Positions 1 to 64,000 of a DNA stretch of 64,000 bases are shown one piece after another. This stretch comes from Roseibium sp. (lineage in GTDB: Bacteria; Pseudomonadota; Alphaproteobacteria; Rhizobiales; Stappiaceae). The notes under the pieces are model-generated. The model saw only the letters and a list, made by a program, of their open reading frames with translations, was not told the origin of the DNA and did not search any database. The position numbers and the translations under genes are program-made. The DNA lies in NCBI RefSeq assembly GCF_965140465.1, contig NZ_OZ223238.1. The stretch is one strand, 5' to 3'. How positions within the stretch are numbered: the stretch's first letter is position 1; every line of letters begins with the position of its first letter.

Positions 1-2170
<2,170 letters not shown>

Positions 2171-2275
2171 TTATTCACTCCCTCGCGACCGAACAGCCGG
2201 CCGCCTTCCCTTTCACGATTAGCTTGACAGACAAACTGTGTCAACTAACATGTTAGCATTCTATACGAGACAGAT

Positions 2276-2989
2276 ATGACGCTATCGAACGAACAAGACA
2301 TTGAAGAATACGTGCTGCCGGACATCTCCAAGCTGAGCGGTTCGCTGGCACAACGTGTCTATGAAGCCCTGCGCCAGTCGATTCTCGAAATGCATCTGCC
2401 CCCCGGTACAGCCCTGAAAAAGCAGGTAATCTGCGAACAACTCGGCGTGTCCCGCTCACCTGTGACAGAGGCGATCACCAAGCTTGCCGGTGAAGGACTT
2501 GTGGAGGTGATTCCGCAATCCGGGTCTCGCGTCACCCGGTTTTCCATGCCCGAGATCCGCGAGGGCGCGTTTCTGCGCGAAGCCATCGAACTTGCCGCGG
2601 TTGCCAAGGTTGCCGCGGAAAGAACCGAAGACCAGATGACGGCGCTGACAAGAAACCTGCGCCTGCAGGCGCTGTGCCTGGAAGACAATGACGAAGCTGG
2701 ATTCTTTCGGGAAGACGAGCATATGCATGAGCTCATTTTCGCGTTTACCGGCTATCCAAAACTGAATGCCATTGCAGACACGGGCTGGATCCAGGTCAAC
2801 CGGGCCCGTCTCCTGCTTCTGCCTTTGAAAGGCCGCGCCCAAAGCGCCTATGACGAACACAAGCTCATCATTTCCGCCATCCGCGACAAGGATCCGGAAC
2901 GCGCCCGCAAGGCGATGCAGGATCACCTCAGCACCCTGGTTGTGCGACTGGAACCCCTGTCCAGGGAACGACCGGATCTGTTCGACTGA
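2276..2989 (+). CDS. GntR-family transcriptional regulator, FadR/FCD subfamily
   Basis: 237-aa ORF with an N-terminal winged HTH (VYEALRQSILEMHLPPGTALKKQVICEQLGVSRSPVTEAITKLAGEGLVEV) and an all-helical C-terminal FCD-type domain. It is divergent from the dehydratase gene. Confidence 0.85.
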   Translation: MTLSNEQDIEEYVLPDISKLSGSLAQRVYEALRQSILEMHLPPGTALKKQVICEQLGVSRSPVTEAITKLAGEGLVEVIPQSGSRVTRFSMPEIREGAFLREAIELAAVAKVAAERTEDQMTALTRNLRLQALCLEDNDEAGFFREDEHMHELIFAFTGYPKLNAIADTGWIQVNRARLLLLPLKGRAQSAYDEHKLIISAIRDKDPERARKAMQDHLSTLVVRLEPLSRERPDLFD

Positions 2990-3045
2990 CGACCACCGTT
3001 GCGACCGCTGATCGACAGCCACCCGAAATTCAAAAGGACTGCCAC

Positions 3046-4101
3046 ATGACCGGCCTCGGAAAGCACCTGCTCAATCACCGGACTGCGAAGCCGCTGCATC
3101 TGACCGAAATGGGGTTTGGCGGTGCACCGCTCGGAAACCTCTACCGCAAGATTTCCGACGAAGACGCCCAGTCTGCCCTGCAAGCGGCTTATGACCATGG
3201 CATTCGCTATTTCGACACGGCCCCGCAATATGGCCTCGGCCGATCGGAGGAACGGTTTGGCGAGGCCCTCAAACGGTTTGACCGCAGCGATTTGCTGCTT
3301 TCCACCAAGATCGGCCGCTTGCTGGTCGACTGCGAGCCAGAGGAAGTAACCCCGGAAGCCTTTGTCGACGTACCGCAAAAACGGATTGTCTTCGACTACA
3401 GCTACGACGGCGTCATGCGCAGCTACGAAGCCAGCCGGTCGCGATTGGACGTTGAGTTCGCCGACATTCTTTTCATCCACGATGTTTGCGCCTTTTCCCA
3501 AGGCTCCCAGGAGATGAGCGACCAGCGTGTGCGCGAACTGTTCGACCTTGGCGGCTATCGCGCACTCTCCGAGTTGAGGGAGAGCGGCGACGTGTCCGCC
3601 ATTGGTGCCGGCGTCAATGAATGGCAGGTCTGCGAAAAGCTTCTGGGGCTCGCCGATTTCGACTGCTTCCTTCTCGCCGGGCGCTACACGCTGCTGGAAC
3701 AGGAGTCGCTTGAGAGTTTCCTGCCGCTTTGCGAAAAACGAGACGTCGGCATCATCCTGGGTGGTCCCTACAATTCCGGCATTCTGGCAACGGGTGCCAT
3801 CCCCGGTGCGAAATACAATTATGCGGATGCGCCGCCGGAGATTCTGGAGCGGGTGCGCCGGATAGAAGAGATCTGCACGAGCCACGCCGTGCCCCTGATC
3901 GCAGCGGCGCTGCAATTTGTGCTCGGACATCCAAGCGTCAAGACCGTTGTCCCCGGGGCGGTGAATGCGCGTGAGGTTGAAGCCAATCTTGCACTCCTGA
4001 ACACGCCGATCCCTTCGGGTCTTTGGTCGGACCTACGTTCCGCAGGCCTGATACATCCAGACGCACCACTTCCGGAGGCACGCACATGCTCCGCGGCATA
4101 A
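3046..4101 (+). CDS. Aldo/keto reductase, L-fucose / D-threo-aldose 1-dehydrogenase-like
   Basis: 351-aa ORF with AKR signatures GFGGAPLGNLY, YFDTAPQYGLGRSEERFG, LSTKIGR and a C-terminal PGAVNAREVEANL. Substrate is inferred only from the neighbouring genes. Confidence 0.8.
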   Translation: MTGLGKHLLNHRTAKPLHLTEMGFGGAPLGNLYRKISDEDAQSALQAAYDHGIRYFDTAPQYGLGRSEERFGEALKRFDRSDLLLSTKIGRLLVDCEPEEVTPEAFVDVPQKRIVFDYSYDGVMRSYEASRSRLDVEFADILFIHDVCAFSQGSQEMSDQRVRELFDLGGYRALSELRESGDVSAIGAGVNEWQVCEKLLGLADFDCFLLAGRYTLLEQESLESFLPLCEKRDVGIILGGPYNSGILATGAIPGAKYNYADAPPEILERVRRIEEICTSHAVPLIAAALQFVLGHPSVKTVVPGAVNAREVEANLALLNTPIPSGLWSDLRSAGLIHPDAPLPEARTCSAA

Positions 4102-4517
4102 ATCCCCTGCTTTCCCCGGATCTGCTTCACGCCCTTCGGGCCATGGGTCATGGCGACGATATCGTGATCGCGGATGCGAATTTTCCAGCCACAAGCAATG
4201 GCAAGCGGGTCCTCAGGCTCGACGGCATTTCAGCGACAGACGCGCTGGAGGCCGTTCTGGAAGTCATGCCGCTGGACACGTTCGTTCCGGATCCCGCCCT
4301 CACCATGCAGGTTGTCGGCGATCCCACCGAAGTTCCGCCTGTGGTCGCTTCCTTCCAGTCGATCATCAATCGCGTCGCGGACAATCCGGCCGAACTTGCG
4401 AGCCTGGAACGCAATGCGTTCTATCTCAGGTCCATGACGTCGTTTGTCATTCTCCAGACCGGCGAAACAAGGCTTTACGGCAACATCATTCTGAAGAAAG
4501 GTGTCATCAGTCCCTGA
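4086..4517 (+). CDS. fucU: RbsD/FucU-family sugar mutarotase (L-fucose mutarotase-like)
   Basis: I trimmed track ORF 4023..4517 to the in-frame ATG at 4086. MLRGINPLLSPDLLHALRAMGHGDDIVIADANFPA is a typical RbsD/FucU N-terminus. The gene overlaps the AKR stop by 16 nt. Confidence 0.8.
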   Translation: MLRGINPLLSPDLLHALRAMGHGDDIVIADANFPATSNGKRVLRLDGISATDALEAVLEVMPLDTFVPDPALTMQVVGDPTEVPPVVASFQSIINRVADNPAELASLERNAFYLRSMTSFVILQTGETRLYGNIILKKGVISP

Positions 4518-4556
4518 GGGCGAGGCGTTGGGCAAGCCAGGTGATGTGCCCGGTGG

Positions 4557-5585
4557 ATGGAATGCATGAAATACTGGTCCTTTGCTGACGATTTCGGATT
4601 GGAAAACCTGGTTCTGAAAACAGGTGACATGCCGAAACCGGGACCGCGGGATGTGCTGCTGGAAATGCAGGCAGCTTCCCTGAATTATCGCGACCTTGTC
4701 GTCATGCGCGGTCAGCATGGCAAGAATATTCGCCCGCCGCTCATACCGCTGTCCGATGGTGTCGGTGTTGTCATTGAGACGGGGCCCGATGTTACCGGTT
4801 TTGAACCTGGCGACAGGGTTTCGCCTGCCTTCTACCAGCATTGGCACGGGGGCCCTCCGCCACTCGATCTCGAAGCCGGTCGGCTCGGTGGCCCGCTTGA
4901 CGGTGTTCTGGCAACCCACCGTGTTTTTTCGGCCGAATCGCTTGTGTCCGTCCCAGCACAACTGAGCGCCACAGAAGCTGCGACACTTCCCTGTGCAGGT
5001 GTCACGGCGTGGAGTGCGCTGAGCGAACCTGTGCCGGTCCGACCGGGTGAAACCGTGCTCATTCTCGGCAGTGGTGACGTCGCCCTTCTTGCCCTGTCGC
5101 TTGCGAAGGCCTCGGGCGCCCGCACGATCATGACAACATCCAGCGCGGAGCGGGCGGAAAACCTGCGGTCCCTCGGTGCGGACCTGGTGATTGACAGGTC
5201 GACAACGGACAACTGGGCCCGCGAGGTGCGGAACGCCACGGGTGGCGAAGGCTGCGACCGGGTTCTGGAACTGGGCGGAGCCGCGACGCTTGCGAGTTCC
5301 ATCAAGGCAGTGAGGAATGGCGGGATCATCATCCTGATTGGAAACGTCACTGGCAACAACGCGGACCTCTTCCTGCCGCTGCTGCTCACGCGAAAACTGA
5401 CACTCCAGTCGGTCTCCGTCGGTTCAATTTCGGGTTTTTGCGCCCTCAACCGTGCGCTCGCCCTTCACGAGATCAAACCCGTCATCGCCAGGACCATACC
5501 CTTCGTCAGTGCTCCCGATGCGTTCATCGCGCTCGAGGCCCAGGAGGGGTTTGGAAATATCTGCATCGATTCGTTCCAGGCCTAG
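4557..5585 (+). CDS. Medium-chain dehydrogenase/reductase (quinone-oxidoreductase-like, zinc-independent type)
   Basis: 342-aa ORF with a GroES-like N-domain (AASLNYRDLVVMRG) and a Rossmann loop (ILGSGDVALLALSLAKASGA). ATG 4566, preceded by GGTGGA, is an equally good start. Confidence 0.8.
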   Translation: MECMKYWSFADDFGLENLVLKTGDMPKPGPRDVLLEMQAASLNYRDLVVMRGQHGKNIRPPLIPLSDGVGVVIETGPDVTGFEPGDRVSPAFYQHWHGGPPPLDLEAGRLGGPLDGVLATHRVFSAESLVSVPAQLSATEAATLPCAGVTAWSALSEPVPVRPGETVLILGSGDVALLALSLAKASGARTIMTTSSAERAENLRSLGADLVIDRSTTDNWAREVRNATGGEGCDRVLELGGAATLASSIKAVRNGGIIILIGNVTGNNADLFLPLLLTRKLTLQSVSVGSISGFCALNRALALHEIKPVIARTIPFVSAPDAFIALEAQEGFGNICIDSFQA

Positions 5586-5621
5586 CGCAAGCCGTCTCCT
5601 GGACCGACAGGTCCGACGGAA

Positions 5622-5648
5622 AAGCCTCGCACACCAGGCGCGAGGCTT
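5622..5648 (-). terminator. Hairpin between convergent genes; possible intrinsic terminator of the chemoreceptor gene
   Basis: AAGCCTCGC-(9 nt)-GCGAGGCTT. On the minus strand it is followed by TTTTCC. The T-tract is short. Confidence 0.3.
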
Positions 5649-5677
5649 CCGATCTCACTTCGGGAACTGTGCGAAAC

Positions 5678-7312
5678 CTAGGCCGCCGCAACGTTGGACA
5701 GGAACCTGTCGATCCGCTGTGCCAGCTGTCGGGTGTTCTCGGCAACTTCGGCCGAGGTTCGCGACACATCTCCCGCCGACAGGGTCGTCTCGTCGACAGC
5801 GGCCTTTACGCCGGTCATGTTCTCGGTGATCTCGCGGGTCCCCGACGCGACTTCCTGAATCGAACCACTGATCTCGGCGGTGGCAGAGCCCTGCTGTTCC
5901 AGCGCTTCCGTGATGGATCCCGTGAACTCGTTCACCTGAACCATGATCTTGGCGATTTCCTCGATCGCGGCGACGGAGTCCGAGGACGCGCCCTGGATGG
6001 CATTGATCTGAGCCGAAATCTCCTCGGTCGCCTTGGACGTCTGGGTTGCAAGCTCCTTGACCTCTGCCGCGACAACGGCAAATCCCTTGCCCGCTTCCCC
6101 GGCCCGGGCCGCCTCGATCGTTGCATTGAGCGCCAGGAGATTGGTCTGTTCCGCAATGTCCTGGATCAGCTGCAGAACCGCACCGATTTTCTGAGCGGAA
6201 GCCGCCAGGCTCGCGACTTGTTCATTCGCCGATGTCGCTTTCGAGTTGGCGGTCGAGACGACTTCGCTGGTTTCCGCAATCTGCCGGGAGATTTCGGTGA
6301 TGGACGCCGACAGTTCCTCAGAGGCTGATGCAACGGTCTGGACACTTGAATAGGCCTGCTCGGTGGCCGCCGCGACGGACGCCGTGCGCTCGGTATTGGC
6401 GCTGGACAGATCCATCAGGGCACCCGAGATGCTGCCCATGTTCTCGGTTGACCGGGCGACGGGTTCAAGCAGCCGCTGCGAATCGTCCCGGAACTCCGCA
6501 ATCAGGTTTTCAAGGCTGGACTGCCGATGGCGTTCCGCTTCGAAATTCTGCCGCTGCTCGTCTTCCAGTTCGCGTTGGCGGAGCCCGTTGTCGCGGAATA
6601 CCGCGACCGTTCGCGCCATCTGTCCCATCTCGTCTACCCGCGCGACATAAGGAATGTCGGTGCTGTAGTCGCCGCCGGAAAGGGTTGTCATGGTCTGCGA
6701 AAGGCGCCCGATCTGCCCGGTTATCCTGCGGATCAAGGCGACCAGGACAAGCGAAACCACTGTTATGGCGATCGCCGTGATGATCAGGGCGGTGGTCAAT
6801 GCTTCGTTGCGTGCGCTCTCAATCCCGGCACTGTCAAAGCCGACATAGAAAAATCCGAGCGTCGTGACTTCATCACCATCGGTACGAAGGATTGGCTTCA
6901 CCCCGATCTCGTAAGCCGAGGAGGCAATGAAGGCTGTTTCTTCCGTAACCTCACCCGAGCGCATGCTTTCTGGAATCAGGTCGACAAGTGTTTCCGCATC
7001 CGTGTTTTCCGCGCGAACCAGAGAGGAAAAGATTGTGCCGTTCTGTTCCTGGACAATCGCCCAGGCAAAGTCCTTGTTGTCGAGCAGCGACGCCAGCAGG
7101 CTTTCTCCAAGGTCCTGGTCGAAATCCCATATGGCGTTGCCAAGCGCCTGGTTGGTCAAGTTGGCGCTCATTGTCATTTGCTGTTCATAGGCTTCCTGAA
7201 CAGCGGCAACGCGCTGTGTTGCGGAAATGACGGCGAAGGCAACAAACGCCATGGCCACGACCATCACGATGGGCACGGTCGTGGTGAATTTTACAGATTG
7301 CCAGAATTTCAT
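5678..7312 (-). CDS. Methyl-accepting chemotaxis protein (TM, periplasmic sensor, TM, HAMP, signalling domain)
   Basis: 544-aa ORF with two hydrophobic helices flanking a roughly 170-aa sensor domain, and the invariant signalling hairpin [35 protein letters not shown]. Confidence 0.9.
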
Positions 7313-7606
7313 GGTCTCCCCCGATCTGAATCGGCGATCAATTTTCCAGGGTCACAGCGAAGCAGGTCGACCTGTGCAAGTCGGAAGACCTGGAAAGCAA
7401 GAACCTGCCTGTCAGGTTCGCGAGCCGTCCCGTAGGGCGGCTCACCGTGTTCTCAGTGCATCAAGGTGCTGGCGCGGACCACGGGGCCCCTTTGGAACGG
7501 CGACCCCACCAGAACCCGGTCTCGGAGGGAACGGGAAGCGTCTGGATGGATCCCGACAGGGCTGCCGGTGCCGCTAGCACCTCGCAGTCCGCGCGTCAGC
7601 GTTCAG

Positions 7607-8365
7607 TTATTCGGCAACCGGCCAGTCCTTGACATAGTCGGCAATCCCGTATTTGGCCAAAGCCTGCGAATAGGCGTCCGACGCCTTGTAGCCACTCAAC
7701 ATCTCGTTGAACCTGGCAACGTCTTCCGCTGAAAACCTCTCGTCGGCGAGAGCAATACCGATCGGCACCACCCCGACTGCGAGTGGCAGGAGTTCGACTT
7801 TCGAACGGATGTCGCTCTGATCGAGACGTGGCAGGAAGGCGATCGAAGAAATGATAGCGGCATCCAGCCGACCGGCCAGAACCTTCTTCATGTTGGTGTC
7901 ATCGTCTTTTGCCGGCTCCACCGAAACGCCCGCAGCCTCCAGGGTGGGATAGGCAAAGCCGCGACGGCCACCGATCTTCTTGCTGCTGAGGTCCTTGAGC
8001 GAGGCGTAGTCGAAACCATTGCCCTTCTTGACCACCAGAATGTTGTACGTCGTCAGGATCGGATCGCTGTAGAGCGCCTTGCCAGCACGCTCATCGGTAC
8101 GCAACACGCCGATTGCGACGTCAATCTCACCGCTGTGGATGGAATTGTACAACCGGGCGAAGGGTAATTTGGTCGCCTGCGCCTCGAAGCCCATGTCCTG
8201 CAACAACTGGCTGCTCGCATCCCCCAGGACGCCGATAGGAGCGCCGTCGGACCCAACGCTTGCAAAGGGCAGACTGTCCCCTGTTCCAAGTGTAATTGCC
8301 TCTTTGGCCGAAGCATTTGAAGTAATAGCGGCCATCACCATAAACGCCGCACAGAATTTTCTCAT
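7607..8365 (-). CDS. Periplasmic solute-binding protein, family 3 (amino-acid/polar-ligand type); orphan, with no ABC partner genes adjacent
   Basis: 252-aa ORF with a signal peptide (MRKFCAAFMVMAAITSNASA) and two-lobe SBP_bac_3-like content (GEIDVAIGVLRTDERAGKALYSDPI, GRLDAAI). Confidence 0.75.
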   Translation of the reverse strand: MRKFCAAFMVMAAITSNASAKEAITLGTGDSLPFASVGSDGAPIGVLGDASSQLLQDMGFEAQATKLPFARLYNSIHSGEIDVAIGVLRTDERAGKALYSDPILTTYNILVVKKGNGFDYASLKDLSSKKIGGRRGFAYPTLEAAGVSVEPAKDDDTNMKKVLAGRLDAAIISSIAFLPRLDQSDIRSKVELLPLAVGVVPIGIALADERFSAEDVARFNEMLSGYKASDAYSQALAKYGIADYVKDWPVAE

Positions 8366-8712
8366 GATAGGTTCCCCAACCTCAAGTTTTCACGAGAAAA
8401 ATCATGCCAATTTCAAAATAAATATTTACTAATGAATTGTTTTGATTTGAGATATGCTTCTTCAAATTTACCAAAACAATGGAATTAAGGACCTATTAAC
8501 AAATTGATAGAACAGACAGATGAGGAATCTTGGTTGATTGTCCCTGGCTGGATGCAGATTCGTTTCGGTGCGACCATTCGCTTGAAGATCCAGAAAATAC
8601 TCGCGCCATTTTCTCGTTTTTCCGAAAAGATCTCTTTCAACTTCGCCCATGGTCGTTAACGGTTCCGGGGGCCATAGTGGGGACAATTGAGACTGAAAAA
8701 GAAAGGTTGCTC

Positions 8713-9615
8713 GTGTCACATGTAAAAGGGTCACACTCGGGCGGGTCGCGTTCCTACTATGCCCCACAGGGCGGACACCCGGGTCAGGAAACGCTGCTGA
8801 CTGATCGCGCCGTTTTCACCGATGCTTATGCTGTCATTCCGCGCGGGACCATGCGCGACATCGTGACAAGCGCGTTGCCTTTCTGGACCAAGACCCGCCT
8901 CTGGGTACTTTCGCGGCCCCTCACCGGATTTGCGGAGACCTTTTCGCAATACATCATGGAAGTGTCACCGGGTGGCGGATCGGACCGGCCGGAAACGGAC
9001 CCGACGGCACAGGGTGTTCTCTTCGTCGTCGAGGGCGAAGCCGTACTCACGGCCGATGGCCAGGTGTTTGAGCTCAGGGCGGGCAGCTACGCCTACCTGC
9101 CTCCCCAATGCGACTGGAGGCTTCGCAACACGGGAAGCGCACCCGTCCGGTTCCACTGGGTACGCAAATCATACGAAGCGGTTGACGGTCTCGACTGGCC
9201 CGAGTTGCTCGTGACCCATGAAAACGATATCGAACCGTCCGCAATGCCGGGCACGGACGGCAAGTGGGCAACGACCCGTTTTGTCGATCCCGCCGACCTG
9301 CGTCATGACATGCATGTCAACATCGTCACGTTCCAGCCGGGCGCCGTGATCCCGTTTGCAGAAACCCATGTCATGGAACACGGGCTTTATGTGCTGGAAG
9401 GAAAGGCCGTCTACCGGCTTAACCAGGACTGGGTCGAAGTCGAAGCCGGCGACTACATGTGGCTGCGCGCCTTTTGCCCGCAGGCCTGTTACGCCGGCGG
9501 TCCCGGACCGTTCCGTTATCTACTGTACAAGGACGTGAACCGGCACATGGCGTTGCAACCCGCCAGGGGCTTCGGCAGCGCGATGCAATCCGCGTTCCGA
9601 AGCGCGGCGGAATAG
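8713..9615 (+). CDS. allE: (S)-ureidoglycine aminohydrolase (bicupin, AllE/UGHY-like)
   Basis: I trimmed track ORF 8530..9615 to the in-frame GTG at 8713, which follows AAAGAAAGG. The bicupin layout and the C-terminal segment (ETHVMEHGLYVLEGKAVYRLNQDWVEVEAGDYMWLRAFCPQACYAGGPGPFRYLLYKDVNR) parallel E. coli AllE/YlbA as I remember it. Confidence 0.75.
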   Translation: MSHVKGSHSGGSRSYYAPQGGHPGQETLLTDRAVFTDAYAVIPRGTMRDIVTSALPFWTKTRLWVLSRPLTGFAETFSQYIMEVSPGGGSDRPETDPTAQGVLFVVEGEAVLTADGQVFELRAGSYAYLPPQCDWRLRNTGSAPVRFHWVRKSYEAVDGLDWPELLVTHENDIEPSAMPGTDGKWATTRFVDPADLRHDMHVNIVTFQPGAVIPFAETHVMEHGLYVLEGKAVYRLNQDWVEVEAGDYMWLRAFCPQACYAGGPGPFRYLLYKDVNRHMALQPARGFGSAMQSAFRSAAE

Positions 9616-9622
9616 GGCCGCC

Positions 9623-10492
9623 TCAAAGAGTTTCTTCAGCCGGCGTCTCTTGCAAGCTCGAAACTTCGCCGCCAATGGCAGCGGTCAACCTGTCAGCAGC
9701 GGCCATGACGGCTTCCGCCAGGACCTCCACCTTGTCCAGCGCCACCCGGCTTGTCGGCCCGGATACCGACACGCCGGCAACCGCTTCTCCGAAATGGTCA
9801 AACACCGGCGCTGCGATGCAACGCATGCCGACGTTCTTTTCCTCGCCATCAATCGAGTAGCCGCGCGCGCGAACCTGCGAAAGATCGGCGCTCAGATCTT
9901 CCGCGTCGCACAAGGTGTATTCGGTAAATCGTTCTCTCTGTCCTTTCGAAACAATCCGCTCACAGACATCCGGATCCATGAATGCCAGCAGAGCCTTGCC
10001 GATGCCCGACGCATGCATGGGCGACAACGTGCCTGGCGGGAAAAACGCTCGAATGTTCGAATGGGTCTCGACCTGACTGACAAACAGGACGTTGTGGGAC
10101 TGACCAACTCCGAGATTGGCAGTCTCACCCGTCTCTTCCATCAGATTTCTCAGGATCGGGCGGGCGCGCTCCACAAGGCTGGTTCTGCGCAGGAAGCGCG
10201 CGCCGACAATGAAGGCGCCCGGCCCGATGTGCCAGAGTTGTTCGGCCTGATCGAATTCGACCAGGCCCCGTGTTTCCAGTGTGAAGAGAATGCGGTAGAG
10301 CGTCGCCGTGGACTCGCCCGTCTGCTCCGACAGGGCAGAAAGCGACACGCCGGATTGGGTGCTCAGGTGCTCGAAAACAGCCATGGCCCGGTCAAGCGAC
10401 TTGATGGTGTTCTGACCCGATTTGTCATCCCAGGATCTCGGTCGCCCGCGTGCTCGTCTGGCCGCATTTGTCTCCATTTTCTTGTCATTCAT
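9623..10492 (-). CDS. bhcR: IclR-family transcriptional regulator, BhcR-like (glyoxylate-responsive regulator of the beta-hydroxyaspartate cycle)
   Basis: IclR HTH (ALSEQTGESTATLYRILFTLETRGLVE) followed by an effector domain. It is divergent from bhcABCD, the same arrangement as the Paracoccus denitrificans bhc locus. I placed the start at ATG 10492; the track starts at GTG 10501. Confidence 0.8.
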   Translation of the reverse strand: MNDKKMETNAARRARGRPRSWDDKSGQNTIKSLDRAMAVFEHLSTQSGVSLSALSEQTGESTATLYRILFTLETRGLVEFDQAEQLWHIGPGAFIVGARFLRRTSLVERARPILRNLMEETGETANLGVGQSHNVLFVSQVETHSNIRAFFPPGTLSPMHASGIGKALLAFMDPDVCERIVSKGQRERFTEYTLCDAEDLSADLSQVRARGYSIDGEEKNVGMRCIAAPVFDHFGEAVAGVSVSGPTSRVALDKVEVLAEAVMAAADRLTAAIGGEVSSLQETPAEETL

Positions 10493-10510
10493 GACACACA
10501 CTCAACAATC

Positions 10511-10529
10511 CGTGAAAAATCAATTCACG
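10511..10529. promoter_or_regulatory. Inverted repeat CGTGAA-N7-TTCACG in the bhcR/bhcA divergent region; candidate BhcR operator
   Basis: Perfect 6-bp arms, 19 bp upstream of the bhcR start. IclR regulators bind palindromes of this size. Confidence 0.35.
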
Positions 10530-10577
10530 ATATGAAAAAAGCAAGTCACTGACAATACTGATATTTTCTGCCTTATC

Positions 10578-10606
10578 TTTTTTTGAAAAATTTTTTTAAA
10601 AAAATT
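10578..10606 (+). promoter_or_regulatory. Phased A/T tract (T7GA5T7A7TT) upstream of bhcA; probable promoter/UP-element or DNA-bending region
   Basis: A 29-bp run of nearly pure A/T within high-GC DNA, 53-81 bp upstream of the bhcA ATG. Confidence 0.3.
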
Positions 10607-10658
10607 GCCGACTCCTGATCCGCTCCGGTACGGTTCTGGAAACTGAGAGGAAACGGCC

Positions 10659-11849
10659 ATGAGCTTTCAAAACCCTGTTTTCATTCCAGGTCCGACAAAT
10701 ATGCCCGAGGCTCTCCGCAAGGCCTGTGACATGCCGACCCTGGACCATCGCTCACCCTTGTTCGGCGAGATCCTGCGCCCGGCCTTGGCAGGCGTGAAGA
10801 AGATCCTGAAGACCGAGACTGCCGAAGTCTTCATCTTTCCGTCCACGGGAACCGGCGGTTGGGAAACTGTGATCACCAACACCCTGAGCGCAGGTGACAA
10901 GATCCTTGCCGCGCGGAACGGCATGTTCTCGCATCGCTGGATCGACATGTGTCAGCGCCACGGCCTCCAGGTCGAGATTGTCGAGACACCCTGGGGTGCC
11001 GGTCTGCCCGCCGACCGATATGAGGAAATCCTCACCGCCGACACAAACCACGAGATCAAGGCGGTTCTTGCCACGCATAACGAGACGGCAACCGGCGTCA
11101 AATCCAATATTGCCGCTGTGCGCCGGGCTCTGAATGCCGCAAAACACCCGGCCCTGTTGCTGGTAGACGGTGTCAGCTCCATCGCGTCGATGAATTTTCG
11201 CATGGACGAATGGGGGGTCGACGCCGCGGTTACCGGATCGCAGAAAGGCTTCATGCTGCCTTCCGGTCTCGCCATTGTTGCACTGTCACCAAAGGCAAGG
11301 AATGCCATTGAAGCGGCCGACCTGCCGCGTACGTTCTTCGACGTTCGGGACATGACAAAGGCCTATGAGGCCAATGCCTATCCCTATACGCCCGCCGTCG
11401 GTCTGCTGAACGGACTGAAATCGAGCTGTGACATGCTGCTGAGCGAAGGCCTGGAAAACGTCTTCACACGCCATCACCGGATCGCCGAAGGCGTGCGGGC
11501 AGCCGTGCGTGCCTGGGGCCTAGAGCTCTGTGCCAAATCGCCGGATGTCTATTCGGACACCGTCAGCGCCATCCGGACACCGGAGGGGTTCAACGCCACG
11601 GACATCGTCACGCATGCCGCCGAAAAATACGGCGTCGCCTTCGGTGTTGGTCTCGGGGAAGTCGCCGGCAAGGTTTTCCGCATCGGGCACCTTGGCAGCC
11701 TGACGGATGTCATGACCCTGTCCGGGCTGGCAACGGCCGAAATGGTCATGGCCGACCTTGGTCTCGACATCAAACTCGGCTCCGGCGTTGCCGCAGCCCA
11801 GGACTATTACCGCAATGAGGAAGCCGTTGCTTCCAAGGAGGCCGCGTGA
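10659..11849 (+). CDS. bhcA: Class V aminotransferase, aspartate-glyoxylate aminotransferase BhcA-like
   Basis: 396-aa ORF. The serine-glyoxylate/alanine-glyoxylate aminotransferase-type N-terminus is NPVFIPGPTNMPEALRKA...LDHRSP, and SQKGFMLPSGLA contains the PLP lysine. It is the first gene of a four-gene set matching bhcABCD. Confidence 0.85.
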   Translation: MSFQNPVFIPGPTNMPEALRKACDMPTLDHRSPLFGEILRPALAGVKKILKTETAEVFIFPSTGTGGWETVITNTLSAGDKILAARNGMFSHRWIDMCQRHGLQVEIVETPWGAGLPADRYEEILTADTNHEIKAVLATHNETATGVKSNIAAVRRALNAAKHPALLLVDGVSSIASMNFRMDEWGVDAAVTGSQKGFMLPSGLAIVALSPKARNAIEAADLPRTFFDVRDMTKAYEANAYPYTPAVGLLNGLKSSCDMLLSEGLENVFTRHHRIAEGVRAAVRAWGLELCAKSPDVYSDTVSAIRTPEGFNATDIVTHAAEKYGVAFGVGLGEVAGKVFRIGHLGSLTDVMTLSGLATAEMVMADLGLDIKLGSGVAAAQDYYRNEEAVASKEAA

Positions 11850-12817
11850 AAACCGACGTTTCCAACATCGACATCCCGACGCTGGAGGACATGCTTGTCG
11901 CGCATGAGCGCATCAAGCCTTACGTACACCGCACACCTGTGCTGACCTCGTCCTTTCTGAACGAACTCACGGGTGCGGAGCTGTTCTTCAAATGTGAGAA
12001 TTTCCAGAAGGCCGGTGCGTTCAAGGTGCGCGGTGCCTCCAACGCCGTGTTCGGCCTGGACGACGAAACGGCCAGGGCGGGCGTTGCCACGCACAGTTCG
12101 GGCAACCATGCCCTCAGCCTTTCCTATGCGGCCGGCCGGCGCGGCATTCCCTGCCATGTCGTCATGCCGCGCACAGCGCCGCAGGCCAAGAAAGACGCAG
12201 TTCGCGGTTATGGCGGGATCATTACCGAATGCGAACCCTCAACGTCGAGCCGTGAGGCGGTCTTCGCCGAGGTCCAGGCCGAAACCGGTGCAGAATTCGT
12301 GCATCCCTACAACGATCCGCGCGTCATTGCCGGACAGGGCACCTGCTCGAAGGAACTGATGGAACAGACAGACGGCCTTGATGCCGTGATTGCCCCTATC
12401 GGTGGCGGCGGCATGGTTTCAGGCACTTGCCTGACTTTGTCCAACCTGGCGCCTGAGGTGAAGATATATGCAGCCGAGCCCGAGCAGGCCGACGATGCAG
12501 CGCGCAGCTTTCGGGCCGGGCATATCATTGCCGATGATGCTCCGGTGACGGTTGCAGACGGGCTGAAGGTTCCGCTGAAGGATTTGACGTGGCACTTCGT
12601 TTCGAACCACGTCACCGACATCCTGACGGCCTCGGATCCCGAAATCATCGATGCCATGCGCCTGATCTGGGCGCGCATGAATATCGTGATGGAACCGTCC
12701 TCCGCCGTACCACTGGCCACACTTCTGAAAAACAAGGACACTTTCAAAGGCAAACGCGTCGGCGTGATCGTGACGGGCGGCAATGTCGACCTGAACAAAC
12801 TGCCCTGGACCCTTTGA
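11846..12817 (+). CDS. bhcB: PLP-dependent serine/threonine-dehydratase-fold enzyme, beta-hydroxyaspartate dehydratase BhcB-like
   Basis: 323-aa ORF. FKCENFQKAGAFKVRGASNAV contains the PLP lysine motif, and GGGGMVSG is the glycine loop. The GTG start overlaps the bhcA stop (GTGA), and AAGGAG lies 6 nt upstream. Confidence 0.85.
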   Translation: MKTDVSNIDIPTLEDMLVAHERIKPYVHRTPVLTSSFLNELTGAELFFKCENFQKAGAFKVRGASNAVFGLDDETARAGVATHSSGNHALSLSYAAGRRGIPCHVVMPRTAPQAKKDAVRGYGGIITECEPSTSSREAVFAEVQAETGAEFVHPYNDPRVIAGQGTCSKELMEQTDGLDAVIAPIGGGGMVSGTCLTLSNLAPEVKIYAAEPEQADDAARSFRAGHIIADDAPVTVADGLKVPLKDLTWHFVSNHVTDILTASDPEIIDAMRLIWARMNIVMEPSSAVPLATLLKNKDTFKGKRVGVIVTGGNVDLNKLPWTL

Positions 12818-12838
12818 ACGATTACCGGAGACAAACCA

Positions 12839-14002
12839 ATGAATGCACTGACCGGATTTGAAAAACTCGAAGTTGGCTATGACGTCCCGGCAATCCCGGG
12901 CATGGACGAGGCCGACATCCAGACCCCCTGCCTGGTGCTCGATCTGGACGCACTGGAACGGAACATCAAGAAGATGGGCGACTATGCCAAGGCGCATGGC
13001 ATGCGTCACAGGGTGCATGGCAAGATGCACAAGTCCGTCGATGTCGCCAAGCTGCAGGAACGGCTTGGTGGTGCCGTTGGCGTCTGCTGCCAGAAGGTAA
13101 GCGAAGCGGAAGTGTTCGCGCGCGGCGGTATCAAGGACGTGCTGGTCTCCAATCAGGTGCGTGACCCGGCCAAGATCGATCGGCTGGCACGGCTGCCGAA
13201 ATTCGGTGCCCGCACCATTGTCTGTGTCGATGACGTTTCCAATGTCGCCGACTTGTCGGCAGCTGCCCAAAGACACGGCACGGAACTGGAAGTCTTTGTC
13301 GAGATCGATTGCGGTGCCGGGCGCTGCGGGGTGACGACAACTGAAGCTGTCGTCGAAATCGCGAAAGCCGCAGACGACGCGGAGAACCTCAAGTTCACCG
13401 GCATTCAGGCCTACCAGGGCGCCATGCAGCATCTCGACAGTTACGAGGCTCGCAAGGAAAAACTGGATATCGCCATCGCGATGGTGAAAGACGCCGTTGA
13501 GGGCCTCAAGGCTGCAGGTCTCGAGCCGGAGCTCGTTTCGGGTGGCGGAACCGGGTCCTACTATTTTGAGTCCAATTCCGGCGTCTACAACGAACTGCAA
13601 TGCGGCTCCTACGCCTTCATGGATGCCGACTATGGCCGGATCCTCGACAAGGATGGCAACCGCATCGACCAGGGCGAATGGGACAACGCCTTCTTCATTC
13701 TGACCCAGGTGATGAGCCACGCAAAGGCGGACAAGGCGATTTGCGATGCCGGTCTCAAGGCCCAGTCCGTCGATAGCGGTCTGCCCTTCATCTATGGCCG
13801 CAACGACGTTGAATACGTCAAGTGTTCCGATGAGCACGGTGTCATATCCGATCCTGACGGCGTCCTGAAGGTCGGCGAGAAACTGAAGCTCGTTCCCGGT
13901 CACTGTGACCCGACCGCCAATGTGCACGACTGGTATGTCGGTGTGCGCGGCGGCAAGGTCGAAACCGTCTGGCCGGTCTCCGCACGCGGCAAGGCCTACT
14001 GA
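12839..14002 (+). CDS. bhcC: Alanine-racemase-N-fold / D-threonine-aldolase-like enzyme, beta-hydroxyaspartate aldolase BhcC-like
   Basis: 387-aa ORF with QTPCLVLDLDALERNIKKM...HRVHGKMHKS (the PLP lysine region of DSD1/D-threonine aldolase-type enzymes) and a C-terminal VPGHCDPT motif. Confidence 0.85.
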   Translation: MNALTGFEKLEVGYDVPAIPGMDEADIQTPCLVLDLDALERNIKKMGDYAKAHGMRHRVHGKMHKSVDVAKLQERLGGAVGVCCQKVSEAEVFARGGIKDVLVSNQVRDPAKIDRLARLPKFGARTIVCVDDVSNVADLSAAAQRHGTELEVFVEIDCGAGRCGVTTTEAVVEIAKAADDAENLKFTGIQAYQGAMQHLDSYEARKEKLDIAIAMVKDAVEGLKAAGLEPELVSGGGTGSYYFESNSGVYNELQCGSYAFMDADYGRILDKDGNRIDQGEWDNAFFILTQVMSHAKADKAICDAGLKAQSVDSGLPFIYGRNDVEYVKCSDEHGVISDPDGVLKVGEKLKLVPGHCDPTANVHDWYVGVRGGKVETVWPVSARGKAY

Positions 14003-14027
14003 TCCCCACCCGTTTGTTGCCCCACTT

Positions 14028-14061
14028 GGCAAAGTCCTGCACGGGCTTTGCCTCTTTTTTT
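14028..14061 (+). terminator. Intrinsic-terminator-like hairpin plus T-run between bhcC and bhcD
   Basis: GGCAAAG-(11 nt)-CTTTGCC followed directly by TCTTTTTTT. The T-run abuts the GGAGA RBS of bhcD. Confidence 0.45.
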
Positions 14062-14071
14062 GGAGATCTCC

Positions 14072-15037
14072 ATGATCATTGTTCCTGAAAAGGAAATCGC
14101 AGGCCTGATTGGACGTGCCGAAGCGTTCGACGCCGTGGAAAACGTCTTTGCCGCGATGTCGAGCGGTGCGGCCTATAACTTTCCGGTCATCCGCGAAGCC
14201 ATCGGTCATGCCGATGCACTTTACGGCTTCAAATCGGGTTTCGACCGCTCGTCCCTGGCGCTTGGCCTGAAGTCCGGCGGCTACTGGCCGGGCAATGCCG
14301 ACAAGGGCCTGACAAACCATCAATCAACCGTCTTCCTGTTCGATGCAGACACCGGCCAGGCGAAAGCGGTCGTCGGAGGCAATCTTCTGACCGCCCTGCG
14401 CACGGCCGCAGCTTCTGCCGTATCCATCAAGCATCTCGCCCGCAAGGACGCTAAGGTGCTCGGCATGATCGGTGCGGGACACCAGTCCGCCTTCCAGATG
14501 CGTGCTGCTGTCGAACAGCGTAACTTCGAGAAGATCATCGGCTGGAATTTCCACCCCGAAATGCTGTCCAGGCTGGAGGAAACTGCCAGTGAACTCGGCC
14601 TTCCCTATGAATCGGTCGACCTGGACCGGATGGGCGCCGAAGCCGATGTCATCATCTCGATCACCTCGAGCTTTGACCCGATCCTGATGGCAGGCCAGGT
14701 CACCGAAGGCACGCACATTGCCTGCATGGGCACCGACACCAAAGGCAAACAGGAGGTCGACGCCGAGCTCGTGGCGACGGCGACGCTGTTCACGGACGAG
14801 GTCGCCCAGTCGGCGACAATTGGCGAATGCCAGCATGCCGTTGCCAGCGGAATTGTCTCTAGGGACAATATAAATGAGATCGGCGCCGTCATTAATGGTA
14901 CACATCCCGGCAGGACCTCGGAAAGCGAGATCACGCTTTTCGACGGCACCGGCGTCGGCCTTCAGGATCTTGCCGTTGCTTCTGCAGCAGTTGATCTGGC
15001 GGTTCGGAAGGGCGTCGCACTCCAAGTGGATTTCTGA
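14072..15037 (+). CDS. bhcD: Ornithine cyclodeaminase/mu-crystallin family, iminosuccinate reductase BhcD-like
   Basis: I trimmed the track ORF to ATG 14072, which follows GGAGA. The sequence shows an OCD/mu-crystallin pattern (LTALRTAAASAVSIKHLA, GMIGAGHQSAFQ Rossmann loop). Confidence 0.85.
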   Translation: MIIVPEKEIAGLIGRAEAFDAVENVFAAMSSGAAYNFPVIREAIGHADALYGFKSGFDRSSLALGLKSGGYWPGNADKGLTNHQSTVFLFDADTGQAKAVVGGNLLTALRTAAASAVSIKHLARKDAKVLGMIGAGHQSAFQMRAAVEQRNFEKIIGWNFHPEMLSRLEETASELGLPYESVDLDRMGAEADVIISITSSFDPILMAGQVTEGTHIACMGTDTKGKQEVDAELVATATLFTDEVAQSATIGECQHAVASGIVSRDNINEIGAVINGTHPGRTSESEITLFDGTGVGLQDLAVASAAVDLAVRKGVALQVDF

Positions 15038-15059
15038 GACCTCGCACGGAACCGGGGAC

Positions 15060-16043
15060 ATGAAGATCGTCATCAACGGGTTCGGCCGTATCGGCCGGAC
15101 CGTTTTGCGACAGGTATTGGCTTTGCCTGAACACCAGGCCGTCGAAGTGGTGCGGATCAACGACATCGCACCCCTGGAAACCTGCGCGTATCTCTTCCAG
15201 TACGACAGTGTGTTCGGTCCCTATCCCGGGCAGGTGTCCTCCGGCCCGGACAGCCTGACCGTGGATGGCCGGGTCATTCCCTTTTCGGCGGCACCTGATC
15301 TTTCCACGCTTGATCTGTCCGATGTCGATGTCGTAATGGAATGCACAGGCAAGGCAGACACTGTGGAAGTTGCCGAGCGCGGATTGAAGGCGGGTGCCAC
15401 CAATGTCCTGATCTCAGGCCCCTCGGCCGCAGCCGACATCACCCTGGTCATCGGGGCAAACGAGGAAAAACTCGGAGACTTCCGCATCGTCTCCAATGGC
15501 TCGTGCACCACCAATGCGCTTGCACCCCTGTTGCGCGGCCTGGACGATGCCATCGGCGTCAAAAGCGGCCACATGACAACGATCCATTGCTATACCGGCA
15601 GCCAGCCGATGGTGGATGCCCCGCGCGGTCCGCTGGAACGCAGCCGCGCCGGCGGTGTTTCCATGGTGCCAACAACGACCAGCGCCACCAAACTCGTTGG
15701 TGTCGTGCTGCCTCAGCTCGCAGGCAGGGTCAGCGGTGCCGCTGTTCGTGTTCCGACGATCAGCGTTTCAGCCGTGGATCTGACGGTCACGCTGGCAGAA
15801 CCGGTCGAAGCCCCCTTCAACAATCGGCTTCTGGAGATTTTCAGAGACAATCCGGTGATCGGGTTCGTCAAAGACCGTGTGGTCTCGACCGATATGCGCA
15901 CCCGCCCGGAATCCCTTGTTCTTCACCTGCCCGAAACCCTGGAAGCAAATGCGCATCAGGTCCGTCTCTTCGGCTGGTATGACAATGAATGGGGCTTTTC
16001 CGCCCGCATGATCGACATGGCCCGGCTGATGGCGGCGCGGTAA
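15060..16043 (+). CDS. Divergent glyceraldehyde-3-phosphate-dehydrogenase-family protein (GAPDH/E4PDH-like paralog)
   Basis: I trimmed the track ORF to ATG 15060. Motifs present are MKIVINGFGRIGR, the catalytic SNGSCTTNALAP and WYDNEWGF. It carries the non-canonical TIHCYTGSQ where I expect TVHAYT.DQ. The gene starts 22 bp after bhcD on the same strand. Confidence 0.8.
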   Translation: MKIVINGFGRIGRTVLRQVLALPEHQAVEVVRINDIAPLETCAYLFQYDSVFGPYPGQVSSGPDSLTVDGRVIPFSAAPDLSTLDLSDVDVVMECTGKADTVEVAERGLKAGATNVLISGPSAAADITLVIGANEEKLGDFRIVSNGSCTTNALAPLLRGLDDAIGVKSGHMTTIHCYTGSQPMVDAPRGPLERSRAGGVSMVPTTTSATKLVGVVLPQLAGRVSGAAVRVPTISVSAVDLTVTLAEPVEAPFNNRLLEIFRDNPVIGFVKDRVVSTDMRTRPESLVLHLPETLEANAHQVRLFGWYDNEWGFSARMIDMARLMAAR

Positions 16044-16109
16044 ACCAAACACTTTCGGTTTTTCAATTACCGACGATATCTGCCAGCAAGACAGCTCAGC
16101 AAACTCCGT

Positions 16110-16134
16110 GTCATCCCCGACTTGATCGGGGATC
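16110..16134 (+). repeat. REP-like palindromic element type 1 (GTCATCCCCGACTTGATCGGGGATC)
   Basis: 8-bp stem ATCCCCGA/TCGGGGAT with loop CTTGA. The exact reverse complement recurs at 16250-16274 and 27600-27624. Confidence 0.85.
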
Positions 16135-16249
16135 CACACCTGCCGCCCTTCAACATGTCCAGCGCTTTGAGAACGGACGGGGCATGGATTGCAGGGTCGA
16201 GCATTACCCTGTCTAAATCCTCCAATTGTTCCAAATCACAAAACAAATA

Positions 16250-16274
16250 GATCCCCGATCAAGTCGGGGATGAC
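16250..16274 (-). repeat. REP-like element type 1, inverted copy
   Basis: GATCCCCGATCAAGTCGGGGATGAC is the exact reverse complement of 16110-16134 and is identical to 27600-27624. Confidence 0.85.
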
Positions 16275-16344
16275 CGCTGGGGGGGGGCGTCAAACAAGCA
16301 CGGCTGTCAGCTTATCCAAAAACCCGTCCCCATCATCCGGTTAG

Positions 16345-16363
16345 CCCATGGCTTGACCATGGG
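16345..16363 (+). repeat. REP-like element type 2 (CCCATGGCTTGACCATGGG)
   Basis: 7-bp stem CCCATGG/CCATGGG with the same CTTGA loop. An identical 19-mer sits at 27661-27679, and both copies are followed by a similar sequence (GATCCATGCCAG here, ACCCGTGCCAG there). Confidence 0.8.
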
Positions 16364-16422
16364 ATCCATGCCAGTCGCTTTACACCGCGCTTCGGATTCT
16401 TTGGCGCGGTCGCGGCCGGATT

Positions 16423-16434
16423 ATCGGGGATGAC
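16423..16434 (-). repeat. Half-copy of the type 1 element (ATCGGGGATGAC)
   Basis: Matches only the right arm plus flank of the type 1 element. Confidence 0.5.
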
Positions 16435-16450
16435 CACGGGGAGTGCTTTC

Positions 16451-16478
16451 ACAACAAAAAGGGCCGCGACTGCGGCCC
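16451..16478 (-). terminator. Rho-independent terminator of the permease/allA/puuE operon
   Basis: GGGCCGC-GACT-GCGGCCC. On the minus strand it is followed by TTTTTGTTGT. It lies 27 nt downstream of the permease stop. Confidence 0.7.
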
Positions 16479-16504
16479 TTTCCGTTTACGCATTCACCTG
16501 TTGA

Positions 16505-17941
16505 TCAGGCGCTTTCCTCTTTCGGCAGCGAGCCATGTCCGTGACCTGCCATGCCGCCGGAGACCTCTTCGGTGGATTCACTTGAAAGCTCCTCCGGGAG
16601 AATGAGGTTCAGCACGATGGCGAGCAGAGCCGCCGGGAGCAGACCGCTGGTCAGCAGGACGCGGGCCGTGTCAGGCACGTGCTGAAGCGCACCGGGTTCC
16701 AAATGCAGGCCGAGACCGATGGACAGCGAGATCGCGAAGATCACCATGTTGCGCCGGTTCCAGTTGACGTCCGACAGCATGGAGACACCTGCCGCAACGA
16801 CCATGCCGAACATGACGATTACACCGCCACCGAGCACCTCGATCGGCACCGTGCGGATAACGCTGCCCACTTTCGGGATCAGTCCGCAGATGATCAGGAA
16901 GATCGCACCGAAGGTGACGACGTGACGGCTCATGACGCCGGTCATGGCAATCAGGCCGACATTCTGGCTGAAGGACGTGTTGGGCAGTCCGCCGAAGAAG
17001 CCGGCAATTGCGGACCCGACACCGTCGGCATAGGTCGCACCGGCGATTTCCTTGTCGGTTGCTTCACGCCCGGCACCGCCCTTGGTGACACCGGAGACAT
17101 CGCCCACGGTCTCGACAGCTGAGACAAAGGCCATCAGGCAGAAACCGATGACAGCGGCCAGCGAGAACTCGAAGCCGTATTTGAACGGCTGCGGCAAGGC
17201 GAAAGCAGCTGCATTCGACCAGGAGCCGGCAATGGCGTCGAAGGTCAGCATGCCGGTCAGAAGCGCGAAGATGTACCCCGCGATCAGGCCGATCAGAACG
17301 GCGGCGACCGAGAGCATGCCCTTTGCGAAGAACTTCAGGCCGAGCGTCACGACAATCACGACAAGCGCTGCGGTCCAATTCAACAGCGACCCGTATTCAG
17401 GTTTGCCGATAGCCGGCACGCCACCGGCCGCATACTGAATACCGACCTTTACCAGGGCCAGACCGATCATGGTCACGACAAGACCGGTGACAAGCGGCGG
17501 CAGAGCGAAACGAATGCGCCCGATGAAGAGACCAAGTACGGCATGGAAAATGCCTCCGATGATCACACCGCCGAAGAGTGCCGCCAGCCCGTCAACGCCT
17601 TTTCCGGCAACGATCGGGATCATGATCGGCAGGAACGCGAAGCTCGTGCCCTGCACGATCGGCAGGCCCGAACCGACCGGTCCGAGGGTCAGTGTCTGCA
17701 AAAGCGTCGCGATGCCCGCGAACACCATCGACATCTGGATGAGGTAGAGCAACTCGGGGAAATCCGGCGAGTTTGAACCGAAACCGAAGCCGGCTGCCTG
17801 TGCGACGATAATTGCCGGAGTGACGTTGGAGACGAACATCGCCAGAACGTGCTGGATCCCGAGCGGGATCGCTTTGGCCAAAGGGGGGGTGTAATTGGGA
17901 TCGCGCAGCTGCTCTGCGGTCCCGATCGTCGAGCTATCCAT
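16505..17941 (-). CDS. NCS2-family nucleobase:cation symporter (xanthine/uric acid permease-like)
   Basis: NCS2 signatures QGTSFAFLP and PNTSFSQNVGLIAMTGV, with about 13 hydrophobic segments. I moved the start to ATG 17941 (MDSSTIG), which is preceded by GAGGAG at a 5-nt spacing; the track uses TTG 17962. Confidence 0.85.
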   Translation of the reverse strand: MDSSTIGTAEQLRDPNYTPPLAKAIPLGIQHVLAMFVSNVTPAIIVAQAAGFGFGSNSPDFPELLYLIQMSMVFAGIATLLQTLTLGPVGSGLPIVQGTSFAFLPIMIPIVAGKGVDGLAALFGGVIIGGIFHAVLGLFIGRIRFALPPLVTGLVVTMIGLALVKVGIQYAAGGVPAIGKPEYGSLLNWTAALVVIVVTLGLKFFAKGMLSVAAVLIGLIAGYIFALLTGMLTFDAIAGSWSNAAAFALPQPFKYGFEFSLAAVIGFCLMAFVSAVETVGDVSGVTKGGAGREATDKEIAGATYADGVGSAIAGFFGGLPNTSFSQNVGLIAMTGVMSRHVVTFGAIFLIICGLIPKVGSVIRTVPIEVLGGGVIVMFGMVVAAGVSMLSDVNWNRRNMVIFAISLSIGLGLHLEPGALQHVPDTARVLLTSGLLPAALLAIVLNLILPEELSSESTEEVSGGMAGHGHGSLPKEESA

Positions 17942-18018
17942 AACTACTCCTCTGAAGGTCAAGAGGATGTTCCCGCCTCGTTTGGTGGGCCGGAATCATC
18001 CGAAGGTGGAGATGCGAC

Positions 18019-18525
18019 TCAGGTGTCGGTCACCTCCACAGTCCAGGGGTCGGAGAACCAATGTTCCTCAAGATTGGTTCCATCCCCGATCCGGTCCACG
18101 ACGACAAAGCGGCCTGCCTTGTCGAGGGGTGCCAGAACGCCATGCCAGGTGCCGCGATGCAGGTTGATCGACTGACCCGGCTGGCTGATGAAGGCTTTCA
18201 GGTTGACCGGTTTCCCGTCCCGGTCATCGGCGACGATGACCAGCATGGGAACCCCGTCGACCGGGATGAAAGCCTGGCTTCCCTCCGGATGCCGTTCGAC
18301 CATGTCGACGACATAGGGAAGCGAGCGTGCTTCGGCCTCGAACAGGCTGATACCTGCCTGTCCGGTTCCGAAATCAAGATTGGCGCGGTCGTGAAAGCGG
18401 CCACACTTGCCCTGGTTTATGATCTTGTCCGGGCTGCCGGTATTCTCGATAACGTCGCCATAGGCGCTGAAGGCCTCGGCGTTCAGCGGTGATGGGGTGA
18501 TCGTTTTGGTGCGCACAGTGCTCAC
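18019..18525 (-). CDS. allA: Ureidoglycolate lyase (AllA family)
   Basis: Cupin-type AllA pattern (LNAEAFSAYGDVIE...INQGKCGRFHD...ERHPEGSQAFIP...NLHRGTWH). I placed the start at GTG 18525, which overlaps the upstream TGA stop (GTGA); the track uses TTG 18549. Confidence 0.85.
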   Translation of the reverse strand: MSTVRTKTITPSPLNAEAFSAYGDVIENTGSPDKIINQGKCGRFHDRANLDFGTGQAGISLFEAEARSLPYVVDMVERHPEGSQAFIPVDGVPMLVIVADDRDGKPVNLKAFISQPGQSINLHRGTWHGVLAPLDKAGRFVVVDRIGDGTNLEEHWFSDPWTVEVTDT

Positions 18526-19937
18526 GGCAAGAGATCCTTGAGCCGCCAATGCGCGATACGTTCCACCTGACGGCAGGCCTCGGTAAATTCCGTTTCGCGG
18601 TCATTGTCGATGCGCCGGTGAAACGCCTCCATGATGGACGCCTTGTTGTTGTCCCTGACAGCAATGATGAAGGGAAACCCGTGTTTCTCGACATAGGTCG
18701 TGTTGAGCCGCGTGAAGCGTTCCCGCTCCTCGTCGGTCAGGAGATCAAGGCCGGCACTTGCCTGTTCGGACGTGCTTTCTGCCGTGAGGCGGCCAGCCTG
18801 CGCCAGCTTGCCCGCCAGATCCGGGTGCGCCGTCAAAACGCCGAGCCGTTCTTCTTCGCTCGCGGAGCGGAACATGCGGCACAGGGCATTTTGAATGCCT
18901 GCCGCGCAGTCATGCGCCGGACCTAGTTCAAGATCAAAGGCCCGTTCCGCGATCCAGGGTGAATGCTCGAAAATGCTGCCGAAAGTCTCGACAAACTCCG
19001 GCTTGTCCATGCGGCTCGGTCGCAGTCCCTGTTGCGGCGGATGTTGGTCCGCCCAGTGCTGGGCAATTTCAATCCGGCGCGGACACCAGACACCTTCATG
19101 GGCCTGAATATGCGCGATGAACTTGCGCAGCGCCGCAATCTTGCCCGGGCGTCCGGCCAAACGGCAATGCAGCCCGATAGACATCATTTTTGGCGCGCCC
19201 GCCGCACCTTCCGCATAAAGCGTGTCGAAGGCATTGCGCAGGTAATTGAAGAAATCCTCGCCATCGCTCCAGCCCGGAGACACCGAGAAGCGCATGTCAT
19301 TGGCTTCGAGCGTGTAGGGAATGATCAGCTGGTCGCGAGCCCCGGTTTCAAGCCAGTAAGGCAGATCGTCGTCATAGGTGTCGGAGACATAAGCGAAACC
19401 GCCTTCTTCAGCGACCAGACGCACCGTGTTTTCAGAGCAACGCCCGGTGTACCAGCCCCGCGGACGCTCGCCGACCACCTCGGTGTGGAGACGAATTGCC
19501 TCTGCGATCGCAGCCCGCTCATCATCTTCCGCCATGTCCTTGTGTTCGATCCACTTCAGACCGTGGCTGGCGATTTCCCAGCCGGCGTCTTTCATGGCCT
19601 CGACCTGCTCGGGACTGCGGGCAAGTGCCGTCGCGACCCCATAGATTGTCAGCGGAATATCGCTTTGCGTGAACAGACGGTGGAGGCGCCAGAACCCGGC
19701 GCGTGCACCGTATTCATACATGGATTCCATGTTCCAGTGGCGCTGACCGGGCCACTGCGCGGCCCCTGGAATGTCGGACAGGAAAGCTTCGGAGGCCGCA
19801 TCGCCGTGCAGCACGCAGTTCTCACCGCCCTCTTCGTAGTTGAGAACGAATTGAACGGCGACCTTTGCACCGCCCGGCCACTGAGGGTTCGGCGGGACAG
19901 GTCCATAACCACGCAAGTTACGAGGATAGCGATTCAA
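18522..19937 (-). CDS. puuE: Fusion protein: PuuE-type allantoinase (polysaccharide-deacetylase fold) plus OHCU decarboxylase (UraD)
   Basis: 471-aa ORF. The N-terminal roughly 305 aa match the PuuE pattern (YPRNLRGYG..PP.PQWPGGAKVAVQFVLNYEEGGE). The C-terminal roughly 165 aa match the OHCU decarboxylase pattern (FVETFGSIFEHSPWIAERA...LTAHPDLAG...EQASAGLD...YVEKHGFPFIIAV). Confidence 0.85.
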   Translation of the reverse strand: MNRYPRNLRGYGPVPPNPQWPGGAKVAVQFVLNYEEGGENCVLHGDAASEAFLSDIPGAAQWPGQRHWNMESMYEYGARAGFWRLHRLFTQSDIPLTIYGVATALARSPEQVEAMKDAGWEIASHGLKWIEHKDMAEDDERAAIAEAIRLHTEVVGERPRGWYTGRCSENTVRLVAEEGGFAYVSDTYDDDLPYWLETGARDQLIIPYTLEANDMRFSVSPGWSDGEDFFNYLRNAFDTLYAEGAAGAPKMMSIGLHCRLAGRPGKIAALRKFIAHIQAHEGVWCPRRIEIAQHWADQHPPQQGLRPSRMDKPEFVETFGSIFEHSPWIAERAFDLELGPAHDCAAGIQNALCRMFRSASEEERLGVLTAHPDLAGKLAQAGRLTAESTSEQASAGLDLLTDEERERFTRLNTTYVEKHGFPFIIAVRDNNKASIMEAFHRRIDNDRETEFTEACRQVERIAHWRLKDLLP

Positions 19938-20111
19938 AACTGACCTCCGTCTTTTTTCTTCTTATAAAACAAAATAAAGCCGATGACTTTCTGGCTTTTT
20001 TAGAAAGTGCTTTCGGACAACTACGTATGCTCTTTCAAAAGGCAAGCGATCATCATTGCCCTGAAACACCCTGAATAGAAATCTTTTGAGATACAAGCCA
20101 AGGAGGTCCGG

Positions 20112-20465
20112 ATGGCCGGATACCTGACAACCCATGTCCTGGACACCGCGCGCGGCTGTCCGGGTGAAGGCATCAAGATTGACCTGTATGAGATTTCGGG
20201 CGAGACCCGGACTTATGTCACCAGTCTGACGACCAACAGCGACGGTCGGACCGACAGCCCGATCCTGCCCGAAAGCGCCTTCAGGACCGGCACATATGAA
20301 CTGGTCTTCCACGTTGGGGCCTATTTCGATGCGGCGGGCATCAACTCGGGCGAGCCCCGCTTTCTGGACACTATTCCCCTGCGTTTCGGCATGTCCGAAG
20401 GGGCCCATTATCACGTGCCACTGCTGGTTTCGCCGTACAGCTTCTCGACATATCGGGGAAGTTAG
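20112..20465 (+). CDS. uraH: 5-hydroxyisourate hydrolase (transthyretin-like)
   Basis: 117-aa ORF with the N-terminal LTTHVLD and the diagnostic C-terminal YRGS tetrapeptide. GGAGG RBS. Confidence 0.9.
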   Translation: MAGYLTTHVLDTARGCPGEGIKIDLYEISGETRTYVTSLTTNSDGRTDSPILPESAFRTGTYELVFHVGAYFDAAGINSGEPRFLDTIPLRFGMSEGAHYHVPLLVSPYSFSTYRGS

Positions 20466-20480
20466 GAAGAACAGGCAAAA

Positions 20481-20509
20481 ATGGCAGCGATTTAGTCGAT
20501 CGCTGCCAT
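20481..20509. terminator. Bidirectional intrinsic terminator between convergent uraH and the chemoreceptor gene
   Basis: Perfect 11-bp stem ATGGCAGCGAT-(7 nt)-ATCGCTGCCAT, flanked by CAAAA on the left and GTATTATTT on the right. Confidence 0.6.
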
Positions 20510-20553
20510 GTATTATTTAATGCGCAAAAAATGATGCCTCTGACGGAAGCTGT

Positions 20554-23211
20554 TTACGCGGATCTGAGTTTCCCAAGGAAACCGACGAATTTCTCGTCAA
20601 GTTCCGCAGATTGGTGAGACAGACTGTCTGCGGCTGTCAGGACCTGATCTGCGGCAGTACCAGCTTGTTGAACGGAACTTTGGACAACAACAATGTTGCT
20701 CGCAACATCTTGTGTTCCAACGGCAGCTTCTTGAGCGTTTCTAGAGATTTCCTGCGTAGATGCTGATTGTTGCTGGACTGCGGAGGCAATCGACGCAGAT
20801 GTATCTGAAATTTCGGAGATCACCTTTCGGATTTCACCAATTGAGACGACAGAGCTGTTGGTTGCGGTCTGCATGGCATTCACCTGTTGCTCAATGTCGC
20901 TGGTTGCCTTGGCAGTCTGGCTTGCAAGTGACTTCACTTCGCTCGCAACCACCGCAAATCCCTTGCCAGCTTCCCCGGCACGAGCGGCCTCAATTGTGGC
21001 ATTCAGCGCAAGAAGGTTTGTCTGTTCAGCAATTTCATTGATCATATTGACGACATTGCCGACATTCTGAGCCATTTCAGACAACTCTGTCATCGTGTCG
21101 GTCGCTTCTGCGCTGGCCTTTTCAGCATTTGATGTAATGCCCAGCGCATTTTCAACTTGCCTGATAATTTCCGCTATCGAACTCGTCATTTCCTCAGACG
21201 CAGCGGCGACGGTCTGAACGTTGGCAGACGCCTCTTCCGTTGCCCCTGCCACAGAAGTGGACTTGTGGTTCGCATCTTCTGACATCTGAGCCATGTTTTC
21301 TGCCGCAGAGCGCATTTGAGAAGCAGCTGTTGTCATGGCTTGAACGACGCTTTGCACATCGGCCTCCAGATCATCAGCCATTTTCAGTTGCGTATTTCGT
21401 TTGTCTTCTTCGATCCTTCTTTCGGCTTCCGCCTGCTCCTGCTCTAGCCGGACCTTCTCAATGGCGTTTTCCTTGAATATCTGAACCGTGCCCGCCATGT
21501 CGCCGATTTCATCACCGCGCCCGATACCGGGAACCTCGGTTTCCGTGTCCCCGCCTGCAAGTTTCTGCATTGCTTTGGTCATGGCGTTCAGGGGATTTGC
21601 AATGCCGCGGCCGATGAGCCATGCCATTAACAAGCTGACTAGAACGGCAGCGGAAGTACACGCAACAATAACCAGGTTGGTTGTCGAAACCGTTTGTTGG
21701 TTTTCTGCCAGACGAGCATTCATGAGCGCCTGTTCTTCTGCCTGGAAGTCGGTCATTAGGCCACGAAACGCGTCGAAGTACTTCTTTCCTCGCGCTTCTC
21801 CAACCAGATCGGCCATGTCATCCATTGTCTTGGCATTGCCGATTTCACGACGAAGAGCGATTGTGGGTTCTGTTACATTTGATTTCCAATCACTGATCGT
21901 CTTCTTGACTTCACCGAGAAGCTTGACCTGTGCAGGATTGTCACTGACGATTTTCTGCAGACTGTCGACAGCAGCAACGAATGCGTTTGAACCACCTTCG
22001 TAAGGCGCTAGAAAATCTTCCTTGCCAGCCAGCAGGTAACCCCGCATTCCGGTCTCCATGTCTAAAGCATGAGCCAGGATTTGGTTGGCCTGCTCGATCA
22101 CGCCATATGTATGAGTTACCCAGGCTTCGTTTTCGCTCATGTTCTCAAGAGCAGATTGTGCGTTGGAACTTGCAACCTCCGCCGTAGCCTGCCGTTCTGC
22201 AATCAGTCCTTTTTCAATATCCGAAAACTCGGCCATAACAGCTCGAAAGGAGTCAAAATACTTCTTCCCTTCTTTCTTCTGAACAAGATGCTCAACAGAA
22301 TCAAAAGACCGGGAACCAGTGACGACTTCGCGGCGAAGAGCGATTGCGTGTGAGGCGACTTTTTCAACCCAATCCCGGATCAACCTTTCTGCCTCTTCGA
22401 TACGCTACACCTGTGGCGGGTTGTCGCTTACAGTTTCCTTGAGTGCGCTCACTTCGACAAAGAACGCTTTCATCCCTCTTTCGTAAGGTTCGAGAAATTC
22501 ATCCTGCCCGGCGATCAGGAACCCCCGCATGCCCGTTTCCATGTCAACGGCATTTGCCACGATATGGGCGCTGGCAGACAAGACTTTGTGCGTATGGTCC
22601 ACCCACTCCATTGCCGAAATCAGTTCAGATTTTGCAGCCTGTACCCGGTCCTTTGCTGAGATAAATGCTTGTCGCCGCTCTTTAAGCAACTTGACTTCGC
22701 GTTCAGAGAACGTGGCAAGTTGTGTGCGGAAAGCATCAAAGTATTTCTTCCCGCGAGCTTCGGCCACCAGTTTGGCCATATCATTCATGGTCTTGGCATC
22801 ACCGATGTCCCTGCGCAGCTGAATTGTAGGCTCCGTCACATCCGCCTGCCACTCCTTTAGAATGGCTTCTATTTGCTGCAACCGCTCGACCTGACCCGGG
22901 TTGTCGCTGACGGTTTGCTTCAATTCACCGATCGCCGAGTAGGTCTTTTCCTCACCCTGCTTGTAAGGCTCGAGGAACCCTTCTTTTCCGGCCAAGAGGT
23001 ATCCCCTCATGCCGGTTTCCATATCGAGCGCGGAGCCGACAATACCCGAAGCATCCGCCAGAACGGTGTGTGTATGCTGAACCCATCGGTTCGTCTCTAC
23101 AATGCGACTGACTGACCAGTAGACGGTAGCACTTAGTGTTGCCAACAAGAGAATCGGAATGGCAAATCCAATAAGCACCTTTCTTTGAGTCCCAACATCC
23201 TGCAGCCGCAT
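20554..23211 (-). pseudogene. Chemoreceptor with three tandem CHASE3 sensor modules, HAMP and MCP signalling domain, interrupted by one in-frame TAG (22405-22407)
   Basis: Track ORFs 22405..23211 (268 aa) and 20554..22383 (609 aa) are in the same frame. My read across the junction is [27 protein letters not shown]. The two paralogous modules have VSDNPGQVERLQQIEAILKEW and [21 protein letters not shown] at the equivalent point. Each module carries W(V)xHTxxV...DMETGMRG(Y/F)L(L/I)AG. The continuous product would be about 885 aa. Confidence 0.8.
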
Positions 23212-23472
23212 ATCAGCACCTCAACATCAAATTCACGTAGCGTTAGAATCTAACTATTGAGCAAATATGTTTAACATTTCTAAATAAAAAAATTTATAAA
23301 CATTAGTACTTTTATCAATAAACTCGTTTTTTCTGAATAAATTCAAATAATTCAACCTTGCTTAGAATGAAATCTATTTTCTACTTCAAAGACGTGGTTA
23401 ACTCTTCAATCAACCGAGTGTCAGCAATAGAAAAAGACCAAGGCCTGTGATCGCAAAATTTATCTGATCTGC

Positions 23473-23640
23473 ATGGCCGAATACCTGACGACCAATAGCG
23501 ACGGCCGGACCGACAGCCCGATCCTGCCCGAAAGCGCCTTCAGGACCGGCACATATGAACTGGTCTTCCACGTTGGGGCCTATTATCACGTGCCACTGCT
23601 GGTTTCGCCGTACAGCTTCTCGACATATCGGGGAAGTTGA
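23473..23640 (+). pseudogene. Internally deleted relic copy of uraH (55 codons, still in frame)
   Basis: Translates to [55 protein letters not shown], which is uraH residues 1-7, 42-76 and 105-117. Positions 23506-23584 are identical to 20247-20325 (79 bp), and 23582-23638 are identical to 20407-20463 (57 bp). I see no Shine-Dalgarno sequence. It is too short to appear in the ORF track. Confidence 0.8.
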
Positions 23641-23679
23641 AGCAAGAGGAATAGGCGCACCGGGTTTCCTGCGTTCGAT

Positions 23680-24993
23680 CTAGTCGCGATCCGGAGATTT
23701 CAAGGAAGTCGCTGCAACGATTCCTGCCTCTTGCCCACCGGCGGGATCCTTCTTCACGATGATCTCGCGATGCGGATAAGGGATGTTGATGTTGTTTTCC
23801 TTGAAACTGTCCCAGAGCGCCAGCAACACCTTGCCCCGAATGTTGGTCAGGCCCTGTTGAGGGTCGCGTATCCAAAACCGCAGCACGAAGTCGAGCGAAC
23901 TGTCGCCGAACCCGGTCAGCCAGCAAACCGGGCGACGGGTGACTTCGACGCGACCAACAGTCATCGCCGCAGCAATCGCCAGGCGGCTGACCTCATGCGG
24001 ATCGGCGTCGTAGGAGACACCGAATTTGACGTCGAGACGAACGAGATCATCGCTGAAGGACCAGTTGATGACCCGATGAGTGATGAAATCCTCGTTCGGA
24101 ATCAGATACTCACGCCCATCACGGGTGACCACGGACACGAACCGCGCCCTGAGTTCCCGAATCCACCCAAAGGTTCCCTCCAGCGAGATCGTGTCACCGG
24201 GTTTGATGGATTTGTCGAGCAGAATGATAATTCCGGAAATGAAGTTCGAGATGACTTTCTGCAGGCCAAAGCCGAGGCCAAGACCGACGGCACCCGAAAA
24301 AACCGCAAACGCGGATAGATCGATACCGACAGAGGAAAGCGCCACGGTCGCCGCAATCAGGATAAGACCAAACTTGGCGACCTTGCCGACCAGAACGCGG
24401 ATCGAGGGGGTCAGCTCATCCGACTTTTGAACCTGTTCTTCAAAATACCGGCCGAGGGCCACCGCGATCCAAACGGTGGCGATCAGGAGCAGGGCAGCTT
24501 TCAGGACAAGCAGCACCGAGAAGCGCAATTCACCGATTGGCAGCGCCAGCTCATCCAGAAATGTTCCGGCTTCGTCATCAAAACCCAGAATGACCAGCGC
24601 CACATAGATCCAGGCGAGCCAGCTCACCGTCTTGGCGAGCAGGCGATTGCGGATCACCCGGGAAAACACCGAAACGAACAGCCAGGCAAGCGACAGGGAA
24701 AGAGCAACGGAAATGAAGTGGCTGCGGCTTGGCCAGGTGACACTGCGCATTATCGTAAGCATGATGAACAGAAACAGGCTGAACAGGATCCATTCGACCC
24801 GCCGCAACAGAGCGATCACCACGCGCAGCAGACTGGGATGCCCCCGGATTTCCCGCGCCCGTGCCTCCAGCCTTGGCTCAATCTTGAGGCTCAGAGCTTT
24901 GGCCAGTGCAAAAAGCACGGCAATGATCGCGATCTGATACGCAAACCAGGGCGCAGTCAGGTAGCTGAGCGCAATCGTGGCCCAGGATATCAC
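23680..24993 (-). CDS. Mechanosensitive ion channel, MscS family (multi-TM N-terminal extension)
   Basis: 437-aa ORF with about five N-terminal TM helices and the MscS core GAVGLGLGFGLQKVISNFISGIIILLDKSIKPGDTISLEG..G.I.E...R...V.T.DG. Confidence 0.85.
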   Translation of the reverse strand: MISWATIALSYLTAPWFAYQIAIIAVLFALAKALSLKIEPRLEARAREIRGHPSLLRVVIALLRRVEWILFSLFLFIMLTIMRSVTWPSRSHFISVALSLSLAWLFVSVFSRVIRNRLLAKTVSWLAWIYVALVILGFDDEAGTFLDELALPIGELRFSVLLVLKAALLLIATVWIAVALGRYFEEQVQKSDELTPSIRVLVGKVAKFGLILIAATVALSSVGIDLSAFAVFSGAVGLGLGFGLQKVISNFISGIIILLDKSIKPGDTISLEGTFGWIRELRARFVSVVTRDGREYLIPNEDFITHRVINWSFSDDLVRLDVKFGVSYDADPHEVSRLAIAAAMTVGRVEVTRRPVCWLTGFGDSSLDFVLRFWIRDPQQGLTNIRGKVLLALWDSFKENNINIPYPHREIIVKKDPAGGQEAGIVAATSLKSPDRD

Positions 24994-25182
24994 TTCGGAA
25001 AAATCGACTCAGCGGGCATTGGTGTTCAAATCCCGACGTCGGACAATTGTTCGGTTGTATCGTTCTTTCAGCTGCATCAAGAGCTTAACAGCGTTTTTCG
25101 GCAACGATCAACTTGTGATGACACACCCAGCGTTCGGCGAGGTGATTGACCAACGCTTGCGTTGGCCTGAAGGCCTTCAGAT

Positions 25183-26100
25183 TTACCGTGCAGGCATGGC
25201 TGCAAGCGCTGACTGGATATGCGCGACCATGAAATCAATGAAGAGCCGCACTTTCGGGTCCTGCCGGCGCCGGTGCGTGTAAAGACAGGCCATCTGGATC
25301 GGAATGGGCGGTTCGTTTTCAAGAACCGGTACCAGCTGGCCGGATGCGAGATAATCGGCAACCTCAAAGGCCGGTTTCAGAATGATTCCGTGACCCTCAA
25401 GTGCCCATCCGGTCAGAACGTCGCCGTGATCGGATTCAAACGGCCCGGTCACCGCAACCCGCTTCACCCCACTTTCCGTCTGCAACGGCCACTGAAATTC
25501 CGGCGCCCCGGGATAACGCATGTTGAGACAGTCATGCTTGCCGGAGGACAGCTCTTCACTGCTCGCCGGATTGCCCTTGCGCGCAATATAGTCCGGCGAT
25601 GCACACAGGATCCTGCTGCAATCGGCGATCTTGCGCATCTTCAGGTTTGAGTCTTCCGGCAGCCCCAGGAAAAACGCGGCATCCAGTCCCTCGCCGGTCA
25701 GATCGACCTTCCGGTCCGAGAGGCGCAAGCGGATGTCGATCAGCGGATTGGCGTCCTTGAATTGCGGAATGGCGGGCGCCAAAAGTCGCTGACCCATGCC
25801 GATTGGCGCGGCCACGAAGAGCGTTCCCCTCGGAGACAGGGTGACATTGCTGATCTCCGCTTCCGCCTCTTCCACTGCCTCGATGATCTTCGTCGCACCG
25901 TGATAGAAAAGATTGCCGTGTTCGGTCGGGCTGAGCGCGCGCGTGGTGCGCTGGAATAGGCGCACATTCAGGTGTTCTTCCAGCTGTGAAATGCGCGAGG
26001 ATGCAACAGCTGAGGATATCCTCAGATCCCGGGCCGCAGCGGACATGTTTCCCAGTTCATAAACGCGCAGGAAGGTGCGAATGTTCTCCAGATACGCCAT
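25183..26100 (-). CDS. LysR-family transcriptional regulator, divergent from puuD
   Basis: 305-aa ORF with the LysR HTH MAYLENIRTFLRVYELGNMSAAARDLRISSAVASSRISQLEEHLNVRLFQRTTR. It is a clear paralog of the regulator at 27811-28710. Confidence 0.85.
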   Translation of the reverse strand: MAYLENIRTFLRVYELGNMSAAARDLRISSAVASSRISQLEEHLNVRLFQRTTRALSPTEHGNLFYHGATKIIEAVEEAEAEISNVTLSPRGTLFVAAPIGMGQRLLAPAIPQFKDANPLIDIRLRLSDRKVDLTGEGLDAAFFLGLPEDSNLKMRKIADCSRILCASPDYIARKGNPASSEELSSGKHDCLNMRYPGAPEFQWPLQTESGVKRVAVTGPFESDHGDVLTGWALEGHGIILKPAFEVADYLASGQLVPVLENEPPIPIQMACLYTHRRRQDPKVRLFIDFMVAHIQSALAAMPAR

Positions 26101-26204
26101 GATTTTATTGTTCCGGATTTTTTGAAACTGCTCGACATTATGCCGAGATACCAGAAAATTGGAAGATGGATTAGGTTCGCGGAAAGTTTTTTGGAGGAGA
26201 CATC

Positions 26205-27467
26205 ATGTTGGACATCGCCATCATCTGGGACTGGCTGGCCTTCGCCGTCCGGTGGCTGCACGTGATCACCGCGATCGCCTGGATCGGATCGTCATTCTAT
26301 TTCGTGGCGCTCGATCTGGGGCTTCGGAAAGTGCCGCACTTGCCCGTTGGCGCCCATGGCGAGGAATGGCAGGTTCATGGAGGCGGGTTCTATCACATCC
26401 AGAAATATCTCGTGGCGCCGGAGAACATGCCGGACCACCTGATCTGGTTCAAATGGGAGAGCTATGCGACCTGGCTGTCTGGCGCAGGCCTCCTGATGAT
26501 CATCTACTGGGTGGGTGGTGAGCTCTACCTGATCGACCCGGAAAAGGCCGATCTTTCTCTTTGGCAGGGCATCCTGATCTCGGCTGCATCGCTCAGCATC
26601 GGCTGGCTCGTCTACGACTTCCTCTGCAAGTCGCCGCTCGGTGAAAAGCCGACGTTGCTGATGGTGCTTCTGTTCGCGCTGCTGGTCGTCATGGGCTGGG
26701 GGTATAACGAGATCTTCACCGGCCGGGCGACGATGCTGCATCTGGGCGCCTTCACCGCGACGATCATGACGGCGAACGTGTTCTTCATCATCATTCCGAA
26801 CCAGAAGATCGTGGTTGCGGATCTGAAGGCCGGACGGACGCCTGACCCGAAATATGGCAAGATCGCCAAGCTGCGCTCCACCCACAACAACTACCTGACG
26901 CTGCCGGTCATCTTCCTGATGCTCAGCAATCACTACCCGCTCGCCTTTGCCTCGGAATACAACTGGGTGATCGCTGCCCTGGTGTTCCTGATGGGCGTCA
27001 CCATTCGCCACTGGTTCAACACAAGGCATGCCCGTGCCGGCAATCCGACCTGGACCTGGCTGGTCACCGCGATCCTGTTCGTCCTGATCATCCAGATCAG
27101 CATGGCACCGATGTGGAAGGAAGACAGCTACGAAGCCTCTGAAAATCGTGCATTGACGCCGACTGAACAGGTTTTTGCCAGTGCGGAAGGGTTCGACGAC
27201 GTCATGGCGATCGTGCCGGGCCGCTGCGCCATGTGTCATGCCAGGGAGCCCTTTTACGAGGGCATCCACTGGGCACCCAAGGGTGTTGTTCTGGAAACAC
27301 CGGCAGACGTCGCCCGTGCCGCGAAGGAAATCTACCTGCAGGCGGGCGTGACCAACGCCATGCCACCTGCAAACGTGTCCTTCATGGAAGAAGACGAGCG
27401 CCGGAAGGTCATAGAGTGGTATCGCAAGGCCTCGAAAGACCTGCCGTTTGGCGTGGCTTTGAATTAG
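26205..27467 (+). CDS. puuD: Membrane-bound cytochrome c urate hydroxylase (PuuD-type urate oxidase)
   Basis: 420-aa ORF. The polytopic N-terminal domain carries WLHVITAIAWIGSSFYFVALD and HGGGFYHIQKY, and the C-terminal domain has a haem c motif CAMCH. This matches the PuuD architecture described in Agrobacterium. A GGAGGAGA RBS precedes the start. Confidence 0.85.
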   Translation: MLDIAIIWDWLAFAVRWLHVITAIAWIGSSFYFVALDLGLRKVPHLPVGAHGEEWQVHGGGFYHIQKYLVAPENMPDHLIWFKWESYATWLSGAGLLMIIYWVGGELYLIDPEKADLSLWQGILISAASLSIGWLVYDFLCKSPLGEKPTLLMVLLFALLVVMGWGYNEIFTGRATMLHLGAFTATIMTANVFFIIIPNQKIVVADLKAGRTPDPKYGKIAKLRSTHNNYLTLPVIFLMLSNHYPLAFASEYNWVIAALVFLMGVTIRHWFNTRHARAGNPTWTWLVTAILFVLIIQISMAPMWKEDSYEASENRALTPTEQVFASAEGFDDVMAIVPGRCAMCHAREPFYEGIHWAPKGVVLETPADVARAAKEIYLQAGVTNAMPPANVSFMEEDERRKVIEWYRKASKDLPFGVALN

Positions 27468-27490
27468 AAAAGACCGGCCTTGCCACGTAG

Positions 27491-27516
27491 ATCACCCCCG
27501 ACTTGATCGGGGGCCC
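27491..27516 (+). repeat. REP-like element type 1, variant copy (ATCACCCCCGACTTGATCGGGGGCCC)
   Basis: Same CTTGA loop as the other type 1 copies, with the stem extended to CCCCCGA/TCGGGGG. Confidence 0.75.
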
Positions 27517-27599
27517 ACTAGTTGCGAGATCCACCACTCTTTTAAGTTTCCCCACTTCGCCGCGAAGCACCTAGAGCTCATAGGCTCTGGAAGTGATTG

Positions 27600-27624
27600 G
27601 ATCCCCGATCAAGTCGGGGATGAC
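27600..27624 (-). repeat. REP-like element type 1, inverted copy
   Basis: This 25-mer is identical to 16250-16274. Confidence 0.85.
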
Positions 27625-27655
27625 CTCCTTTACGCACAAATTCTTCCCCGAACAC

Positions 27656-27690
27656 GTCATCCCATGGCTTGACCATGGGACCCGTGCCAG
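27656..27690 (+). repeat. REP-like element type 2 with flanks (GTCATCCCATGGCTTGACCATGGGACCCGTGCCAG)
   Basis: The core 19-mer is identical to 16345-16363. The 5' flank GTCATCC is the same as in the type 1 element. Confidence 0.8.
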
Positions 27691-27810
27691 TGAGCCGTTT
27701 GGCAAATCATTGACCGGGAAAACACCATAGCCAGGCGTGCAGGGTCTAGCCCTGCAATGGCATGTGAAGCGGGATTTCAAAGGCGCGTTCAAGCTCGTTC
27801 GCTCGAGCAT

Positions 27811-28710
27811 TCATTCGCCCAGGTCCGCATGCTTGATCACGAAATCTACGAAGTGCCGGATTTTCGGGTCTTGCAGACGGCGGTGCGGATAGAGGCAGCC
27901 GAACATGGTTGGTGTCGGCGCGGTTTCTGCGAGAATCTCGACCAGTTCTCCCCGTTTCAGATAGTCGGCAACATCAAAACGGGGCTTGTTGACGATGCCG
28001 TGGCCCGCCCGTGCCCAGTCGGTCAGCACATCGCCGTCATCGGCATCGTATTTGCCGGCGACCTGCAGTTTTCGCGGTCCATCGGCGGTTTCCAGCACCC
28101 AGAAATATTCAGGAGACCTAGGATAGCGCAGCAACAGGCAATTGTGGTCCTCGTTCAAGAGATCATCCGGCGTCTGGGGTGTGCCGTGTTTTTCCAGATA
28201 GTCCGGCGAGGCGCACAGGACACGTCTGCAATCGGCGATCTTGCGCAGTTTCAGGTTGGAATCCTGAGGCGTTCCGATGAAGAACGCCAGATCGAGTCCA
28301 TCCGACATCAGGTCGACCTTGCGGTCCGAAAGCCGCATGTGAACTTCCGTCGCCGGGAATTGTTCAACAAAGCGCGGCACCAGGGGCGCAATGATCCTGC
28401 GCCCTGCCCCCAGTGGCGCCGTGACCCGAATGACGCCGCGAGGCGTGTCGGAAAAACTGGCAACTGCGGCCTCGGCATCCTCGATGGATTCCAGCGCCTT
28501 GCAGGCATAGTCATAAAAAACCTTGCCAACCTCCGTTGGCGTCAGCGACCGCGTGGTCCGGTTGAACAGGCGGACACCGAGATGTTTTTCCAGCTCCTTG
28601 ATCCGCTTGCTGGCAACTGCCGGTGTCAGGCGTAGGTCACGACCGCCGGAAGTGATGCTCCCGAGTTCAACAACGCGTGTGAACACACGCAGGCTTTCCA
28701 GATAGGCCAT
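27811..28710 (-). CDS. LysR-family transcriptional regulator, divergent from xdhABC
   Basis: I trimmed the 575-aa track ORF to ATG 28710. MAYLESLRVFTRVVELGSITSGGRDLRLTPAVASKRIKELEKHLGVRLFNRTTR is the LysR HTH. By eye it is roughly half identical to the 25183-26100 product. Confidence 0.85.
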   Translation of the reverse strand: MAYLESLRVFTRVVELGSITSGGRDLRLTPAVASKRIKELEKHLGVRLFNRTTRSLTPTEVGKVFYDYACKALESIEDAEAAVASFSDTPRGVIRVTAPLGAGRRIIAPLVPRFVEQFPATEVHMRLSDRKVDLMSDGLDLAFFIGTPQDSNLKLRKIADCRRVLCASPDYLEKHGTPQTPDDLLNEDHNCLLLRYPRSPEYFWVLETADGPRKLQVAGKYDADDGDVLTDWARAGHGIVNKPRFDVADYLKRGELVEILAETAPTPTMFGCLYPHRRLQDPKIRHFVDFVIKHADLGE

Positions 28711-28811
28711 CTCGGTTTCCTTGCCCGAAAAAACGTCATGTTTTTGTCGAGGCTTATCCAAACCCGACAATTCGGCATTTTTGTAGTTTCGCACGGATGT
28801 CGGTCGGGTAT

Positions 28812-28830
28812 TTTCAACAAAATGTTGAAA
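28812..28830. promoter_or_regulatory. 19-bp palindrome TTTCAACA-AAA-TGTTGAAA in the LysR/xdhA divergent region
   Basis: Perfect 8-bp arms, 82 bp upstream of the xdhA ATG. This is a candidate operator, with no match to a known consensus that I can cite. Confidence 0.3.
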
Positions 28831-28911
28831 TAATTTCCGGTTTAGCCGGATTTTTCGCAAGGCATCGCGCAAGTACCGTCCCCGCTGAGAAGAGAGCAAT
28901 CCGAGGACGCG

Positions 28912-30375
28912 ATGACCCACCGCACTGAAATCCGGTTTCTGCTGAACGGCACCGACGTTACTGTCGCTGACGTGCCTGCCGACAGGACCCTTCTGGACTT
29001 TCTCCGTCTGGAAAAACGCCTCACCGGGACCAAGGAAGGTTGCGCGGAAGGCGATTGCGGTGCCTGCACCGTTCTGGTCGGACGCCTTCAGGATGGTGTC
29101 CTGAAATACGAGACCGTCAATGCCTGCATTCGTTTCCTCGCTTCTCTCAATTCCTGCCATGTCGTCACCATCGAGCATCTGCGCGGTGAAGCCGGCAAAT
29201 TGCATCCGATCCAGCAGGCAATGGTCGATTTTCACGGCAGCCAGTGCGGCTTCTGCACACCCGGTTTTGTCATGTCGCTTTACGCGCTCTGGATGGAAAA
29301 CCCGACGCCAAGCGAAACCGAGGTCGAAACCGCCATTCAGGGCAACCTGTGCCGTTGCACCGGCTACCAGCCGATTGTCGCCGCAGCCATGGCCGCAAAC
29401 GAATATGGCACACCGGCCAATGACTTTCTGACCCTGGAGCGGGAAGAGATCTCGCAACGGCTCAAGGCCCTGATCGACGACCAACGGATTGTCACCGGCC
29501 CGGAAGACAACCAGGCCATCATCCCGGCCAATGTCCACGACTTCGCCGATGCACTGCTTTCACATCCGCAGGCAACCATTGTTGCAGGGGCGACAGATGT
29601 CGGTCTCTGGGTGACAAAATTCATGCGCCCCATCGGCCCGGCCATCTTCATCAATCACCTCAACGACCTGAAGTCGATCCGCGTCACCGACGCGGCGCTG
29701 ACCATAGGTGCTGGCGTGACCTATAGCGAAGCCCAGGGCGCGATCATTGAAGCATTCCCGCATCTTGAAGCCTACTGGGACCGGATTGCCGGCCAGCAGG
29801 TCCGCAACATGGGCACGATCGGTGGCAACATAGCCAACGGATCTCCCATCGGAGACACTCCGCCGGTTCTGATTGCACTTGGCGCCACGATCACGCTGCG
29901 CAAGGGCAAGGACCAGCGCAGCCTGCCTCTGCAAGACTTCTTCATCGAATACGGCAAGCAGGACCGGGCTCCCGGCGAGTTCGTCGAAAGCATCAACATC
30001 CCGCTTCCAAAATCCGGGCAGCTGGATGCGGCCTACAAGATTTCCAAGCGCCGCGACGAGGATATTTCCTCCGTTGCCGCAGGATTCAGCGTCAGGGTTC
30101 AGAACGGCATCATGACCGATTGCCGGATCGCCTTTGGCGGCATGGCGGGCACACCCCAGCGGGCTGCGGGCGCAGAGGCCGCATTGGAGGGACAGCCCTT
30201 CGGCGAGGCCGCATTTCTAGCGGCGGGCAAGGCCCTCGAAACCGACTTCACGCCGCTGACGGACTGGCGGGCCTCGGCCGAGTACCGGTCGCGCGTCGCG
30301 CGCAACCTGATGCGCCGCTTCTTCCTGTCCCAGACCGACACCACCGGCGAGCCGGTTGAACTGCTTTCCGCGTGA
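28912..30375 (+). CDS. xdhA: Xanthine dehydrogenase small subunit (2Fe-2S plus FAD-binding domains)
   Basis: 487-aa ORF with GCAEGDCGACTV and CRCTGYQPI [2Fe-2S] motifs and a FAD-binding domain (GATDVGLWVTK, GTIGGNIANGSPIGD). Confidence 0.9.
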   Translation: MTHRTEIRFLLNGTDVTVADVPADRTLLDFLRLEKRLTGTKEGCAEGDCGACTVLVGRLQDGVLKYETVNACIRFLASLNSCHVVTIEHLRGEAGKLHPIQQAMVDFHGSQCGFCTPGFVMSLYALWMENPTPSETEVETAIQGNLCRCTGYQPIVAAAMAANEYGTPANDFLTLEREEISQRLKALIDDQRIVTGPEDNQAIIPANVHDFADALLSHPQATIVAGATDVGLWVTKFMRPIGPAIFINHLNDLKSIRVTDAALTIGAGVTYSEAQGAIIEAFPHLEAYWDRIAGQQVRNMGTIGGNIANGSPIGDTPPVLIALGATITLRKGKDQRSLPLQDFFIEYGKQDRAPGEFVESINIPLPKSGQLDAAYKISKRRDEDISSVAAGFSVRVQNGIMTDCRIAFGGMAGTPQRAAGAEAALEGQPFGEAAFLAAGKALETDFTPLTDWRASAEYRSRVARNLMRRFFLSQTDTTGEPVELLSA

Positions 30376-30388
30376 TTGTGAGCCAAAG

Positions 30389-32731
30389 ATGAAACACGAC
30401 AAGATCCAGGAAACTCATCAGTCCATCAGCGGCGGCGTTCACACCAACCGTCGGCATGACAGCGCCGAGAAACACGTCACCGGACGCGCGGATTATTGCG
30501 ACGACATCGCCGAACCCTATGGCACGTTGCATGCCTATCTGGGTGTCTCGACAATCGCGCACGGCCTGATCCGCGGCATCGACTTTTCCAAGGTGCTGGC
30601 TGCACCCGGCGTCGTTGGCGTTCTGACAGCGGAAGATGTGCCCGGCAGCAACGACCTCAGCCCGACGGGCCTGAAGGACGAGCCGGTGTTTCCGACCGAA
30701 AAGACCGAGTTTCACGGACAGCCGCTCTTTGCCGTCGTCGCCGAAACCCGTGATGCTGCCCGGCGGGCTGCGGAACTGGCCAAAATTGACTACGAGGAAC
30801 TGCCGCACGCGCTCGATCCCATCGAGGCGACAGAAGCCCGTTATCCCTTCGTCACCGCGCCACTGAAACTCGAACGTGGTGATACAGGCAAAGCCTTCGC
30901 CGATGCCGAAAACCGCATCAAGGGCCAACTGGCGATTGGTGGCCAGGACCACATGTACCTGGAAGGCCACATCGCCTTTGCCCTTCCCGGTGAAGACGAT
31001 GACGTCGTTGTCCATTCTTCCACCCAGCACCCAAGTGAAGCACAGCACATGGTTGCCCATGTCCTCGGCGTGCCGTCCAACGCCGTGACGGTCAATGTCC
31101 GGCGCATGGGAGGCGGATTCGGCGGCAAGGAAAGCCAGATGAACCTCTTCTGCGCGGTGGCAGCCATTGCCGCAAAGAAGTGGAACCGTCCGGTGAAGAT
31201 CCGTCCCGACCGGGATCAGGACATGACGGCTACCGGCAAACGCCACGACTTCGTCGTCGACTACGACGTCGCCTTTGACAATGACGGCCGCATCCAGGCG
31301 GTCGATGGCACCTTCGCGGCCCGTTGCGGCTACTCCTCGGACCTCTCCGGTCCTGTGACGGACCGCGCTCTCTTTCACGCCGACAACGCCTATTACTACC
31401 CGAACGTGCTGCTGCGCAGCCGGCCCATGAAGACCAACACGGTCTCCAACACGGCCTTTCGGGGTTTTGGCGGACCACAGGGTGTTGTCGCGGCCGAGCG
31501 CATGATCGAGGAAATCGCCTACGCGCTCGGCAAGGACCCGCTGGAGGTCCGCAAGGCTAATTTTTACGGCGACCGGACAGATGGGCGGAACCTGACCCCC
31601 TATCACCAGGAAGTGGAGGACAACATCCTCCACCGCCTGGTCGGTGAGCTGGAAAGCAACGCCGATTACCAGGCGCGCAGACAGGCAATCCTGGACCACA
31701 ACAGGCAGTCTTCGGTCATCAAGAAGGGCATTGCCCTGACACCTGTGAAGTTCGGCATTTCCTTCACGGCGACCTGGTACAATCAGGCCGGCTCCCTGAT
31801 CCATATCTACAATGACGGATCGATCCACCTGAACCATGGTGGCACCGAGATGGGTCAGGGCCTCAACACCAAGGTTGCCCAGGTGGTGGCCGACACGCTT
31901 CAGGTCGATTTTGAGCGGATCAAGATCACGAAGACCACCACCGAAAAGGTGCCGAACACTTCGGCAACCGCCGCATCCTCCGGTTCGGACCTCAACGGCA
32001 TGGCGGCCCTCAATGCGGCCGAACAGTTGAAGGAGCGGCTGGTCTCCTTTGCGGCCGAAGCCTTCGATGTGGCCCCCGAAGCCGTCATTTTTCGCAACAA
32101 CATGGTGCAGGTCGGCCAGGACGTCATCTCCTTTGATGACCTGGTGCGCAAGGCCTACATGGCGCGTGTGCACCTGTCAGCTGCCGGGTTCTACAAGACC
32201 CCGAAAATCCACTGGGATCGCGCTGCCGGAAAAGGTCGTCCCTTCTATTATTACGCCTATGGCGCTGCCTGCTCGGAAGTCTCCGTCGACACGCTGACAG
32301 GCGAATACCGGATCGACCAGACGGACATTCTTCACGATGTCGGCCGCTCCCTGAACCCGATCCTCGACAAGGGTCAGGTGGAAGGTGCATTCATCCAGGG
32401 AATGGGCTGGCTCACCACGGAAGAACTGTGGTGGGACAAGGCGGGACGGCTGCGCACGCATGCGCCGTCAACCTACAAGATCCCACTTGCGTCCGACCGC
32501 CCGCGCAAATTCGATGTTCGTCTCGCCGAATGGTCCGAGAACAAGGAACGCACGATCAAACGCTCGAAAGCCGTCGGCGAACCACCGTTCATGCTCGGCA
32601 TTTCCGTGTTCGAAGCCCTGTCGATGGCGGTTGCCAGCGTTGCCGACTATCGCGAATGCCCGCGTCTCGACGCCCCGGCGACCCCGGAACGGGTCCTGAT
32701 GGCTGTCGAGCGCCTCAGGGAAGGTGGCTGA
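30389..32731 (+). CDS. xdhB: Xanthine dehydrogenase molybdopterin-binding large subunit
   Basis: I trimmed the track ORF to ATG 30389. Motifs: HDSAEKHVTGRADYCDD, GGGFGGKE, FRGFGGPQG, and the active-site-type TEMGQG / GEPPF. Confidence 0.9.
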   Translation: MKHDKIQETHQSISGGVHTNRRHDSAEKHVTGRADYCDDIAEPYGTLHAYLGVSTIAHGLIRGIDFSKVLAAPGVVGVLTAEDVPGSNDLSPTGLKDEPVFPTEKTEFHGQPLFAVVAETRDAARRAAELAKIDYEELPHALDPIEATEARYPFVTAPLKLERGDTGKAFADAENRIKGQLAIGGQDHMYLEGHIAFALPGEDDDVVVHSSTQHPSEAQHMVAHVLGVPSNAVTVNVRRMGGGFGGKESQMNLFCAVAAIAAKKWNRPVKIRPDRDQDMTATGKRHDFVVDYDVAFDNDGRIQAVDGTFAARCGYSSDLSGPVTDRALFHADNAYYYPNVLLRSRPMKTNTVSNTAFRGFGGPQGVVAAERMIEEIAYALGKDPLEVRKANFYGDRTDGRNLTPYHQEVEDNILHRLVGELESNADYQARRQAILDHNRQSSVIKKGIALTPVKFGISFTATWYNQAGSLIHIYNDGSIHLNHGGTEMGQGLNTKVAQVVADTLQVDFERIKITKTTTEKVPNTSATAASSGSDLNGMAALNAAEQLKERLVSFAAEAFDVAPEAVIFRNNMVQVGQDVISFDDLVRKAYMARVHLSAAGFYKTPKIHWDRAAGKGRPFYYYAYGAACSEVSVDTLTGEYRIDQTDILHDVGRSLNPILDKGQVEGAFIQGMGWLTTEELWWDKAGRLRTHAPSTYKIPLASDRPRKFDVRLAEWSENKERTIKRSKAVGEPPFMLGISVFEALSMAVASVADYRECPRLDAPATPERVLMAVERLREGG

Positions 32732-32735
32732 GATC

Positions 32736-33587
32736 ATGACAGCCTCCACACACGCCCTGACTTTCCTTGAAGCCGACAGACCGCTCGTCCGGATCGAACT
32801 GACCCGCGTGCGCGGTTCCTCGCCCCGGGAAGCGGGAACCGAGATGTTCGTGTCGGCCACGGACCTTCTGGGTACGGTCGGTGGTGGGCATCTTGAACAT
32901 ATCGCCATCACGCAGGCGTGGACGATGCTGTCCGAAGGCACGCTGAGCACGCATCTGGATCTGCCGCTCGGTCCGGAGATCGGGCAATGTTGCGGTGGCC
33001 GGGTTGAACTTCACCTCAGCCGGATGAGCCAGAACGATCGTGCTGGTGCGGTCCACCGGCACCGGGCCGCCCAGTCCGACCAGCCGCATGTCTATATCAT
33101 GGGCGCCGGTCACGTGGGACGGGCACTTGCGGACGTGCTGCAGCATGCACCGGTGCAATGCATCCTGGTCGACATGCGTGCAGAGGAACTGGAGAAATGT
33201 TCCGCAGATGTCGACAAGCGCCTGCGCGCCATTCCGGAAGTGGACGTCTTCAACGCCCCTCCAGGCAGCGCCTTCGTGGTGCTCACCCACGATCACGGAC
33301 TTGATTTTCTTTTGACATCGGCAGCGCTCGAACTTGGGCACGCCGCCTATGTCGGCATGATCGGATCTGCCACCAAGCGCGCCAAGCTGCGCAGCTGGTG
33401 CCGGTCCCACTGTGATGGATTGTCCATAGACAATCTGACCTGCCCCATCGGGGCAGCCGGAAGCCGCGACAAACGACCTGAACTGATCGCCGCTTTTGTA
33501 GCCGCTGAAGTCCTGACCGCCCTCACAGAGGGCTGCCAGATGATCGGCGGCAGGGAGGAAACTGTGCTGCTGGAAGCGGCGCAGTAG
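32736..33587 (+). CDS. xdhC: Xanthine dehydrogenase accessory/maturation protein XdhC
   Basis: XdhC/CoxI pattern (RVRGSSPREAGTEMFV...GTVGGGHLE, IMGAGHVGRALA Rossmann-like domain). GTG 32724, which overlaps the xdhB stop, is an alternative start. Confidence 0.8.
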   Translation: MTASTHALTFLEADRPLVRIELTRVRGSSPREAGTEMFVSATDLLGTVGGGHLEHIAITQAWTMLSEGTLSTHLDLPLGPEIGQCCGGRVELHLSRMSQNDRAGAVHRHRAAQSDQPHVYIMGAGHVGRALADVLQHAPVQCILVDMRAEELEKCSADVDKRLRAIPEVDVFNAPPGSAFVVLTHDHGLDFLLTSAALELGHAAYVGMIGSATKRAKLRSWCRSHCDGLSIDNLTCPIGAAGSRDKRPELIAAFVAAEVLTALTEGCQMIGGREETVLLEAAQ

Positions 33588-33655
33588 AAAGGGCCGCCCT
33601 GCCATGGCGGGAGACATGGCAAGGCCGCCCGTTTCATCGAGAAAGGAGACCCGAA

Positions 33656-35239
33656 ATGCGGGTTGGGAGCTACGATTACAAGCTGTTTTCGCGCGGGGAT
33701 TTCAGCGCGTTCTGGGCACTGTTTACAGATAATCTCGTCAATCTGATGGTGCTGGCCGGCATCTGTCAGTTTGTCTTTCAGATGCCTGCGGAAATCGTCT
33801 ATGGCCGGATCGTTCCGGGCGCGGCGATTGCCGTTCTGGCCGGTATCGCCGTCTATGTCCTTCTGGCGAAAAGAGCCGCAGCCCAATCGGGCCATGACGT
33901 AACGGCCCTGCCGTACGGCATCTCGACGCCGGTCATGTTCGTCTATCTCTTCGGCGTCATCGGGCCGATCTACTGGTCCACCAACGACCCGGTTCTTGCC
34001 TGGCAGGTCGGTATCGGTGCCGGCTTCATCGGCGGGATCGTGGCGGCGCTTGGCGCCATCGCCGGCCCCTGGCTGAAAAAGGTCACGCCACGGGCGGGCA
34101 TGTTGGGCACCTTGTGCGGGATTGCACTGGTCTTCATCGGCACCGTGCCCCTGGCAACCGTTTTTGAAAACCCCTTCATCGGCTTCGCCTCGATGATCAT
34201 CATCCTGTGGGGTCTGGTCGGCCGGTTCCGCCTGCCGTTCAACATCCCGGCAGGTCTGCTGGCCCTGATCATCGGGACCGTTGTTGCGATCCTGATCGGC
34301 CAGTCGTCGGTTTCCCTGGATGGTGTCGGCTTCTACCCGCCGGTCCCCTATTTCGGTGACTTGGTTGCCGGTATCCAGCACCTCTTTGCCAACCCGGAAC
34401 TGTTCCTGGTCCTGGTTCCGGTGCAAATCTACAACTTCATCGAGACGATGAACAACGTGGAAAGCGCGGAAGCTGCTGGTGACCACTACCCGGTCGCAAC
34501 CTGCCAGATCACTGACGGTGCAGGCACCATGATTGGCGCGCTGTTCGGTTCGCCGTTCCCAACCACAGCCTATATCGGTCATCCGGCCTATAAGCGCATG
34601 GGCGCTCATTCCGGCTACGTGATCGGCGTCGGAATCGTGATCCCGCTGGCTGCTTTCTTCGGCTTCCTGGCCTTCCTGAGCAACCTGATCCCCGTGGCTG
34701 CCGCCGCACCGGTGCTGGTCTTTGTCGCCCTCAGCCTGATCACCAACACGGCTCATGCCGTGAAGACGGAGCACATGGCTGCGGTTACCATCGCAATGAT
34801 GCCGCATGTCTCCAGCTTCCTGGTGATCAAGTGGGGTTCCCTGATGGGCGCACTCGGCGCAACGGGAGCCGAAGGCCTGCTGCCGCTTGGAAATCCGGAA
34901 CTGACTGCAGCGCTGCTACAGCAGGGCGCTCATTACGAAGGCCACCTTGCCCTTAGCCAGGGGGCAATCCTGACCGGCCTGATCTGGGGTGCGATTGTCG
35001 CCAGCGTCATTGACGGGAAGTTCAAGATCGCCGGGGGCTTTGCGTTTGCTGCCTTCGTCATGTCCTCGGTCGGCATCGTCCACTCCGCGACGCTGCACTG
35101 GCCCGAGTTCGGAGCTGTCAGCCTCGGCTACCTGATCGCCGCCGCCTTCCTGATCATCTATCCGATCTTCCACAAGGAAGAGGCGGACGAGCGGGAAACA
35201 GAAACGGCTCCGGGCGCTGCGCTCAATCCCGGTGAATGA
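33656..35239 (+). CDS. Putative purine/nucleobase permease (NCS2/AzgA-like superfamily), polytopic membrane protein
   Basis: 527-aa ORF with 12 or more hydrophobic segments. Placement between xdhC and guaD suggests a purine substrate. The family assignment is from general resemblance (FGSPFPTTAYIGHPAYKRMGA) and is not certain. Confidence 0.6.
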   Translation: MRVGSYDYKLFSRGDFSAFWALFTDNLVNLMVLAGICQFVFQMPAEIVYGRIVPGAAIAVLAGIAVYVLLAKRAAAQSGHDVTALPYGISTPVMFVYLFGVIGPIYWSTNDPVLAWQVGIGAGFIGGIVAALGAIAGPWLKKVTPRAGMLGTLCGIALVFIGTVPLATVFENPFIGFASMIIILWGLVGRFRLPFNIPAGLLALIIGTVVAILIGQSSVSLDGVGFYPPVPYFGDLVAGIQHLFANPELFLVLVPVQIYNFIETMNNVESAEAAGDHYPVATCQITDGAGTMIGALFGSPFPTTAYIGHPAYKRMGAHSGYVIGVGIVIPLAAFFGFLAFLSNLIPVAAAAPVLVFVALSLITNTAHAVKTEHMAAVTIAMMPHVSSFLVIKWGSLMGALGATGAEGLLPLGNPELTAALLQQGAHYEGHLALSQGAILTGLIWGAIVASVIDGKFKIAGGFAFAAFVMSSVGIVHSATLHWPEFGAVSLGYLIAAAFLIIYPIFHKEEADERETETAPGAALNPGE

Positions 35240-35306
35240 CACCCAAACCCGACTTTCATCGGGGCGGCCCTGCCGCCCCGATTTCTACACAGACTGGACC
35301 CTGCAA

Positions 35307-36656
35307 ATGCCCTCTGATCGCCTGTTGCTTCGCGGACGCATTCTCACCTTTCAATCCGAGCCGCAATCCGTGGATGACACCTCATCCCACGTCTATATCG
35401 AAGACGGTGCGCTGCTTGTCGAAAACGGCGTGATCCTCGCAAGAGGCACCTACAGCGAGGTTGTCGCCGAGGCAAGAGATGCCCAGATCGTCGATCACCG
35501 GCCGCATCTTCTCACTGCCGGGTTCATCGACACGCATATTCATTTCCCCCAGGTACAGATCATCGCCTCCTGGGGTGCACAGCTGCTCGATTGGCTGAAC
35601 ACCTATACCTTCCCGGAAGAAACGCGCTTTGCCGACGAAGGACACGCGTCGGCGATGGCCTGCCGCTTCTTCGACCTCCTGATCAATCACGGCACAACGA
35701 CAAGCGTTGCCTATTGTTCCGTGCACAAGGGATCTGCCAACGCCTATTTCGAGGAAGCAGAGCAACGCAACATGCGCGTGATCGGTGGCAAGGTTCTGAT
35801 GGACCGGAATGCGCCGGACGGTCTGAGGGATACGCCACAAAGCGGCTATGACGACAGCAAGGAACTGATCGCAAAGTGGCACGGCAAGGGTCGTGCGCAT
35901 TACGCGATCACACCCCGTTTCGCGATCACGTCAACGCCGGAACAGATGGCAACCGCCGGAGCGCTCGTGACGGAACACCCGGATTGCTTCGTCCAGACGC
36001 ACCTGTCAGAAAACCGGAACGAGATTGCCTACACGCTGGAACTCTATCCCGAGGCCCGGGACTATCTCGATGTCTATCAAAGTTACGGCCTTCTCAGCGA
36101 CAAGATGCTGCTCGGCCATTCCATTCATCTGGAACCGCGCGAAATCGATGCACTTGCCGAAACAGGTGCGCGCCCGGTCTTCTGCCCGACATCGAACCTC
36201 TTCCTTGGCAGCGGTCTCTTCGATGATGCCGGTCTGAAGGCCAAGGGCATCGTCAATGCAATCGCAACCGATATCGGCGCCGGCACAAGCTATTCCATGC
36301 TTCAGACGCTCAACGAAGGCTACAAGATCCTGCAATTGCAGGACCAAAAGCTGCATCCCCTTCAGGCGTTCCACTGGATCACGCGCGGAAATGCCGTTGC
36401 ACTTGGCCTTGAGGACAAGATCGGCACGCTGGATCCGGGAACGGAAGCCGACATCGTGGTTCTGAACTCACGGGCAACGGACGCTATGGCGCTGCGCATG
36501 GAGCGGGCTACCTCGCTGAGCGAGGAGCTTTTCGTGCTGCAGATGCTTGGCGACGACCGTACCATCGACGAAGTCTATGTTGCCGGTCGAGCCCAGAAGG
36601 GCGGCAAGGCCCTTTCCTATTCCATGCAGGAAGGCGCGCGGGCGCTCGTGTCCTGA
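35307..36656 (+). CDS. guaD: Guanine deaminase
   Basis: I trimmed the track ORF to ATG 35307. Amidohydrolase metal motif GFIDTHIHFPQ, HLSEN, and FCPTSNLFLGSG / ATDIGAG as in guanine deaminases. Confidence 0.85.
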   Translation: MPSDRLLLRGRILTFQSEPQSVDDTSSHVYIEDGALLVENGVILARGTYSEVVAEARDAQIVDHRPHLLTAGFIDTHIHFPQVQIIASWGAQLLDWLNTYTFPEETRFADEGHASAMACRFFDLLINHGTTTSVAYCSVHKGSANAYFEEAEQRNMRVIGGKVLMDRNAPDGLRDTPQSGYDDSKELIAKWHGKGRAHYAITPRFAITSTPEQMATAGALVTEHPDCFVQTHLSENRNEIAYTLELYPEARDYLDVYQSYGLLSDKMLLGHSIHLEPREIDALAETGARPVFCPTSNLFLGSGLFDDAGLKAKGIVNAIATDIGAGTSYSMLQTLNEGYKILQLQDQKLHPLQAFHWITRGNAVALGLEDKIGTLDPGTEADIVVLNSRATDAMALRMERATSLSEELFVLQMLGDDRTIDEVYVAGRAQKGGKALSYSMQEGARALVS

Positions 36657-37544
36657 TCAGGACGCCTTTGCGCCGCCATCATAGTAGAGGCCGACTACAT
36701 GTTCGGCCTCTGCAAAAAACAGCCACCTCGATGCAAAGGCGCCGACGAGATAGGAGAGTGTCGCGACGGCGGCGGTAAACGGATTTGCCGGCGCGGCCAG
36801 CACGACGACAAGCGGCACCAGGATCAAAGCGATAAATCCGATGACACGCAGTTTCTGAGCGTGTTTGCGGCCCACCTTGTGCACCATTTCCTTGAGCAGG
36901 TAATTGGTGCCCGTATGCGGCGGTTCGAACATCCTGACGCTGCCGATCGAACCAAGGCCCGTAGCCGTTTCCGCTGAGTGACCCCGCTCTGCAAAACGGC
37001 GATCTCCCAGAATCCAGTGCAAGGCCTGAAGTGCCCCCGCAATGACCAACAAGATAAGCGCTGCACGCCACTGCAGTGCCAGAACCGCACCACCTGCCAG
37101 GGATACGCTCACCATGTGGGCAGGCGTAAGCCAGTGATTCCACCGGGGCACCGTCTTCAACTGCGCATAGATCATTGCGGTCGAAAACACCGTTGCGATG
37201 CTCAGAACCGCTCCGAGCAGGCCGAGCGGTGCCACAAGCATGTCCAGAAAGACAGCGCAGAACCCGTAAAGCCCCATGACAATGAGTGCGAGGACCGAGA
37301 TCCACGCTTCCCGCGACAGCCAACTGGTCTTCCACTGGGTGAAGGCCTTCAGGGCGCGCTGCGGATTGCCGAGATGAAAACTCGCAGAAACGAGTCCGCC
37401 GACGGCGGTTGCAAAGGCAATCGCAAAACAGAAAAACGCTGTCCAGCCGGTCACTGCCGGGAAGCCGAGACCGAGCCATGTCAGGTAGCCGAACCCGAGG
37501 CCGGACAGGACGGTGAAAATGATGACGGAAGGAGCCGGATGCAT
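36657..37544 (-). CDS. soeC: Membrane anchor subunit of a three-subunit molybdoenzyme; SoeC-like (sulfite:quinone oxidoreductase)
   Basis: Start at ATG 37544, which shares one nt with the soeB stop (TGATG). About eight hydrophobic helices, DmsC/NrfD-like. Its stop abuts the guaD stop. Confidence 0.7.
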   Translation of the reverse strand: MHPAPSVIIFTVLSGLGFGYLTWLGLGFPAVTGWTAFFCFAIAFATAVGGLVSASFHLGNPQRALKAFTQWKTSWLSREAWISVLALIVMGLYGFCAVFLDMLVAPLGLLGAVLSIATVFSTAMIYAQLKTVPRWNHWLTPAHMVSVSLAGGAVLALQWRAALILLVIAGALQALHWILGDRRFAERGHSAETATGLGSIGSVRMFEPPHTGTNYLLKEMVHKVGRKHAQKLRVIGFIALILVPLVVVLAAPANPFTAAVATLSYLVGAFASRWLFFAEAEHVVGLYYDGGAKAS

Positions 37545-38290
37545 CAGAGCGCCTCCAATGCCTTGTCGAGCCAACCCAGGAAGCCTTTCGGATTTCCCGT
37601 GACCGGTGACATGTCGGCAGCGTCAGCGCCAAGTTCTTTCATGGTGTCCTTGGGGCGTGGCGGCAGGTACTTGTTGACCGGCCTGGTTCCCTGTTCCGGC
37701 ATCAGATCGATACCGCCGCGTTCCCTGACCAGTTGCGACACGTTGCTCTGAGGATCAGCGAAATCCCCGAAATGCCGCGCGCCCGCAGGGCACGTCCGGA
37801 CACAGGCCGGAACGCGATCCACTTCCTCGAGGTTTTCATTGTAGATGCGGTCGACGCAGAGCGTGCATTTCTTCATGACGCCCTCCGCCTGGTCCAGTTC
37901 GCGCGCACCATAAGGACAGGCCCAGGCGCACAGACCGCAACCGATACAGGCGTCCTCATTGACCAGAACAATGCCGTCTTCACTCCGCTTGTAGCTCGCG
38001 CCGGTCGGACAGACCGTCACACAGGGCGCGTCTTCGCAGTGAAGGCAGGATTTCGGGAAATGGATTGTCTGGGCCGGGCCCTTTTCGGGCTGAACCTCGA
38101 AGGAGTGGATCCGGTTCAGGAACGAGCCGACCGGATCACCTCCATATGCATCCATGTCGCTGAGCGGTGCCCCGTAATTCTCCGTGTTCCACCCTTTGCA
38201 GGCGATCACGCAGGCATGGCAGCCGACGCAGGTGTCCAGGTCTATGACCAGACCGAGTTTCTTCTGTGTCTGTGCAGGCAATTGTGTCAT
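37544..38290 (-). CDS. soeB: 4Fe-4S ferredoxin-type electron-transfer subunit; SoeB-like
   Basis: 248-aa ORF with four Cys clusters (CVGCHACVIACK, CLHCEDAPCVTVCP, CIGCGLCAWACP, CTLCVDR). It overlaps the soeA stop by 4 nt. Confidence 0.8.
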   Translation of the reverse strand: MTQLPAQTQKKLGLVIDLDTCVGCHACVIACKGWNTENYGAPLSDMDAYGGDPVGSFLNRIHSFEVQPEKGPAQTIHFPKSCLHCEDAPCVTVCPTGASYKRSEDGIVLVNEDACIGCGLCAWACPYGARELDQAEGVMKKCTLCVDRIYNENLEEVDRVPACVRTCPAGARHFGDFADPQSNVSQLVRERGGIDLMPEQGTRPVNKYLPPRPKDTMKELGADAADMSPVTGNPKGFLGWLDKALEAL

Positions 38291-41109
38291 GGGCGCACCT
38301 TCTGCCGAACGACGTCCGGTCCCTTGCCGACGGGTGAGTTCTGTCCCTTGAACACTGGCTGGCTCTCCGCTTGCCGGTCTGCTTTTTCAATCCTGACCCG
38401 AAGGTCGAACCAGGCTGCCTGGCCCGTGATGGGGTCCGAGTTGGACCAGCGCAATCCATCGCCGCGCGCGGGCAACAATTCATGGATCAGGTGGTTCAGC
38501 AAGAAACCCCTGGTCGCTTCTGGCGCATCTTCATCAAGGGCCCAGGCTCCCTTGCGCTTGCCTATCGCGTTCCACGTCCAGACCGTGTCGTCATTCAGTG
38601 CCGCCATGTGGGCGACCGGAACCGTGATCTCGCCATGAACCGAGGTCACCCTGGCCCAGTCCCCATCCCGGAACCCGTTCTCCTTCCAGATCTTGCTGGA
38701 CACATAAAGCGGGTTCTGGCCATGGATCTGGCGCAACCAGGCATTCTGGCTGCCCCAGGAATGGTACATGGCCATTGGCCGCTGGGTCAGCGCATGGACC
38801 GGGTAATCCGTTTCCGAAACATGATCGTCTTCGAGCGGCGGATACCAAATCGGCAGGGGATCCAGCTTCTCCCGGATCTGTGCCCTCAGATGATCTGGCG
38901 GCTGCCTCTTTCCGTGCCCCTCGGCGGCCAGCTGGAACCGGCGCAGCGGTTCGACATAGAGCTGGAAAAGATAGGGTTGAGGCTTGTCGTAAAAGCCAAG
39001 TCCGACGGCCCAGTCCTGATAGGCCTCGTTCCAGGGCTTGTAGAAAGCAGCTTCATCCGGGACGTGCTCTATGAAAAACCCGCCGTTCTCGATGTATCTG
39101 TCCATCTGGTCCGGATTGACGCCACCGCGGCCCGTCTGGCCGCCATCCCCCCTGAACCCGGCGAGCGGTCCAATTCCGGGTCGGCGTTCGTGATTGACGA
39201 TGTAGTCCGCATAGTCCTCGTACTTGGCACTGCCATCTTCATTGACGAAACCGGGCAGGCCAAGACGCGCACCGAGATCGATCAGTACGGACTGGAAACC
39301 ACGCACATCCCGGTCCGGTTCGATGACCGGCCACCGGATCGCGTCCGCCGCACCGTCCGCCTCGCAGATCGGCCTGTCGAGCAGGCTGATACAGTCATGA
39401 CGCTCCAGGTAGGTCGTGTCCGGCAGGATCAGGTCGGCATAGGCAACCATCTCGGAGGAATAGGCATCGGAATAGATGATCCGAGGAATGACATAGTCGC
39501 CGTTCTCATCCTTGTCCGTGAGCATGTCCATGACACCCTTGGTGTTCATGGAAGAATTCCACGCCATGTTCGCCATGTAGAGGAACAGCGTATCGATCTT
39601 GTAGGGATCCCCGGCATGGGCGTTGGAGATCACCATATGCATCAGCCCGTGGGCGGACATCGGGTTTTCCCAGGTGAACGCCTTGTCAATGCGGGCCGGT
39701 GAACCGTCTTCCTTCAGCGCCAGGTCATCCGGGCCGCGGACGAAACCGAGATGGGGACCGTCAAGCGGACAATCCGGTTTTGAATGGCAATGCGGTGTCG
39801 GGTGGGCCTCGACCGGCTTGGGATAGGGCGGTTTGAACCGGAACCCTCCGGGGACCTCAACGGTGCCCAGCAGGATCTGGAGAACATGGAGCGCACGACA
39901 GGTCTGGAAGCCGTTGGAATGGGCGGAGATCCCGCGCATGGCGTGAAAGCTGACCGGTCGCCCGACCATCTTTTCATGGCGCTCGCCGCGAAAATCCGTC
40001 CAAGCCTGATCGAGCTCGAAGGCTTCTTCCAATGCAACACGCGCCAGCTCTGCAGCGATGGCCCTGATGCGTCCGGCAGGAACACCACATTTGTCTGCAA
40101 CAGCTTCGGGGCTGTAATCATCTGACAGATAACGCTCCGCCAGGTGCTGGAACACGGTGCGATGGGTGTGACCATCCTGTTCGAATTGTGCCGCCAGATC
40201 CGGGCGCACGCCCTTGGCGTCGAAAGCCATGGGCTTGCCGCTGGCGCGATCGATCACGATTGGCTTGCCGTCGGCGTCCCGCAGTAGAAGGCCGTGTTCC
40301 TCGGAAGCCGGGTCTTCGTTGATGAGACACGGCGCGTTCGTGAAGCGGGTCAGATATTCCAGATCGATCTTGCCGGACTTCAGCAGCTCGTGGACCAGGG
40401 AGAGAATGAAAAGACCGTCTGTCCCGGGCGTGATACCGACCCACTCATCAGCAATGGCATTGTATCCGGAGCGGATCGGGTTGACGCCGATGACCTTGCC
40501 ACCGTTCCCCTTGAGTTTTCCGAGACCCATCTTGATCGGGTTGGAATCATGATCCTCGGCCACCCCGAATATCATGAAGAGACGTGTACGCTCCCAGTCC
40601 GGCTGCCCGAATTCCCAGAAGGCACCGCCCATCGTGTAGATGCCGGCCGTCGCCATGTTCACGGAACAAAAGCCGCCATGCGCCGCGTAGTTGGGCGTGC
40701 CGAAATTCTGCGCCCAGAAGCTCGTGAAGCTCTGCGACTGGTCGCGCCCGGTGAAGAACGCGAGTTTCTCCGGCGCCGACTTGCGAAGGGGCTCCATCCA
40801 GCCGGTCGCGATCTGCAGCGCTTCTTCCCAGCTGATCTCTTCAAACGCACCAGACCCGCGCGGTCCGGTGCGTTTCAGCGGTGCGCGCAGACGAGACGGA
40901 GCCGTGACCTGCATGATCCCGGAGGATCCCTTGGCACATAGAACGCCCTTGTTGACCGGGTGGTCCCGATTGCCCTCGATATAGGCGACCTTGCCGTCCT
41001 TCAGATGCACATTGATGCCGCACCGGCAGGCGCACATGTAGCAGGTGGTCTTGCGGATTTCATCGGATACCGGCGGCGACGTCTCAAGAAAAGGTTCTGT
41101 ATGAGCCAT
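38287..41109 (-). CDS. soeA: Molybdopterin-guanine-dinucleotide oxidoreductase catalytic subunit without a Tat signal; SoeA-like cytoplasmic sulfite dehydrogenase
   Basis: 940-aa ORF. The N-terminal FS0 cluster motif is CYMCACRCGINVHLKDGKV...KGVLCAKG, and there is no RRxFLK twin-arginine leader. The subunit sizes (940/248/295 aa) match the reported SoeABC. It lies downstream of xsc. Confidence 0.75.
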   Translation of the reverse strand: MAHTEPFLETSPPVSDEIRKTTCYMCACRCGINVHLKDGKVAYIEGNRDHPVNKGVLCAKGSSGIMQVTAPSRLRAPLKRTGPRGSGAFEEISWEEALQIATGWMEPLRKSAPEKLAFFTGRDQSQSFTSFWAQNFGTPNYAAHGGFCSVNMATAGIYTMGGAFWEFGQPDWERTRLFMIFGVAEDHDSNPIKMGLGKLKGNGGKVIGVNPIRSGYNAIADEWVGITPGTDGLFILSLVHELLKSGKIDLEYLTRFTNAPCLINEDPASEEHGLLLRDADGKPIVIDRASGKPMAFDAKGVRPDLAAQFEQDGHTHRTVFQHLAERYLSDDYSPEAVADKCGVPAGRIRAIAAELARVALEEAFELDQAWTDFRGERHEKMVGRPVSFHAMRGISAHSNGFQTCRALHVLQILLGTVEVPGGFRFKPPYPKPVEAHPTPHCHSKPDCPLDGPHLGFVRGPDDLALKEDGSPARIDKAFTWENPMSAHGLMHMVISNAHAGDPYKIDTLFLYMANMAWNSSMNTKGVMDMLTDKDENGDYVIPRIIYSDAYSSEMVAYADLILPDTTYLERHDCISLLDRPICEADGAADAIRWPVIEPDRDVRGFQSVLIDLGARLGLPGFVNEDGSAKYEDYADYIVNHERRPGIGPLAGFRGDGGQTGRGGVNPDQMDRYIENGGFFIEHVPDEAAFYKPWNEAYQDWAVGLGFYDKPQPYLFQLYVEPLRRFQLAAEGHGKRQPPDHLRAQIREKLDPLPIWYPPLEDDHVSETDYPVHALTQRPMAMYHSWGSQNAWLRQIHGQNPLYVSSKIWKENGFRDGDWARVTSVHGEITVPVAHMAALNDDTVWTWNAIGKRKGAWALDEDAPEATRGFLLNHLIHELLPARGDGLRWSNSDPITGQAAWFDLRVRIEKADRQAESQPVFKGQNSPVGKGPDVVRQKVRP

Positions 41110-42248
41110 CAGGCAGGCTCCATGACTGACAGGGCATCACAGGCGATCATCCATTCCTCCTCGGCCGGCACGATCCAGGTCGAAACGGTCGCTCCCGGAT
41201 CACTCAGACAGGCTTGTCCGGCTTCATTGAAGCCTTCGTTCAAAGAAGCACCGGCCCAGGCCAGCCCTTTCAAAATTCTGCCACGGATGTCCGCATCATT
41301 TTCACCGATGCCACCGGTGAAGGCGATGCCGTCCAATCCCTCCATGGCCGAAATCATAGACCCGGCATGGCGCACAGCCCAATAGCAAAAATGCTCGATG
41401 GCAAATTGTGATCGCGAGGTGCTCTCCGCGTGCAACCCGCGCATGTCGGATGTTCCACCAAGACCCAGCAACCCGCTCTCGTTATTGAGAATTTCCCCTG
41501 TGCGCTCGACACCGAATTGACCGGCAAGCCTCAAGACCAGATTGGCATCAATCGACCCCACCCGCGTCCCCATCGTCAGGCCTTCGATCGGGGAATAGCC
41601 CATCGTGGTTGCCACGGACCTGCCGTTTCGGATCGCGCACAGGCTGGCGCCGTTGCCCAGGTGAAGGGCGAGCAACCTTTCCGGCAACTTCCGGCCCGAG
41701 ATGTCAGGCAGTTTCCGCACCATGGCAGCATAGGAAATGCCATGAAATCCGTAGCGCAGAACGTCAGGATCCGTGACCTCCAGCGGAAGCGCATAGCGTC
41801 GCGCAACATCCGGATTCGAGGTGTGGAAAGCCGTGTCGAAGCTTGCACATTGCGGCAGGTCCGGAGCGATCTGCGCCAGCGCTCTGATCGCGGAGAGATT
41901 GTGCGGATTGTGGAGCGGGGCCAATGGCGTACAACGCTCGATTTCTTCAAGAACACTATCACCCAACCGGCAGGGCTTCGTCAGATGAGGCCCGCCGTGT
42001 ACCACCCGGTGACCCGCTGCCGCCAGGCTCGAGGGATCGACACCCTTCTCCTGAAGCGCTTTCAAGATCACCGTCATGGCGTCCACATGACTGGTGAGAG
42101 AAACGCCGCGGTCAACCCCATCCACAGACAGCATGGAGGCGCCACCGATTTCGGTGGCACTTCCATGAGTTTTCTTCGACAGGTTTTCATCAAACAGTGC
42201 GAACTTGATTGATGACGACCCGGAATTCAGGACAAGGGTCTCTCCCAT
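41109..42248 (-). CDS. ackA: Acetate kinase
   Basis: 379-aa ORF. LVLNSGSSSIKFALF is the N-terminal phosphate-1 motif; also GHRVVHGG and HLGNGASLCAI. Its stop shares one nt with the soeA ATG. Confidence 0.9.
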   Translation of the reverse strand: MGETLVLNSGSSSIKFALFDENLSKKTHGSATEIGGASMLSVDGVDRGVSLTSHVDAMTVILKALQEKGVDPSSLAAAGHRVVHGGPHLTKPCRLGDSVLEEIERCTPLAPLHNPHNLSAIRALAQIAPDLPQCASFDTAFHTSNPDVARRYALPLEVTDPDVLRYGFHGISYAAMVRKLPDISGRKLPERLLALHLGNGASLCAIRNGRSVATTMGYSPIEGLTMGTRVGSIDANLVLRLAGQFGVERTGEILNNESGLLGLGGTSDMRGLHAESTSRSQFAIEHFCYWAVRHAGSMISAMEGLDGIAFTGGIGENDADIRGRILKGLAWAGASLNEGFNEAGQACLSDPGATVSTWIVPAEEEWMIACDALSVMEPA

Positions 42249-42265
42249 AACCGCAATCTAACGCG

Positions 42266-44044
42266 TCAGATGCCGGACTGCGGTCTCATGTCCGACTTCG
42301 AGATGCCCGCGACCGCCACCGGCTTCTTCATGGCATCACGTCGGAAGGGTTCCCCCAGTTCCTGGTTGATCAGCACCTCGATCAGGGTTGTCTTGCCGTT
42401 TTTCATCTGGTCTTCGACGGCCGTATCAAGCATCTGGGTCAATTCATCCATCGTCCGTGCCTGAACACCCTGCAATCCGCAGGCCTGGGCGATCGCCGCA
42501 TAGCTGACATCCTCGTCCAGCTCGGTGCCGACGAAATTGTCTTCGTACCAGAGCGTCGAATTGCGCTTCTCCGCACCCCACTGATAATTCCGGAAGACAA
42601 CCATGGTGATGGGTGGCCATTCGCTGCGGCCGATTGCGGTAAGCTCGGTCACGGCAATGCCGAAAGCGCCGTCGCCTGCAAAGCCCACAACCGGTGTATC
42701 AGGACATCCGATCTTGGCGCCGACAATGGCCGGCAGACCGTAGCCACATGGACCGAACAGACCGGGTGCCAGATACTTGCGGCCTGCCTCGAAGGTCGGA
42801 TAGGCATTGCCGATCGCGCAGTTGTTGCCAATGTCGGAGCTGATGATCGCTTCCTTTGGCAATGCTGCCTGAATGGCCCGCCAGGCCTTGCGCGGGCTGA
42901 GCCACTCCGGCTTGGCCGCGCGTGCGCGCTCATTCCAGGTCGTGCCTGGGTCATCATCCTCATGATCCATCGAGGACAGCTGTTGTGCCCATCTGGACTT
43001 GGTCTGGGAAATCGTGTGGCGGCGCTCTTCGCGGCCGGCATCGCCCGCAGACGAGGACAGGTTTTCAAAGATGGCATCGGCAACCTTCCTGGCGTCACCG
43101 ACAATGCCCACGGAGACCGGTTTCGTCAGTCCGATCCGGTCCGGGTTGATATCAACCTGAATGATCTTGGCATCGCGCGGCCAATAGTCGATGCCGTAGC
43201 CCGGCAGGGTCGAGAACGGATTGAGCCTCGTTCCGAGCGCGAGCACGACATCGGCCTGGGAGATCAGTTCCATGCCGGCTTTCGAACCGTTATATCCGAG
43301 CGGCCCGGCAAAGAGCGGATGAGACCCCGGGAAGGCATCGTTGTGCTGGTAGCCACAGCATACGGGGGCATCGAGGCGCTCGGCCAAGGCAATCGACGAT
43401 GGAATGGCGCCCGAAAGCACCACACCCGCTCCGTTCAGGATCACCGGGAATTTTGCTTCGCTCAGAAGTCTGGCAGCATCGGCGATAGCGGTGTCCCCAC
43501 CACCCGGTCGTTCGAAATCGACGATGGCCGGCAGCTCGATATCGATCACCTGGGTCCAGAAATCGCGCGGCATGTTGATCTGCGCCGGAGCACTTGCCCG
43601 AAGCGCCTGCAGGATGACCCGGTTGAGCACTTCCGCAACACGGCTCGGGTCCCGGACTTCCTCCTGATAGGCGACCATGTCCTTGAAAAGCGCCATCTGT
43701 TCGACTTCCTGGAAACCGCCCTGACCGATGGTCTTGTTGGCAGCCTGCGGCGTGATCAGAAGCAACGGCGTGTGGTTCCAGTAAGCGGTTTTGACAGCCG
43801 TGACGAAGTTGGTGATGCCCGGTCCGTTCTGCGCGATCATCATGCTCATCTTGCCGCTGGCGCGGGTAAAGCCGTCCGCCATCATGCCACCGGAGCCTTC
43901 GTGAGCACAGTCCCAGAACGTGATCCCGGCTTCCGGAAACAGGTCGGAAATCGGCATGAAGGCGGATCCGATAATACCGAAGGCATGCTCAATTCCATGC
44001 ATCTGAAGCACTTTTACGAAGGCTTCTTCGGTTGTCATTTTCAT
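42266..44044 (-). CDS. xsc: Sulfoacetaldehyde acetyltransferase (ThDP-dependent)
   Basis: 592-aa ORF. The N-terminus MKMTTEEAFVKVLQMHGIEHAFGIIGSAFMPISDLF...ITFWDCAHEGSGGMMADGF and the ThDP motif GDGAFG...N match Xsc. Confidence 0.9.
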   Translation of the reverse strand: MKMTTEEAFVKVLQMHGIEHAFGIIGSAFMPISDLFPEAGITFWDCAHEGSGGMMADGFTRASGKMSMMIAQNGPGITNFVTAVKTAYWNHTPLLLITPQAANKTIGQGGFQEVEQMALFKDMVAYQEEVRDPSRVAEVLNRVILQALRASAPAQINMPRDFWTQVIDIELPAIVDFERPGGGDTAIADAARLLSEAKFPVILNGAGVVLSGAIPSSIALAERLDAPVCCGYQHNDAFPGSHPLFAGPLGYNGSKAGMELISQADVVLALGTRLNPFSTLPGYGIDYWPRDAKIIQVDINPDRIGLTKPVSVGIVGDARKVADAIFENLSSSAGDAGREERRHTISQTKSRWAQQLSSMDHEDDDPGTTWNERARAAKPEWLSPRKAWRAIQAALPKEAIISSDIGNNCAIGNAYPTFEAGRKYLAPGLFGPCGYGLPAIVGAKIGCPDTPVVGFAGDGAFGIAVTELTAIGRSEWPPITMVVFRNYQWGAEKRNSTLWYEDNFVGTELDEDVSYAAIAQACGLQGVQARTMDELTQMLDTAVEDQMKNGKTTLIEVLINQELGEPFRRDAMKKPVAVAGISKSDMRPQSGI

Positions 44045-44089
44045 GTCGGTTTCTCCGGTGAATTCAGGTCTTGTTTCGATTAACTAGGG

Positions 44090-45472
44090 TCAGCCGAATA
44101 CGGCGCCCAGGGCCTCGCCAATTGCGGATGAGATCTCGTCAATGTCGTCGGACGTGGAGATGAGAGCCGGTGCAAGGCAAAGCGTGTTGTTCAGGCCGGG
44201 CAGTGACCGGTTGGTCATGCCGATGATGACACCCTGCTTGCGGCAGTGGGCAACCACGGCCTGGACCATCGCCTCGTCGGCTGGTTCCCGCGTGGTCCGG
44301 TCCTTGACCAGTTCCGCGCCCACCAGGAGTCCCTTGCCGCGCACTTCGCCGATCACGGAATGCTTGTCCTGGAGCGTCCTGAGGTTATCCATCAGGCGCT
44401 CACCCATGCGGTCGGTGTTCTCCAGCAGGTTTTCATCTTCGATGATCCGCATGTTTTCCAAGGCCGCAGCCGGTCCGGAGGCACAACCGCCAAAGGTAGA
44501 GATGTCGCGGAAGAATCCGAGCGGATCGGACGCGTCATCCTTGAACTGGTTGAACACCTCTTCCGTGGTCACCGTGCAGGAGATCGCCGCATAGCCGGAG
44601 GCAACACCCTTGGCCATGGTCACGAAATCGGGTTTCACCCCATAGTGCTGGTAGCCGAACCATTCGCCGGTACGGCCGACACCGCAAACGACCTCGTCAA
44701 TATGGATCAGGATTTCGTAACGGTCGCAGATCTCCTGCACCCGCTCCCAATATCCCTTCGGTGGCACAATCACGCCACCGCCCGCGGTAATCGGCTCAAG
44801 GCAGATTGCGCCGATCGTGTCCGGTCCTTCCCGCAGGATGACTTCCTCGATCGCGTTAGCTGCGCGGGCACCATAGTCTTCGGGACTGTCGAACTGGTTG
44901 CGATATTCAAGGCAATGCGGCACTTCCACAAAGCCCGGCGTATAGGGTCCGTATTCAGCCGCCCGCTGCGGCTGTCCGCAGGCAGACAGGGCCGTGATCG
45001 TGGTGCCGTGGTAATCACGTTCGCGGTACAGGATCTTGCTCTTCTTGCCGCCATGGCGACGGTGCGAAATCTGGCGCACCATCTTGAAGACCTTCTCATT
45101 CGCTTCCGATCCCGAATTCGAATAATAGACGCGGGTCATGCCCGGCATCTTCTCGGTCAGTTTCTTGGCAAAGAGAGACCCTGGAATGGAGCCGGCCGCG
45201 TTGGCGAAGTAGTTCATCTTCACCAGCTGGTCGCGTACCGCATCGGCAATGCTCGTGCGGCCATAGCCGACATTGACCGTCCAGACGCCGCCGGACACTG
45301 CATCGAGGAATTCCTTCCCCGTCGCATCCCAGACCCGCATGCCCTTGCCTTCGACCATGATCTGCGGATCGTTGGTCTCAAGCGCCTTGTGCTGGAGCAG
45401 GTGATGCCAGACATGCGCCCGGTCCGACTCGATAACCTCGGAAAGGTCGTTTTTCGAAAGAACAGCGTCCAC
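44090..45472 (-). CDS. tpa: Class III aminotransferase, taurine:pyruvate aminotransferase-like
   Basis: 460-aa ORF with an omega-aminotransferase pattern (GGVWTVNVGYGR, SGSEANE, DEVVCGVGRTGEWFG, TMAKG with the PLP lysine). It lies directly upstream of xsc. Confidence 0.85.
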   Translation of the reverse strand: MDAVLSKNDLSEVIESDRAHVWHHLLQHKALETNDPQIMVEGKGMRVWDATGKEFLDAVSGGVWTVNVGYGRTSIADAVRDQLVKMNYFANAAGSIPGSLFAKKLTEKMPGMTRVYYSNSGSEANEKVFKMVRQISHRRHGGKKSKILYRERDYHGTTITALSACGQPQRAAEYGPYTPGFVEVPHCLEYRNQFDSPEDYGARAANAIEEVILREGPDTIGAICLEPITAGGGVIVPPKGYWERVQEICDRYEILIHIDEVVCGVGRTGEWFGYQHYGVKPDFVTMAKGVASGYAAISCTVTTEEVFNQFKDDASDPLGFFRDISTFGGCASGPAAALENMRIIEDENLLENTDRMGERLMDNLRTLQDKHSVIGEVRGKGLLVGAELVKDRTTREPADEAMVQAVVAHCRKQGVIIGMTNRSLPGLNNTLCLAPALISTSDDIDEISSAIGEALGAVFG

Positions 45473-45550
45473 AACGTTTCTCCCTGATCAGAATCCCGGC
45501 TGCTCGAACCGTCAGTTGGACTTCACATATGCATGGGTGCTTCAGGCGGA

Positions 45551-45583
45551 ATAGGGCCAAAAATCTTCAACTAATAGGTCCAG
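45551..45583 (-). promoter_or_regulatory. Pair of TauR-type direct repeats upstream of tpa
   Basis: On the tpa-sense strand: CTGGACCTAT (45583-45574), then TTGGCCCTAT (45560-45551), 23 bp start to start. The proximal repeat ends 79 nt upstream of the tpa ATG. The same 9-mer core occurs in the tauR-tauA region. Confidence 0.5.
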
Positions 45584-45874
45584 ATAACGGGTCTGCCACG
45601 GCAATTGACCCGCCAGGTTTCGGACCTCGCTTTCCAGCTCTCGGCCTTTCTTCGAACGATTTGTCTGGCGAGCCACATCTCACAGGCGAGCGTCAGCCGT
45701 CCCGATTTCACCGCCAGATGAAAAAAACTTTGACTTTTTCAAACGCCTCGTGAAAAAACTAGAGAAATTTTCATTTTGCCTGCCGCGCAGCCCACTCCCA
45801 GCCGGTTTTCCATCTCCAGGGATGGTTCCCATCGCTGACGGTCTGCAGGGGCGTTAGAACCACGGGCCAGTAAA

Positions 45875-48319
45875 ATGCCATTTCCCCCCTCCAAAGCACG
45901 CGTTGTCATTATCGGTGGTGGTGTCGTCGGGTGCTCCGTTGCCTATCACCTTGTCAAAAAGGGTTGGTCTGATGTCGTACTGCTCGAACGCAAGCAGCTG
46001 ACCTCAGGCACGACCTGGCACGCGGCAGGGCTCATCGCGCAGCTGCGCGCCACTCAGAACATGACCCGGCTAGCCAAATACAGCCAGGAGCTCTACGCGG
46101 GCCTCGAAGCCGAAACCGAAGTCGCCACCGGATTCAGGCGCTGCGGATCAATCACCGTCGCACTCAGTGAAGAGCGCAACGAAGAATTGTTGAGGCAGGC
46201 CGCAATGGCACGGGCTTTCGGTGTCGAAGTCGAGGAGATCGGTCCCTCGGAGATCAAGGCGCGCTACGAGCACCTCAACATGGACGGTGTCGTGGGCGGT
46301 GTTTACCTGCCACTTGATGGTCAGGGGGATCCGGCCAACATTGCCCTGTCGCTGGCCAAGGGGGCACGGTTGGGCGGCGCCAAGGTGCTGGAGCGGGTCA
46401 AGGTCACAGGTGTCAACCGTGACGGAAGACGGATCACGGGCGTCGACTGGCAATCGGAAGACGGCAGCGGAACCATCGAGTGCGAACATGTGGTCAATTG
46501 TGGCGGCATGTGGGGTCACGAACTTGGTCGCATGACCGGCGTAAACGTGCCCTTGCATGCCTGCGAACACTTCTACATCGTCACCGACAACATTCCGGGC
46601 CTGACCCAGTTGCCCGTTCTGCGCGTTCCGGATGAATGCGCCTATTACAAGGAAGACGCCGGAAAAATCCTGCTTGGCGCCTTCGAGCCCAATGCAAAGC
46701 CCTGGGGTATGGACGGCATTCCCGACAGTTTCGAGTTCGATCAGCTCCCGGAGGATATCGAACATTTCGAACCTATCCTCGAAGCCGCGGTCAACCGGAT
46801 GCCGCTGCTCGCTGAGGCCGGTATCCATACCTTTTTCAACGGCCCCGAAAGCTTCACCCCTGACGACGCCTATCACCTGGGCCTCGGACCGACCATGGAC
46901 AATGTCTGGGTCGCTGCCGGCTTCAACTCCATCGGCATCCAGTCGGCGGGTGGAGCCGGCATGGCGCTGGCAGATTGGATGGATACCGGAGAGAAACCCT
47001 TTGACCTGGGCGATGTTGATATCGCACGCATGCAACCGTTCCAGGGCAACAAGAGCTACCTCTTCGAGCGTTCGAAGGAAACGCTTGGGCTGCTTTACGC
47101 CGACCACTTTCCGTTTCGCCAGAAAGCGACCGCACGTGGTATCCGGCGCACGCCTCTGCACGAGCACCTGAAAGCCAATGGGGCTGTCTTCGGGGAGCTC
47201 GCCGGCTGGGAACGTGCCAACTGGTTTGCAGATGAAGGCCAGGAACGGGCCTACCAGTACTCCTGGAAACGCCAGAACTGGTTCGAAAACTCGGCCCGCG
47301 AGCACATGGCTGTCCGCGAGAATGTCGGGCTCTACGACATGTCCTCTTTTGGCAAGATCCGCGTTGAAGGACCCGACGCAGAAAAATTCCTGAACTATGT
47401 CGGGGGCGGCAACTACGCCGTGCCATCAGGCAAGATCGTCTACACCCAGCTTCTGAACAACCGCGGCGGTATCGAGGCCGACGTGACGGTGACCCGCCTT
47501 TCGGAAACGGCGTATCTGGTCGTGACACCTGCCGCAACGCGCCTTGCCGACGAAACCTGGTTGCGACGGCATGCCGAGGGATTTCAGGTGGTGATCACCG
47601 ATGTCACACCGGGGGAAGCCGTCATCGCCGTCATGGGCCCTAATTCACGGACGCTGCTGCAAGCCGTTTCTCCAAACGATTTCACCAATCAGGGAAATCC
47701 GTTCGGCACGGCGCAGGAGATTGAAATCGGCATGGCACTCGCGCGCGCGCACCGCGTGACCTATGTCGGTGAACTGGGCTGGGAGATTTATGTCTCGTCG
47801 GATATGGCCGCGCATGTTTTCGAGGCTCTCCACTCCGCCTGCCGGGATCTGAACGGCCGCCTGTGCGGCATGCACATGATGGATTCCTGCCGGATCGAAA
47901 AGGGTTACCGGCATTTCGGCCACGACATCACCTGCGAAGATCATGTCCTGGAGGCAGGTCTCGGCTTCGCGGTGAAAACCGACAAGCCCGATTTCATCGG
48001 CAGGGACGCGGTGCTGCGCAAGCGCGAGAACGGGCTTGAAAAGCGTCTGCTCCAGTTCCGGCTCAAGGACCGGGAGCCGCTCCTTTATCACAACGAACCG
48101 GTTCTTCGGGACGGTGAGGTCGTCGGTTATCTTTCCAGCGGCAATTACGGACATGCCCTTGGTGCCGCCGTCGGGCTCGGCTACGTGCCTTGCAAGGGCG
48201 AAACACCGGCTCAGATGCTGAGTTCATCCTACGAGATCGACGTTGCCGGAACGCGGGTCGCTGCAGAGGCCTCCTTGAAACCGCTCTACGATCCGAAATC
48301 GGAACGCGTTAAAGTCTGA
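45875..48319 (+). CDS. FAD-dependent oxidoreductase fused to a GcvT-type folate-binding aminomethyltransferase domain (dimethylglycine/sarcosine dehydrogenase-like)
   Basis: 814-aa ORF with the N-terminal DAO dinucleotide fold VVIIGGGVVGCSVAYHL...SGTTWHAAG and a C-terminal GcvT fold (VGLYDMSSFGKIRVEGPDA, GELGWEIY). Confidence 0.85.
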   Translation: MPFPPSKARVVIIGGGVVGCSVAYHLVKKGWSDVVLLERKQLTSGTTWHAAGLIAQLRATQNMTRLAKYSQELYAGLEAETEVATGFRRCGSITVALSEERNEELLRQAAMARAFGVEVEEIGPSEIKARYEHLNMDGVVGGVYLPLDGQGDPANIALSLAKGARLGGAKVLERVKVTGVNRDGRRITGVDWQSEDGSGTIECEHVVNCGGMWGHELGRMTGVNVPLHACEHFYIVTDNIPGLTQLPVLRVPDECAYYKEDAGKILLGAFEPNAKPWGMDGIPDSFEFDQLPEDIEHFEPILEAAVNRMPLLAEAGIHTFFNGPESFTPDDAYHLGLGPTMDNVWVAAGFNSIGIQSAGGAGMALADWMDTGEKPFDLGDVDIARMQPFQGNKSYLFERSKETLGLLYADHFPFRQKATARGIRRTPLHEHLKANGAVFGELAGWERANWFADEGQERAYQYSWKRQNWFENSAREHMAVRENVGLYDMSSFGKIRVEGPDAEKFLNYVGGGNYAVPSGKIVYTQLLNNRGGIEADVTVTRLSETAYLVVTPAATRLADETWLRRHAEGFQVVITDVTPGEAVIAVMGPNSRTLLQAVSPNDFTNQGNPFGTAQEIEIGMALARAHRVTYVGELGWEIYVSSDMAAHVFEALHSACRDLNGRLCGMHMMDSCRIEKGYRHFGHDITCEDHVLEAGLGFAVKTDKPDFIGRDAVLRKRENGLEKRLLQFRLKDREPLLYHNEPVLRDGEVVGYLSSGNYGHALGAAVGLGYVPCKGETPAQMLSSSYEIDVAGTRVAAEASLKPLYDPKSERVKV

Positions 48320-48384
48320 CGCGGTCTGTTTGCGTAAAACGGCTCAGCGATAACGGACCTGCCCGGCATGGCCGGGCACAGGTT

Positions 48385-49935
48385 TCAGCTTCTAGCGAGG
48401 TCAGCCAGGGGGAATGCTGCCCGCAGCGATGTGTCGGTCGCCGGATCGATTTGATGGGCTTCCTGGGAGAGAATTGACCTCACCCGTTCCGCGGCCGTGT
48501 TCAGCAGTCGCGGCTTGCCCAGTTCTTCCCATTCCTTCGGGCTGGAGCGGTTTGCCAGTTCCGGATAGACATATTCGCTCTGCATCAGCTGCAGCGTCTG
48601 GTCATGGCCGAGATAGTGACCCGGCCCGTCCAGGACAACGGAGCGGATCACGTCGATATCGACATATTCATCCTTGACCTCAACGCCCCTGACGCAGCGA
48701 AGCACCTGGCCGAGCATGTCGTTGCCAAGCACAAGCGATTCCATGCAGAACCCGAGCAGGGACGCGTGCATGCCAACAGCTTCGTAGACCATGTTCAGAC
48801 CTGAAAGTCCGGCCATGACATTGCTGATGCCCTGTTCCCAGCCCGCCTGCATGTCGGGCAGCTTGGAATCCGCTATTCCTGCAGCGGCCCCGCCTGGGAG
48901 ACCGTAAAACTTGTGCATCTGGGCGCAGGCTGCGCTCAACAAAGCCTGTTCACCGCTGCCGCCCGACATTGCGCCGGTCCGAAGATCGCTGACAAAGGGC
49001 CAGGTTCCGAATACTGCGGGATGTCCGGGCTTGACCGCGTTGACATAGACAACACCAGCCAGGCACTCGGCGACGGCCTGCACCACCGCCGTGGCAATCG
49101 GTGCCGGGGCGGTCGCCCCCGCCTGACCCGCAGACAGAAGCAGGACCGGCATGCCGGCATGGATACAGGCCTCCATGACCTCGCAGCTTTCCTCGGCAAA
49201 GGTCAGTGGCGGCACGACAAAACAATTGGAATTCGACACGAAAGGCCGGGCGCGCCAGGCGTCCTCCCCACCTGCGATTTCATGCAGCAGTTTCACGCAG
49301 CGATGGACATTGGTGGCCTCGGTAAAGGAGGTCCCGATGTGCTTCGTGGTGCCGGCGCAGGCAGCATAAACCGTGTTGAGGTCCAGTTCCTGCGGGTCGG
49401 CGAATTCCCGGCAGACAAGCGGGCGCTGAAAGAAGTGGACATTGTCGAGACGCTGGACGATGCGCGCAGCATCGTAGAGGTCCTGGACGTTCGGATTTCG
49501 GTAGTTGCCGGTTTCAGGTTCCACGATGTGAACGGCGGCTCCCGCAGTTCCGAAATGAACCTTGTTGCCCTGAAGGTCGAGATCGAACTGCGGGTCCCGG
49601 CCGCACAGGGTGACTGTCTTGCTGGCTTTCGCCAGCATGTCCTCGACAAGAGCACGTGGAAACCGGATACGGCCATCATCCCCTTCAAGGGCACCGGCCT
49701 CTGTAAGATAGGCGCGTCCCGAGGCCGGAGCAGATCCCATGCCGACCTGTTCAAGCGCGTTCAGGGCAGCCTCGTGGATACGCAGCACGTCCTCGTCCTT
49801 CAGAGGCCTGTACTGTCCGCCCGGCATGCCCGGCCAGACGGGACGCACCGCCGCATCAAGCGGACGGGAACGGGCCGCCGTGCGTGCGGAACGGCCGCCG
49901 GCGCGGCGACGTTGCTTCAGTTCACTCCCGACCAT
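48385..49935 (-). CDS. MttB-superfamily methyltransferase, non-pyrrolysine class (quaternary-amine methyltransferase-like)
   Basis: 516-aa uninterrupted ORF with no internal TAG. It has the Arg-rich N-terminus typical of non-Pyl MttB homologs (RRRAGGRSARTAARSRPL) and TIM-barrel-length homology by pattern (VLRIHEAALNALEQVGM, NSNCFVVPPLTF). Confidence 0.8.
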   Translation of the reverse strand: MVGSELKQRRRAGGRSARTAARSRPLDAAVRPVWPGMPGGQYRPLKDEDVLRIHEAALNALEQVGMGSAPASGRAYLTEAGALEGDDGRIRFPRALVEDMLAKASKTVTLCGRDPQFDLDLQGNKVHFGTAGAAVHIVEPETGNYRNPNVQDLYDAARIVQRLDNVHFFQRPLVCREFADPQELDLNTVYAACAGTTKHIGTSFTEATNVHRCVKLLHEIAGGEDAWRARPFVSNSNCFVVPPLTFAEESCEVMEACIHAGMPVLLLSAGQAGATAPAPIATAVVQAVAECLAGVVYVNAVKPGHPAVFGTWPFVSDLRTGAMSGGSGEQALLSAACAQMHKFYGLPGGAAAGIADSKLPDMQAGWEQGISNVMAGLSGLNMVYEAVGMHASLLGFCMESLVLGNDMLGQVLRCVRGVEVKDEYVDIDVIRSVVLDGPGHYLGHDQTLQLMQSEYVYPELANRSSPKEWEELGKPRLLNTAAERVRSILSQEAHQIDPATDTSLRAAFPLADLARS

Positions 49936-49982
49936 GAGTCTCCTCCAAAATCATGTCAAAGAGAAATCCAGTTTTTAGTGGC

Positions 49983-52424
49983 TCACGCCCGTATGCGCGC
50001 GTTTTCCGGATCCCAAAGCGGTGCATCCGCCTGAACTGTCGCCTTGCAGAGCTTGCCGTAGATTTCCACCTCGAGCTCTGTTCCCGGCTCCGCCAGGTCC
50101 GCACGAACCATGCCCAGCGCGATCGAGGCATTCACCCGGTATCCCCAGCCACCCGAGGTGACTTCGCCGACGAGATCGCCACCTTGAAGGATTGCCGCCA
50201 TGTAGGGGGCGTCGCAGTCTCCGGCATCAACCAAAAGGGTGACAAAACGCTTTTTCGAACCCTGCTGCCTTTCGTTCATCAAGGCCGATTTGCCCGGGAA
50301 ATCCTGCGGCTTGTCCAGCTTGACGAAACGATCGAGCCCCCCTTCAAGAAGCGAGTAGTCCGTGGACAGGTCTCCCTTCCAGGTGCGATACCCTTTTTCC
50401 AGCCGCAGCGCATTGAGGGCATACATGCCGAATGGCCTGGCACCGGCCTCCAGGATCGTTTCATAGATGAGCGGCATATCCTTAAAACTTGCATGGACCT
50501 CCCATCCGAGTTCCCCGGCAAAGGACACCCGCACGAGCATCGCTTCTTTTCCTGCGACCTTCGCCTCCTGATGGGTCAGCCAACCGAGCGACAGATCGGC
50601 GTCGGCAATCTTTTCGAAGAGCTCCCTCGACTTTGGACCACTCACGATCAGGGTCGACAGGTCCAGTGTTCTGTCGACAAGCTCCAAACCGTCAACAAGA
50701 TTGAATTTCAGCACTTCAAAGTCGTGCCACTGTGCTGCCGCGGCCGTTATCAGCGTGAACACATCCTCGTCGTGCCGGATCACCGACATTTCGGTCAGGA
50801 TGCGCCCGCGATCATCGGCAAAATAGGCAAGATTCAGACGACCCACCTTCGGCAACGCGCCGGTAATCCTGCCGCGCAGCCATTCGGCGGCACCTTCACC
50901 ACTCAGGCTGAAGCGCGAGAAACCCGGGAGATCCAGAACTCCGACGCTGTCCCGAACAGCTTCACACTCCTCGCGAATGCGTGGTTCCCAGGGACCAGAG
51001 CGCTTCCAGGTCTGGGTGGCTTCTTCCGACGTGTCGTCACCCGGCTTCGCGAACCAGTTGGCACGTTCCCAGCCATTGTAGGTTCCCATCTGGCCACCCA
51101 GCTCCAACATCTTGTCGTGGAGGGCCGATTTCTTGCGGTCACGTCCAGCCGGCCAGCTGTGATGCGGGAAGTGCATCGCGTATTCATGGCCATAGACCTC
51201 CATCGCCTTGTCGATGCAGTAGTCCTTGTCGGTATAGTCGGTGTAGCGGCGCGGATCGCAACACCACATGTCCCACTCGGTCTGGCCGTTGACGATCCAT
51301 TCGGCGGCCACCTTGCCGGCGCCACCGCCCTGGGCGATGCCGAAGGTGAAGGTGTGGGCTTCAAAAGCATTGGGGACGCCCGGCATCGGACCGATCATCG
51401 GAAGTCCGTCCGGAGCATAGGGGATCGGACCGTTGATGTTGCGGCTGACACCCTGCGTTCCAAGCAGCGGCACGCGCGCCATGGCATCTTCGATGTACCA
51501 TTCCAACCTGTCCAGGTCGTCCGGATAAAGCTGGAAGCTGAAGTCGTCGGGCATGGGATCATCCGGCCGGACCCAGGCTGCCTGGCAATTTCGCTCATAG
51601 GGTCCGAGATTGAACCCGGTGGTTTCCTGGCGAAGATAGTAGGACGAGTCGACGTCTCTGAGCAGCGGCAGCTTGCGGCCGTGTTTTTCGCTCCACGCTG
51701 CAATCTCCGGAACCGGTTCGGTCAGGAAATACTGGTGGCTCATCACGGCCGCCGGCACCGGGCGTCCTCCGTGAGGGATGAACCATTCACCGACCCTCGG
51801 CGCATAATAGCCCGCCGCGTTCACCACGAATTCGCAGCGAATGTCGCCCTTTTCGGTGTGCACGATCCATTCGCCATTTTCTCTGCTGACACCGCTGGCA
51901 GGCGTGAAGCGAAGGATCTTCGCGCCCATGGCTCGGGCACCTTTAGCGAGCGCCTGCGTGACCTGGGCCGGGTCGATGTCCCCGTCGAGCGGATCCCAAA
52001 GCCCGCCTTCCAGGTCATGTGTCTCCATGAACGGGTAGTGCTCAAGCAGCTGGTCGGGCGTGCAGACATCCATCTCAAGGCCCATGTGACGGCCCATGGT
52101 GGCGGCGTGTTCAAATTCCATCATGCGTTCATGGGAATGCGCCAGACGAACCGACCCGGTCACATGATAATTGATCGGGTAGTCGACTTCGTCTACAAGG
52201 CCCCGGTAGAGCTCCAGACCATAACGCTGCATGTTCATGACGCCGAAGCTCATGGCAAAGTTCGGACAGTTGCCCGCCGCATGCCATGTGGACCCCGCGG
52301 TGAGTTCGTTCTTTTCCAGTAGAACGCAATCCGACCATCCGAATTTGGCGAGGTGATAAAGCGTGGATACACCAACGATACCACCGCCGATAATCACGAC
52401 ACGGGCTGTAGAAGGCACAGACAT
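49983..52424 (-). CDS. Second FAD oxidoreductase / GcvT-domain fusion (dimethylglycine dehydrogenase-like paralog)
   Basis: 813-aa ORF with VVIIGGGIVGVSTLYHL...AGSTWHAAGNCPNF and a C-terminal GcvT domain (VGVLDLPGFSRFSLSGEGA, GELGWEVH). Confidence 0.85.
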   Translation of the reverse strand: MSVPSTARVVIIGGGIVGVSTLYHLAKFGWSDCVLLEKNELTAGSTWHAAGNCPNFAMSFGVMNMQRYGLELYRGLVDEVDYPINYHVTGSVRLAHSHERMMEFEHAATMGRHMGLEMDVCTPDQLLEHYPFMETHDLEGGLWDPLDGDIDPAQVTQALAKGARAMGAKILRFTPASGVSRENGEWIVHTEKGDIRCEFVVNAAGYYAPRVGEWFIPHGGRPVPAAVMSHQYFLTEPVPEIAAWSEKHGRKLPLLRDVDSSYYLRQETTGFNLGPYERNCQAAWVRPDDPMPDDFSFQLYPDDLDRLEWYIEDAMARVPLLGTQGVSRNINGPIPYAPDGLPMIGPMPGVPNAFEAHTFTFGIAQGGGAGKVAAEWIVNGQTEWDMWCCDPRRYTDYTDKDYCIDKAMEVYGHEYAMHFPHHSWPAGRDRKKSALHDKMLELGGQMGTYNGWERANWFAKPGDDTSEEATQTWKRSGPWEPRIREECEAVRDSVGVLDLPGFSRFSLSGEGAAEWLRGRITGALPKVGRLNLAYFADDRGRILTEMSVIRHDEDVFTLITAAAAQWHDFEVLKFNLVDGLELVDRTLDLSTLIVSGPKSRELFEKIADADLSLGWLTHQEAKVAGKEAMLVRVSFAGELGWEVHASFKDMPLIYETILEAGARPFGMYALNALRLEKGYRTWKGDLSTDYSLLEGGLDRFVKLDKPQDFPGKSALMNERQQGSKKRFVTLLVDAGDCDAPYMAAILQGGDLVGEVTSGGWGYRVNASIALGMVRADLAEPGTELEVEIYGKLCKATVQADAPLWDPENARIRA

Positions 52425-52448
52425 TCCAATGACCTTTTATAAGAGCTG

Positions 52449-53006
52449 TCAGTAAACAGGCGGGGAAATCACCCAGACGGCTACGGCCGGCTCCGAGTAG
52501 GGATTTTCCCAGCGATAGGAGGATTCGCGAATGCGGAAACTGTCGCCCGCTTCGATCGTGAATTTTTCGTCGTCCAGCCAGACATCGAGTTTGCCGGACA
52601 CCAGATAGGCGACTTCCTGCGTCGGACGCGAAATCGGGTCCGTTCGGCGCGAACCGGGCTGGAATGTCGAATGGATCATTTCGAAACTGTCGGTCAGGTC
52701 AGGAGAAATCAGGGTTTCGACCAGGCCCCTGTCCCGCTCTCCGATCACCCGCCTGGACCCGGCGCGCACAATCCGGCCCTGTTCGTTCTCCGGCGCATCC
52801 GTGCTGCCGAAAAAGAGCGACAACTGAACACCGAAGATATCGGCAATCTGTTTGAGATCCGACATGCGCGGCACGGAAATGTCGCGTTCAACCTGAGACA
52901 GCCAGCCAACAGATCGGCCGAGCCGCTGAGCCAGCTCTTCAAGGGTCATTTTCCGGGTAATTCTGAGAGCCCTCAGGTCCTCACCCAAACTGCCAGTTTC
53001 AGCCAT
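52449..53006 (-). CDS. XRE-family HTH regulator with a C-terminal cupin sensor domain
   Basis: 185-aa ORF with the HTH LRALRITRKMTLEELAQRLGRSVGWLSQVERD and a cupin barrel (EVAYLVSGKLDVWLDDEKFTIEAGDSFRI). It is the first gene of the operon containing the DMGDH-like and MttB genes. Confidence 0.85.
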   Translation of the reverse strand: MAETGSLGEDLRALRITRKMTLEELAQRLGRSVGWLSQVERDISVPRMSDLKQIADIFGVQLSLFFGSTDAPENEQGRIVRAGSRRVIGERDRGLVETLISPDLTDSFEMIHSTFQPGSRRTDPISRPTQEVAYLVSGKLDVWLDDEKFTIEAGDSFRIRESSYRWENPYSEPAVAVWVISPPVY

Positions 53007-53017
53007 TGCGATCCGCT

Positions 53018-53030
53018 CGTGAAAATTTCA
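53018..53030. promoter_or_regulatory. Palindrome GTGAAA-A-TTTCAC immediately upstream of the XRE-cupin gene
   Basis: Perfect 6-1-6 palindrome, 12 bp from the start codon, followed by TTTCAT-N8-ATGAAA (53037-53056). Candidate autoregulatory operator. Confidence 0.35.
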
Positions 53031-53135
53031 CCGATAATTTCATGCAGAAAAATGAAAAAATCAACGAAAATCTCACGAAGCCAAGCCGGCGCGCGAAATG
53101 CCTTCCAAAACGTCAGCCAAGCAGACGATCCGGGC

Positions 53136-54602
53136 TTAGCCGGCTTTGCCCAATTCCTGCGCCAACAAGGAGATTCCACCGGGTATGCGGGCAGCCGCGA
53201 TTGAGGAGTACGCCAGCCGGTAGAACCCGGGCTGTTCCTGGTCGCTTGCGAAGAACGCCCGGCCTGGCTCGATCAGCACACCATGCTTGCGCAAGCGCAT
53301 GGCGAGTTCGGAACTGTCGACGCCTTCCGGCGCCCGCATCCAGAAGGAAGACCCGCCAAACGTGTCCTGTTCAGACTGGAACAGGCCGTGTTCCTTCATG
53401 CTGTATTCCATGGTCGACCGGCGCTTGCGGTAGGTTCGGCCCATCCGCGTGATCTGGGCGTCATAGTGGCCGAGGGACAGGAAATAGGCAGCCGTTCGCT
53501 GGATGAGCCCGGGAGGATGGCGAAGGACAAGCGAACGCAGGGCGCGCGCCTCGCGAATGAAAGGTTCGGATGCAACGATGTATCCGAGCCTCAGGCCGGG
53601 GAACATCGACTTGGAAAAGGAGCCGATATAGATCACCGACCCGGTCGGATCGATCGACTTGAGAGCCGGGGACGGCGATTTCAGAAACGAGATTTCGAAT
53701 TCATAATCGTCCTCGACAATGATGAAACCGTCTCTCGCGGCCCGCTCCAGCAAACGCTTGCGCCGGTCGAACGGCATGGTGGCATTGGTCGGGCAGTGAT
53801 GACTTGGTGTCGTGAACACCACATCCAACGCCTCCGGCAGGTCCTCAGGTGGCAGACCGGAACCGTCGACATCCACCGAAACGGTGTTGCATCGTGTTTG
53901 CGCGAGGATCTGGCGCAGCCCTGGATAACAGGGGTTTTCCATCACCGCGGTTCGCCGCTGAGTCAGCAGGATCTGGGCGGTGATCCAGAGCGCGTGCTGG
54001 GCGCCCATGGTGATCAGGATTTCTTCCGGCTTGGCGTTGATGCCCCGTCGCGGCAGGATCTGGCGCAGGATGAACTCGACCAGCATCGGGTCGTCCCGCT
54101 CGTAATAGTCGGTCGCAAGCGTATCGAAATCCTTGCGCCCAACCGCTTTCAACGCACAATTGCGCCAATTGTGGTGGTCGAACAGTCTTGGATCGAACTG
54201 CCCGTAGATAAAGGGATACTTGTAGTCCCTCCAGTTTTCCGGGCGGACCAGCGTGATGTGCTCGGAGAAGCGCTGGCCGATGGTGCGGGACCAGTCGACC
54301 TGGGACCTGTCGGCCTGATCCGGCAGATCGAATGTTGGACGGCTCGGTGCCGTTTGGGCGACGAAATAACCGGACCGTCCCCGGGATTCCAGATATTCAT
54401 TGGAGACCAGTTCCGTATAGGCGATCGTGACCGTGATCCGTGCGATGCCGAGATGCTTGGCCAGCTTGCGCGTGGAGGGCATCTTTTCACCCGGCAGGCA
54501 TCTGCCGGACAGGATCGCCTCGACGACCAGTCGCTGGATCTGCTGCTGCAGCGTCGTCTCATTGTCCGGCTTGATGAAGAACGTTTCGGCAGGAATTGCC
54601 AT
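53136..54602 (-). CDS. tauR: MocR/GabR-type regulator (GntR HTH fused to an aminotransferase-fold domain), TauR-like
   Basis: 488-aa ORF with the N-terminal wHTH LQQQIQRLVVEAILSGRCLPGEKMPSTRKLAKHLGIARITVTIAYTELVSNEYLESRGRSGYFV and a fold-type I PLP domain (YIGSFSKSMFPGLRLGY). It lies next to tauABC and is flanked by CTGGAC(C/T)TA repeats. Confidence 0.8.
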   Translation of the reverse strand: MAIPAETFFIKPDNETTLQQQIQRLVVEAILSGRCLPGEKMPSTRKLAKHLGIARITVTIAYTELVSNEYLESRGRSGYFVAQTAPSRPTFDLPDQADRSQVDWSRTIGQRFSEHITLVRPENWRDYKYPFIYGQFDPRLFDHHNWRNCALKAVGRKDFDTLATDYYERDDPMLVEFILRQILPRRGINAKPEEILITMGAQHALWITAQILLTQRRTAVMENPCYPGLRQILAQTRCNTVSVDVDGSGLPPEDLPEALDVVFTTPSHHCPTNATMPFDRRKRLLERAARDGFIIVEDDYEFEISFLKSPSPALKSIDPTGSVIYIGSFSKSMFPGLRLGYIVASEPFIREARALRSLVLRHPPGLIQRTAAYFLSLGHYDAQITRMGRTYRKRRSTMEYSMKEHGLFQSEQDTFGGSSFWMRAPEGVDSSELAMRLRKHGVLIEPGRAFFASDQEQPGFYRLAYSSIAAARIPGGISLLAQELGKAG

Positions 54603-54604
54603 AT

Positions 54605-54636
54605 CTGGACTTAACCTCTGAACTGGCTGGACCTAG
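54605..54636 (+). promoter_or_regulatory. Pair of TauR-type direct repeats abutting the tauR start
   Basis: CTGGACTTAA (54605-54614) and CTGGACCTAG (54627-54636), 22 bp start to start. The first repeat begins 3 bp from the tauR ATG. Confidence 0.55.
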
Positions 54637-54917
54637 AGGCTATCCCATCGGAGCGATTTGGCAATCAGTGAAATTCGAAAAATGCCTGGCGCGGCCAGAG
54701 CTTGTGAAAGGAGACCACAATCCCCGCAATTCGGCTCGATTTCCCGTGTAGCGCGCCCCCGCCAGAGGCGCGGAAGCGCACTTTTGTCATTCCGGCAAAC
54801 ACAAAGGTTTACATGGATTTTGCATCCCCCAAGACCAGACCAACAGGTCAAAATTCGCCCGCTTTTTCAGCAATACCTGCTCAATTTAATACCAGGCGCC
54901 CAAATTCCCGAGTACGT

Positions 54918-54950
54918 ATAAGACCAGATGCGGAAATGCTGTAGGTCCAG
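54918..54950 (-). promoter_or_regulatory. Second pair of TauR-type repeats, opposite orientation, upstream of tauA
   Basis: On the minus strand: CTGGACCTAC (54950-54941) and CTGGTCTTAT (54927-54918), 23 bp start to start, 139-171 bp upstream of the tauA ATG. Confidence 0.45.
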
Positions 54951-55088
54951 AGCGGCGTTTCTATTGTCACACTGCCTTTCTGCCGTAAGCATTTTCACCT
55001 GCAGATAAGTCGGCGCGCGAACGCTACGGCATCAGACGGGAAAACCTGCGGGTCTGCAAAGTAACAAGGGAACAGTGGGATACATTCG

Positions 55089-56087
55089 ATGACATCCAGA
55101 TCAAAAATATGCAGCGCATTGGCCGCCATGACCCTGCTCGGCAGCGTTCAGATGGCCGCCGCCGAGGACGAGCTGACCGTGGCTTACTTCCTTGAATGGC
55201 CGATGCCGTTCCAATACGCCAAGGTGAAGGGCCTGTATGACGAAGCACTCGGCGTGCCGGTCAAATGGGTTTCGTTCGACACCGGTACGGCAATGTCCGC
55301 GGCCATGGCTTCCGGCGATGTGCAGATTGCCGTGAGCCAGGGCGTGCCGCCATTCGTGGTTGCGACCTCCGCCGGCCAGGACCTCAAATTGACAGACGTT
55401 GCCGTGAGCTATTCCGACAACGACAATTGCGTGGTCGCGGAAGCACTGGAAATCGAGAAGGGCAACGCCAAGGAACTCGAAGGCAAGAAGGTCGGTGTGC
55501 CGATCGGAACGGCCGCACATTTCGGCTTCCTTGAGCAAATGAAGCATTTCAACGTCGACATCACCACGATGGAAATCGTTGACATGGCTCCTGCCGACGG
55601 TGCTGCGGCCTTTGCCCAGGGCAATCTCGACATGGTCTGCGGTTGGGGCGGTGCGCTGCGCCGCATGAAAGAGCATGGCAACGTCCTGCTGACAGGCGCA
55701 GAGAAGGAAGAACTCGGGATCCTCGTGTTCGACGCCATCACTGCCCCGGCTGATTTCGTCTCCGAAAACCCGGACATGATGGCCAAGTTCCTGAAAGTCA
55801 CCGCTGACGCCAATGCCAAGTGGAACGCTGGCGGCGACAAGGCTGAAATGCTGGCCGTGATCGCCAAGGATGCCGGTATGGATCCGGCCGACGCGGAAGC
55901 CTCCCTTGCCACCTTCACCTTCCCGTCGACCGAGGAAGCCCTGAGTGACAAGTGGCTCGGCGGAAACGTTCAGTCCTTCATGCTGGGTGTTGCCAATGTC
56001 TTCCTGGAGGCAGGCTCCATTCCGTCTGCACTCGAAACTTACGAGACCACGGTGGACGCAGGTCCGCTGACTGCTGCTGCGCAATAA
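55089..56087 (+). CDS. tauA: Taurine ABC transporter periplasmic binding protein
   Basis: 332-aa ORF with a signal peptide (ALAAMTLLGSVQMAAA) and NMT1/TauA-type content (LTVAYFLEWPMP, WVSFDTGTAMSAAMASGDVQIA). Confidence 0.8.
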   Translation: MTSRSKICSALAAMTLLGSVQMAAAEDELTVAYFLEWPMPFQYAKVKGLYDEALGVPVKWVSFDTGTAMSAAMASGDVQIAVSQGVPPFVVATSAGQDLKLTDVAVSYSDNDNCVVAEALEIEKGNAKELEGKKVGVPIGTAAHFGFLEQMKHFNVDITTMEIVDMAPADGAAAFAQGNLDMVCGWGGALRRMKEHGNVLLTGAEKEELGILVFDAITAPADFVSENPDMMAKFLKVTADANAKWNAGGDKAEMLAVIAKDAGMDPADAEASLATFTFPSTEEALSDKWLGGNVQSFMLGVANVFLEAGSIPSALETYETTVDAGPLTAAAQ

Positions 56088-56168
56088 TCGCCAGTCCTGC
56101 TACGCTCGGGGTGGCGCTTACCGCGTCACCCCGGTTTTTCTTTATCTCCCGGCAGCAGGGGACCTAAT

Positions 56169-56975
56169 ATGGACGGCGTTCATATCGAGAATATTTCCAT
56201 GCGTTTCGACCTTCCGACCGGAGCGCACGTTCAAGCCCTGAAAGATGTATCCATTGAACTCGGCGTCGGCGAAATCATGTCGGTGCTTGGCCCTTCCGGA
56301 TGCGGCAAGACCACTCTCTTGAACATCGTTGCAGGCTTTCTGGCCCCGACCAGTGGTCAGGTTCGCATGAATGGACATGTGGTCACCGGGCCGGGTGCAG
56401 AACGCGGCATGGTGTTCCAGAAAGGCGCCCTCTTCGAGTGGATGAATGTCAGTCAGAACGTCGAGTTCGGACCGCGCATGAAATCCATGCCCAGGAAAGA
56501 GCGCATGCAGATCGTCGACCATCTGCTGGAGACCGTCGGACTTCAGGATTTCAAGGACAAGGCCGTCTACGAGCTTTCCGGCGGCATGCAGCAGCGTGTT
56601 GCCCTTGCCAGATGCCTTGCCAATGATCCCGATGTCATCCTGATGGATGAACCACTTGGCGCTCTTGACGCCCTGACCCGCGAAAAGATGCAGGGTCTGG
56701 TTCTCAAGCTCTGGAAGGAGACGGGCAAGACGGTCATCCTGATCACGCACTCGGTGGAAGAGGCTCTTCTACTGGGCGAAAGACTGCTGGTCATGGCACC
56801 GCGGCCCGGCCGGATCCACAAGGAATACCGGCTACCCTTTGCCGAGCGCGGTGTCGGTGCGGATCTCAGGGCCGTGAAGAAAAGCGAAGGCTTTGCCGAA
56901 ACCCGGGACGAAATCCTGTCAATGATCTGGGAAATGGAAGAGGAAATCATGGGCCGGTCGGAGACTGCAGCATGA
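56169..56975 (+). CDS. tauB: Taurine/sulfonate ABC transporter ATP-binding protein
   Basis: 268-aa ORF with Walker A GPSGCGKTT, the signature LSGGMQQRVALAR and Walker B ILMDEP. Confidence 0.9.
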   Translation: MDGVHIENISMRFDLPTGAHVQALKDVSIELGVGEIMSVLGPSGCGKTTLLNIVAGFLAPTSGQVRMNGHVVTGPGAERGMVFQKGALFEWMNVSQNVEFGPRMKSMPRKERMQIVDHLLETVGLQDFKDKAVYELSGGMQQRVALARCLANDPDVILMDEPLGALDALTREKMQGLVLKLWKETGKTVILITHSVEEALLLGERLLVMAPRPGRIHKEYRLPFAERGVGADLRAVKKSEGFAETRDEILSMIWEMEEEIMGRSETAA

Positions 56976-58234
56976 CCGGTCTTTTCATTCTCCTCCTCTA
57001 CGCCGCCCTCTTTTTCATCGGCTACCTGATCGTCCACTATGTGCGCACGCTCAGCCGTCCCAAACAGAGCCTGACCAGCCTGAAAACGGTGACCTTCGGG
57101 GATGAAAGCGCCATTCGCCCGGATCGGGCCGCATCGGTCATATCGGTGATCGTTATCTTCCTGATCTGGGGGGCTTTCACAGGGTCCAAATGGGTCCCCA
57201 TCCACATGCCCGGCCCCTTTGTCGGTGAAACGAGCTTCACCTACACGGCCACCGATGCGACCGGCCAGTCGGACACCGCAGAGGTGCGCGTCAGCGTCCA
57301 TGAAGTCGGCAAGAAGGTCGATGCGCCCGAGGTCGAGGCGAAAGACGGACATGCACAGCATGATTCCGCAGCCGTCGGTGCCTGGCGGTCCGTTCTGGTG
57401 AAGGTCACCCGCAATGATGGCGAAGGTGCCGAGGTCACCGCCGTCAACGGCACGGCGATCGCACCCGGTGAAACCGTCTCGGTTGAAAATGGTGACGTAA
57501 CCATGACACCAAAGGGATCGCTCTACTTCCACCCTTCCAAGGGGTTGCAGATGGAGCCGATCTGGATGCCGTCTCCCGAAGCCGTGGTGAAGCGTTTCGC
57601 CGAAATCGCATCTGCCGGCTATCAGAACTTCACGCTCTGGGAACATCTCGGCTGGTCACTGATGCGCGTGGTCGTGGGCTTCTTCCTGGGTGCACTGATC
57701 GGCATCCCGCTCGGCTATGCCATGGGATTGTCGAACTGGGTACGCGGCTGGTTTGATCCGATCGTTGAATTCATGCGCCCGGTCCCGCCACTGGCGCTGA
57801 TCCCGCTGGTCATCATCTGGTTCGGCATCTGGGAAACCGGCAAGATCGTGCTTCTGTTCCTCGCAGCGCTCTGGATCATGACGATTGCAGCCCGGGCCGG
57901 TGTCTCAGGCGTCAACATATCCAAGGTTCATGCCGCCTATTCGCTCGGGGCGACCAAGTCACAGGTTCTGCGTTACGTCATCGTGCCCAACTCGCTCCCG
58001 GAAATCTTCACGGGTGCCCGTGTTGCCATGGGGGTTTGTTGGGGAACCGTGGTTGCGGCCGAACTTGTCGCTGCCCAGAAGGGTGCCGGGATGATGATCA
58101 TCGCAGCCTCGAAATTCCAGCTCACGGATATCGTCATCATGGGGATCATCCTGATCGGAATTGTCGGCTACAGCATCGACATCCTGATGCGGTTCGCCGA
58201 GCGGATCCTCGTGCCCTGGAAGGGACACTCGTAG
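56972..58234 (+). CDS. tauC: Taurine/sulfonate ABC transporter permease with an extra N-terminal helix and a roughly 115-aa periplasmic insertion
   Basis: 420-aa ORF (ATGA overlap with tauB). The C-terminal roughly 225 aa align with my memory of E. coli TauC (TLWEHLGWSL..., FMRPVPPLALIPLVIIWFGIWETGKI, the EAA-loop region). Residues about 83-196 have no TauC counterpart. Confidence 0.85.
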   Translation: MTGLFILLLYAALFFIGYLIVHYVRTLSRPKQSLTSLKTVTFGDESAIRPDRAASVISVIVIFLIWGAFTGSKWVPIHMPGPFVGETSFTYTATDATGQSDTAEVRVSVHEVGKKVDAPEVEAKDGHAQHDSAAVGAWRSVLVKVTRNDGEGAEVTAVNGTAIAPGETVSVENGDVTMTPKGSLYFHPSKGLQMEPIWMPSPEAVVKRFAEIASAGYQNFTLWEHLGWSLMRVVVGFFLGALIGIPLGYAMGLSNWVRGWFDPIVEFMRPVPPLALIPLVIIWFGIWETGKIVLLFLAALWIMTIAARAGVSGVNISKVHAAYSLGATKSQVLRYVIVPNSLPEIFTGARVAMGVCWGTVVAAELVAAQKGAGMMIIAASKFQLTDIVIMGIILIGIVGYSIDILMRFAERILVPWKGHS

Positions 58235-58307
58235 GAGAGGATCAGGGCTCAACCGGTCGTGCTGGTTGGCAACGTCTCCAAATCCGAACGACAGGCTGGC
58301 TGAATGC

Positions 58308-58350
58308 AAAACCCCACCCGCTTCACCAAGGTGACGCGGGTGGGGTTTTT
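58308..58350. terminator. Bidirectional rho-independent terminator between tauC and the His-rich protein gene
   Basis: AAAA-CCCCACCCGC-(loop with inner TCACC/GGTGA pairing)-GCGGGTGGGG-TTTTT. Confidence 0.75.
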
Positions 58351-58373
58351 CGGTTTGAAATTCGTGGCCTGCG

Positions 58374-58727
58374 TCAAGCCGTTTCCAGCGGCCCATGATC
58401 ATCACAATGACCATCATGGGGATGATGCAATCGGCCATTCACGAGATAGCAGATGTGACCACCATGTGGCACGGCCTCGTGCCCACAGCCCGGCCCGTGC
58501 ACATGTTCAGGATCATGACCAAGGTCACCCGCGGACACCGGTGCGCAGCCCTCCGGGTTGGTGTCTGAAACTTCAATTACATGTTCCTCGACACGGTCCC
58601 CGTCCTGGTGATGCAAGTGCCCGTCGTGAAGATAGTCCACGTGATCACCATGGCGCACAGCGGTGTGGCCACAATTGGGGCCGTGAACGTGGCTGTGATC
58701 TCCGTTTCGCGGGTTGTTGTTCGTCAC
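58374..58727 (-). CDS. Small cytoplasmic His/Cys-rich protein built from two 28-aa repeats; putative metal-binding/buffering protein
   Basis: 117-aa ORF. The GTG start follows GGAAGGAGA at a 6-nt spacing and lies 19 nt after the arsR-family stop. By my count it has about 22 His and 5 Cys. Its repeats are HVHGPNCGHTAVRHGDHVDYLHDGHLHH and HVHGPGCGHEAVPHGGHICYLVNGRLHH. Confidence 0.7.
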   Translation of the reverse strand: MTNNNPRNGDHSHVHGPNCGHTAVRHGDHVDYLHDGHLHHQDGDRVEEHVIEVSDTNPEGCAPVSAGDLGHDPEHVHGPGCGHEAVPHGGHICYLVNGRLHHPHDGHCDDHGPLETA

Positions 58728-58746
58728 GACTTATCTCCTTCCAGTT

Positions 58747-59112
58747 CTAGACAAGGGATGGGTCCTCTGCCGCATGATCCAGTATGTCGCGCAGGAGATG
58801 CACAACATGATCATCGGCAAGGGTGTAGTAGATATGCTTTGCTTCCCGGCGTTTGCTGACCAGCCGTGCAGCATGTAGCTGTTTCAAACGCGCAGAGACC
58901 GTGGCGATCTTTTCGTCTTCTGCTTCTGCAAGTTCGGTGACACACCTTTCGCCGTTTGCCAACAACAGCATGATACGCAAACGCGCCGGATCACCGGCGG
59001 CCCGCAGCATCATTGCTGCAGCTTCAATGTTTGCCCGTGGTGGCAAGGTGGTGCTCTCACGCTGCGTATGTGCATCGGGGGAGCAGTCAGGCAGATCAGT
59101 CAATGGGGCCAC
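58747..59112 (-). CDS. ArsR/SmtB-family metalloregulator with an alpha5 (SmtB/CzrA-type) zinc site
   Basis: 121-aa ORF with the wHTH ARLRIMLLLANGERCVTELAEAEDEKIATVSARLKQLHAARLV. The C-terminal DDHVVHLLRDILDHAAE reproduces the SmtB D-x-H-x10-H-x2-E ligand spacing. Confidence 0.85.
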   Translation of the reverse strand: MAPLTDLPDCSPDAHTQRESTTLPPRANIEAAAMMLRAAGDPARLRIMLLLANGERCVTELAEAEDEKIATVSARLKQLHAARLVSKRREAKHIYYTLADDHVVHLLRDILDHAAEDPSLV

Positions 59113-59123
59113 TTTTATTTTTC

Positions 59124-59145
59124 CATTCTATCGAATGATAGAATG
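59124..59145. promoter_or_regulatory. 9-4-9 perfect palindrome CATTCTATC-GAAT-GATAGAATG; candidate operator of the ArsR/SmtB regulator
   Basis: Located 12 bp upstream of the regulator start codon in an AT-rich stretch. Confidence 0.55.
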
Positions 59146-59281
59146 ACACAAAAAATCCGCGATCTCAAGCCAGTCAGGAACGGGGCTCATCAAAGGCTGG
59201 AAACTGGCAACTCGATAGCGCTGAGATGTCCCCAACGCGGGCCTCGGTCATGGCCTGCCATTCCGACGAAAACTCAGGTCA

Positions 59282-59306
59282 CCAACACGCAAGTCCTGCG
59301 TGTTGG
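59282..59306 (-). terminator. 10-bp perfect hairpin downstream of the COG0523 operon; weak terminator candidate
   Basis: CCAACACGCA-AGTCC-TGCGTGTTGG. On the minus strand a short GTTTTCG lies 9 nt after the stem, so it is not a textbook terminator. Confidence 0.3.
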
Positions 59307-59391
59307 CACGGATTGTGTTCCAGAGGTTTTGGTGTCTGGCCTTCGACGCACTTGCAAAGAGGAACGCTAACTGCAGCAGAACCACGCATGG

Positions 59392-59676
59392 TCACTGTGA
59401 CTGTGAAAGCGTTTGCACCACCTCTGCAACAGCCTCTTTTGTCACTTCATTCATGTGCGTATGCACCCGGAGCGTTACGATCGGTTTTTCAGGTTCAAGA
59501 ACACCAATAACGGTTTCGATGTCCGGACAGCCATCGTCGCGGCAAGCCAGTTCGGCCACGGTGACCGGGCAATCCTCCTGCAACGCCATCTGCTCCCTTA
59601 CCCAGCTCTTTATCTCCGTCGACTTTGACTTCAAACGGGTGAATTTCGGGGCAAGAGGATTGTTGAATCCGGTCAT
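59392..59676 (-). CDS. Small conserved-looking hypothetical protein (94 aa, three Cys), translationally coupled to the COG0523 GTPase
   Basis: I trimmed the track ORF to ATG 59676, which forms an ATGA overlap with the upstream stop. The sequence contains [18 protein letters not shown] do not recognise the family. Confidence 0.55.
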
Positions 59677-60662
59677 GCTCCTGCCATTTCCGGCATGGCG
59701 AAACACTGCCTGAAACCCTCTTCAATGGTGTTGCGCGGGAGGTCCCGCCCAATGAAGACCATTCGGGTTGTCCGCGGCTCCTCCGGCGACCAGGGGCGTT
59801 GATGATTTCCTTCCAGCAACATGTGGACACCCTGCATTACAAAGCGATCATCATCGTCTTCGAAGGCAATGATTCCCTTCATGCGCAACATGTCGGGGCC
59901 AAAGGTCTGGGCGACCGACTGGATCCACGGAAAGAAACGCTGCGGATCGAGCGGCGTGTCGCTCAGGAGCGAGAAGCTGGTCACATGATCGTCGTGATGG
60001 TGATGGTGGCCGTGCTTAAGGAACTCCGGTTCAATCTCAAGCACACGATCAAGGCTGAACGCATCGCGACCGAGAACGTCCTCCAGCGCGACATGGCATC
60101 GTTCACTGCGGATGATCTTCGCTGTCGGATTGATTGCGCGTATGCGCGCCTCCACCTGCGCAATGTCTTCTTCGCCGACGAGGTCAATCTTGTTCAGGAG
60201 AACCAGATCGGCGAATGCCAGCTGCTCTTGCGCTTCATGGGCTCTGTCGATCTCGTCGAGCAAGTGTTTGGCATCGACCACGGTCACAATTGCATCAAGC
60301 TTCGTTTTCGCCTGAACGTCTTCGTCCATGAAGAATGTCTGCGCCACGGGAGCCGGGTCTGCGAGACCCGTGGTCTCGATCAGGATGGCATCGAAGTGGC
60401 CTTGGCGTTTCATCAGCCCGTCAATGATGCGAATGAGATCGCCACGCACGGTGCAACAAATGCAGCCGTTGTTCATTTCAAAGATTTCTTCGTCTGAATC
60501 CACGACGAGATCATTGTCGATCCCGATTTCACCAAACTCATTCACAATCACCGCATATCGTTTGCCGTGATTTTCGGTGAGAATGCGATTGAGCAACGTG
60601 GTTTTGCCTGCGCCAAGATAACCCGTGAGTACGGTGACGGGTGTCTGCTTCAAATCATTCAT
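59673..60662 (-). CDS. COG0523-family G3E GTPase (CobW/ZigA/YeiR-type zinc metallochaperone-like) with a His stretch
   Basis: 329-aa ORF with the P-loop [12 protein letters not shown], the metal motif GCICCT, the NKID switch region LLNKIDL and the His-rich linker [10 protein letters not shown] before the CobW_C domain. Confidence 0.9.
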
Positions 60663-61837
60663 TGCGACCTCCGAGACGTGTCGGTGAAATTGGAAAACTT
60701 GCGGGAAATCGACGTTCTCAGAACGCCTCCCGCGTTTTTGAGCGAGTTAACAAGCGAAAACGGAGCCTTTTCGAGTATCGCGGTAAACAGATCACGCACC
60801 GGTTCGGGATCGATCCCGTCCATGATGAACACAAGGCGTGTTCGGTGGTCTTCATCGGGCCAGGCAGGCAACCGGTTGGGCTTCGATACGGTGTGCTGGA
60901 CCGCATGGACAATCAGCGGCGCTTCCGGGCTTTCTTCGGTGGCGACGATCCCTTTCACACGCAACAGGCGCTGTCCGGCCGAGTTTTGGAGAAGGGACAG
61001 AAAGCGGTGAAATCGTTTCTCCGAGAGAGGGGTATCGCTGACAATGCTGAATGTTCGAATGCCATCTCCGTGCCTTGAAGACGAGCTGTGTCCGCTGGCT
61101 CGGTGGGCGTGTCCGGCATCCTGGGCCAGTACGGTTTCCAACGCCAACCACCCGGCCACGTCTTCTCCGCGGTCGATTTCCGAATAGGGCCGCGGTGAGA
61201 AAAGGCTCATCAGGTCGACGGTTTGACGGTCGATAATTTCCGCGCTTGCATTGAGTTCACGCAGTCCCTGTGTCAGCGAGACGCTGTCAGTGGCGACGTT
61301 CGTGTTCGTCGTCATGTCCGTTTTGGTCAGAACGATCTGATCCGCAAATGCGAGCTGTTTCAGCGCCTCGAAATGGTTCTCGACCGTCGCCGTCCCGGCA
61401 ATCGTGTCGAACAGGGTAACGACGCCTGCAAGGAAGAATTCAGGACTGTTGGTATCGTCCCGGTTTCCCGGTTCCGTGCCGGTGTTGGCGGCAAATGCAT
61501 TCACCAGCGGCGCCGGGTCGCCGAGCCCGCTCATCTCGACAATGACCCGCGCAAACTTGCCGGTCAGCCCCTCGGATACTGCATCCTCGAGATCAGCGAG
61601 TGTTTGACGAATGTCCGTTGAATCCGAGCAACACAAGCAGCCAGTGGAAATCTGGCTGATCGTTGTTTGCCCCTGTCGCACGAGCAAGTGATCAACCGAC
61701 ACGTCTCCGAACTCGTTGATGATCACAGCCGTGTCCTTGACGGAAGGATCTCCGAGGAATTCGTTCAGTAGCGTGGACTTGCCTGCACCCAGGAACCCAC
61801 TCAGCAAGAAAACTGGAATTCGGTCAGGAAGTACCAT
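60659..61837 (-). CDS. Second, longer COG0523-family GTPase paralog
   Basis: 392-aa ORF with the P-loop [12 protein letters not shown], the metal motif GCLCCS, LTKTDM and the His-containing linker [17 protein letters not shown]. It forms an ATGA overlap with the downstream paralog. Confidence 0.85.
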
Positions 61838-61894
61838 GGACTACAGGTCGCCTTGGGTTGACTGGTTTGCTTGAGCTCAAATGCCTTGCCGCTT

Positions 61895-62317
61895 TCAGAT
61901 ACAACGCGAGGAATGATGCCCGGAGATCCGCCAATCCCCGCCTGTTCTTTCAAAAGTGAACAGGAACCTTGCAGGAACTGTTTCCGGGCCGGTACTTCTT
62001 TGGAACAAGAAGGAATAGATCCCGGCAATCGCAACCGTGCAACGCTTGTGGTCAATCCGGATCTTTTCGCTGTTGATCGTGCATTCGGCTTTGCCGTTTG
62101 AAAGAAAGAACTCAAAATAGCGACGACGTCCGGCCTCATCGGAAACGATCTCGTTCGACAAGGTCGGCACCAGAATTGCGTCCGGTGCATAGAGCGCCAA
62201 AATACCCTCCACGCGACCTACCGCGACTGCCTCGGTCCATTGTCTCAAGGTTGTCCGCGCCGCCTCAATATCAGAGGTTTCATCGGTTTGTGACTGGTTG
62301 ACGACACTTTGTTGCAA
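61895..62317 (-). CDS. SnoaL/DUF4440-like (NTF2-fold) small protein, first gene of the COG0523 operon
   Basis: 140-aa ORF. The pattern WTEAVAVGRVEGILALYAPDAILVP...ARFLFTFERTGGDWRISGHHSS resembles SgcJ/EcaC/CaMKII-association-type NTF2 folds. Function unknown. Confidence 0.6.
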   Translation of the reverse strand: MQQSVVNQSQTDETSDIEAARTTLRQWTEAVAVGRVEGILALYAPDAILVPTLSNEIVSDEAGRRRYFEFFLSNGKAECTINSEKIRIDHKRCTVAIAGIYSFLFQRSTGPETVPARFLFTFERTGGDWRISGHHSSRCI

Positions 62318-62417
62318 GTCTTGATCCTGCCCTTGATCACGTTCTTCATATTGCGCGATTTGATGACCACGCAGCCTTCCAAAGGTGCGTTTACAGTCTC
62401 AATTGCTTCGCAACGTT

Positions 62418-62429
62418 ATGTTATAACGT
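62418..62429. promoter_or_regulatory. Zur-box-like motif ATGTTATAACGT upstream of the COG0523 operon
   Basis: 11/12 match to the palindrome ATGTTATAACAT (the ATGTTATA half-site is the core of proteobacterial Zur boxes). It is embedded in ACGTTAT-GTT-ATAACGT (62413-62429), 96-112 bp upstream of the 62317 start. Confidence 0.45.
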
Positions 62430-62562
62430 ATTGAGTTCAAATCAAGGCAAGTGGGCTTGTTAGTCCCAGATGATGCAGGGTCAACCAAACCGAGGCCTCA
62501 TGCACGCCGACACGAGGTCAAAGGCACATTTGGTCACCACACAAAATCGTAGATTGACTGTT

Positions 62563-62574
62563 ATGTTATATCAT
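62563..62574. promoter_or_regulatory. Second Zur-box-like motif ATGTTATATCAT upstream of folE
   Basis: 11/12 match to ATGTTATAACAT. It shares the 11-mer GTTATGTTATA with the first site (62415-62425 and 62560-62570) and lies 44 bp upstream of ATG 62618. Confidence 0.4.
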
Positions 62575-62617
62575 TGCATTTATGTCGCCCGATCAAACGA
62601 CAGAGGTTGTGAGACAT

Positions 62618-63256
62618 ATGACTTATGCTGCGACTGTTGCAGCCATGGCAGAGTATCGACGGGAACACGGGTTGCGCCCGTCCCGTGCTGATGCCGAAGC
62701 AGCTGTTCGGGTCCTGCTTGAGTGGAGCGGCGACAATCCGGACCGCGAGGGACTCGTTGACACTCCGGCGCGCGTTGTTCGCGCTTACGAAGAATTCTTC
62801 GAAGGGTACAATATCGATCCTGCGGAACTGCTGGCCCGCACGTTCGAAGAGACAAATGATTACAATGATCTCATCGTGCTCCGGAACATGCGGCTGGAAT
62901 CGCACTGCGAACACCATGTCGTGCCGATCATTGGCAAGGTGCATGTCGCCTACCTACCGGCCAACCGTGTTGTTGGTATCAGCAAACTGGCCCGTGTCGT
63001 GGAAGTTTTCGCAAAGCGGCTTCAAATCCAGGAAACCCTGACCTCTCAGGTTGCCGACACCATCCAGGAGGTGCTGCAACCTCGCGGCGTCGCCGTTGTT
63101 GTCGAAGCGGCGCACATGTGCATGACCACCCGCGGCATCAAGAAGCCGGGCGTTTCCATGATGACCCGACGCCTGCTGGGCGAATTTCAAACGGATGCTG
63201 AACTTCGAAGAGACTTTCTGTCTTCGATCAGTGGTTACAAAGGCGAGAACGTGTGA
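62618..63256 (+). CDS. folE: GTP cyclohydrolase I, type IA (zinc-dependent FolE)
   Basis: Motifs [15 protein letters not shown], the zinc-ligand motif [21 protein letters not shown], and [10 protein letters not shown]...RLQIQE. I chose ATG 62618, which follows GAGG; the track start ATG 62582 is possible. Confidence 0.85.
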
Positions 63257-63732
63257 TGACGACCAACAGTCTTTTCGCAAACCGCGTTTCGGTGGAACAG
63301 GTAGAGGAGGGCAAACTTCTCGCACCGAAATTTGACGCAAATGGTTTGTTGCCTGTCGTGACGACCGATGCCGAATCCGGCGAAGTGCTGATGATGGGCG
63401 TGATGAACGAAGAAGCCCTCACGCTCACGATCAAAACCGGTGAAGCCCATTACTGGAGCCGGAGCCGCAAGTGCCTGTGGCACAAGGGGGCGACCAGCGG
63501 ACTCATCCAGAAGGTTGTCGAATTGCGGATTGACGATGACCAGGACGCCGTTTGGCTGCGTGTTGCCATTGATGGCGGTGCGAGCTGCCACGTCGGCTAC
63601 CGCTCCTGTTTCTATCGCGCGGTACCTGTCGAGGTCGAAAACGGCCCCGTCGAACTACAGTTCACCGAAACGGAAAAAACCTTTGATCCAGTGGAGGTCT
63701 ATGGCGACGCTCCAAACCCGACCCAGTTGTGA
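63256..63732 (+). CDS. hisI: Phosphoribosyl-AMP cyclohydrolase (monofunctional HisI)
   Basis: Motifs [43 protein letters not shown] and [11 protein letters not shown]...[12 protein letters not shown]. The ATG shares one nt with the folE stop (TGATG). Confidence 0.9.
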
Positions 63733-63765
63733 AGAGAAGGTCGAGACTGAGACCGGCTGCAGACA

Positions 63766-64000
63766 TCAGGCTACGCCGAGCTCTTCCTGATAGCCGAACA
63801 GCGCCGGAACGCCTCCGGTGTGGATCATGACAACTTTCTGCCCGGGCCGGATGCGGCCCTCCTTCAGCAGGCCCAGCAGGCCTGCGAAGGTTTTGGCCGT
63901 GTAGACCGGATCAAGGAAGATCCCTTCCTTCTGCGCCATCATCACAAGCGCGGTGCGGGTGCTCTCGCCCAATCGACCGTAGCCGGGTGCCAGCGCCCCA
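63766..64000 (-). CDS. PLP-dependent ACC deaminase / D-cysteine desulfhydrase family protein; C-terminal part only, as the gene continues beyond the window
   Basis: The frame is open to position 64000. The C-terminus EGIFLDPVYTAKTFAGLLGLLKEGRIRPGQKVVMIHTGGVPALFGY is typical of this family. Confidence 0.75.
   Translation of the reverse strand, partial: GALAPGYGRLGESTRTALVMMAQKEGIFLDPVYTAKTFAGLLGLLKEGRIRPGQKVVMIHTGGVPALFGYQEELGVA

Follow-up and report, generated by a model that had tools for sequence, protein, structure and literature searches.

A divergent non-pyrrolysine MttB-family gene packaged with two DMGDH-like genes in Roseibium sp.: a candidate demethylation module probably served by a distant corrinoid hub

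MtgB (DSY3156) of Desulfitobacterium hafniense and MtcB, MtpB, MtyB, and MthB of Eubacterium limosum are characterised non-pyrrolysine quaternary-amine:corrinoid methyltransferases of the MttB superfamily (PMC13080624, PMC8604678). All come from anaerobes in which a corrinoid protein gene lies adjacent. Arg312 is present in all characterised acidic quaternary-amine enzymes (MtgB, MtcB, MtpB, MtyB, and MthB) and, together with the largely conserved His348, binds the acid group of the substrate; in MtgB, the four residues that hold glycine betaine were established by mutagenesis and a ligand-bound structure, the aromatic pair Y97/F356 making cation-pi contacts with the trimethylammonium group (PMC13080624). 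Among aerobes, MtgBCD(E) of Ruegeria pomeroyi DSS-3 and Phaeobacter inhibens is a modular cobalamin-dependent glycine betaine demethylase, whose MtgC and MtgD also serve a split methionine synthase (PMC12478193; bioRxiv 10.64898/2025.12.19.695462). In R. pomeroyi, an unlinked MtgBCD-type hub serving several MttB paralogs was demonstrated genetically in 2025 (PMC12478193), and in P. inhibens only MtgB1 is characterised among four paralogs (bioRxiv 10.64898/2025.12.19.695462). The MtgBCD discovery left open the role of the many extra MttB paralogs in marine and soil alphaproteobacteria.

The window analysed here (64,000 nucleotides of Roseibium sp. contig NZ_OZ223238.1) contained a minus-strand operon of an XRE-cupin regulator gene, a dimethylglycine dehydrogenase (DMGDH)-like gene (B), and an MttB-family gene, convergent on a second DMGDH-like gene (A; Table 1). 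The coordinates of all four open reading frames were confirmed, and the arrangement originally predicted, a convergent module placed between the two halves of the taurine genes (tauR-tauABC and tpa-xsc), agreed with the reading frames, their domains, and the flanking genes. An inverted repeat between the convergent stop codons is likely a bidirectional terminator, as read from its sequence. The XRE-cupin protein had a weak likeness to PuuR, and its orthologs (50–79% identity) were found 5' of the module in nine loci. The module is most likely a self-contained demethylation unit with its own XRE-cupin regulator.

Table 1. Features of the module and its flanks, in window coordinates.
Feature	Coordinates	Strand	Remarks
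Xsc	42266-44044		Flanking gene; 1042 bits to NF005713
Class-III aminotransferase	44090-45472		Flanking gene
Operator-like motif CTCGTGAAAAAA...GAGAAATTTTCAT	45748..45780	.	5' of DMGDH-like A; resembles XRE-gene operator
DMGDH-like flavoenzyme A	45875..48319	+	814 aa; DAO + FAO_M + GCV_T + GCV_T_C
Inverted repeat CTGCCCGGC-ATG-GCCGGGCAG	48359..48379	.	Between the two convergent stop codons; read from sequence
Divergent non-pyrrolysine MttB-family methyltransferase	48385..49935	-	516 aa; PF06253 (MTTB), 355 bits
DMGDH-like flavoenzyme B	49983..52424	-	813 aa; DAO + FAO_M + GCV_T + GCV_T_C
XRE-family HTH + cupin regulator	52449..53006	-	185 aa; HTH_31/HTH_3 + Cupin_2; first gene of the operon
Operator-like repeats 5' of XRE gene	53017..53082	.	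Palindrome GTGAAAATTTCAC at 53019 + GAAAAT/TTTCA half-sites
MocR-type regulator	53136-54602		Flanking gene
TauA-like binding protein	from 55089		Flanking gene

Like MtgBCD(E) of R. pomeroyi and P. inhibens, the Roseibium system belongs to an aerobic alphaproteobacterium with several MttB paralogs per genome, its PF06253 genes are unlinked to one MtgC/MtgD/RamA/DUF1638/MetF2 hub, and later methyl groups would be taken by folate-dependent flavoenzymes. Unlike MtgBCD(E), the module MttB fell in a different deep clade without the betaine-binding residues, two dedicated DMGDH-like genes and an XRE-cupin regulator gene were in tight linkage with it, and the genome also keeps a classical MetH.

The module MttB matched the PF06253 profile with 355.4 bits (cut-off 25) over residues 11–506 and profile positions 1–490 of 500, placing it in the MttB superfamily. 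Its TIGR02369 score (346.6 bits) was below the equivalog cut-off of 525, so by this test it was not a genuine pyrrolysine trimethylamine methyltransferase. The frame was open with no internal stops, and the pyrrolysine position of Methanosarcina barkeri MttB (7xcl) aligned with Ile354. This M. barkeri enzyme was the best-scoring solved relative (181 bits, residues 47–500), and the blocks around the active-site loop were conserved between the two (SDAKVPD in M. barkeri, ADSKLPD here). The module MttB differed from it in having no UAG codon, an aerobic host, and no MttC neighbour. With MtgB, MtcB, MtpB, MtyB, and MthB it shared the Pfam family, the TIM-barrel fold family, the absence of pyrrolysine, and a presumed methyl transfer to Co(I). 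Scores against solved MttB-family structures were only 135–181 bits, as against 323–780 bits for the other three paralogs of the genome with the non-pyrrolysine structures MtgB and 4yyc. Of the four paralogs, the module MttB was the most divergent, with 24–26% identity to the MtgB-like paralogs. Judged by bit scores to PDB chains and by diagnostic residues, it appears to be a deep-branching, uncharacterised non-pyrrolysine member that looks new, consistent with the original prediction of a non-pyrrolysine MttB.

The substrate pocket also appeared divergent. Gly132, Gly349, Glu385, and Leu393 aligned with MtgB Y97, R312, H348, and F356, respectively, MtgB itself scoring only 170 bits. The acid-binding pair was thus represented by Gly349 (LPGG, versus VPSR in MtgB and LPFR or LPLR in the other paralogs) and Glu385 (NMVYEAVG, versus NFVLHTAG), and in the sequence alignment the aromatic pair Y97/F356 was represented by Gly132 and Leu393. 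Gly349 and Glu385 were invariant in 23 orthologs and also occurred at these positions in sister subfamilies (40–61% identity); the three other paralogs of the genome retained Arg and His. The apparent absence of an Arg/His pair found in every characterised non-pyrrolysine member looks new, and with these exchanges the enzyme may have a chemistry or a specificity that the known acidic betaines do not cover. A quaternary-amine substrate is itself an extrapolation, since Arg312, His348, and both aromatics are lost and the pocket is unlike that of every characterised member. Should the module prove to be a corrinoid-dependent pathway for a trimethylammonium compound handled by no characterised MttB relative, it would define a new MttB subfamily, recognisable by Gly and Glu where the acid-binding residues are otherwise Arg and His.

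One reading of this pocket, which we consider unlikely, is that a non-acidic methylamine (trimethylamine, choline, or a methylated diamine) is bound through the invariant Glu385 and that the clade is a pyrrolysine-free counterpart of true MttB. The exchange of Arg312, conserved for acidic quaternary amines, to Gly and of His348 to Glu, shared with the sister subfamilies, would fit, as would the adjacency of a sister gene in a 1.7-Mb genome to a PotD/PotF-class ABC transporter. The best PDB score also went to pyrrolysine MttB, but the difference (181 versus 170 bits) is trivial. Glu385 could equally well take over from the lost aromatics and stabilise a trimethylammonium head; the DMGDH family is known to act on carboxylates, and no context gene pointed to trimethylamine or choline.

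Glycine betaine is unlikely as the substrate, because the module MttB lacks the four MtgB residues that bind it and another paralog bears that signature. This paralog, at 1.74 Mb, scored 780 bits to Sinorhizobium meliloti 4yyc and 447 bits to MtgB, retained Arg and His, and adjoined its own DMGDH-like gene and mtgE, making it a far better MtgB candidate. An ordinary route, with the module MttB acting as MtgB and with A and B as dimethylglycine and sarcosine dehydrogenases yielding glycine, accordingly seems improbable, although A and B aligned over their full lengths with mammalian DMGDH (443 and 565 bits), the trio is followed by a BADH-like aldehyde dehydrogenase gene in many Paracoccaceae, and glycine betaine demethylation genes are frequently clustered in marine bacteria (PMC12478193). 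Against this route, all four residues that hold glycine betaine in MtgB (PMC13080624) were replaced and the replacements were invariant in the 23 orthologs. The putative R. pomeroyi counterparts of module proteins, SPO3396 (DMGDH-like) and SPO3400 (aminomethyltransferase-family), also changed little on glycine betaine, choline, or carnitine in proteomics.

Profile and tblastn searches of the genome for B12-binding, B12-binding_2, RACo, and MtgD gave matches that all lay outside the window (3920666–3984665); the original observation that the window encodes no corrinoid protein, reductive activator, or methylcobalamin:THF methyltransferase therefore stands. A hub was found 1.9 Mb away and unlinked, at 2.050–2.058 Mb, with FTHFS, a 238-aa B12-binding_2 and B12-binding protein, DUF1638, a weak MTHFR match, Pterin_bind, and RACo/Fer2. 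The last five correspond to the corrinoid protein MtgC, DUF1638, a MetF-like protein, the pterin methyltransferase MtgD, and a RamA-type activase. MtgC carried GDIHDIGKN (the DxHxxG motif) and was 80–88% identical across families of the order. Apart from MetH domains at 0.70 Mb, MtgC, MtgD, RamA, and DUF1638 were each found in a single copy. The full MtgBCD-type content was present and clustered. The cobalamin synthesis markers CbiC and CobS were also present, which answers the search for B12-binding proteins and cob genes originally proposed.

The MttB clade was found in 44 of 401 sampled alphaproteobacterial genomes, about a tenth. RamA, scored as PF14574, occurred in 43 of these 44 genomes and in 50 of the 357 others, a contrast between related and hence non-independent genomes that is confounded, since clade-bearing genomes usually carry MtgB-type paralogs and a split methionine synthase and the hub is expected in them anyway. 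The sole clade genome lacking RamA was a 91%-complete assembly in 240 contigs. Carriers with small genomes (1.4–2.6 Mb) were considered as possible corrinoid-free, SAR11-like cells and rejected, as all encoded RamA. A complex prediction of MttB with MtgC scored 0.21 against a mark of 0.32, with controls absent, and spoke neither for nor against binding. The RamA co-occurrence gives indirect support to the idea that MttB may dock on and methylate MtgC.

The missing corrinoid partner had been read as a puzzle and as a pointer to a corrinoid-free role, a reading not borne out given the unlinked hub and the RamA distribution. It had also been foreseen that a cognate corrinoid protein and activase, encoded elsewhere and co-regulated, would reduce the module to an ordinary MtgB-type system; candidates for both were indeed encoded elsewhere, which largely bears out the first part, but the second part did not hold, all glycine-betaine-binding residues being replaced. 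We regard it as very improbable that MttB passes its methyl directly to THF in the GcvT domain of a partner or has a non-methyltransferase role. No corrinoid gene lay within 10 kb in 79 of 80 loci, the clade was equally distant from MtgB and pyrrolysine MttB, and the pocket residues were unlike those of all characterised corrinoid-dependent members, all of which would suit such a role. Weighing more heavily, RamA was missing from only the one fragmented assembly, every characterised superfamily member methylates a corrinoid (PMC13080624, PMC8604678), and for aerobic marine bacteria an unlinked hub is now documented as the usual arrangement (PMC12478193).

The two flavoenzymes had the four-domain architecture and end-to-end alignment of mammalian DMGDH (4pab, 5l46) and Arthrobacter dimethylglycine oxidase (1pj5), placing both in the dimethylglycine/sarcosine dehydrogenase family. 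B scored 565 bits over its full length to rat DMGDH (4pab), and the scores of A were 443 bits against the rat enzyme and 422 bits against the Arthrobacter oxidase. A and B were only 33% identical to each other and were two of six such paralogs in the genome.

On balance, the module probably uses the shared corrinoid hub, removing all three N-methyl groups of a trimethylammonium compound. MttB would transfer the first methyl to the Co(I) form of MtgC, the only small corrinoid protein of the genome, and MtgD would then hand it to tetrahydrofolate, a single hub being common to all four MttB paralogs. By family, A and B would oxidise the resulting di- and mono-methylamine, each releasing a methyl group as methylene-THF and leaving the primary amine. 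The sequence of steps and the parts given to A and B are predictions from family membership only. The hybrid route of the original prediction, in which MttB takes one methyl and folate-dependent flavoenzymes take the rest, fits this anatomy and is the accepted scheme for glycine betaine.

In 45 of the 80 genome loci, from several taxonomic orders, the MttB ortholog was adjoined by both DMGDH-like orthologs; B orthologs there were 61–89% identical, and A orthologs beside MttB were 65–87% identical. Ortholog A alone adjoined it in nine further loci, mostly cut by contig ends, and in Roseibium album A was on the same strand as MttB. The association of MttB with the two DMGDH-like genes is not a chance one, and this recurrent linkage looks new. 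Most orthologs (66–72% identity) came from freshwater and marine Paracoccaceae, where the usual neighbours were LysR, BADH-like aldehyde dehydrogenase (3' of the trio in many cases), HIBADH-like reductase, and cystathionine gamma-lyase genes. In a tblastn search of the 80 loci with the hub proteins, mtgD and a MetF-like gene were found only in Pararhodobacter, 1.3 kb from the trio, and an mtgE-like gene in one locus; a Pfam scan placed shorter MtgE-like homocysteine methyltransferase genes between B and A in a few loci. Because the clade comes with both enzymes that completing the demethylation would require, it may mark a widespread and complete route by which some methylated nitrogen compound is consumed, dependent on the supply of vitamin B12. 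Once its substrate is identified, the clade would provide a new marker gene for the turnover of methylated amines, and this strain would be a convenient host, since its classical MetH should keep hub mutants from becoming methionine auxotrophs.

Marine algae and invertebrates contain methylated taurines, and the flanks of the module raise an N-methylated taurine as a possible, if tenuous, substrate. This proposal refines the hub explanation and does not replace it. N,N,N-trimethyltaurine (taurobetaine) or another N-methylated taurine would be converted stepwise by MttB, dependent on the corrinoid, and the flavoenzymes, through dimethyl- and N-methyltaurine to taurine. Taurine would induce the flanking TauR regulon and, in Roseibium and Tropicimonas, be degraded by the flanking Tpa and Xsc, acetate kinase, and the molybdoenzyme encoded downstream of ackA. 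In this genome and two further Roseibium genomes, the module had tauR-tauABC on one side and tpa-xsc on the other; a MAG locus (88% identity, cut upstream) had xsc, ack, and a soeA-like gene downstream; and in Tropicimonas (Rhodobacterales) the module followed tpa-tauR-PMT_2-xsc-PF03601 on the same strand, so that the taurine linkage persisted despite a different gene order. The local TauA-like binding protein scored 158 bits, well under the taurine equivalog cut-off of 304, so that taurine is only a candidate ligand.

Only 5 of the 80 loci had taurine genes flanking the module, one of these with SoeA alone, and the linkage, limited to Roseibium and Tropicimonas, could come from one transfer; most orthologs lay in the Paracoccaceae contexts described above. 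The other XRE-cupin loci had no taurine genes within 10 kb, including two of the same gene order (Geminicoccales and Meridianimarinicoccus) that were also Pfam-annotated. The Arg and His that bind an acid group were absent, although a sulfonate is acidic, and the putative operator of the module was distinct from TauR-type repeats. A literature search on MttB with taurine or methylated taurines returned no relevant paper. We hold the trimethyltaurine route to be a minority possibility, somewhat ahead of a non-acidic amine; if true, it would open a new entry point to marine organosulfur cycling.

Repeats similar to those 5' of the XRE gene (GTGAAA/TTTCAC) were found 5' of XRE orthologs in Roseibium, Tropicimonas, and several MAGs, and the XRE protein presumably binds them here. 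The motif 5' of A had two mismatches to the XRE-gene palindrome, and A may thus be co-regulated with the XRE operon. The CTGGACCTAT/TTGGCCCTAT repeats facing tpa lay in the same intergenic spacer as this motif. In R. pomeroyi, SPO3396 and SPO3400 flank the S-methyltransferase gene SPO3398.

The gene set and positions of the module agreed with the original prediction: genes for an XRE-cupin regulator, a dimethylglycine dehydrogenase-like (DMGDH-like) flavoenzyme (B) and an MttB-family protein, and a second DMGDH-like gene (A) on the opposite strand. The first three genes were separated by only 24 and 47 bp and therefore form one operon. A GC-rich hairpin lay between the convergent stop codons of A and this operon. 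A and B were 33% identical. The MttB reading frame was open, with Ile354 aligned to the pyrrolysine position of Methanosarcina MttB, and its closest named relatives were from Roseibium (84-85% identity).

Module genes, MttB paralogs and other features of the host genome. Positions refer to the window; Mb and G000 C1 positions refer to the host genome contig, and L002-L004 are loci extracted from it, with local coordinates that span the paralog and its neighbours.
Feature	Position	Strand	Basis or neighbours	S. meliloti 4yyc (bits)	D. hafniense MtgB (bits)
XRE-HTH/cupin regulator	52449-53006	minus	domain content		
DMGDH-like flavoenzyme B, four-domain	49983-52424	minus	domain content		
MttB-family protein, PF06253 (3.97 Mb)	48385-49935	minus	domain content; DMGDH-like A and B, XRE-cupin regulator	135	170
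DMGDH-like flavoenzyme A	45875-48319	plus	convergent on minus-strand genes		
TauA-like binding protein	55089-56087				
MttB paralog with neighbours, 1.74 Mb	L002 (G000 C1:1730000-1748000), 4300-9943		DMGDH-like gene, mtgE-type gene	780	447
MttB paralog with neighbours, 5.34 Mb	L003 (G000 C1:5331000-5349000), 7467-11328		enolase-superfamily gene, LysR regulator	615	401
MttB paralog with neighbours, 5.07 Mb	L004 (G000 C1:5058000-5076000), 4869-12640		DMGDH-like gene, M24 creatinase-like gene	366	323
Classical MetH	G000 C1:704033-706630		S-methyl_trans, Pterin_bind, B12-binding		

The host genome, a single contig of 5.79 Mb, contained four MttB paralogs. The window MttB shared just 24-26% identity with the other three and scored 181 bits against pyrrolysine-containing MttB. 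In the MtgB pocket, the ammonium head is held by Y97 and F356 and the carboxylate by R312 and H348, with R312 kept in all characterised non-pyrrolysine members (2026 study; PMC13080624). With the invariant LP and GxN blocks as anchors, the alignment placed Gly132, Leu393, Gly349 and Glu385 of the window MttB at Y97, F356, R312 and H348, respectively, and these four residues were invariant in 23 orthologs. The three other host paralogs retained the Arg and His, whereas the window MttB had neither. Sister subfamilies from other alphaproteobacteria (40-61% identity) likewise carried the Glu and lacked the Arg, and several of them also adjoined a DMGDH-like gene. The low paralog identities and scores, the replaced residues and the sister subfamilies mark the window MttB as a deep, separate branch of the superfamily whose pocket, as judged from sequence alignment, has been rebuilt.

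The 1.74-Mb paralog was oriented divergently to a DMGDH-like gene (859 aa) and an MtgE-type homocysteine S-methyltransferase gene, and this is likely the true glycine betaine locus of the genome; a polyketide synthase gene (2537 aa) adjoined it. With a better MtgB candidate there and the MtgB pocket residues replaced in the window MttB, glycine betaine is quite unlikely as the module's substrate. The 5.34-Mb paralog adjoined an enolase-superfamily (MR_MLE) gene and a LysR regulator, a context that presumably resembles those of proline/hydroxyproline betaine epimerases. The 5.07-Mb paralog formed an operon-like row together with a DMGDH-like gene (811 aa) and a creatinase/prolidase-like gene of the M24 family; genes for an APH-family kinase and for an ABC ATPase lay opposite.

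The original prediction of a missing corrinoid protein held for the window, where no corrinoid protein gene was found, but not for the genome. Whole-genome family searches located a 238-aa B12-binding_2 plus B12-binding protein near 2.05 Mb, together with the sole RACo/RamA-type activase. The gene order of this hub was formate-THF ligase, corrinoid protein, DUF1638, a weak MTHFR match, Pterin_bind methyltransferase and RamA. The corrinoid protein carried a DxHxxG motif and kept 80-88% identity between families of the order. By genome tblastn, MtgC, MtgD, RamA and DUF1638 were each present in one copy, MetH domains at 0.70 Mb aside, and the cobalamin genes CbiC and CobS were present. The hub agrees with the arrangement published for Ruegeria pomeroyi, in which neither glycine betaine demethylation nor methionine synthesis proceeds without the unlinked MtgC and MtgD, RamA and DUF1638 are co-induced with these two, and PF06253 paralogs (up to seven per genome) are suspected users of the same hub (PMC12478193, 2025). 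In Phaeobacter inhibens, MtgB1 was confirmed genetically and the other three paralogs were called uncharacterised (2025 preprint, bioRxiv 10.64898/2025.12.19.695462). Known biology and the host's own hub thus resolve the puzzle of the absent corrinoid partner. The classical multidomain MetH (open frame 1262 aa) and the split MtgC/D/E system were present together in the host genome.

Among 401 alphaproteobacterial genomes, the clade of the window MttB (E <= 1e-100) occurred in 44, across many families, and RamA in 93. RamA was present in 43 of the 44 clade-bearing genomes, a co-occurrence confounded by the MtgB-type paralogs that the same genomes usually carry; the single exception was a 240-contig assembly, 91% complete. 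Small clade-bearing genomes (1.4-2.6 Mb) had RamA as well. In Pararhodobacter the trio (A, B and MttB) adjoined mtgD and a MetF-like gene, and several genomes had a gene for an MtgE-like homocysteine S-methyltransferase between B and A (L027, L036, L071, L032). These observations argue against the corrinoid-free role that had been proposed for MttB.

Eighty genome loci with MttB orthologs (66-88% identity) were compared. Both A and B orthologs adjoined the MttB gene in 45 loci, A without B in nine (mostly at contig ends), and neither in 26, which included many Yoonia-type loci and short contigs. The layout XRE-cupin > B > MttB > A was seen in Roseibium, Tropicimonas, Meridianimarinicoccus and a Geminicoccales MAG. 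Gemmobacter, Rhodobacter, Tabrizicola, Hoeflea and others had LysR <> B > A > MttB, often followed by genes for a BADH-like aldehyde dehydrogenase, an HIBADH-like reductase and cystathionine gamma-lyase, and sometimes with an internal PEP-mutase-family gene. The finding that stands as new is an MttB clade, uncharacterised and widespread, whose active site is changed and which keeps two fixed flavoenzyme partners. In Roseibium album, A and MttB were on the same strand and tpa was upstream of tauR; the convergent layout of the window is therefore a local rearrangement.

In Tabrizicola-type loci the PEP-mutase/isocitrate-lyase-family gene was between A and MttB (L038:9138-9968). An Inquilinaceae MAG encoded B and A as one uninterrupted frame of 1635 aa (L048:5007-9914), with an out-of-frame TGA and a GGAGG sequence at the junction, either a natural fusion of both enzymes or a frameshift introduced by assembly close to where B ends. 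In Yoonia and relatives (L012-L018, L022, L030), no A or B orthologs were found within 10 kb of the MttB ortholog (68-72% identity), which neighbored a LysR gene and usually an HIBADH-like gene.

Two dedicated DMGDH-type enzymes imply that the MttB donor carries three N-methyl groups and is finally converted to a primary amine. A non-acidic methylamine, suggested by the replacement of Arg by Gly and of His by Glu, is a rather improbable substrate; Glu385 might alternatively make up for the missing aromatic pair. The module was flanked by a MocR-type regulator and TauA-like ABC system on one side and by a class-III aminotransferase, Xsc, acetate kinase and a molybdoenzyme on the other. Taurine genes flanked it in Roseibium and also, though arranged differently, in Tropicimonas, which would favor taurine derivatives; they did so in just five of the 80 loci, however, with other neighbors at most orthologs, and a literature search on MttB with taurine or methylated taurines returned nothing supporting the idea. 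Taurine derivatives are accordingly a doubtful though possible substrate, and the likelihood left by these, glycine betaine and non-acidic amines falls to other betaines. The TauA-like binding protein scored 158 bits against a taurine equivalog cut-off of 304, and 99 against 490, and may bind a ligand other than taurine.

A perfect palindrome, GTGAAA-A-TTTCAC, with further half-sites preceded the XRE gene. A related motif was upstream of A, in one spacer with TauR-type CTGGACCTAT repeats facing tpa. Similar GTGAAA/TTTCAC repeats preceded XRE orthologs in Roseibium, Tropicimonas and several MAGs. From these motifs, the module appears to be its own regulon and not part of the TauR regulon.

What the first reader, a model, noticed from the sequence alone, without database searches (positions are those of the whole stretch)
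58374..59145. SmtB-type zinc sensor paired with a tandem-repeat His/Cys-rich 117-aa protein: possible non-canonical metallothionein-like buffer
This is a self-contained two-gene unit on the minus strand.

- **Operator candidate:** a perfect 9-4-9 palindrome (59124-59145) lies 12 bp before the regulator gene.
- **Regulator:** an ArsR/SmtB protein whose C-terminus, DDHVVHLLRDILDHAAE, reproduces the SmtB alpha5 zinc-ligand spacing D-x-H-x10-H-x2-E.
- **Cargo gene:** it starts 19 nt after the regulator stop behind a strong GGAAGGAGA RBS, and a clean bidirectional terminator (58308-58350) follows it.
- **Cargo protein:** about 19% His by my count (22 His, 5 Cys in 117 aa), with no signal peptide or TM segment. 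It consists of two copies of a 28-aa module, HVHGP(N/G)CGH(T/E)AV(R/P)HG(D/G)H(V/I)(D/C)YL(H/V)(D/N)G(H/R)LHH, identical at 19 of 28 positions.

The layout mirrors smtB-smtA (a metal-derepressed sensor plus a sequestering protein), but the cargo bears no resemblance to Cys-rich SmtA/BmtA. I cannot place the repeat in any characterised family from memory.
Basis: partly seen in the sequence, partly recalled or inferred. Interest (0 to 1): 0.7.

Follow-up and report, generated by a model that had tools for sequence, protein, structure and literature searches.

The report
Zinc sensor with histidine-rich partner protein
A metal-sensing repressor resembling the zinc sensor SmtB is paired with a small, folded, histidine-rich protein from a large, widespread and apparently unstudied family, which is probably a cytoplasmic zinc-binding buffer in bacteria that lack classical metallothioneins.

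Summary

- **Regulator:** the closest solved structure by sequence is SmtB. All four alpha5 zinc ligands are conserved, and it has an SmtB-like alpha3N Cys/His set.
- **Operator:** the 9-4-9 palindrome is one instance of a motif, ATTCyAT-N6-ATrGAAT, found just upstream of orthologous arsR genes in about 17 other genomes.
- **Cargo:** the 117-aa protein matches nothing in Pfam, NCBIfam or PDB sequences, and Foldseek finds no PDB neighbour. It still belongs to a large family: 3520 clusters at 90% identity, in many phyla.
  - The His/Cys ligands are invariant.
  - AlphaFold2 gives a confident model (pLDDT 89.5) of two four-stranded beta modules.
- **Pairing:** ArsR lies next to the cargo gene in 33 of 80 genomes. 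All 9 close ArsR homologues found in metagenomes have the cargo gene directly downstream. More than 100 clusters are in-frame ArsR::cargo fusions.
- **Zinc context:** the family repeatedly sits in zinc islands (COG0523, Zur/Fur, ZnuA, ZIP, CDF). In this window it follows a COG0523 operon that has a Zur box.
- **Other fusions:** the domain is also fused to C2H2 transcription factors in Amoebozoa and to a ZnuB-like permease.

Best reading: a zinc-derepressed, autoregulated operon whose only output is a multi-site cytosolic zinc-binding protein. Metal binding and metal specificity are inferred, not shown. I found no literature on the family.

The parts
59124..59145 (.). Operator candidate: perfect 9-4-9 palindrome CATTCTATC-ATTC-GATAGAATG. 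It contains a -10-like TAGAAT (59125-59130 on the minus strand).
   Evidence: (I2). The motif ATTCyAT-N6-ATrGAAT recurs just upstream of, or at the over-extended start of, arsR in about 17 other loci and in L095. It occurs once in the window against 0.05 expected.
58747..59112 (-). arsR/smtB-type metalloregulator gene, 121 aa, GTG start. Alpha5 ligands are D100, H102, H113 and E116. The alpha3N-type candidates are C10, H15, C57 and E60.
   Evidence: Pfam HTH_5 E = 9e-11. NCBIfam HTH_metalloreg scores 73.9 bits against a cut-off of 55. The best PDB sequence match is SmtB 1r1t, E = 5e-16, with the ligands aligned. Conservation is shown in alignment A3.
58734..58742 (-). Shine-Dalgarno sequence GGAAGGAGA for the cargo gene; its AAGGAG core ends 7 nt before the GTG.
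   Evidence: Read directly. SD-like purine runs occupy the same position, inside the ORF, in all 9 fused orthologues examined.
58374..58727 (-). Cargo gene: 117-aa His/Cys-rich protein made of two homologous modules (residues about 11-49 and 73-111) joined by a linker with a conserved N-P-x-x-C.
   Evidence: There are 3520 homologous clusters and 830 representatives at 50% identity. His and Cys are invariant. The codon-position pattern supports this frame. The AlphaFold2 model has pLDDT 89.5 and pTM 0.81.
58308..58349 (.). Bidirectional intrinsic-terminator-like hairpin shared with the convergent ABC permease gene (56972-58234 +).
   Evidence: I1: 20-nt arms, 95% complementary.: -36.6 kcal/mol, z = -4.6.
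59673..61837 (-). Context, not part of the unit: two tandem COG0523 (CobW-family) GTPase genes, 60659-61837 and 59673-60662, directly upstream on the same strand.
   Evidence: Pfam cobW plus CobW_C: E = 5e-63 / 2e-26 for one gene and 2e-35 / 9e-21 for the other.
62415..62427 (.). Context: Zur-box match GTTATGTTATAAC (GTTA-N5-TAAC) inside the palindrome ACGTTAT-gtt-ATAACGT. It lies about 98 nt upstream of the SnoaL-like ORF that heads the COG0523 gene string.
   Evidence: 2 matches in the window against 0.01 expected. The motif definition comes from PMC4176598.

Best explanation
The region 58374-59145 is an autoregulated two-gene operon.

**Proposed mechanism**
1. A dimeric SmtB-like ArsR repressor binds the palindrome ATTCTAT-N6-ATAGAAT. 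The palindrome overlaps the -10 element, and the transcript is probably almost leaderless.
2. When cytosolic Zn(II) rises (possibly Cd or Co as well), metal binds at the alpha5 site D100/H102/H113'/E116', and probably also at an alpha3N site.
3. Metal binding lowers DNA affinity, and both genes are transcribed.
4. The second product is translated from a strong ribosome-binding site. It is a soluble, folded 117-aa protein of two four-stranded beta modules lined with conserved His, Cys and Asp.
5. This protein binds several zinc ions and so buffers or sequesters labile zinc, possibly holding it for later release. As free zinc falls, the repressor rebinds and closes the loop.

**Shown here**
- the gene structure
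- the regulator class and its ligand motifs
- operator conservation
- family-wide and reciprocal regulator-cargo linkage, including fusions
- zinc-gene neighbourhoods
- a confident fold prediction with no known structural relative

**Inferred**
- that the cargo binds metal
- the stoichiometry
- zinc as the cognate metal
- buffering as the physiological role
For: **Regulator**
- It is a member of the ArsR/SmtB class.
- SmtB is the closest solved structure by sequence, with D/H/H/E aligned.
- D100, H102 and H113 are invariant in 19 sequences. The N-terminal Cys and the alpha3 Cys are present together or absent together.

**Operator**
- The motif is conserved across genera and occurs once in the window.

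**Cargo**
- 27 His+Cys in 117 aa.
- 16 ligand-type residues are invariant in 88 sequences.
- 15 remain invariant when Firmicutes plasmid copies, amoebozoan copies and the permease fusion are included.
- There is no TM segment or signal peptide.
- The frame is under purifying selection.

**Linkage**
- ArsR is adjacent or fused in 33 of 80 genomes.
- 9 of 9 close ArsR homologues have the cargo gene 30-40 nt downstream.
- More than 100 fusion clusters exist.
- The same two-gene cassette sits between mobile-element genes on a Pediococcus plasmid and beside the replication gene repA on a Pantoea plasmid.
- A monocistronic fused gene in Bartonella sp. keeps the operator. The cargo domain is therefore the only visible output there.

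**Zinc**
- COG0523, ZnuA, Fur, TonB receptors or ABC ATPases lie near the gene in 20 of 80 loci.
- Fused genes sit in islands with cobW, an L28 gene, ZIP, CDF and FUR.
- In the window, the unit follows a COG0523 operon with a Zur box.
- One family member is fused to a ZnuB-type ABC-3 permease.
Against: - No experiment or metal-site geometry is available. Model coordinates could not be inspected.
- The sequence is far more conserved (60-79% identity across phyla) than known His-rich metal sponges. That points to a precise structure or a specific partner rather than simple chelation.
- 45 of 80 genomes carry the gene without ArsR, and the regulation there is mostly unknown.
- Proximity to Zur/COG0523 zinc-starvation genes would also fit a role under zinc limitation.
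- Residues H42 and H45 of the family consensus are D and R in the window protein.
- Alpha5-type ArsR sensors cannot be assigned a metal from sequence alone.
Confidence: 0.6

Rival explanations
1. The protein is a zinc reservoir or hand-off partner rather than a detoxifying sink. It takes up zinc and passes it to COG0523 GTPase metallochaperones or their clients, so it matters mainly when zinc becomes scarce.
For: - The unit lies directly behind two COG0523 genes with a Zur box.
- COG0523 genes are nearby in 13 of about 94 loci, in varied arrangements. This includes the closest relatives L084 and L085 and the Paraburkholderia plasmid string COG0523-WD40-cargo.
- Fused genes sit next to cobW, an L28 gene and FUR.
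- The Cupriavidus metallidurans literature describes CobW2 as a zinc storage protein (PMC11647595).
Against: - ArsR/SmtB repressors derepress at high metal, not low.
- No Zur box lies upstream of arsR or the cargo gene in the window. A related Zur-like pattern (GTTAT-N1-3-ATAAC, one mismatch allowed) matched only 3 of the 47 ArsR-less upstream regions, all weakly.
- The plasmid cassettes carry no COG0523 gene.
Confidence: 0.2
2. The His-rich domain is a regulatory metal-sensing module. It works with DNA-binding domains, for example by setting the response threshold of ArsR or by acting as a co-regulator, and is not a bulk metal binder.
For: - The domain is fused in frame to ArsR in more than 100 clusters.
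- It is fused to LisH/C2H2 zinc-finger transcription factors in Physarum, Cavostelium and Nematostelium.
- Its very high conservation fits a specific interaction.
Against: - AlphaFold2 of a fused protein gives two confident domains joined by a disordered linker, with pTM 0.52. No docking interface is predicted.
- All 9 fused ORFs examined keep an internal SD-like motif and an ATG exactly at the start of the domain. Free protein may therefore still be made.
- ArsR already carries complete sensing sites of its own.
- 45 of 80 genomes have the gene without ArsR.
Confidence: 0.13
3. The cognate metal is not zinc but nickel, cobalt, cadmium or copper. The protein would then be a storage or detoxification protein for that metal, in the manner of Hpn.
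For: - His-rich proteins such as Hpn store nickel.
- Some alpha5-type ArsR sensors (NmtR, KmtR) respond to Ni/Co (PMC11672702).
- Some COG0523 proteins handle cobalt.
- Three orthologues have a promoter that looks MerR-type (19-bp spacer), as in Cd/Pb/Zn regulons.
Against: - The regulator has the four-ligand DxHx10Hx2E set of SmtB, and SmtB is its best solved-structure match.
- The neighbourhoods are zinc-specific: ZnuA, ZIP, an L28 gene beside cobW, and a Zur box.
- No nickel or cobalt enzymes or transporters were seen nearby.
Confidence: 0.06
4. The 117-aa ORF is not a real gene; the plus-strand mirror ORF (58304-58750) or no ORF is expressed.
For: The mirror frame is open in the window.
Against: - Thousands of conserved homologues exist.
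- Substitutions show a third-position bias in the minus-strand frame, and the mirror frame is closed in 57 of 81 orthologues.
- The gene has a strong ribosome-binding site and a terminator.
Confidence: 0.01

Closest known systems
SmtB-SmtA (Synechococcus PCC 7942) and BxmR-BmtA (Oscillatoria brevis): an ArsR/SmtB zinc sensor controlling a bacterial metallothionein
   Same: - The repressor is a SmtB-like alpha5 (plus alpha3N) type.
- The regulated product is a small cytosolic protein dense in metal ligands.
- No exporter is needed in the unit.
- The logic is the same: derepression at high metal, then feedback through sequestration.
   Different: - The cargo is unrelated to SmtA/BmtA. It has no Pfam hit, and it has 22 His and 5 Cys where SmtA has a Cys-dominated metal cluster (from memory, nine Cys and two His).
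- It is 117 aa with two beta-meander modules.
- The genes form a co-directional operon, and are often fused, rather than being divergent.
- The operator half-sites (ATTCyAT) differ from the SmtB 12-2-12 site as I recall it.
Hpn / Hpn-like His-rich nickel storage proteins of Helicobacter pylori
   Same: Both are small cytosolic proteins with a very high His content, under the control of a metal regulator.
   Different: - Hpn proteins are low-complexity, fast-evolving and nickel-specific.
- This family is a strongly conserved, confidently folded domain with fixed His/Cys positions, and it is found in zinc contexts.
COG0523 GTPases with His-rich stretches (for example CobW2 of Cupriavidus metallidurans, described as a zinc storage protein)
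   Same: Both show cytosolic, His-based zinc binding and sit in the same zinc islands. Two COG0523 genes lie directly upstream in this window.
   Different: There is no GTPase domain and no sequence similarity. Regulation is by ArsR (metal excess) rather than Zur (metal limitation).
Cytosolic His-rich loops or domains of metal transporters, and zinc-responsive eukaryotic zinc-finger factors (Zap1, MTF-1)
   Same: The domain occurs as a C-terminal appendage of a ZnuB-type permease and of C2H2 transcription factors. Those are positions where metal-sensing or metal-receiving segments are known.
   Different: It is a discrete, conserved, folded domain shared between bacteria and Amoebozoa. It is not homologous to any described regulatory segment, and this comparison rests on my own knowledge of those systems.

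Membership tests
ArsR/SmtB metalloregulators, alpha5 zinc-sensor type (regulator gene) | Winged helix-turn-helix of the ArsR family | tested here: met
   Pfam HTH_5 E = 9e-11. NCBIfam NF033788 scores 73.9 bits against a cut-off of 55.
ArsR/SmtB metalloregulators, alpha5 zinc-sensor type (regulator gene) | Alpha5 ligand motif D-x-H-x10-H-x2-E/H | tested here: met
   D100, H102, H113 and E116 align with SmtB D104, H106, H117 and E120. D, H and H are invariant in 19 sequences.
ArsR/SmtB metalloregulators, alpha5 zinc-sensor type (regulator gene) | Alpha3N site (N-terminal Cys/His plus Cys and an acidic residue in alpha3), as in SmtB/ZiaR | tested here: inconclusive
   C57 and E60 align with SmtB C61 and D64. 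The N-terminal C10-x4-H15 is present, and the N-terminal Cys and alpha3 Cys co-occur or are co-absent across homologues. The N-terminal part of SmtB was not in the alignment.
ArsR/SmtB metalloregulators, alpha5 zinc-sensor type (regulator gene) | Palindromic operator overlapping its own promoter | tested here: met
   The 9-4-9 palindrome contains TAGAAT and ends 12 nt before the start codon. The motif is conserved in about 17 other loci plus L095.
ArsR/SmtB metalloregulators, alpha5 zinc-sensor type (regulator gene) | Metal-dependent release from DNA, and identity of the inducing metal | not testable with these tools
   This needs EMSA or reporter assays with Zn, Cd, Co and Ni.
Bacterial metallothionein (SmtA/BmtA) | Sequence membership of the bacterial metallothionein family | tested here: not met
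   No Pfam or NCBIfam family matches at E <= 1, and there is no PDB sequence hit.
Bacterial metallothionein (SmtA/BmtA) | Cys-dominated metal cluster in a short chain of about 55 aa | tested here: not met
   The protein has 5 Cys and 22 His in 117 aa and a predicted all-beta two-module fold.
Hpn-like low-complexity His-rich metal sponges | Low-complexity or poly-His sequence, poorly conserved and largely unstructured | tested here: not met
   Ligand positions are fixed, identity across phyla is 60-79%, and the pLDDT is 89.5.
Uncharacterised two-module His/Cys family (working name Hrp) | Two copies of H-x-H-G-P-x-C-G-H-x4-H-x2-H-x-D-Y-L...L-H-H...H-x-D-D/E-H, joined by a linker containing N-P-x-x-C | tested here: met
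   The window protein carries all invariant columns of A2 (88 sequences) and A4 (cross-kingdom).
Uncharacterised two-module His/Cys family (working name Hrp) | Binding of several metal ions per chain | not testable with these tools
This needs ICP-MS, ITC or a structure.
Zur regulon | Zur box (GTTA-N5-TAAC) in the promoter of the gene | tested here: not met
   The only matches in the window are at 62415-62427 (upstream of the COG0523 gene string) and 23242-23254. There is none in 59146-59391.

The most novel reading that the evidence does not exclude
The His/Cys two-module domain is an ancient, portable zinc-sensing or zinc-receiving module, not just a sponge. On this reading it acts physically with DNA-binding proteins (ArsR in bacteria, LisH-C2H2 factors in Amoebozoa) and with transport or chaperone machinery (ZnuB-type permease, COG0523). 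It would set the zinc set-point of transcription or route zinc between sensor, store and clients. That would make it a new class of metal-signalling domain shared across kingdoms, with a fold that has no solved relative.
Probability: 0.2. Interest if true: 0.85.

Novelty: new variant of a known kind. Interest (0 to 1): 0.66.

Why it matters
Most bacteria have no metallothionein, and what buffers cytosolic zinc in them is still an open question.

This family gives a concrete candidate to test:
- It has its own dedicated SmtB-like sensor with a conserved operator.
- It has a predicted fold with no solved relative.
- It is fused to regulators, to a zinc permease and to eukaryotic transcription factors.

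If it binds zinc as predicted, it would be a histidine-based functional counterpart of metallothionein. The operator and repressor would also be a ready-made zinc-responsive genetic switch.

Tried and rejected
**Searches that found nothing**
- Pfam, NCBIfam and PDB sequence searches of the cargo gave no match.
- Foldseek of the confident model against the PDB gave a best E of 1.6 and TM scores at or below about 0.2.
- Seven literature searches found no description of the family. These included peptide fragments of the protein, which gave 0 hits. The 2024 Chem Rev metallostasis review does not mention such a protein in the portion of its text that is held.
- A search of complete E. coli genomes found no match.
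- Pfam on ten longer family members found no further fusion partners.

**Ideas tested and not supported**
- A Zur box upstream of ArsR-less orthologues: only 3 weak matches in 47 regions, so Zur control of the gene itself is unsupported.
- The MerR-type promoter idea fits only 3 of 80 loci. I could not verify my recollection of the PbrR/CadR/ZntR operator sequences in the library.

**Technical limits**
- The alignment-based metagenome scan with the ArsR alignment failed because no stretch was conserved enough. I replaced it with a single-sequence scan.
- One fused protein (P0317) was not on record for a context look-up.
- Model coordinates are not exposed, so the His3Cys site question could not be answered.
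Full report
**1. Observation**

The minus strand carries two ORFs: arsR at 58747-59112 (121 aa, GTG start) and a second ORF at 58374-58727 (117 aa, GTG start).
- They are separated by 19 nt containing GGAAGGAGA.
- A perfect 9-4-9 palindrome, CATTCTATC-ATTC-GATAGAATG (59124-59145), ends 12 nt before the arsR start.
- A hairpin with 20-nt arms at 58308-58349 follows the second gene. It folds at -36.6 kcal/mol, z = -4.6, and is shared with a convergent ABC permease gene.
- The second protein has 22 His and 5 Cys and no hydrophobic segment.
- It contains two 28-aa modules identical at 19 of 28 positions. The best score in 300 shuffles was 11.

The plus-strand mirror ORF is an artefact of composition.
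- Against ten orthologues, substitutions fall about 70 at codon position 3 and about 22 at positions 1 and 2 of the minus-strand frame.
- The mirror frame is closed in 57 of 81 orthologues.

**2. The regulator**

It matches Pfam HTH_5 and NCBIfam "metalloregulator ArsR/SmtB" above the curated cut-off. The closest solved protein by sequence is SmtB (1r1t, E = 5e-16).
- The four alpha5 zinc ligands of SmtB (D104, H106, H117, E120) align with D100, H102, H113 and E116.
- SmtB C61 and D64 in alpha3 align with C57 and E60.
- In 19 regulators that accompany this cargo, plus SmtB, D100, H102 and H113 are invariant.
- An N-terminal Cys (C10-x4-H15 here) is present exactly in those proteins that also keep the alpha3 Cys.

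That co-occurrence is what an alpha3N site would produce. The assignment of SmtB ligands is from my own knowledge of the SmtB literature. The DxHx10Hx2(H/E) definition is quoted in PMC11672702.

**3. The operator**

Exact-palindrome searches upstream of orthologous arsR genes recovered closely related sites:
- TCATTCTAT-N6-ATAGAATGA in Oceanicaulis
- TATTCTAT-N6-ATAGAATA in Brucella oryzae
- CATTCTA-N8-TAGAATG in Bradyrhizobium
- a 15-nt-arm version in Salinisphaera

The pattern ATTCnA-N8-10-TnGAAT, with one mismatch allowed, lies within a few tens of bases of the arsR start in about 17 ArsR-bearing loci. Elsewhere in 837 kb it is scattered thinly. The generalised motif occurs once in the 64-kb window, against 0.05 expected.

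The palindrome contains a TAGAAT -10-like hexamer only 12 nt from the start codon. The transcript would therefore be nearly leaderless, and a bound repressor would occlude the promoter. Both points are inference.

**4. The cargo family**

The protein matches nothing in Pfam or NCBIfam at E <= 1 and no PDB sequence. It is nevertheless a member of a very large family.
- There are 3520 clusters at 90% identity and 830 representatives at 50% identity.
- The 80 loci kept come from Alpha-, Beta- and Gammaproteobacteria, Planctomycetota, Verrucomicrobiota, Cyanobacteria, Myxococcota, Acidobacteriota, Gemmatimonadota and others.
- Firmicutes plasmids also carry it.
- Identity to the window protein is 61-79% for the best 120 hits.
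- In 88 sequences these residues are invariant: H13, H15, C19, H21, H26, H29, C61, H75, H77, C81, H83, H88, H91, H104, D109 and H111. Most other His are at least 90% conserved.

**5. Predicted structure**

AlphaFold2 with the 88-sequence alignment gives pLDDT 89.5 and pTM 0.81. The model has two four-stranded beta meanders, at residues 22-49 and 84-113. The strands are separated by G-D, D-G or N-G turns, so His residues alternate along the strands. Foldseek finds no PDB neighbour: best E is 1.6 and TM scores are at or below about 0.2.

I could not inspect coordinates. The arrangement of ligands into sites is therefore not established.

**6. Linkage of regulator and cargo**

Forward test, 80 genomic loci:
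- 26 have an ArsR gene immediately upstream on the same strand.
- 4 have ArsR and cargo in one reading frame.
- 3 have a divergent ArsR.
- 45 have no ArsR within 6 kb.

Reverse test: a scan with the window ArsR found 11 metagenome loci. All 9 with at least 59% identity have the cargo gene 30-40 nt downstream.

Other evidence:
- The two-gene cassette also stands alone between transposase and integrase genes on Pediococcus damnosus plasmids, and next to repA on a Pantoea ananatis plasmid.
- A search with a fused protein found more than 100 clusters of 205-276 aa covering at least 85% of the 228-aa query. Sources annotate them as ArsR/SmtB transcription factors; examples are Bartonella sp. HY761, Fulvimarina endophytica and Methylocella.
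- In Bartonella sp. the fused gene is monocistronic among unrelated genes. It keeps the operator ATTCTAACAATCATTAGAAT 13 nt upstream. The only visible output of derepression there is the His-rich domain itself.

Two observations temper the idea that the fusion means an integrated sensor.
- All nine fused ORFs examined keep an ATG exactly at the start of the domain, preceded by an SD-like purine run. The consensus of 71 fusions keeps that Met at 90% or more.
- AlphaFold2 of a fused protein shows two confident domains joined by a disordered linker, with pTM 0.52.

**7. Zinc context**

In the window:
- The unit follows two COG0523 GTPase genes and a small Cys-containing ORF on the same strand.
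- That gene string is headed by a SnoaL-like ORF. About 98 nt upstream of it is ACGTTAT-gtt-ATAACGT.
- This site matches the proteobacterial Zur motif GTTA-N5-TAAC (PMC4176598). There are only two matches in the window, against 0.01 expected.
- No such box precedes arsR.

Elsewhere:
- Zinc-uptake-type genes lie within four genes of the cargo in 20 of 80 loci.

| Neighbour | Loci |
|---|---|
| COG0523 | 9 |
| ABC ATPases | 7 |
| TonB receptors | 5 |
| Fur family | 3 |
| ZnuA | 2 |

- Fused genes sit beside cobW plus an L28 gene, ZIP, CDF, MerC, FUR and a TonB receptor. Others sit beside ZIP, FUR and Nramp, or beside three cobW genes and FUR.
- The closest relatives of the window unit also keep an orthologue of the second COG0523 gene about 2 kb away.

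A Zur-linked location does not by itself imply induction by starvation. In Synechococcus WH8102, the single sensor Zur controls large variations in zinc quota (abstract of PMC9337993, listed). My recollection that it also activates the metallothionein gene was not checked in the text.

**8. Other contexts**

- Three ArsR-less orthologues (Burkholderia, Achromobacter, Pseudomonas oryzihabitans) share a conserved block about 70 nt upstream. It has TTGAC(T/A), a 19-bp spacer with an imperfect dyad, and a T-x-x-A-A-T hexamer. A 19-bp spacer is the hallmark of MerR-activated promoters. The resemblance to ZntR/CadR/PbrR sites is from memory and could not be verified.
- The whole two-module domain forms the C-terminus of LisH/C2H2 zinc-finger proteins of Physarum polycephalum, Cavostelium apophysatum and Nematostelium gracile.
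- It also forms the C-terminus of a bacterial ABC-3 (ZnuB-type) permease.
- One eukaryote-like protein has a Cys-rich, metallothionein-like linker between the two modules.
- Across all these forms, 15 ligand-type residues stay invariant: H13, H15, C19, H21, H26 and D31 in module 1, and H77, C81, H83, H88, H91, H104, H107, D109 and H111 in module 2. Several other His of the bacterial forms vary. This suggests a core of fixed sites plus peripheral ones (inference).

**9. Mechanism and rivals**

The best-supported reading is a zinc-derepressed, autoregulated operon whose output is a multi-site cytosolic zinc-binding protein, with feedback through lowered labile zinc (confidence about 0.6). The rivals are:
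- a reservoir or hand-off role with COG0523 chaperones (0.2)
- a regulatory sensing module (0.13)
- a different cognate metal (0.06)
- a non-gene (0.01)

The unusually high conservation and the cross-kingdom fusions keep the second and third rivals alive.

**10. Comparison and novelty**

In function and layout this works like SmtB-SmtA or BxmR-BmtA. The cargo fails both membership tests for bacterial metallothionein, and it is not a low-complexity Hpn-type protein. It defines a family that, as far as Pfam, NCBIfam, the PDB and the searchable literature show, has not been described. I rate it a new variant of a known kind.

It is interesting because it offers a testable histidine-based answer to how metallothionein-less bacteria buffer zinc.

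Noticed in passing
window 59392-62429 (minus strand): A probable Zur-controlled gene string lies directly upstream of the arsR unit. It consists of a Zur-box palindrome (62413-62429), a SnoaL-like ORF (61895-62317), COG0523 (60659-61837), COG0523 with an [10 protein letters not shown] stretch (59673-60662) and a small ORF (59392-59706).
   Followed up: partly
window 59392-59706 (-); L060 4438-4746 (-): The small ORF after the COG0523 genes has no Pfam hit but carries a conserved T-V-x-E-L-A-C-x-(D/E)-(D/E)-G-C-x-x-I-E-T-V motif. A homologue sits between two COG0523 genes in a gammaproteobacterial MAG. It may be an unrecognised COG0523-associated small Cys protein.
   Followed up: partly
window 62560-62572 and 62582-63732 (+): GTTATGTTATATC, one mismatch from the Zur motif, lies 10 nt before a folE (GTP cyclohydrolase I, type IA with the CEHH motif) and hisI pair. 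Both encode zinc enzymes, so these may be Zur-controlled copies.
   Followed up: no
window 59282-59306: A perfect 10-bp inverted repeat (CCAACACGCA / TGCGTGTTGG, 5-nt loop) lies between the small ORF and arsR. It could insulate the two transcription units, but no U-run follows it directly.
   Followed up: no
window 56972-58234 (+): A TauC-like ABC permease carries an N-terminal insert of about 190 aa that matches bacterial Ig (Big_9) and cadherin-like domains. This is an unusual architecture for a permease subunit.
   Followed up: no
window 23242-23254: The only other exact GTTA-N5-TAAC match in the window (GTTAGAATCTAAC) lies just upstream of a chemoreceptor-like ORF (22405-23211, minus strand). 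It is probably unrelated to zinc.
   Followed up: no
L006, L011, L020, L072, L095-L099 (fused arsR::cargo ORFs): Every fused ORF keeps an SD-like purine run and an ATG exactly at the start of the His-rich domain. One gene may therefore yield both the fusion and the free domain. The linker residues (for example K-E-E, E-G-E) look constrained by the internal ribosome-binding site.
   Followed up: partly
L018 about 5931, L039 about 5930, L073 (about 70 nt upstream of the cargo start): A conserved 31-bp block has a -35 TTGAC(T/A), a 19-bp spacer and an imperfect dyad in Burkholderia, Achromobacter and Pseudomonas oryzihabitans. It looks like a MerR-family (ZntR/CadR-type) activated promoter driving ArsR-less copies.
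   Followed up: partly
P0141, P0205, P0220 (Amoebozoa); P0257; P0155: The whole domain occurs at the C-terminus of LisH/C2H2 zinc-finger proteins of slime moulds. It also occurs flanking a Cys-rich, metallothionein-like linker in another protein, and at the C-terminus of a ZnuB-type permease.
   Followed up: partly
L083 1520-4300 (Paraburkholderia sprentiae plasmid): Here the cargo gene follows a COG0523 GTPase gene and a WD40-repeat protein gene on the same strand, with no ArsR. This is a different operon partner set.
   Followed up: no
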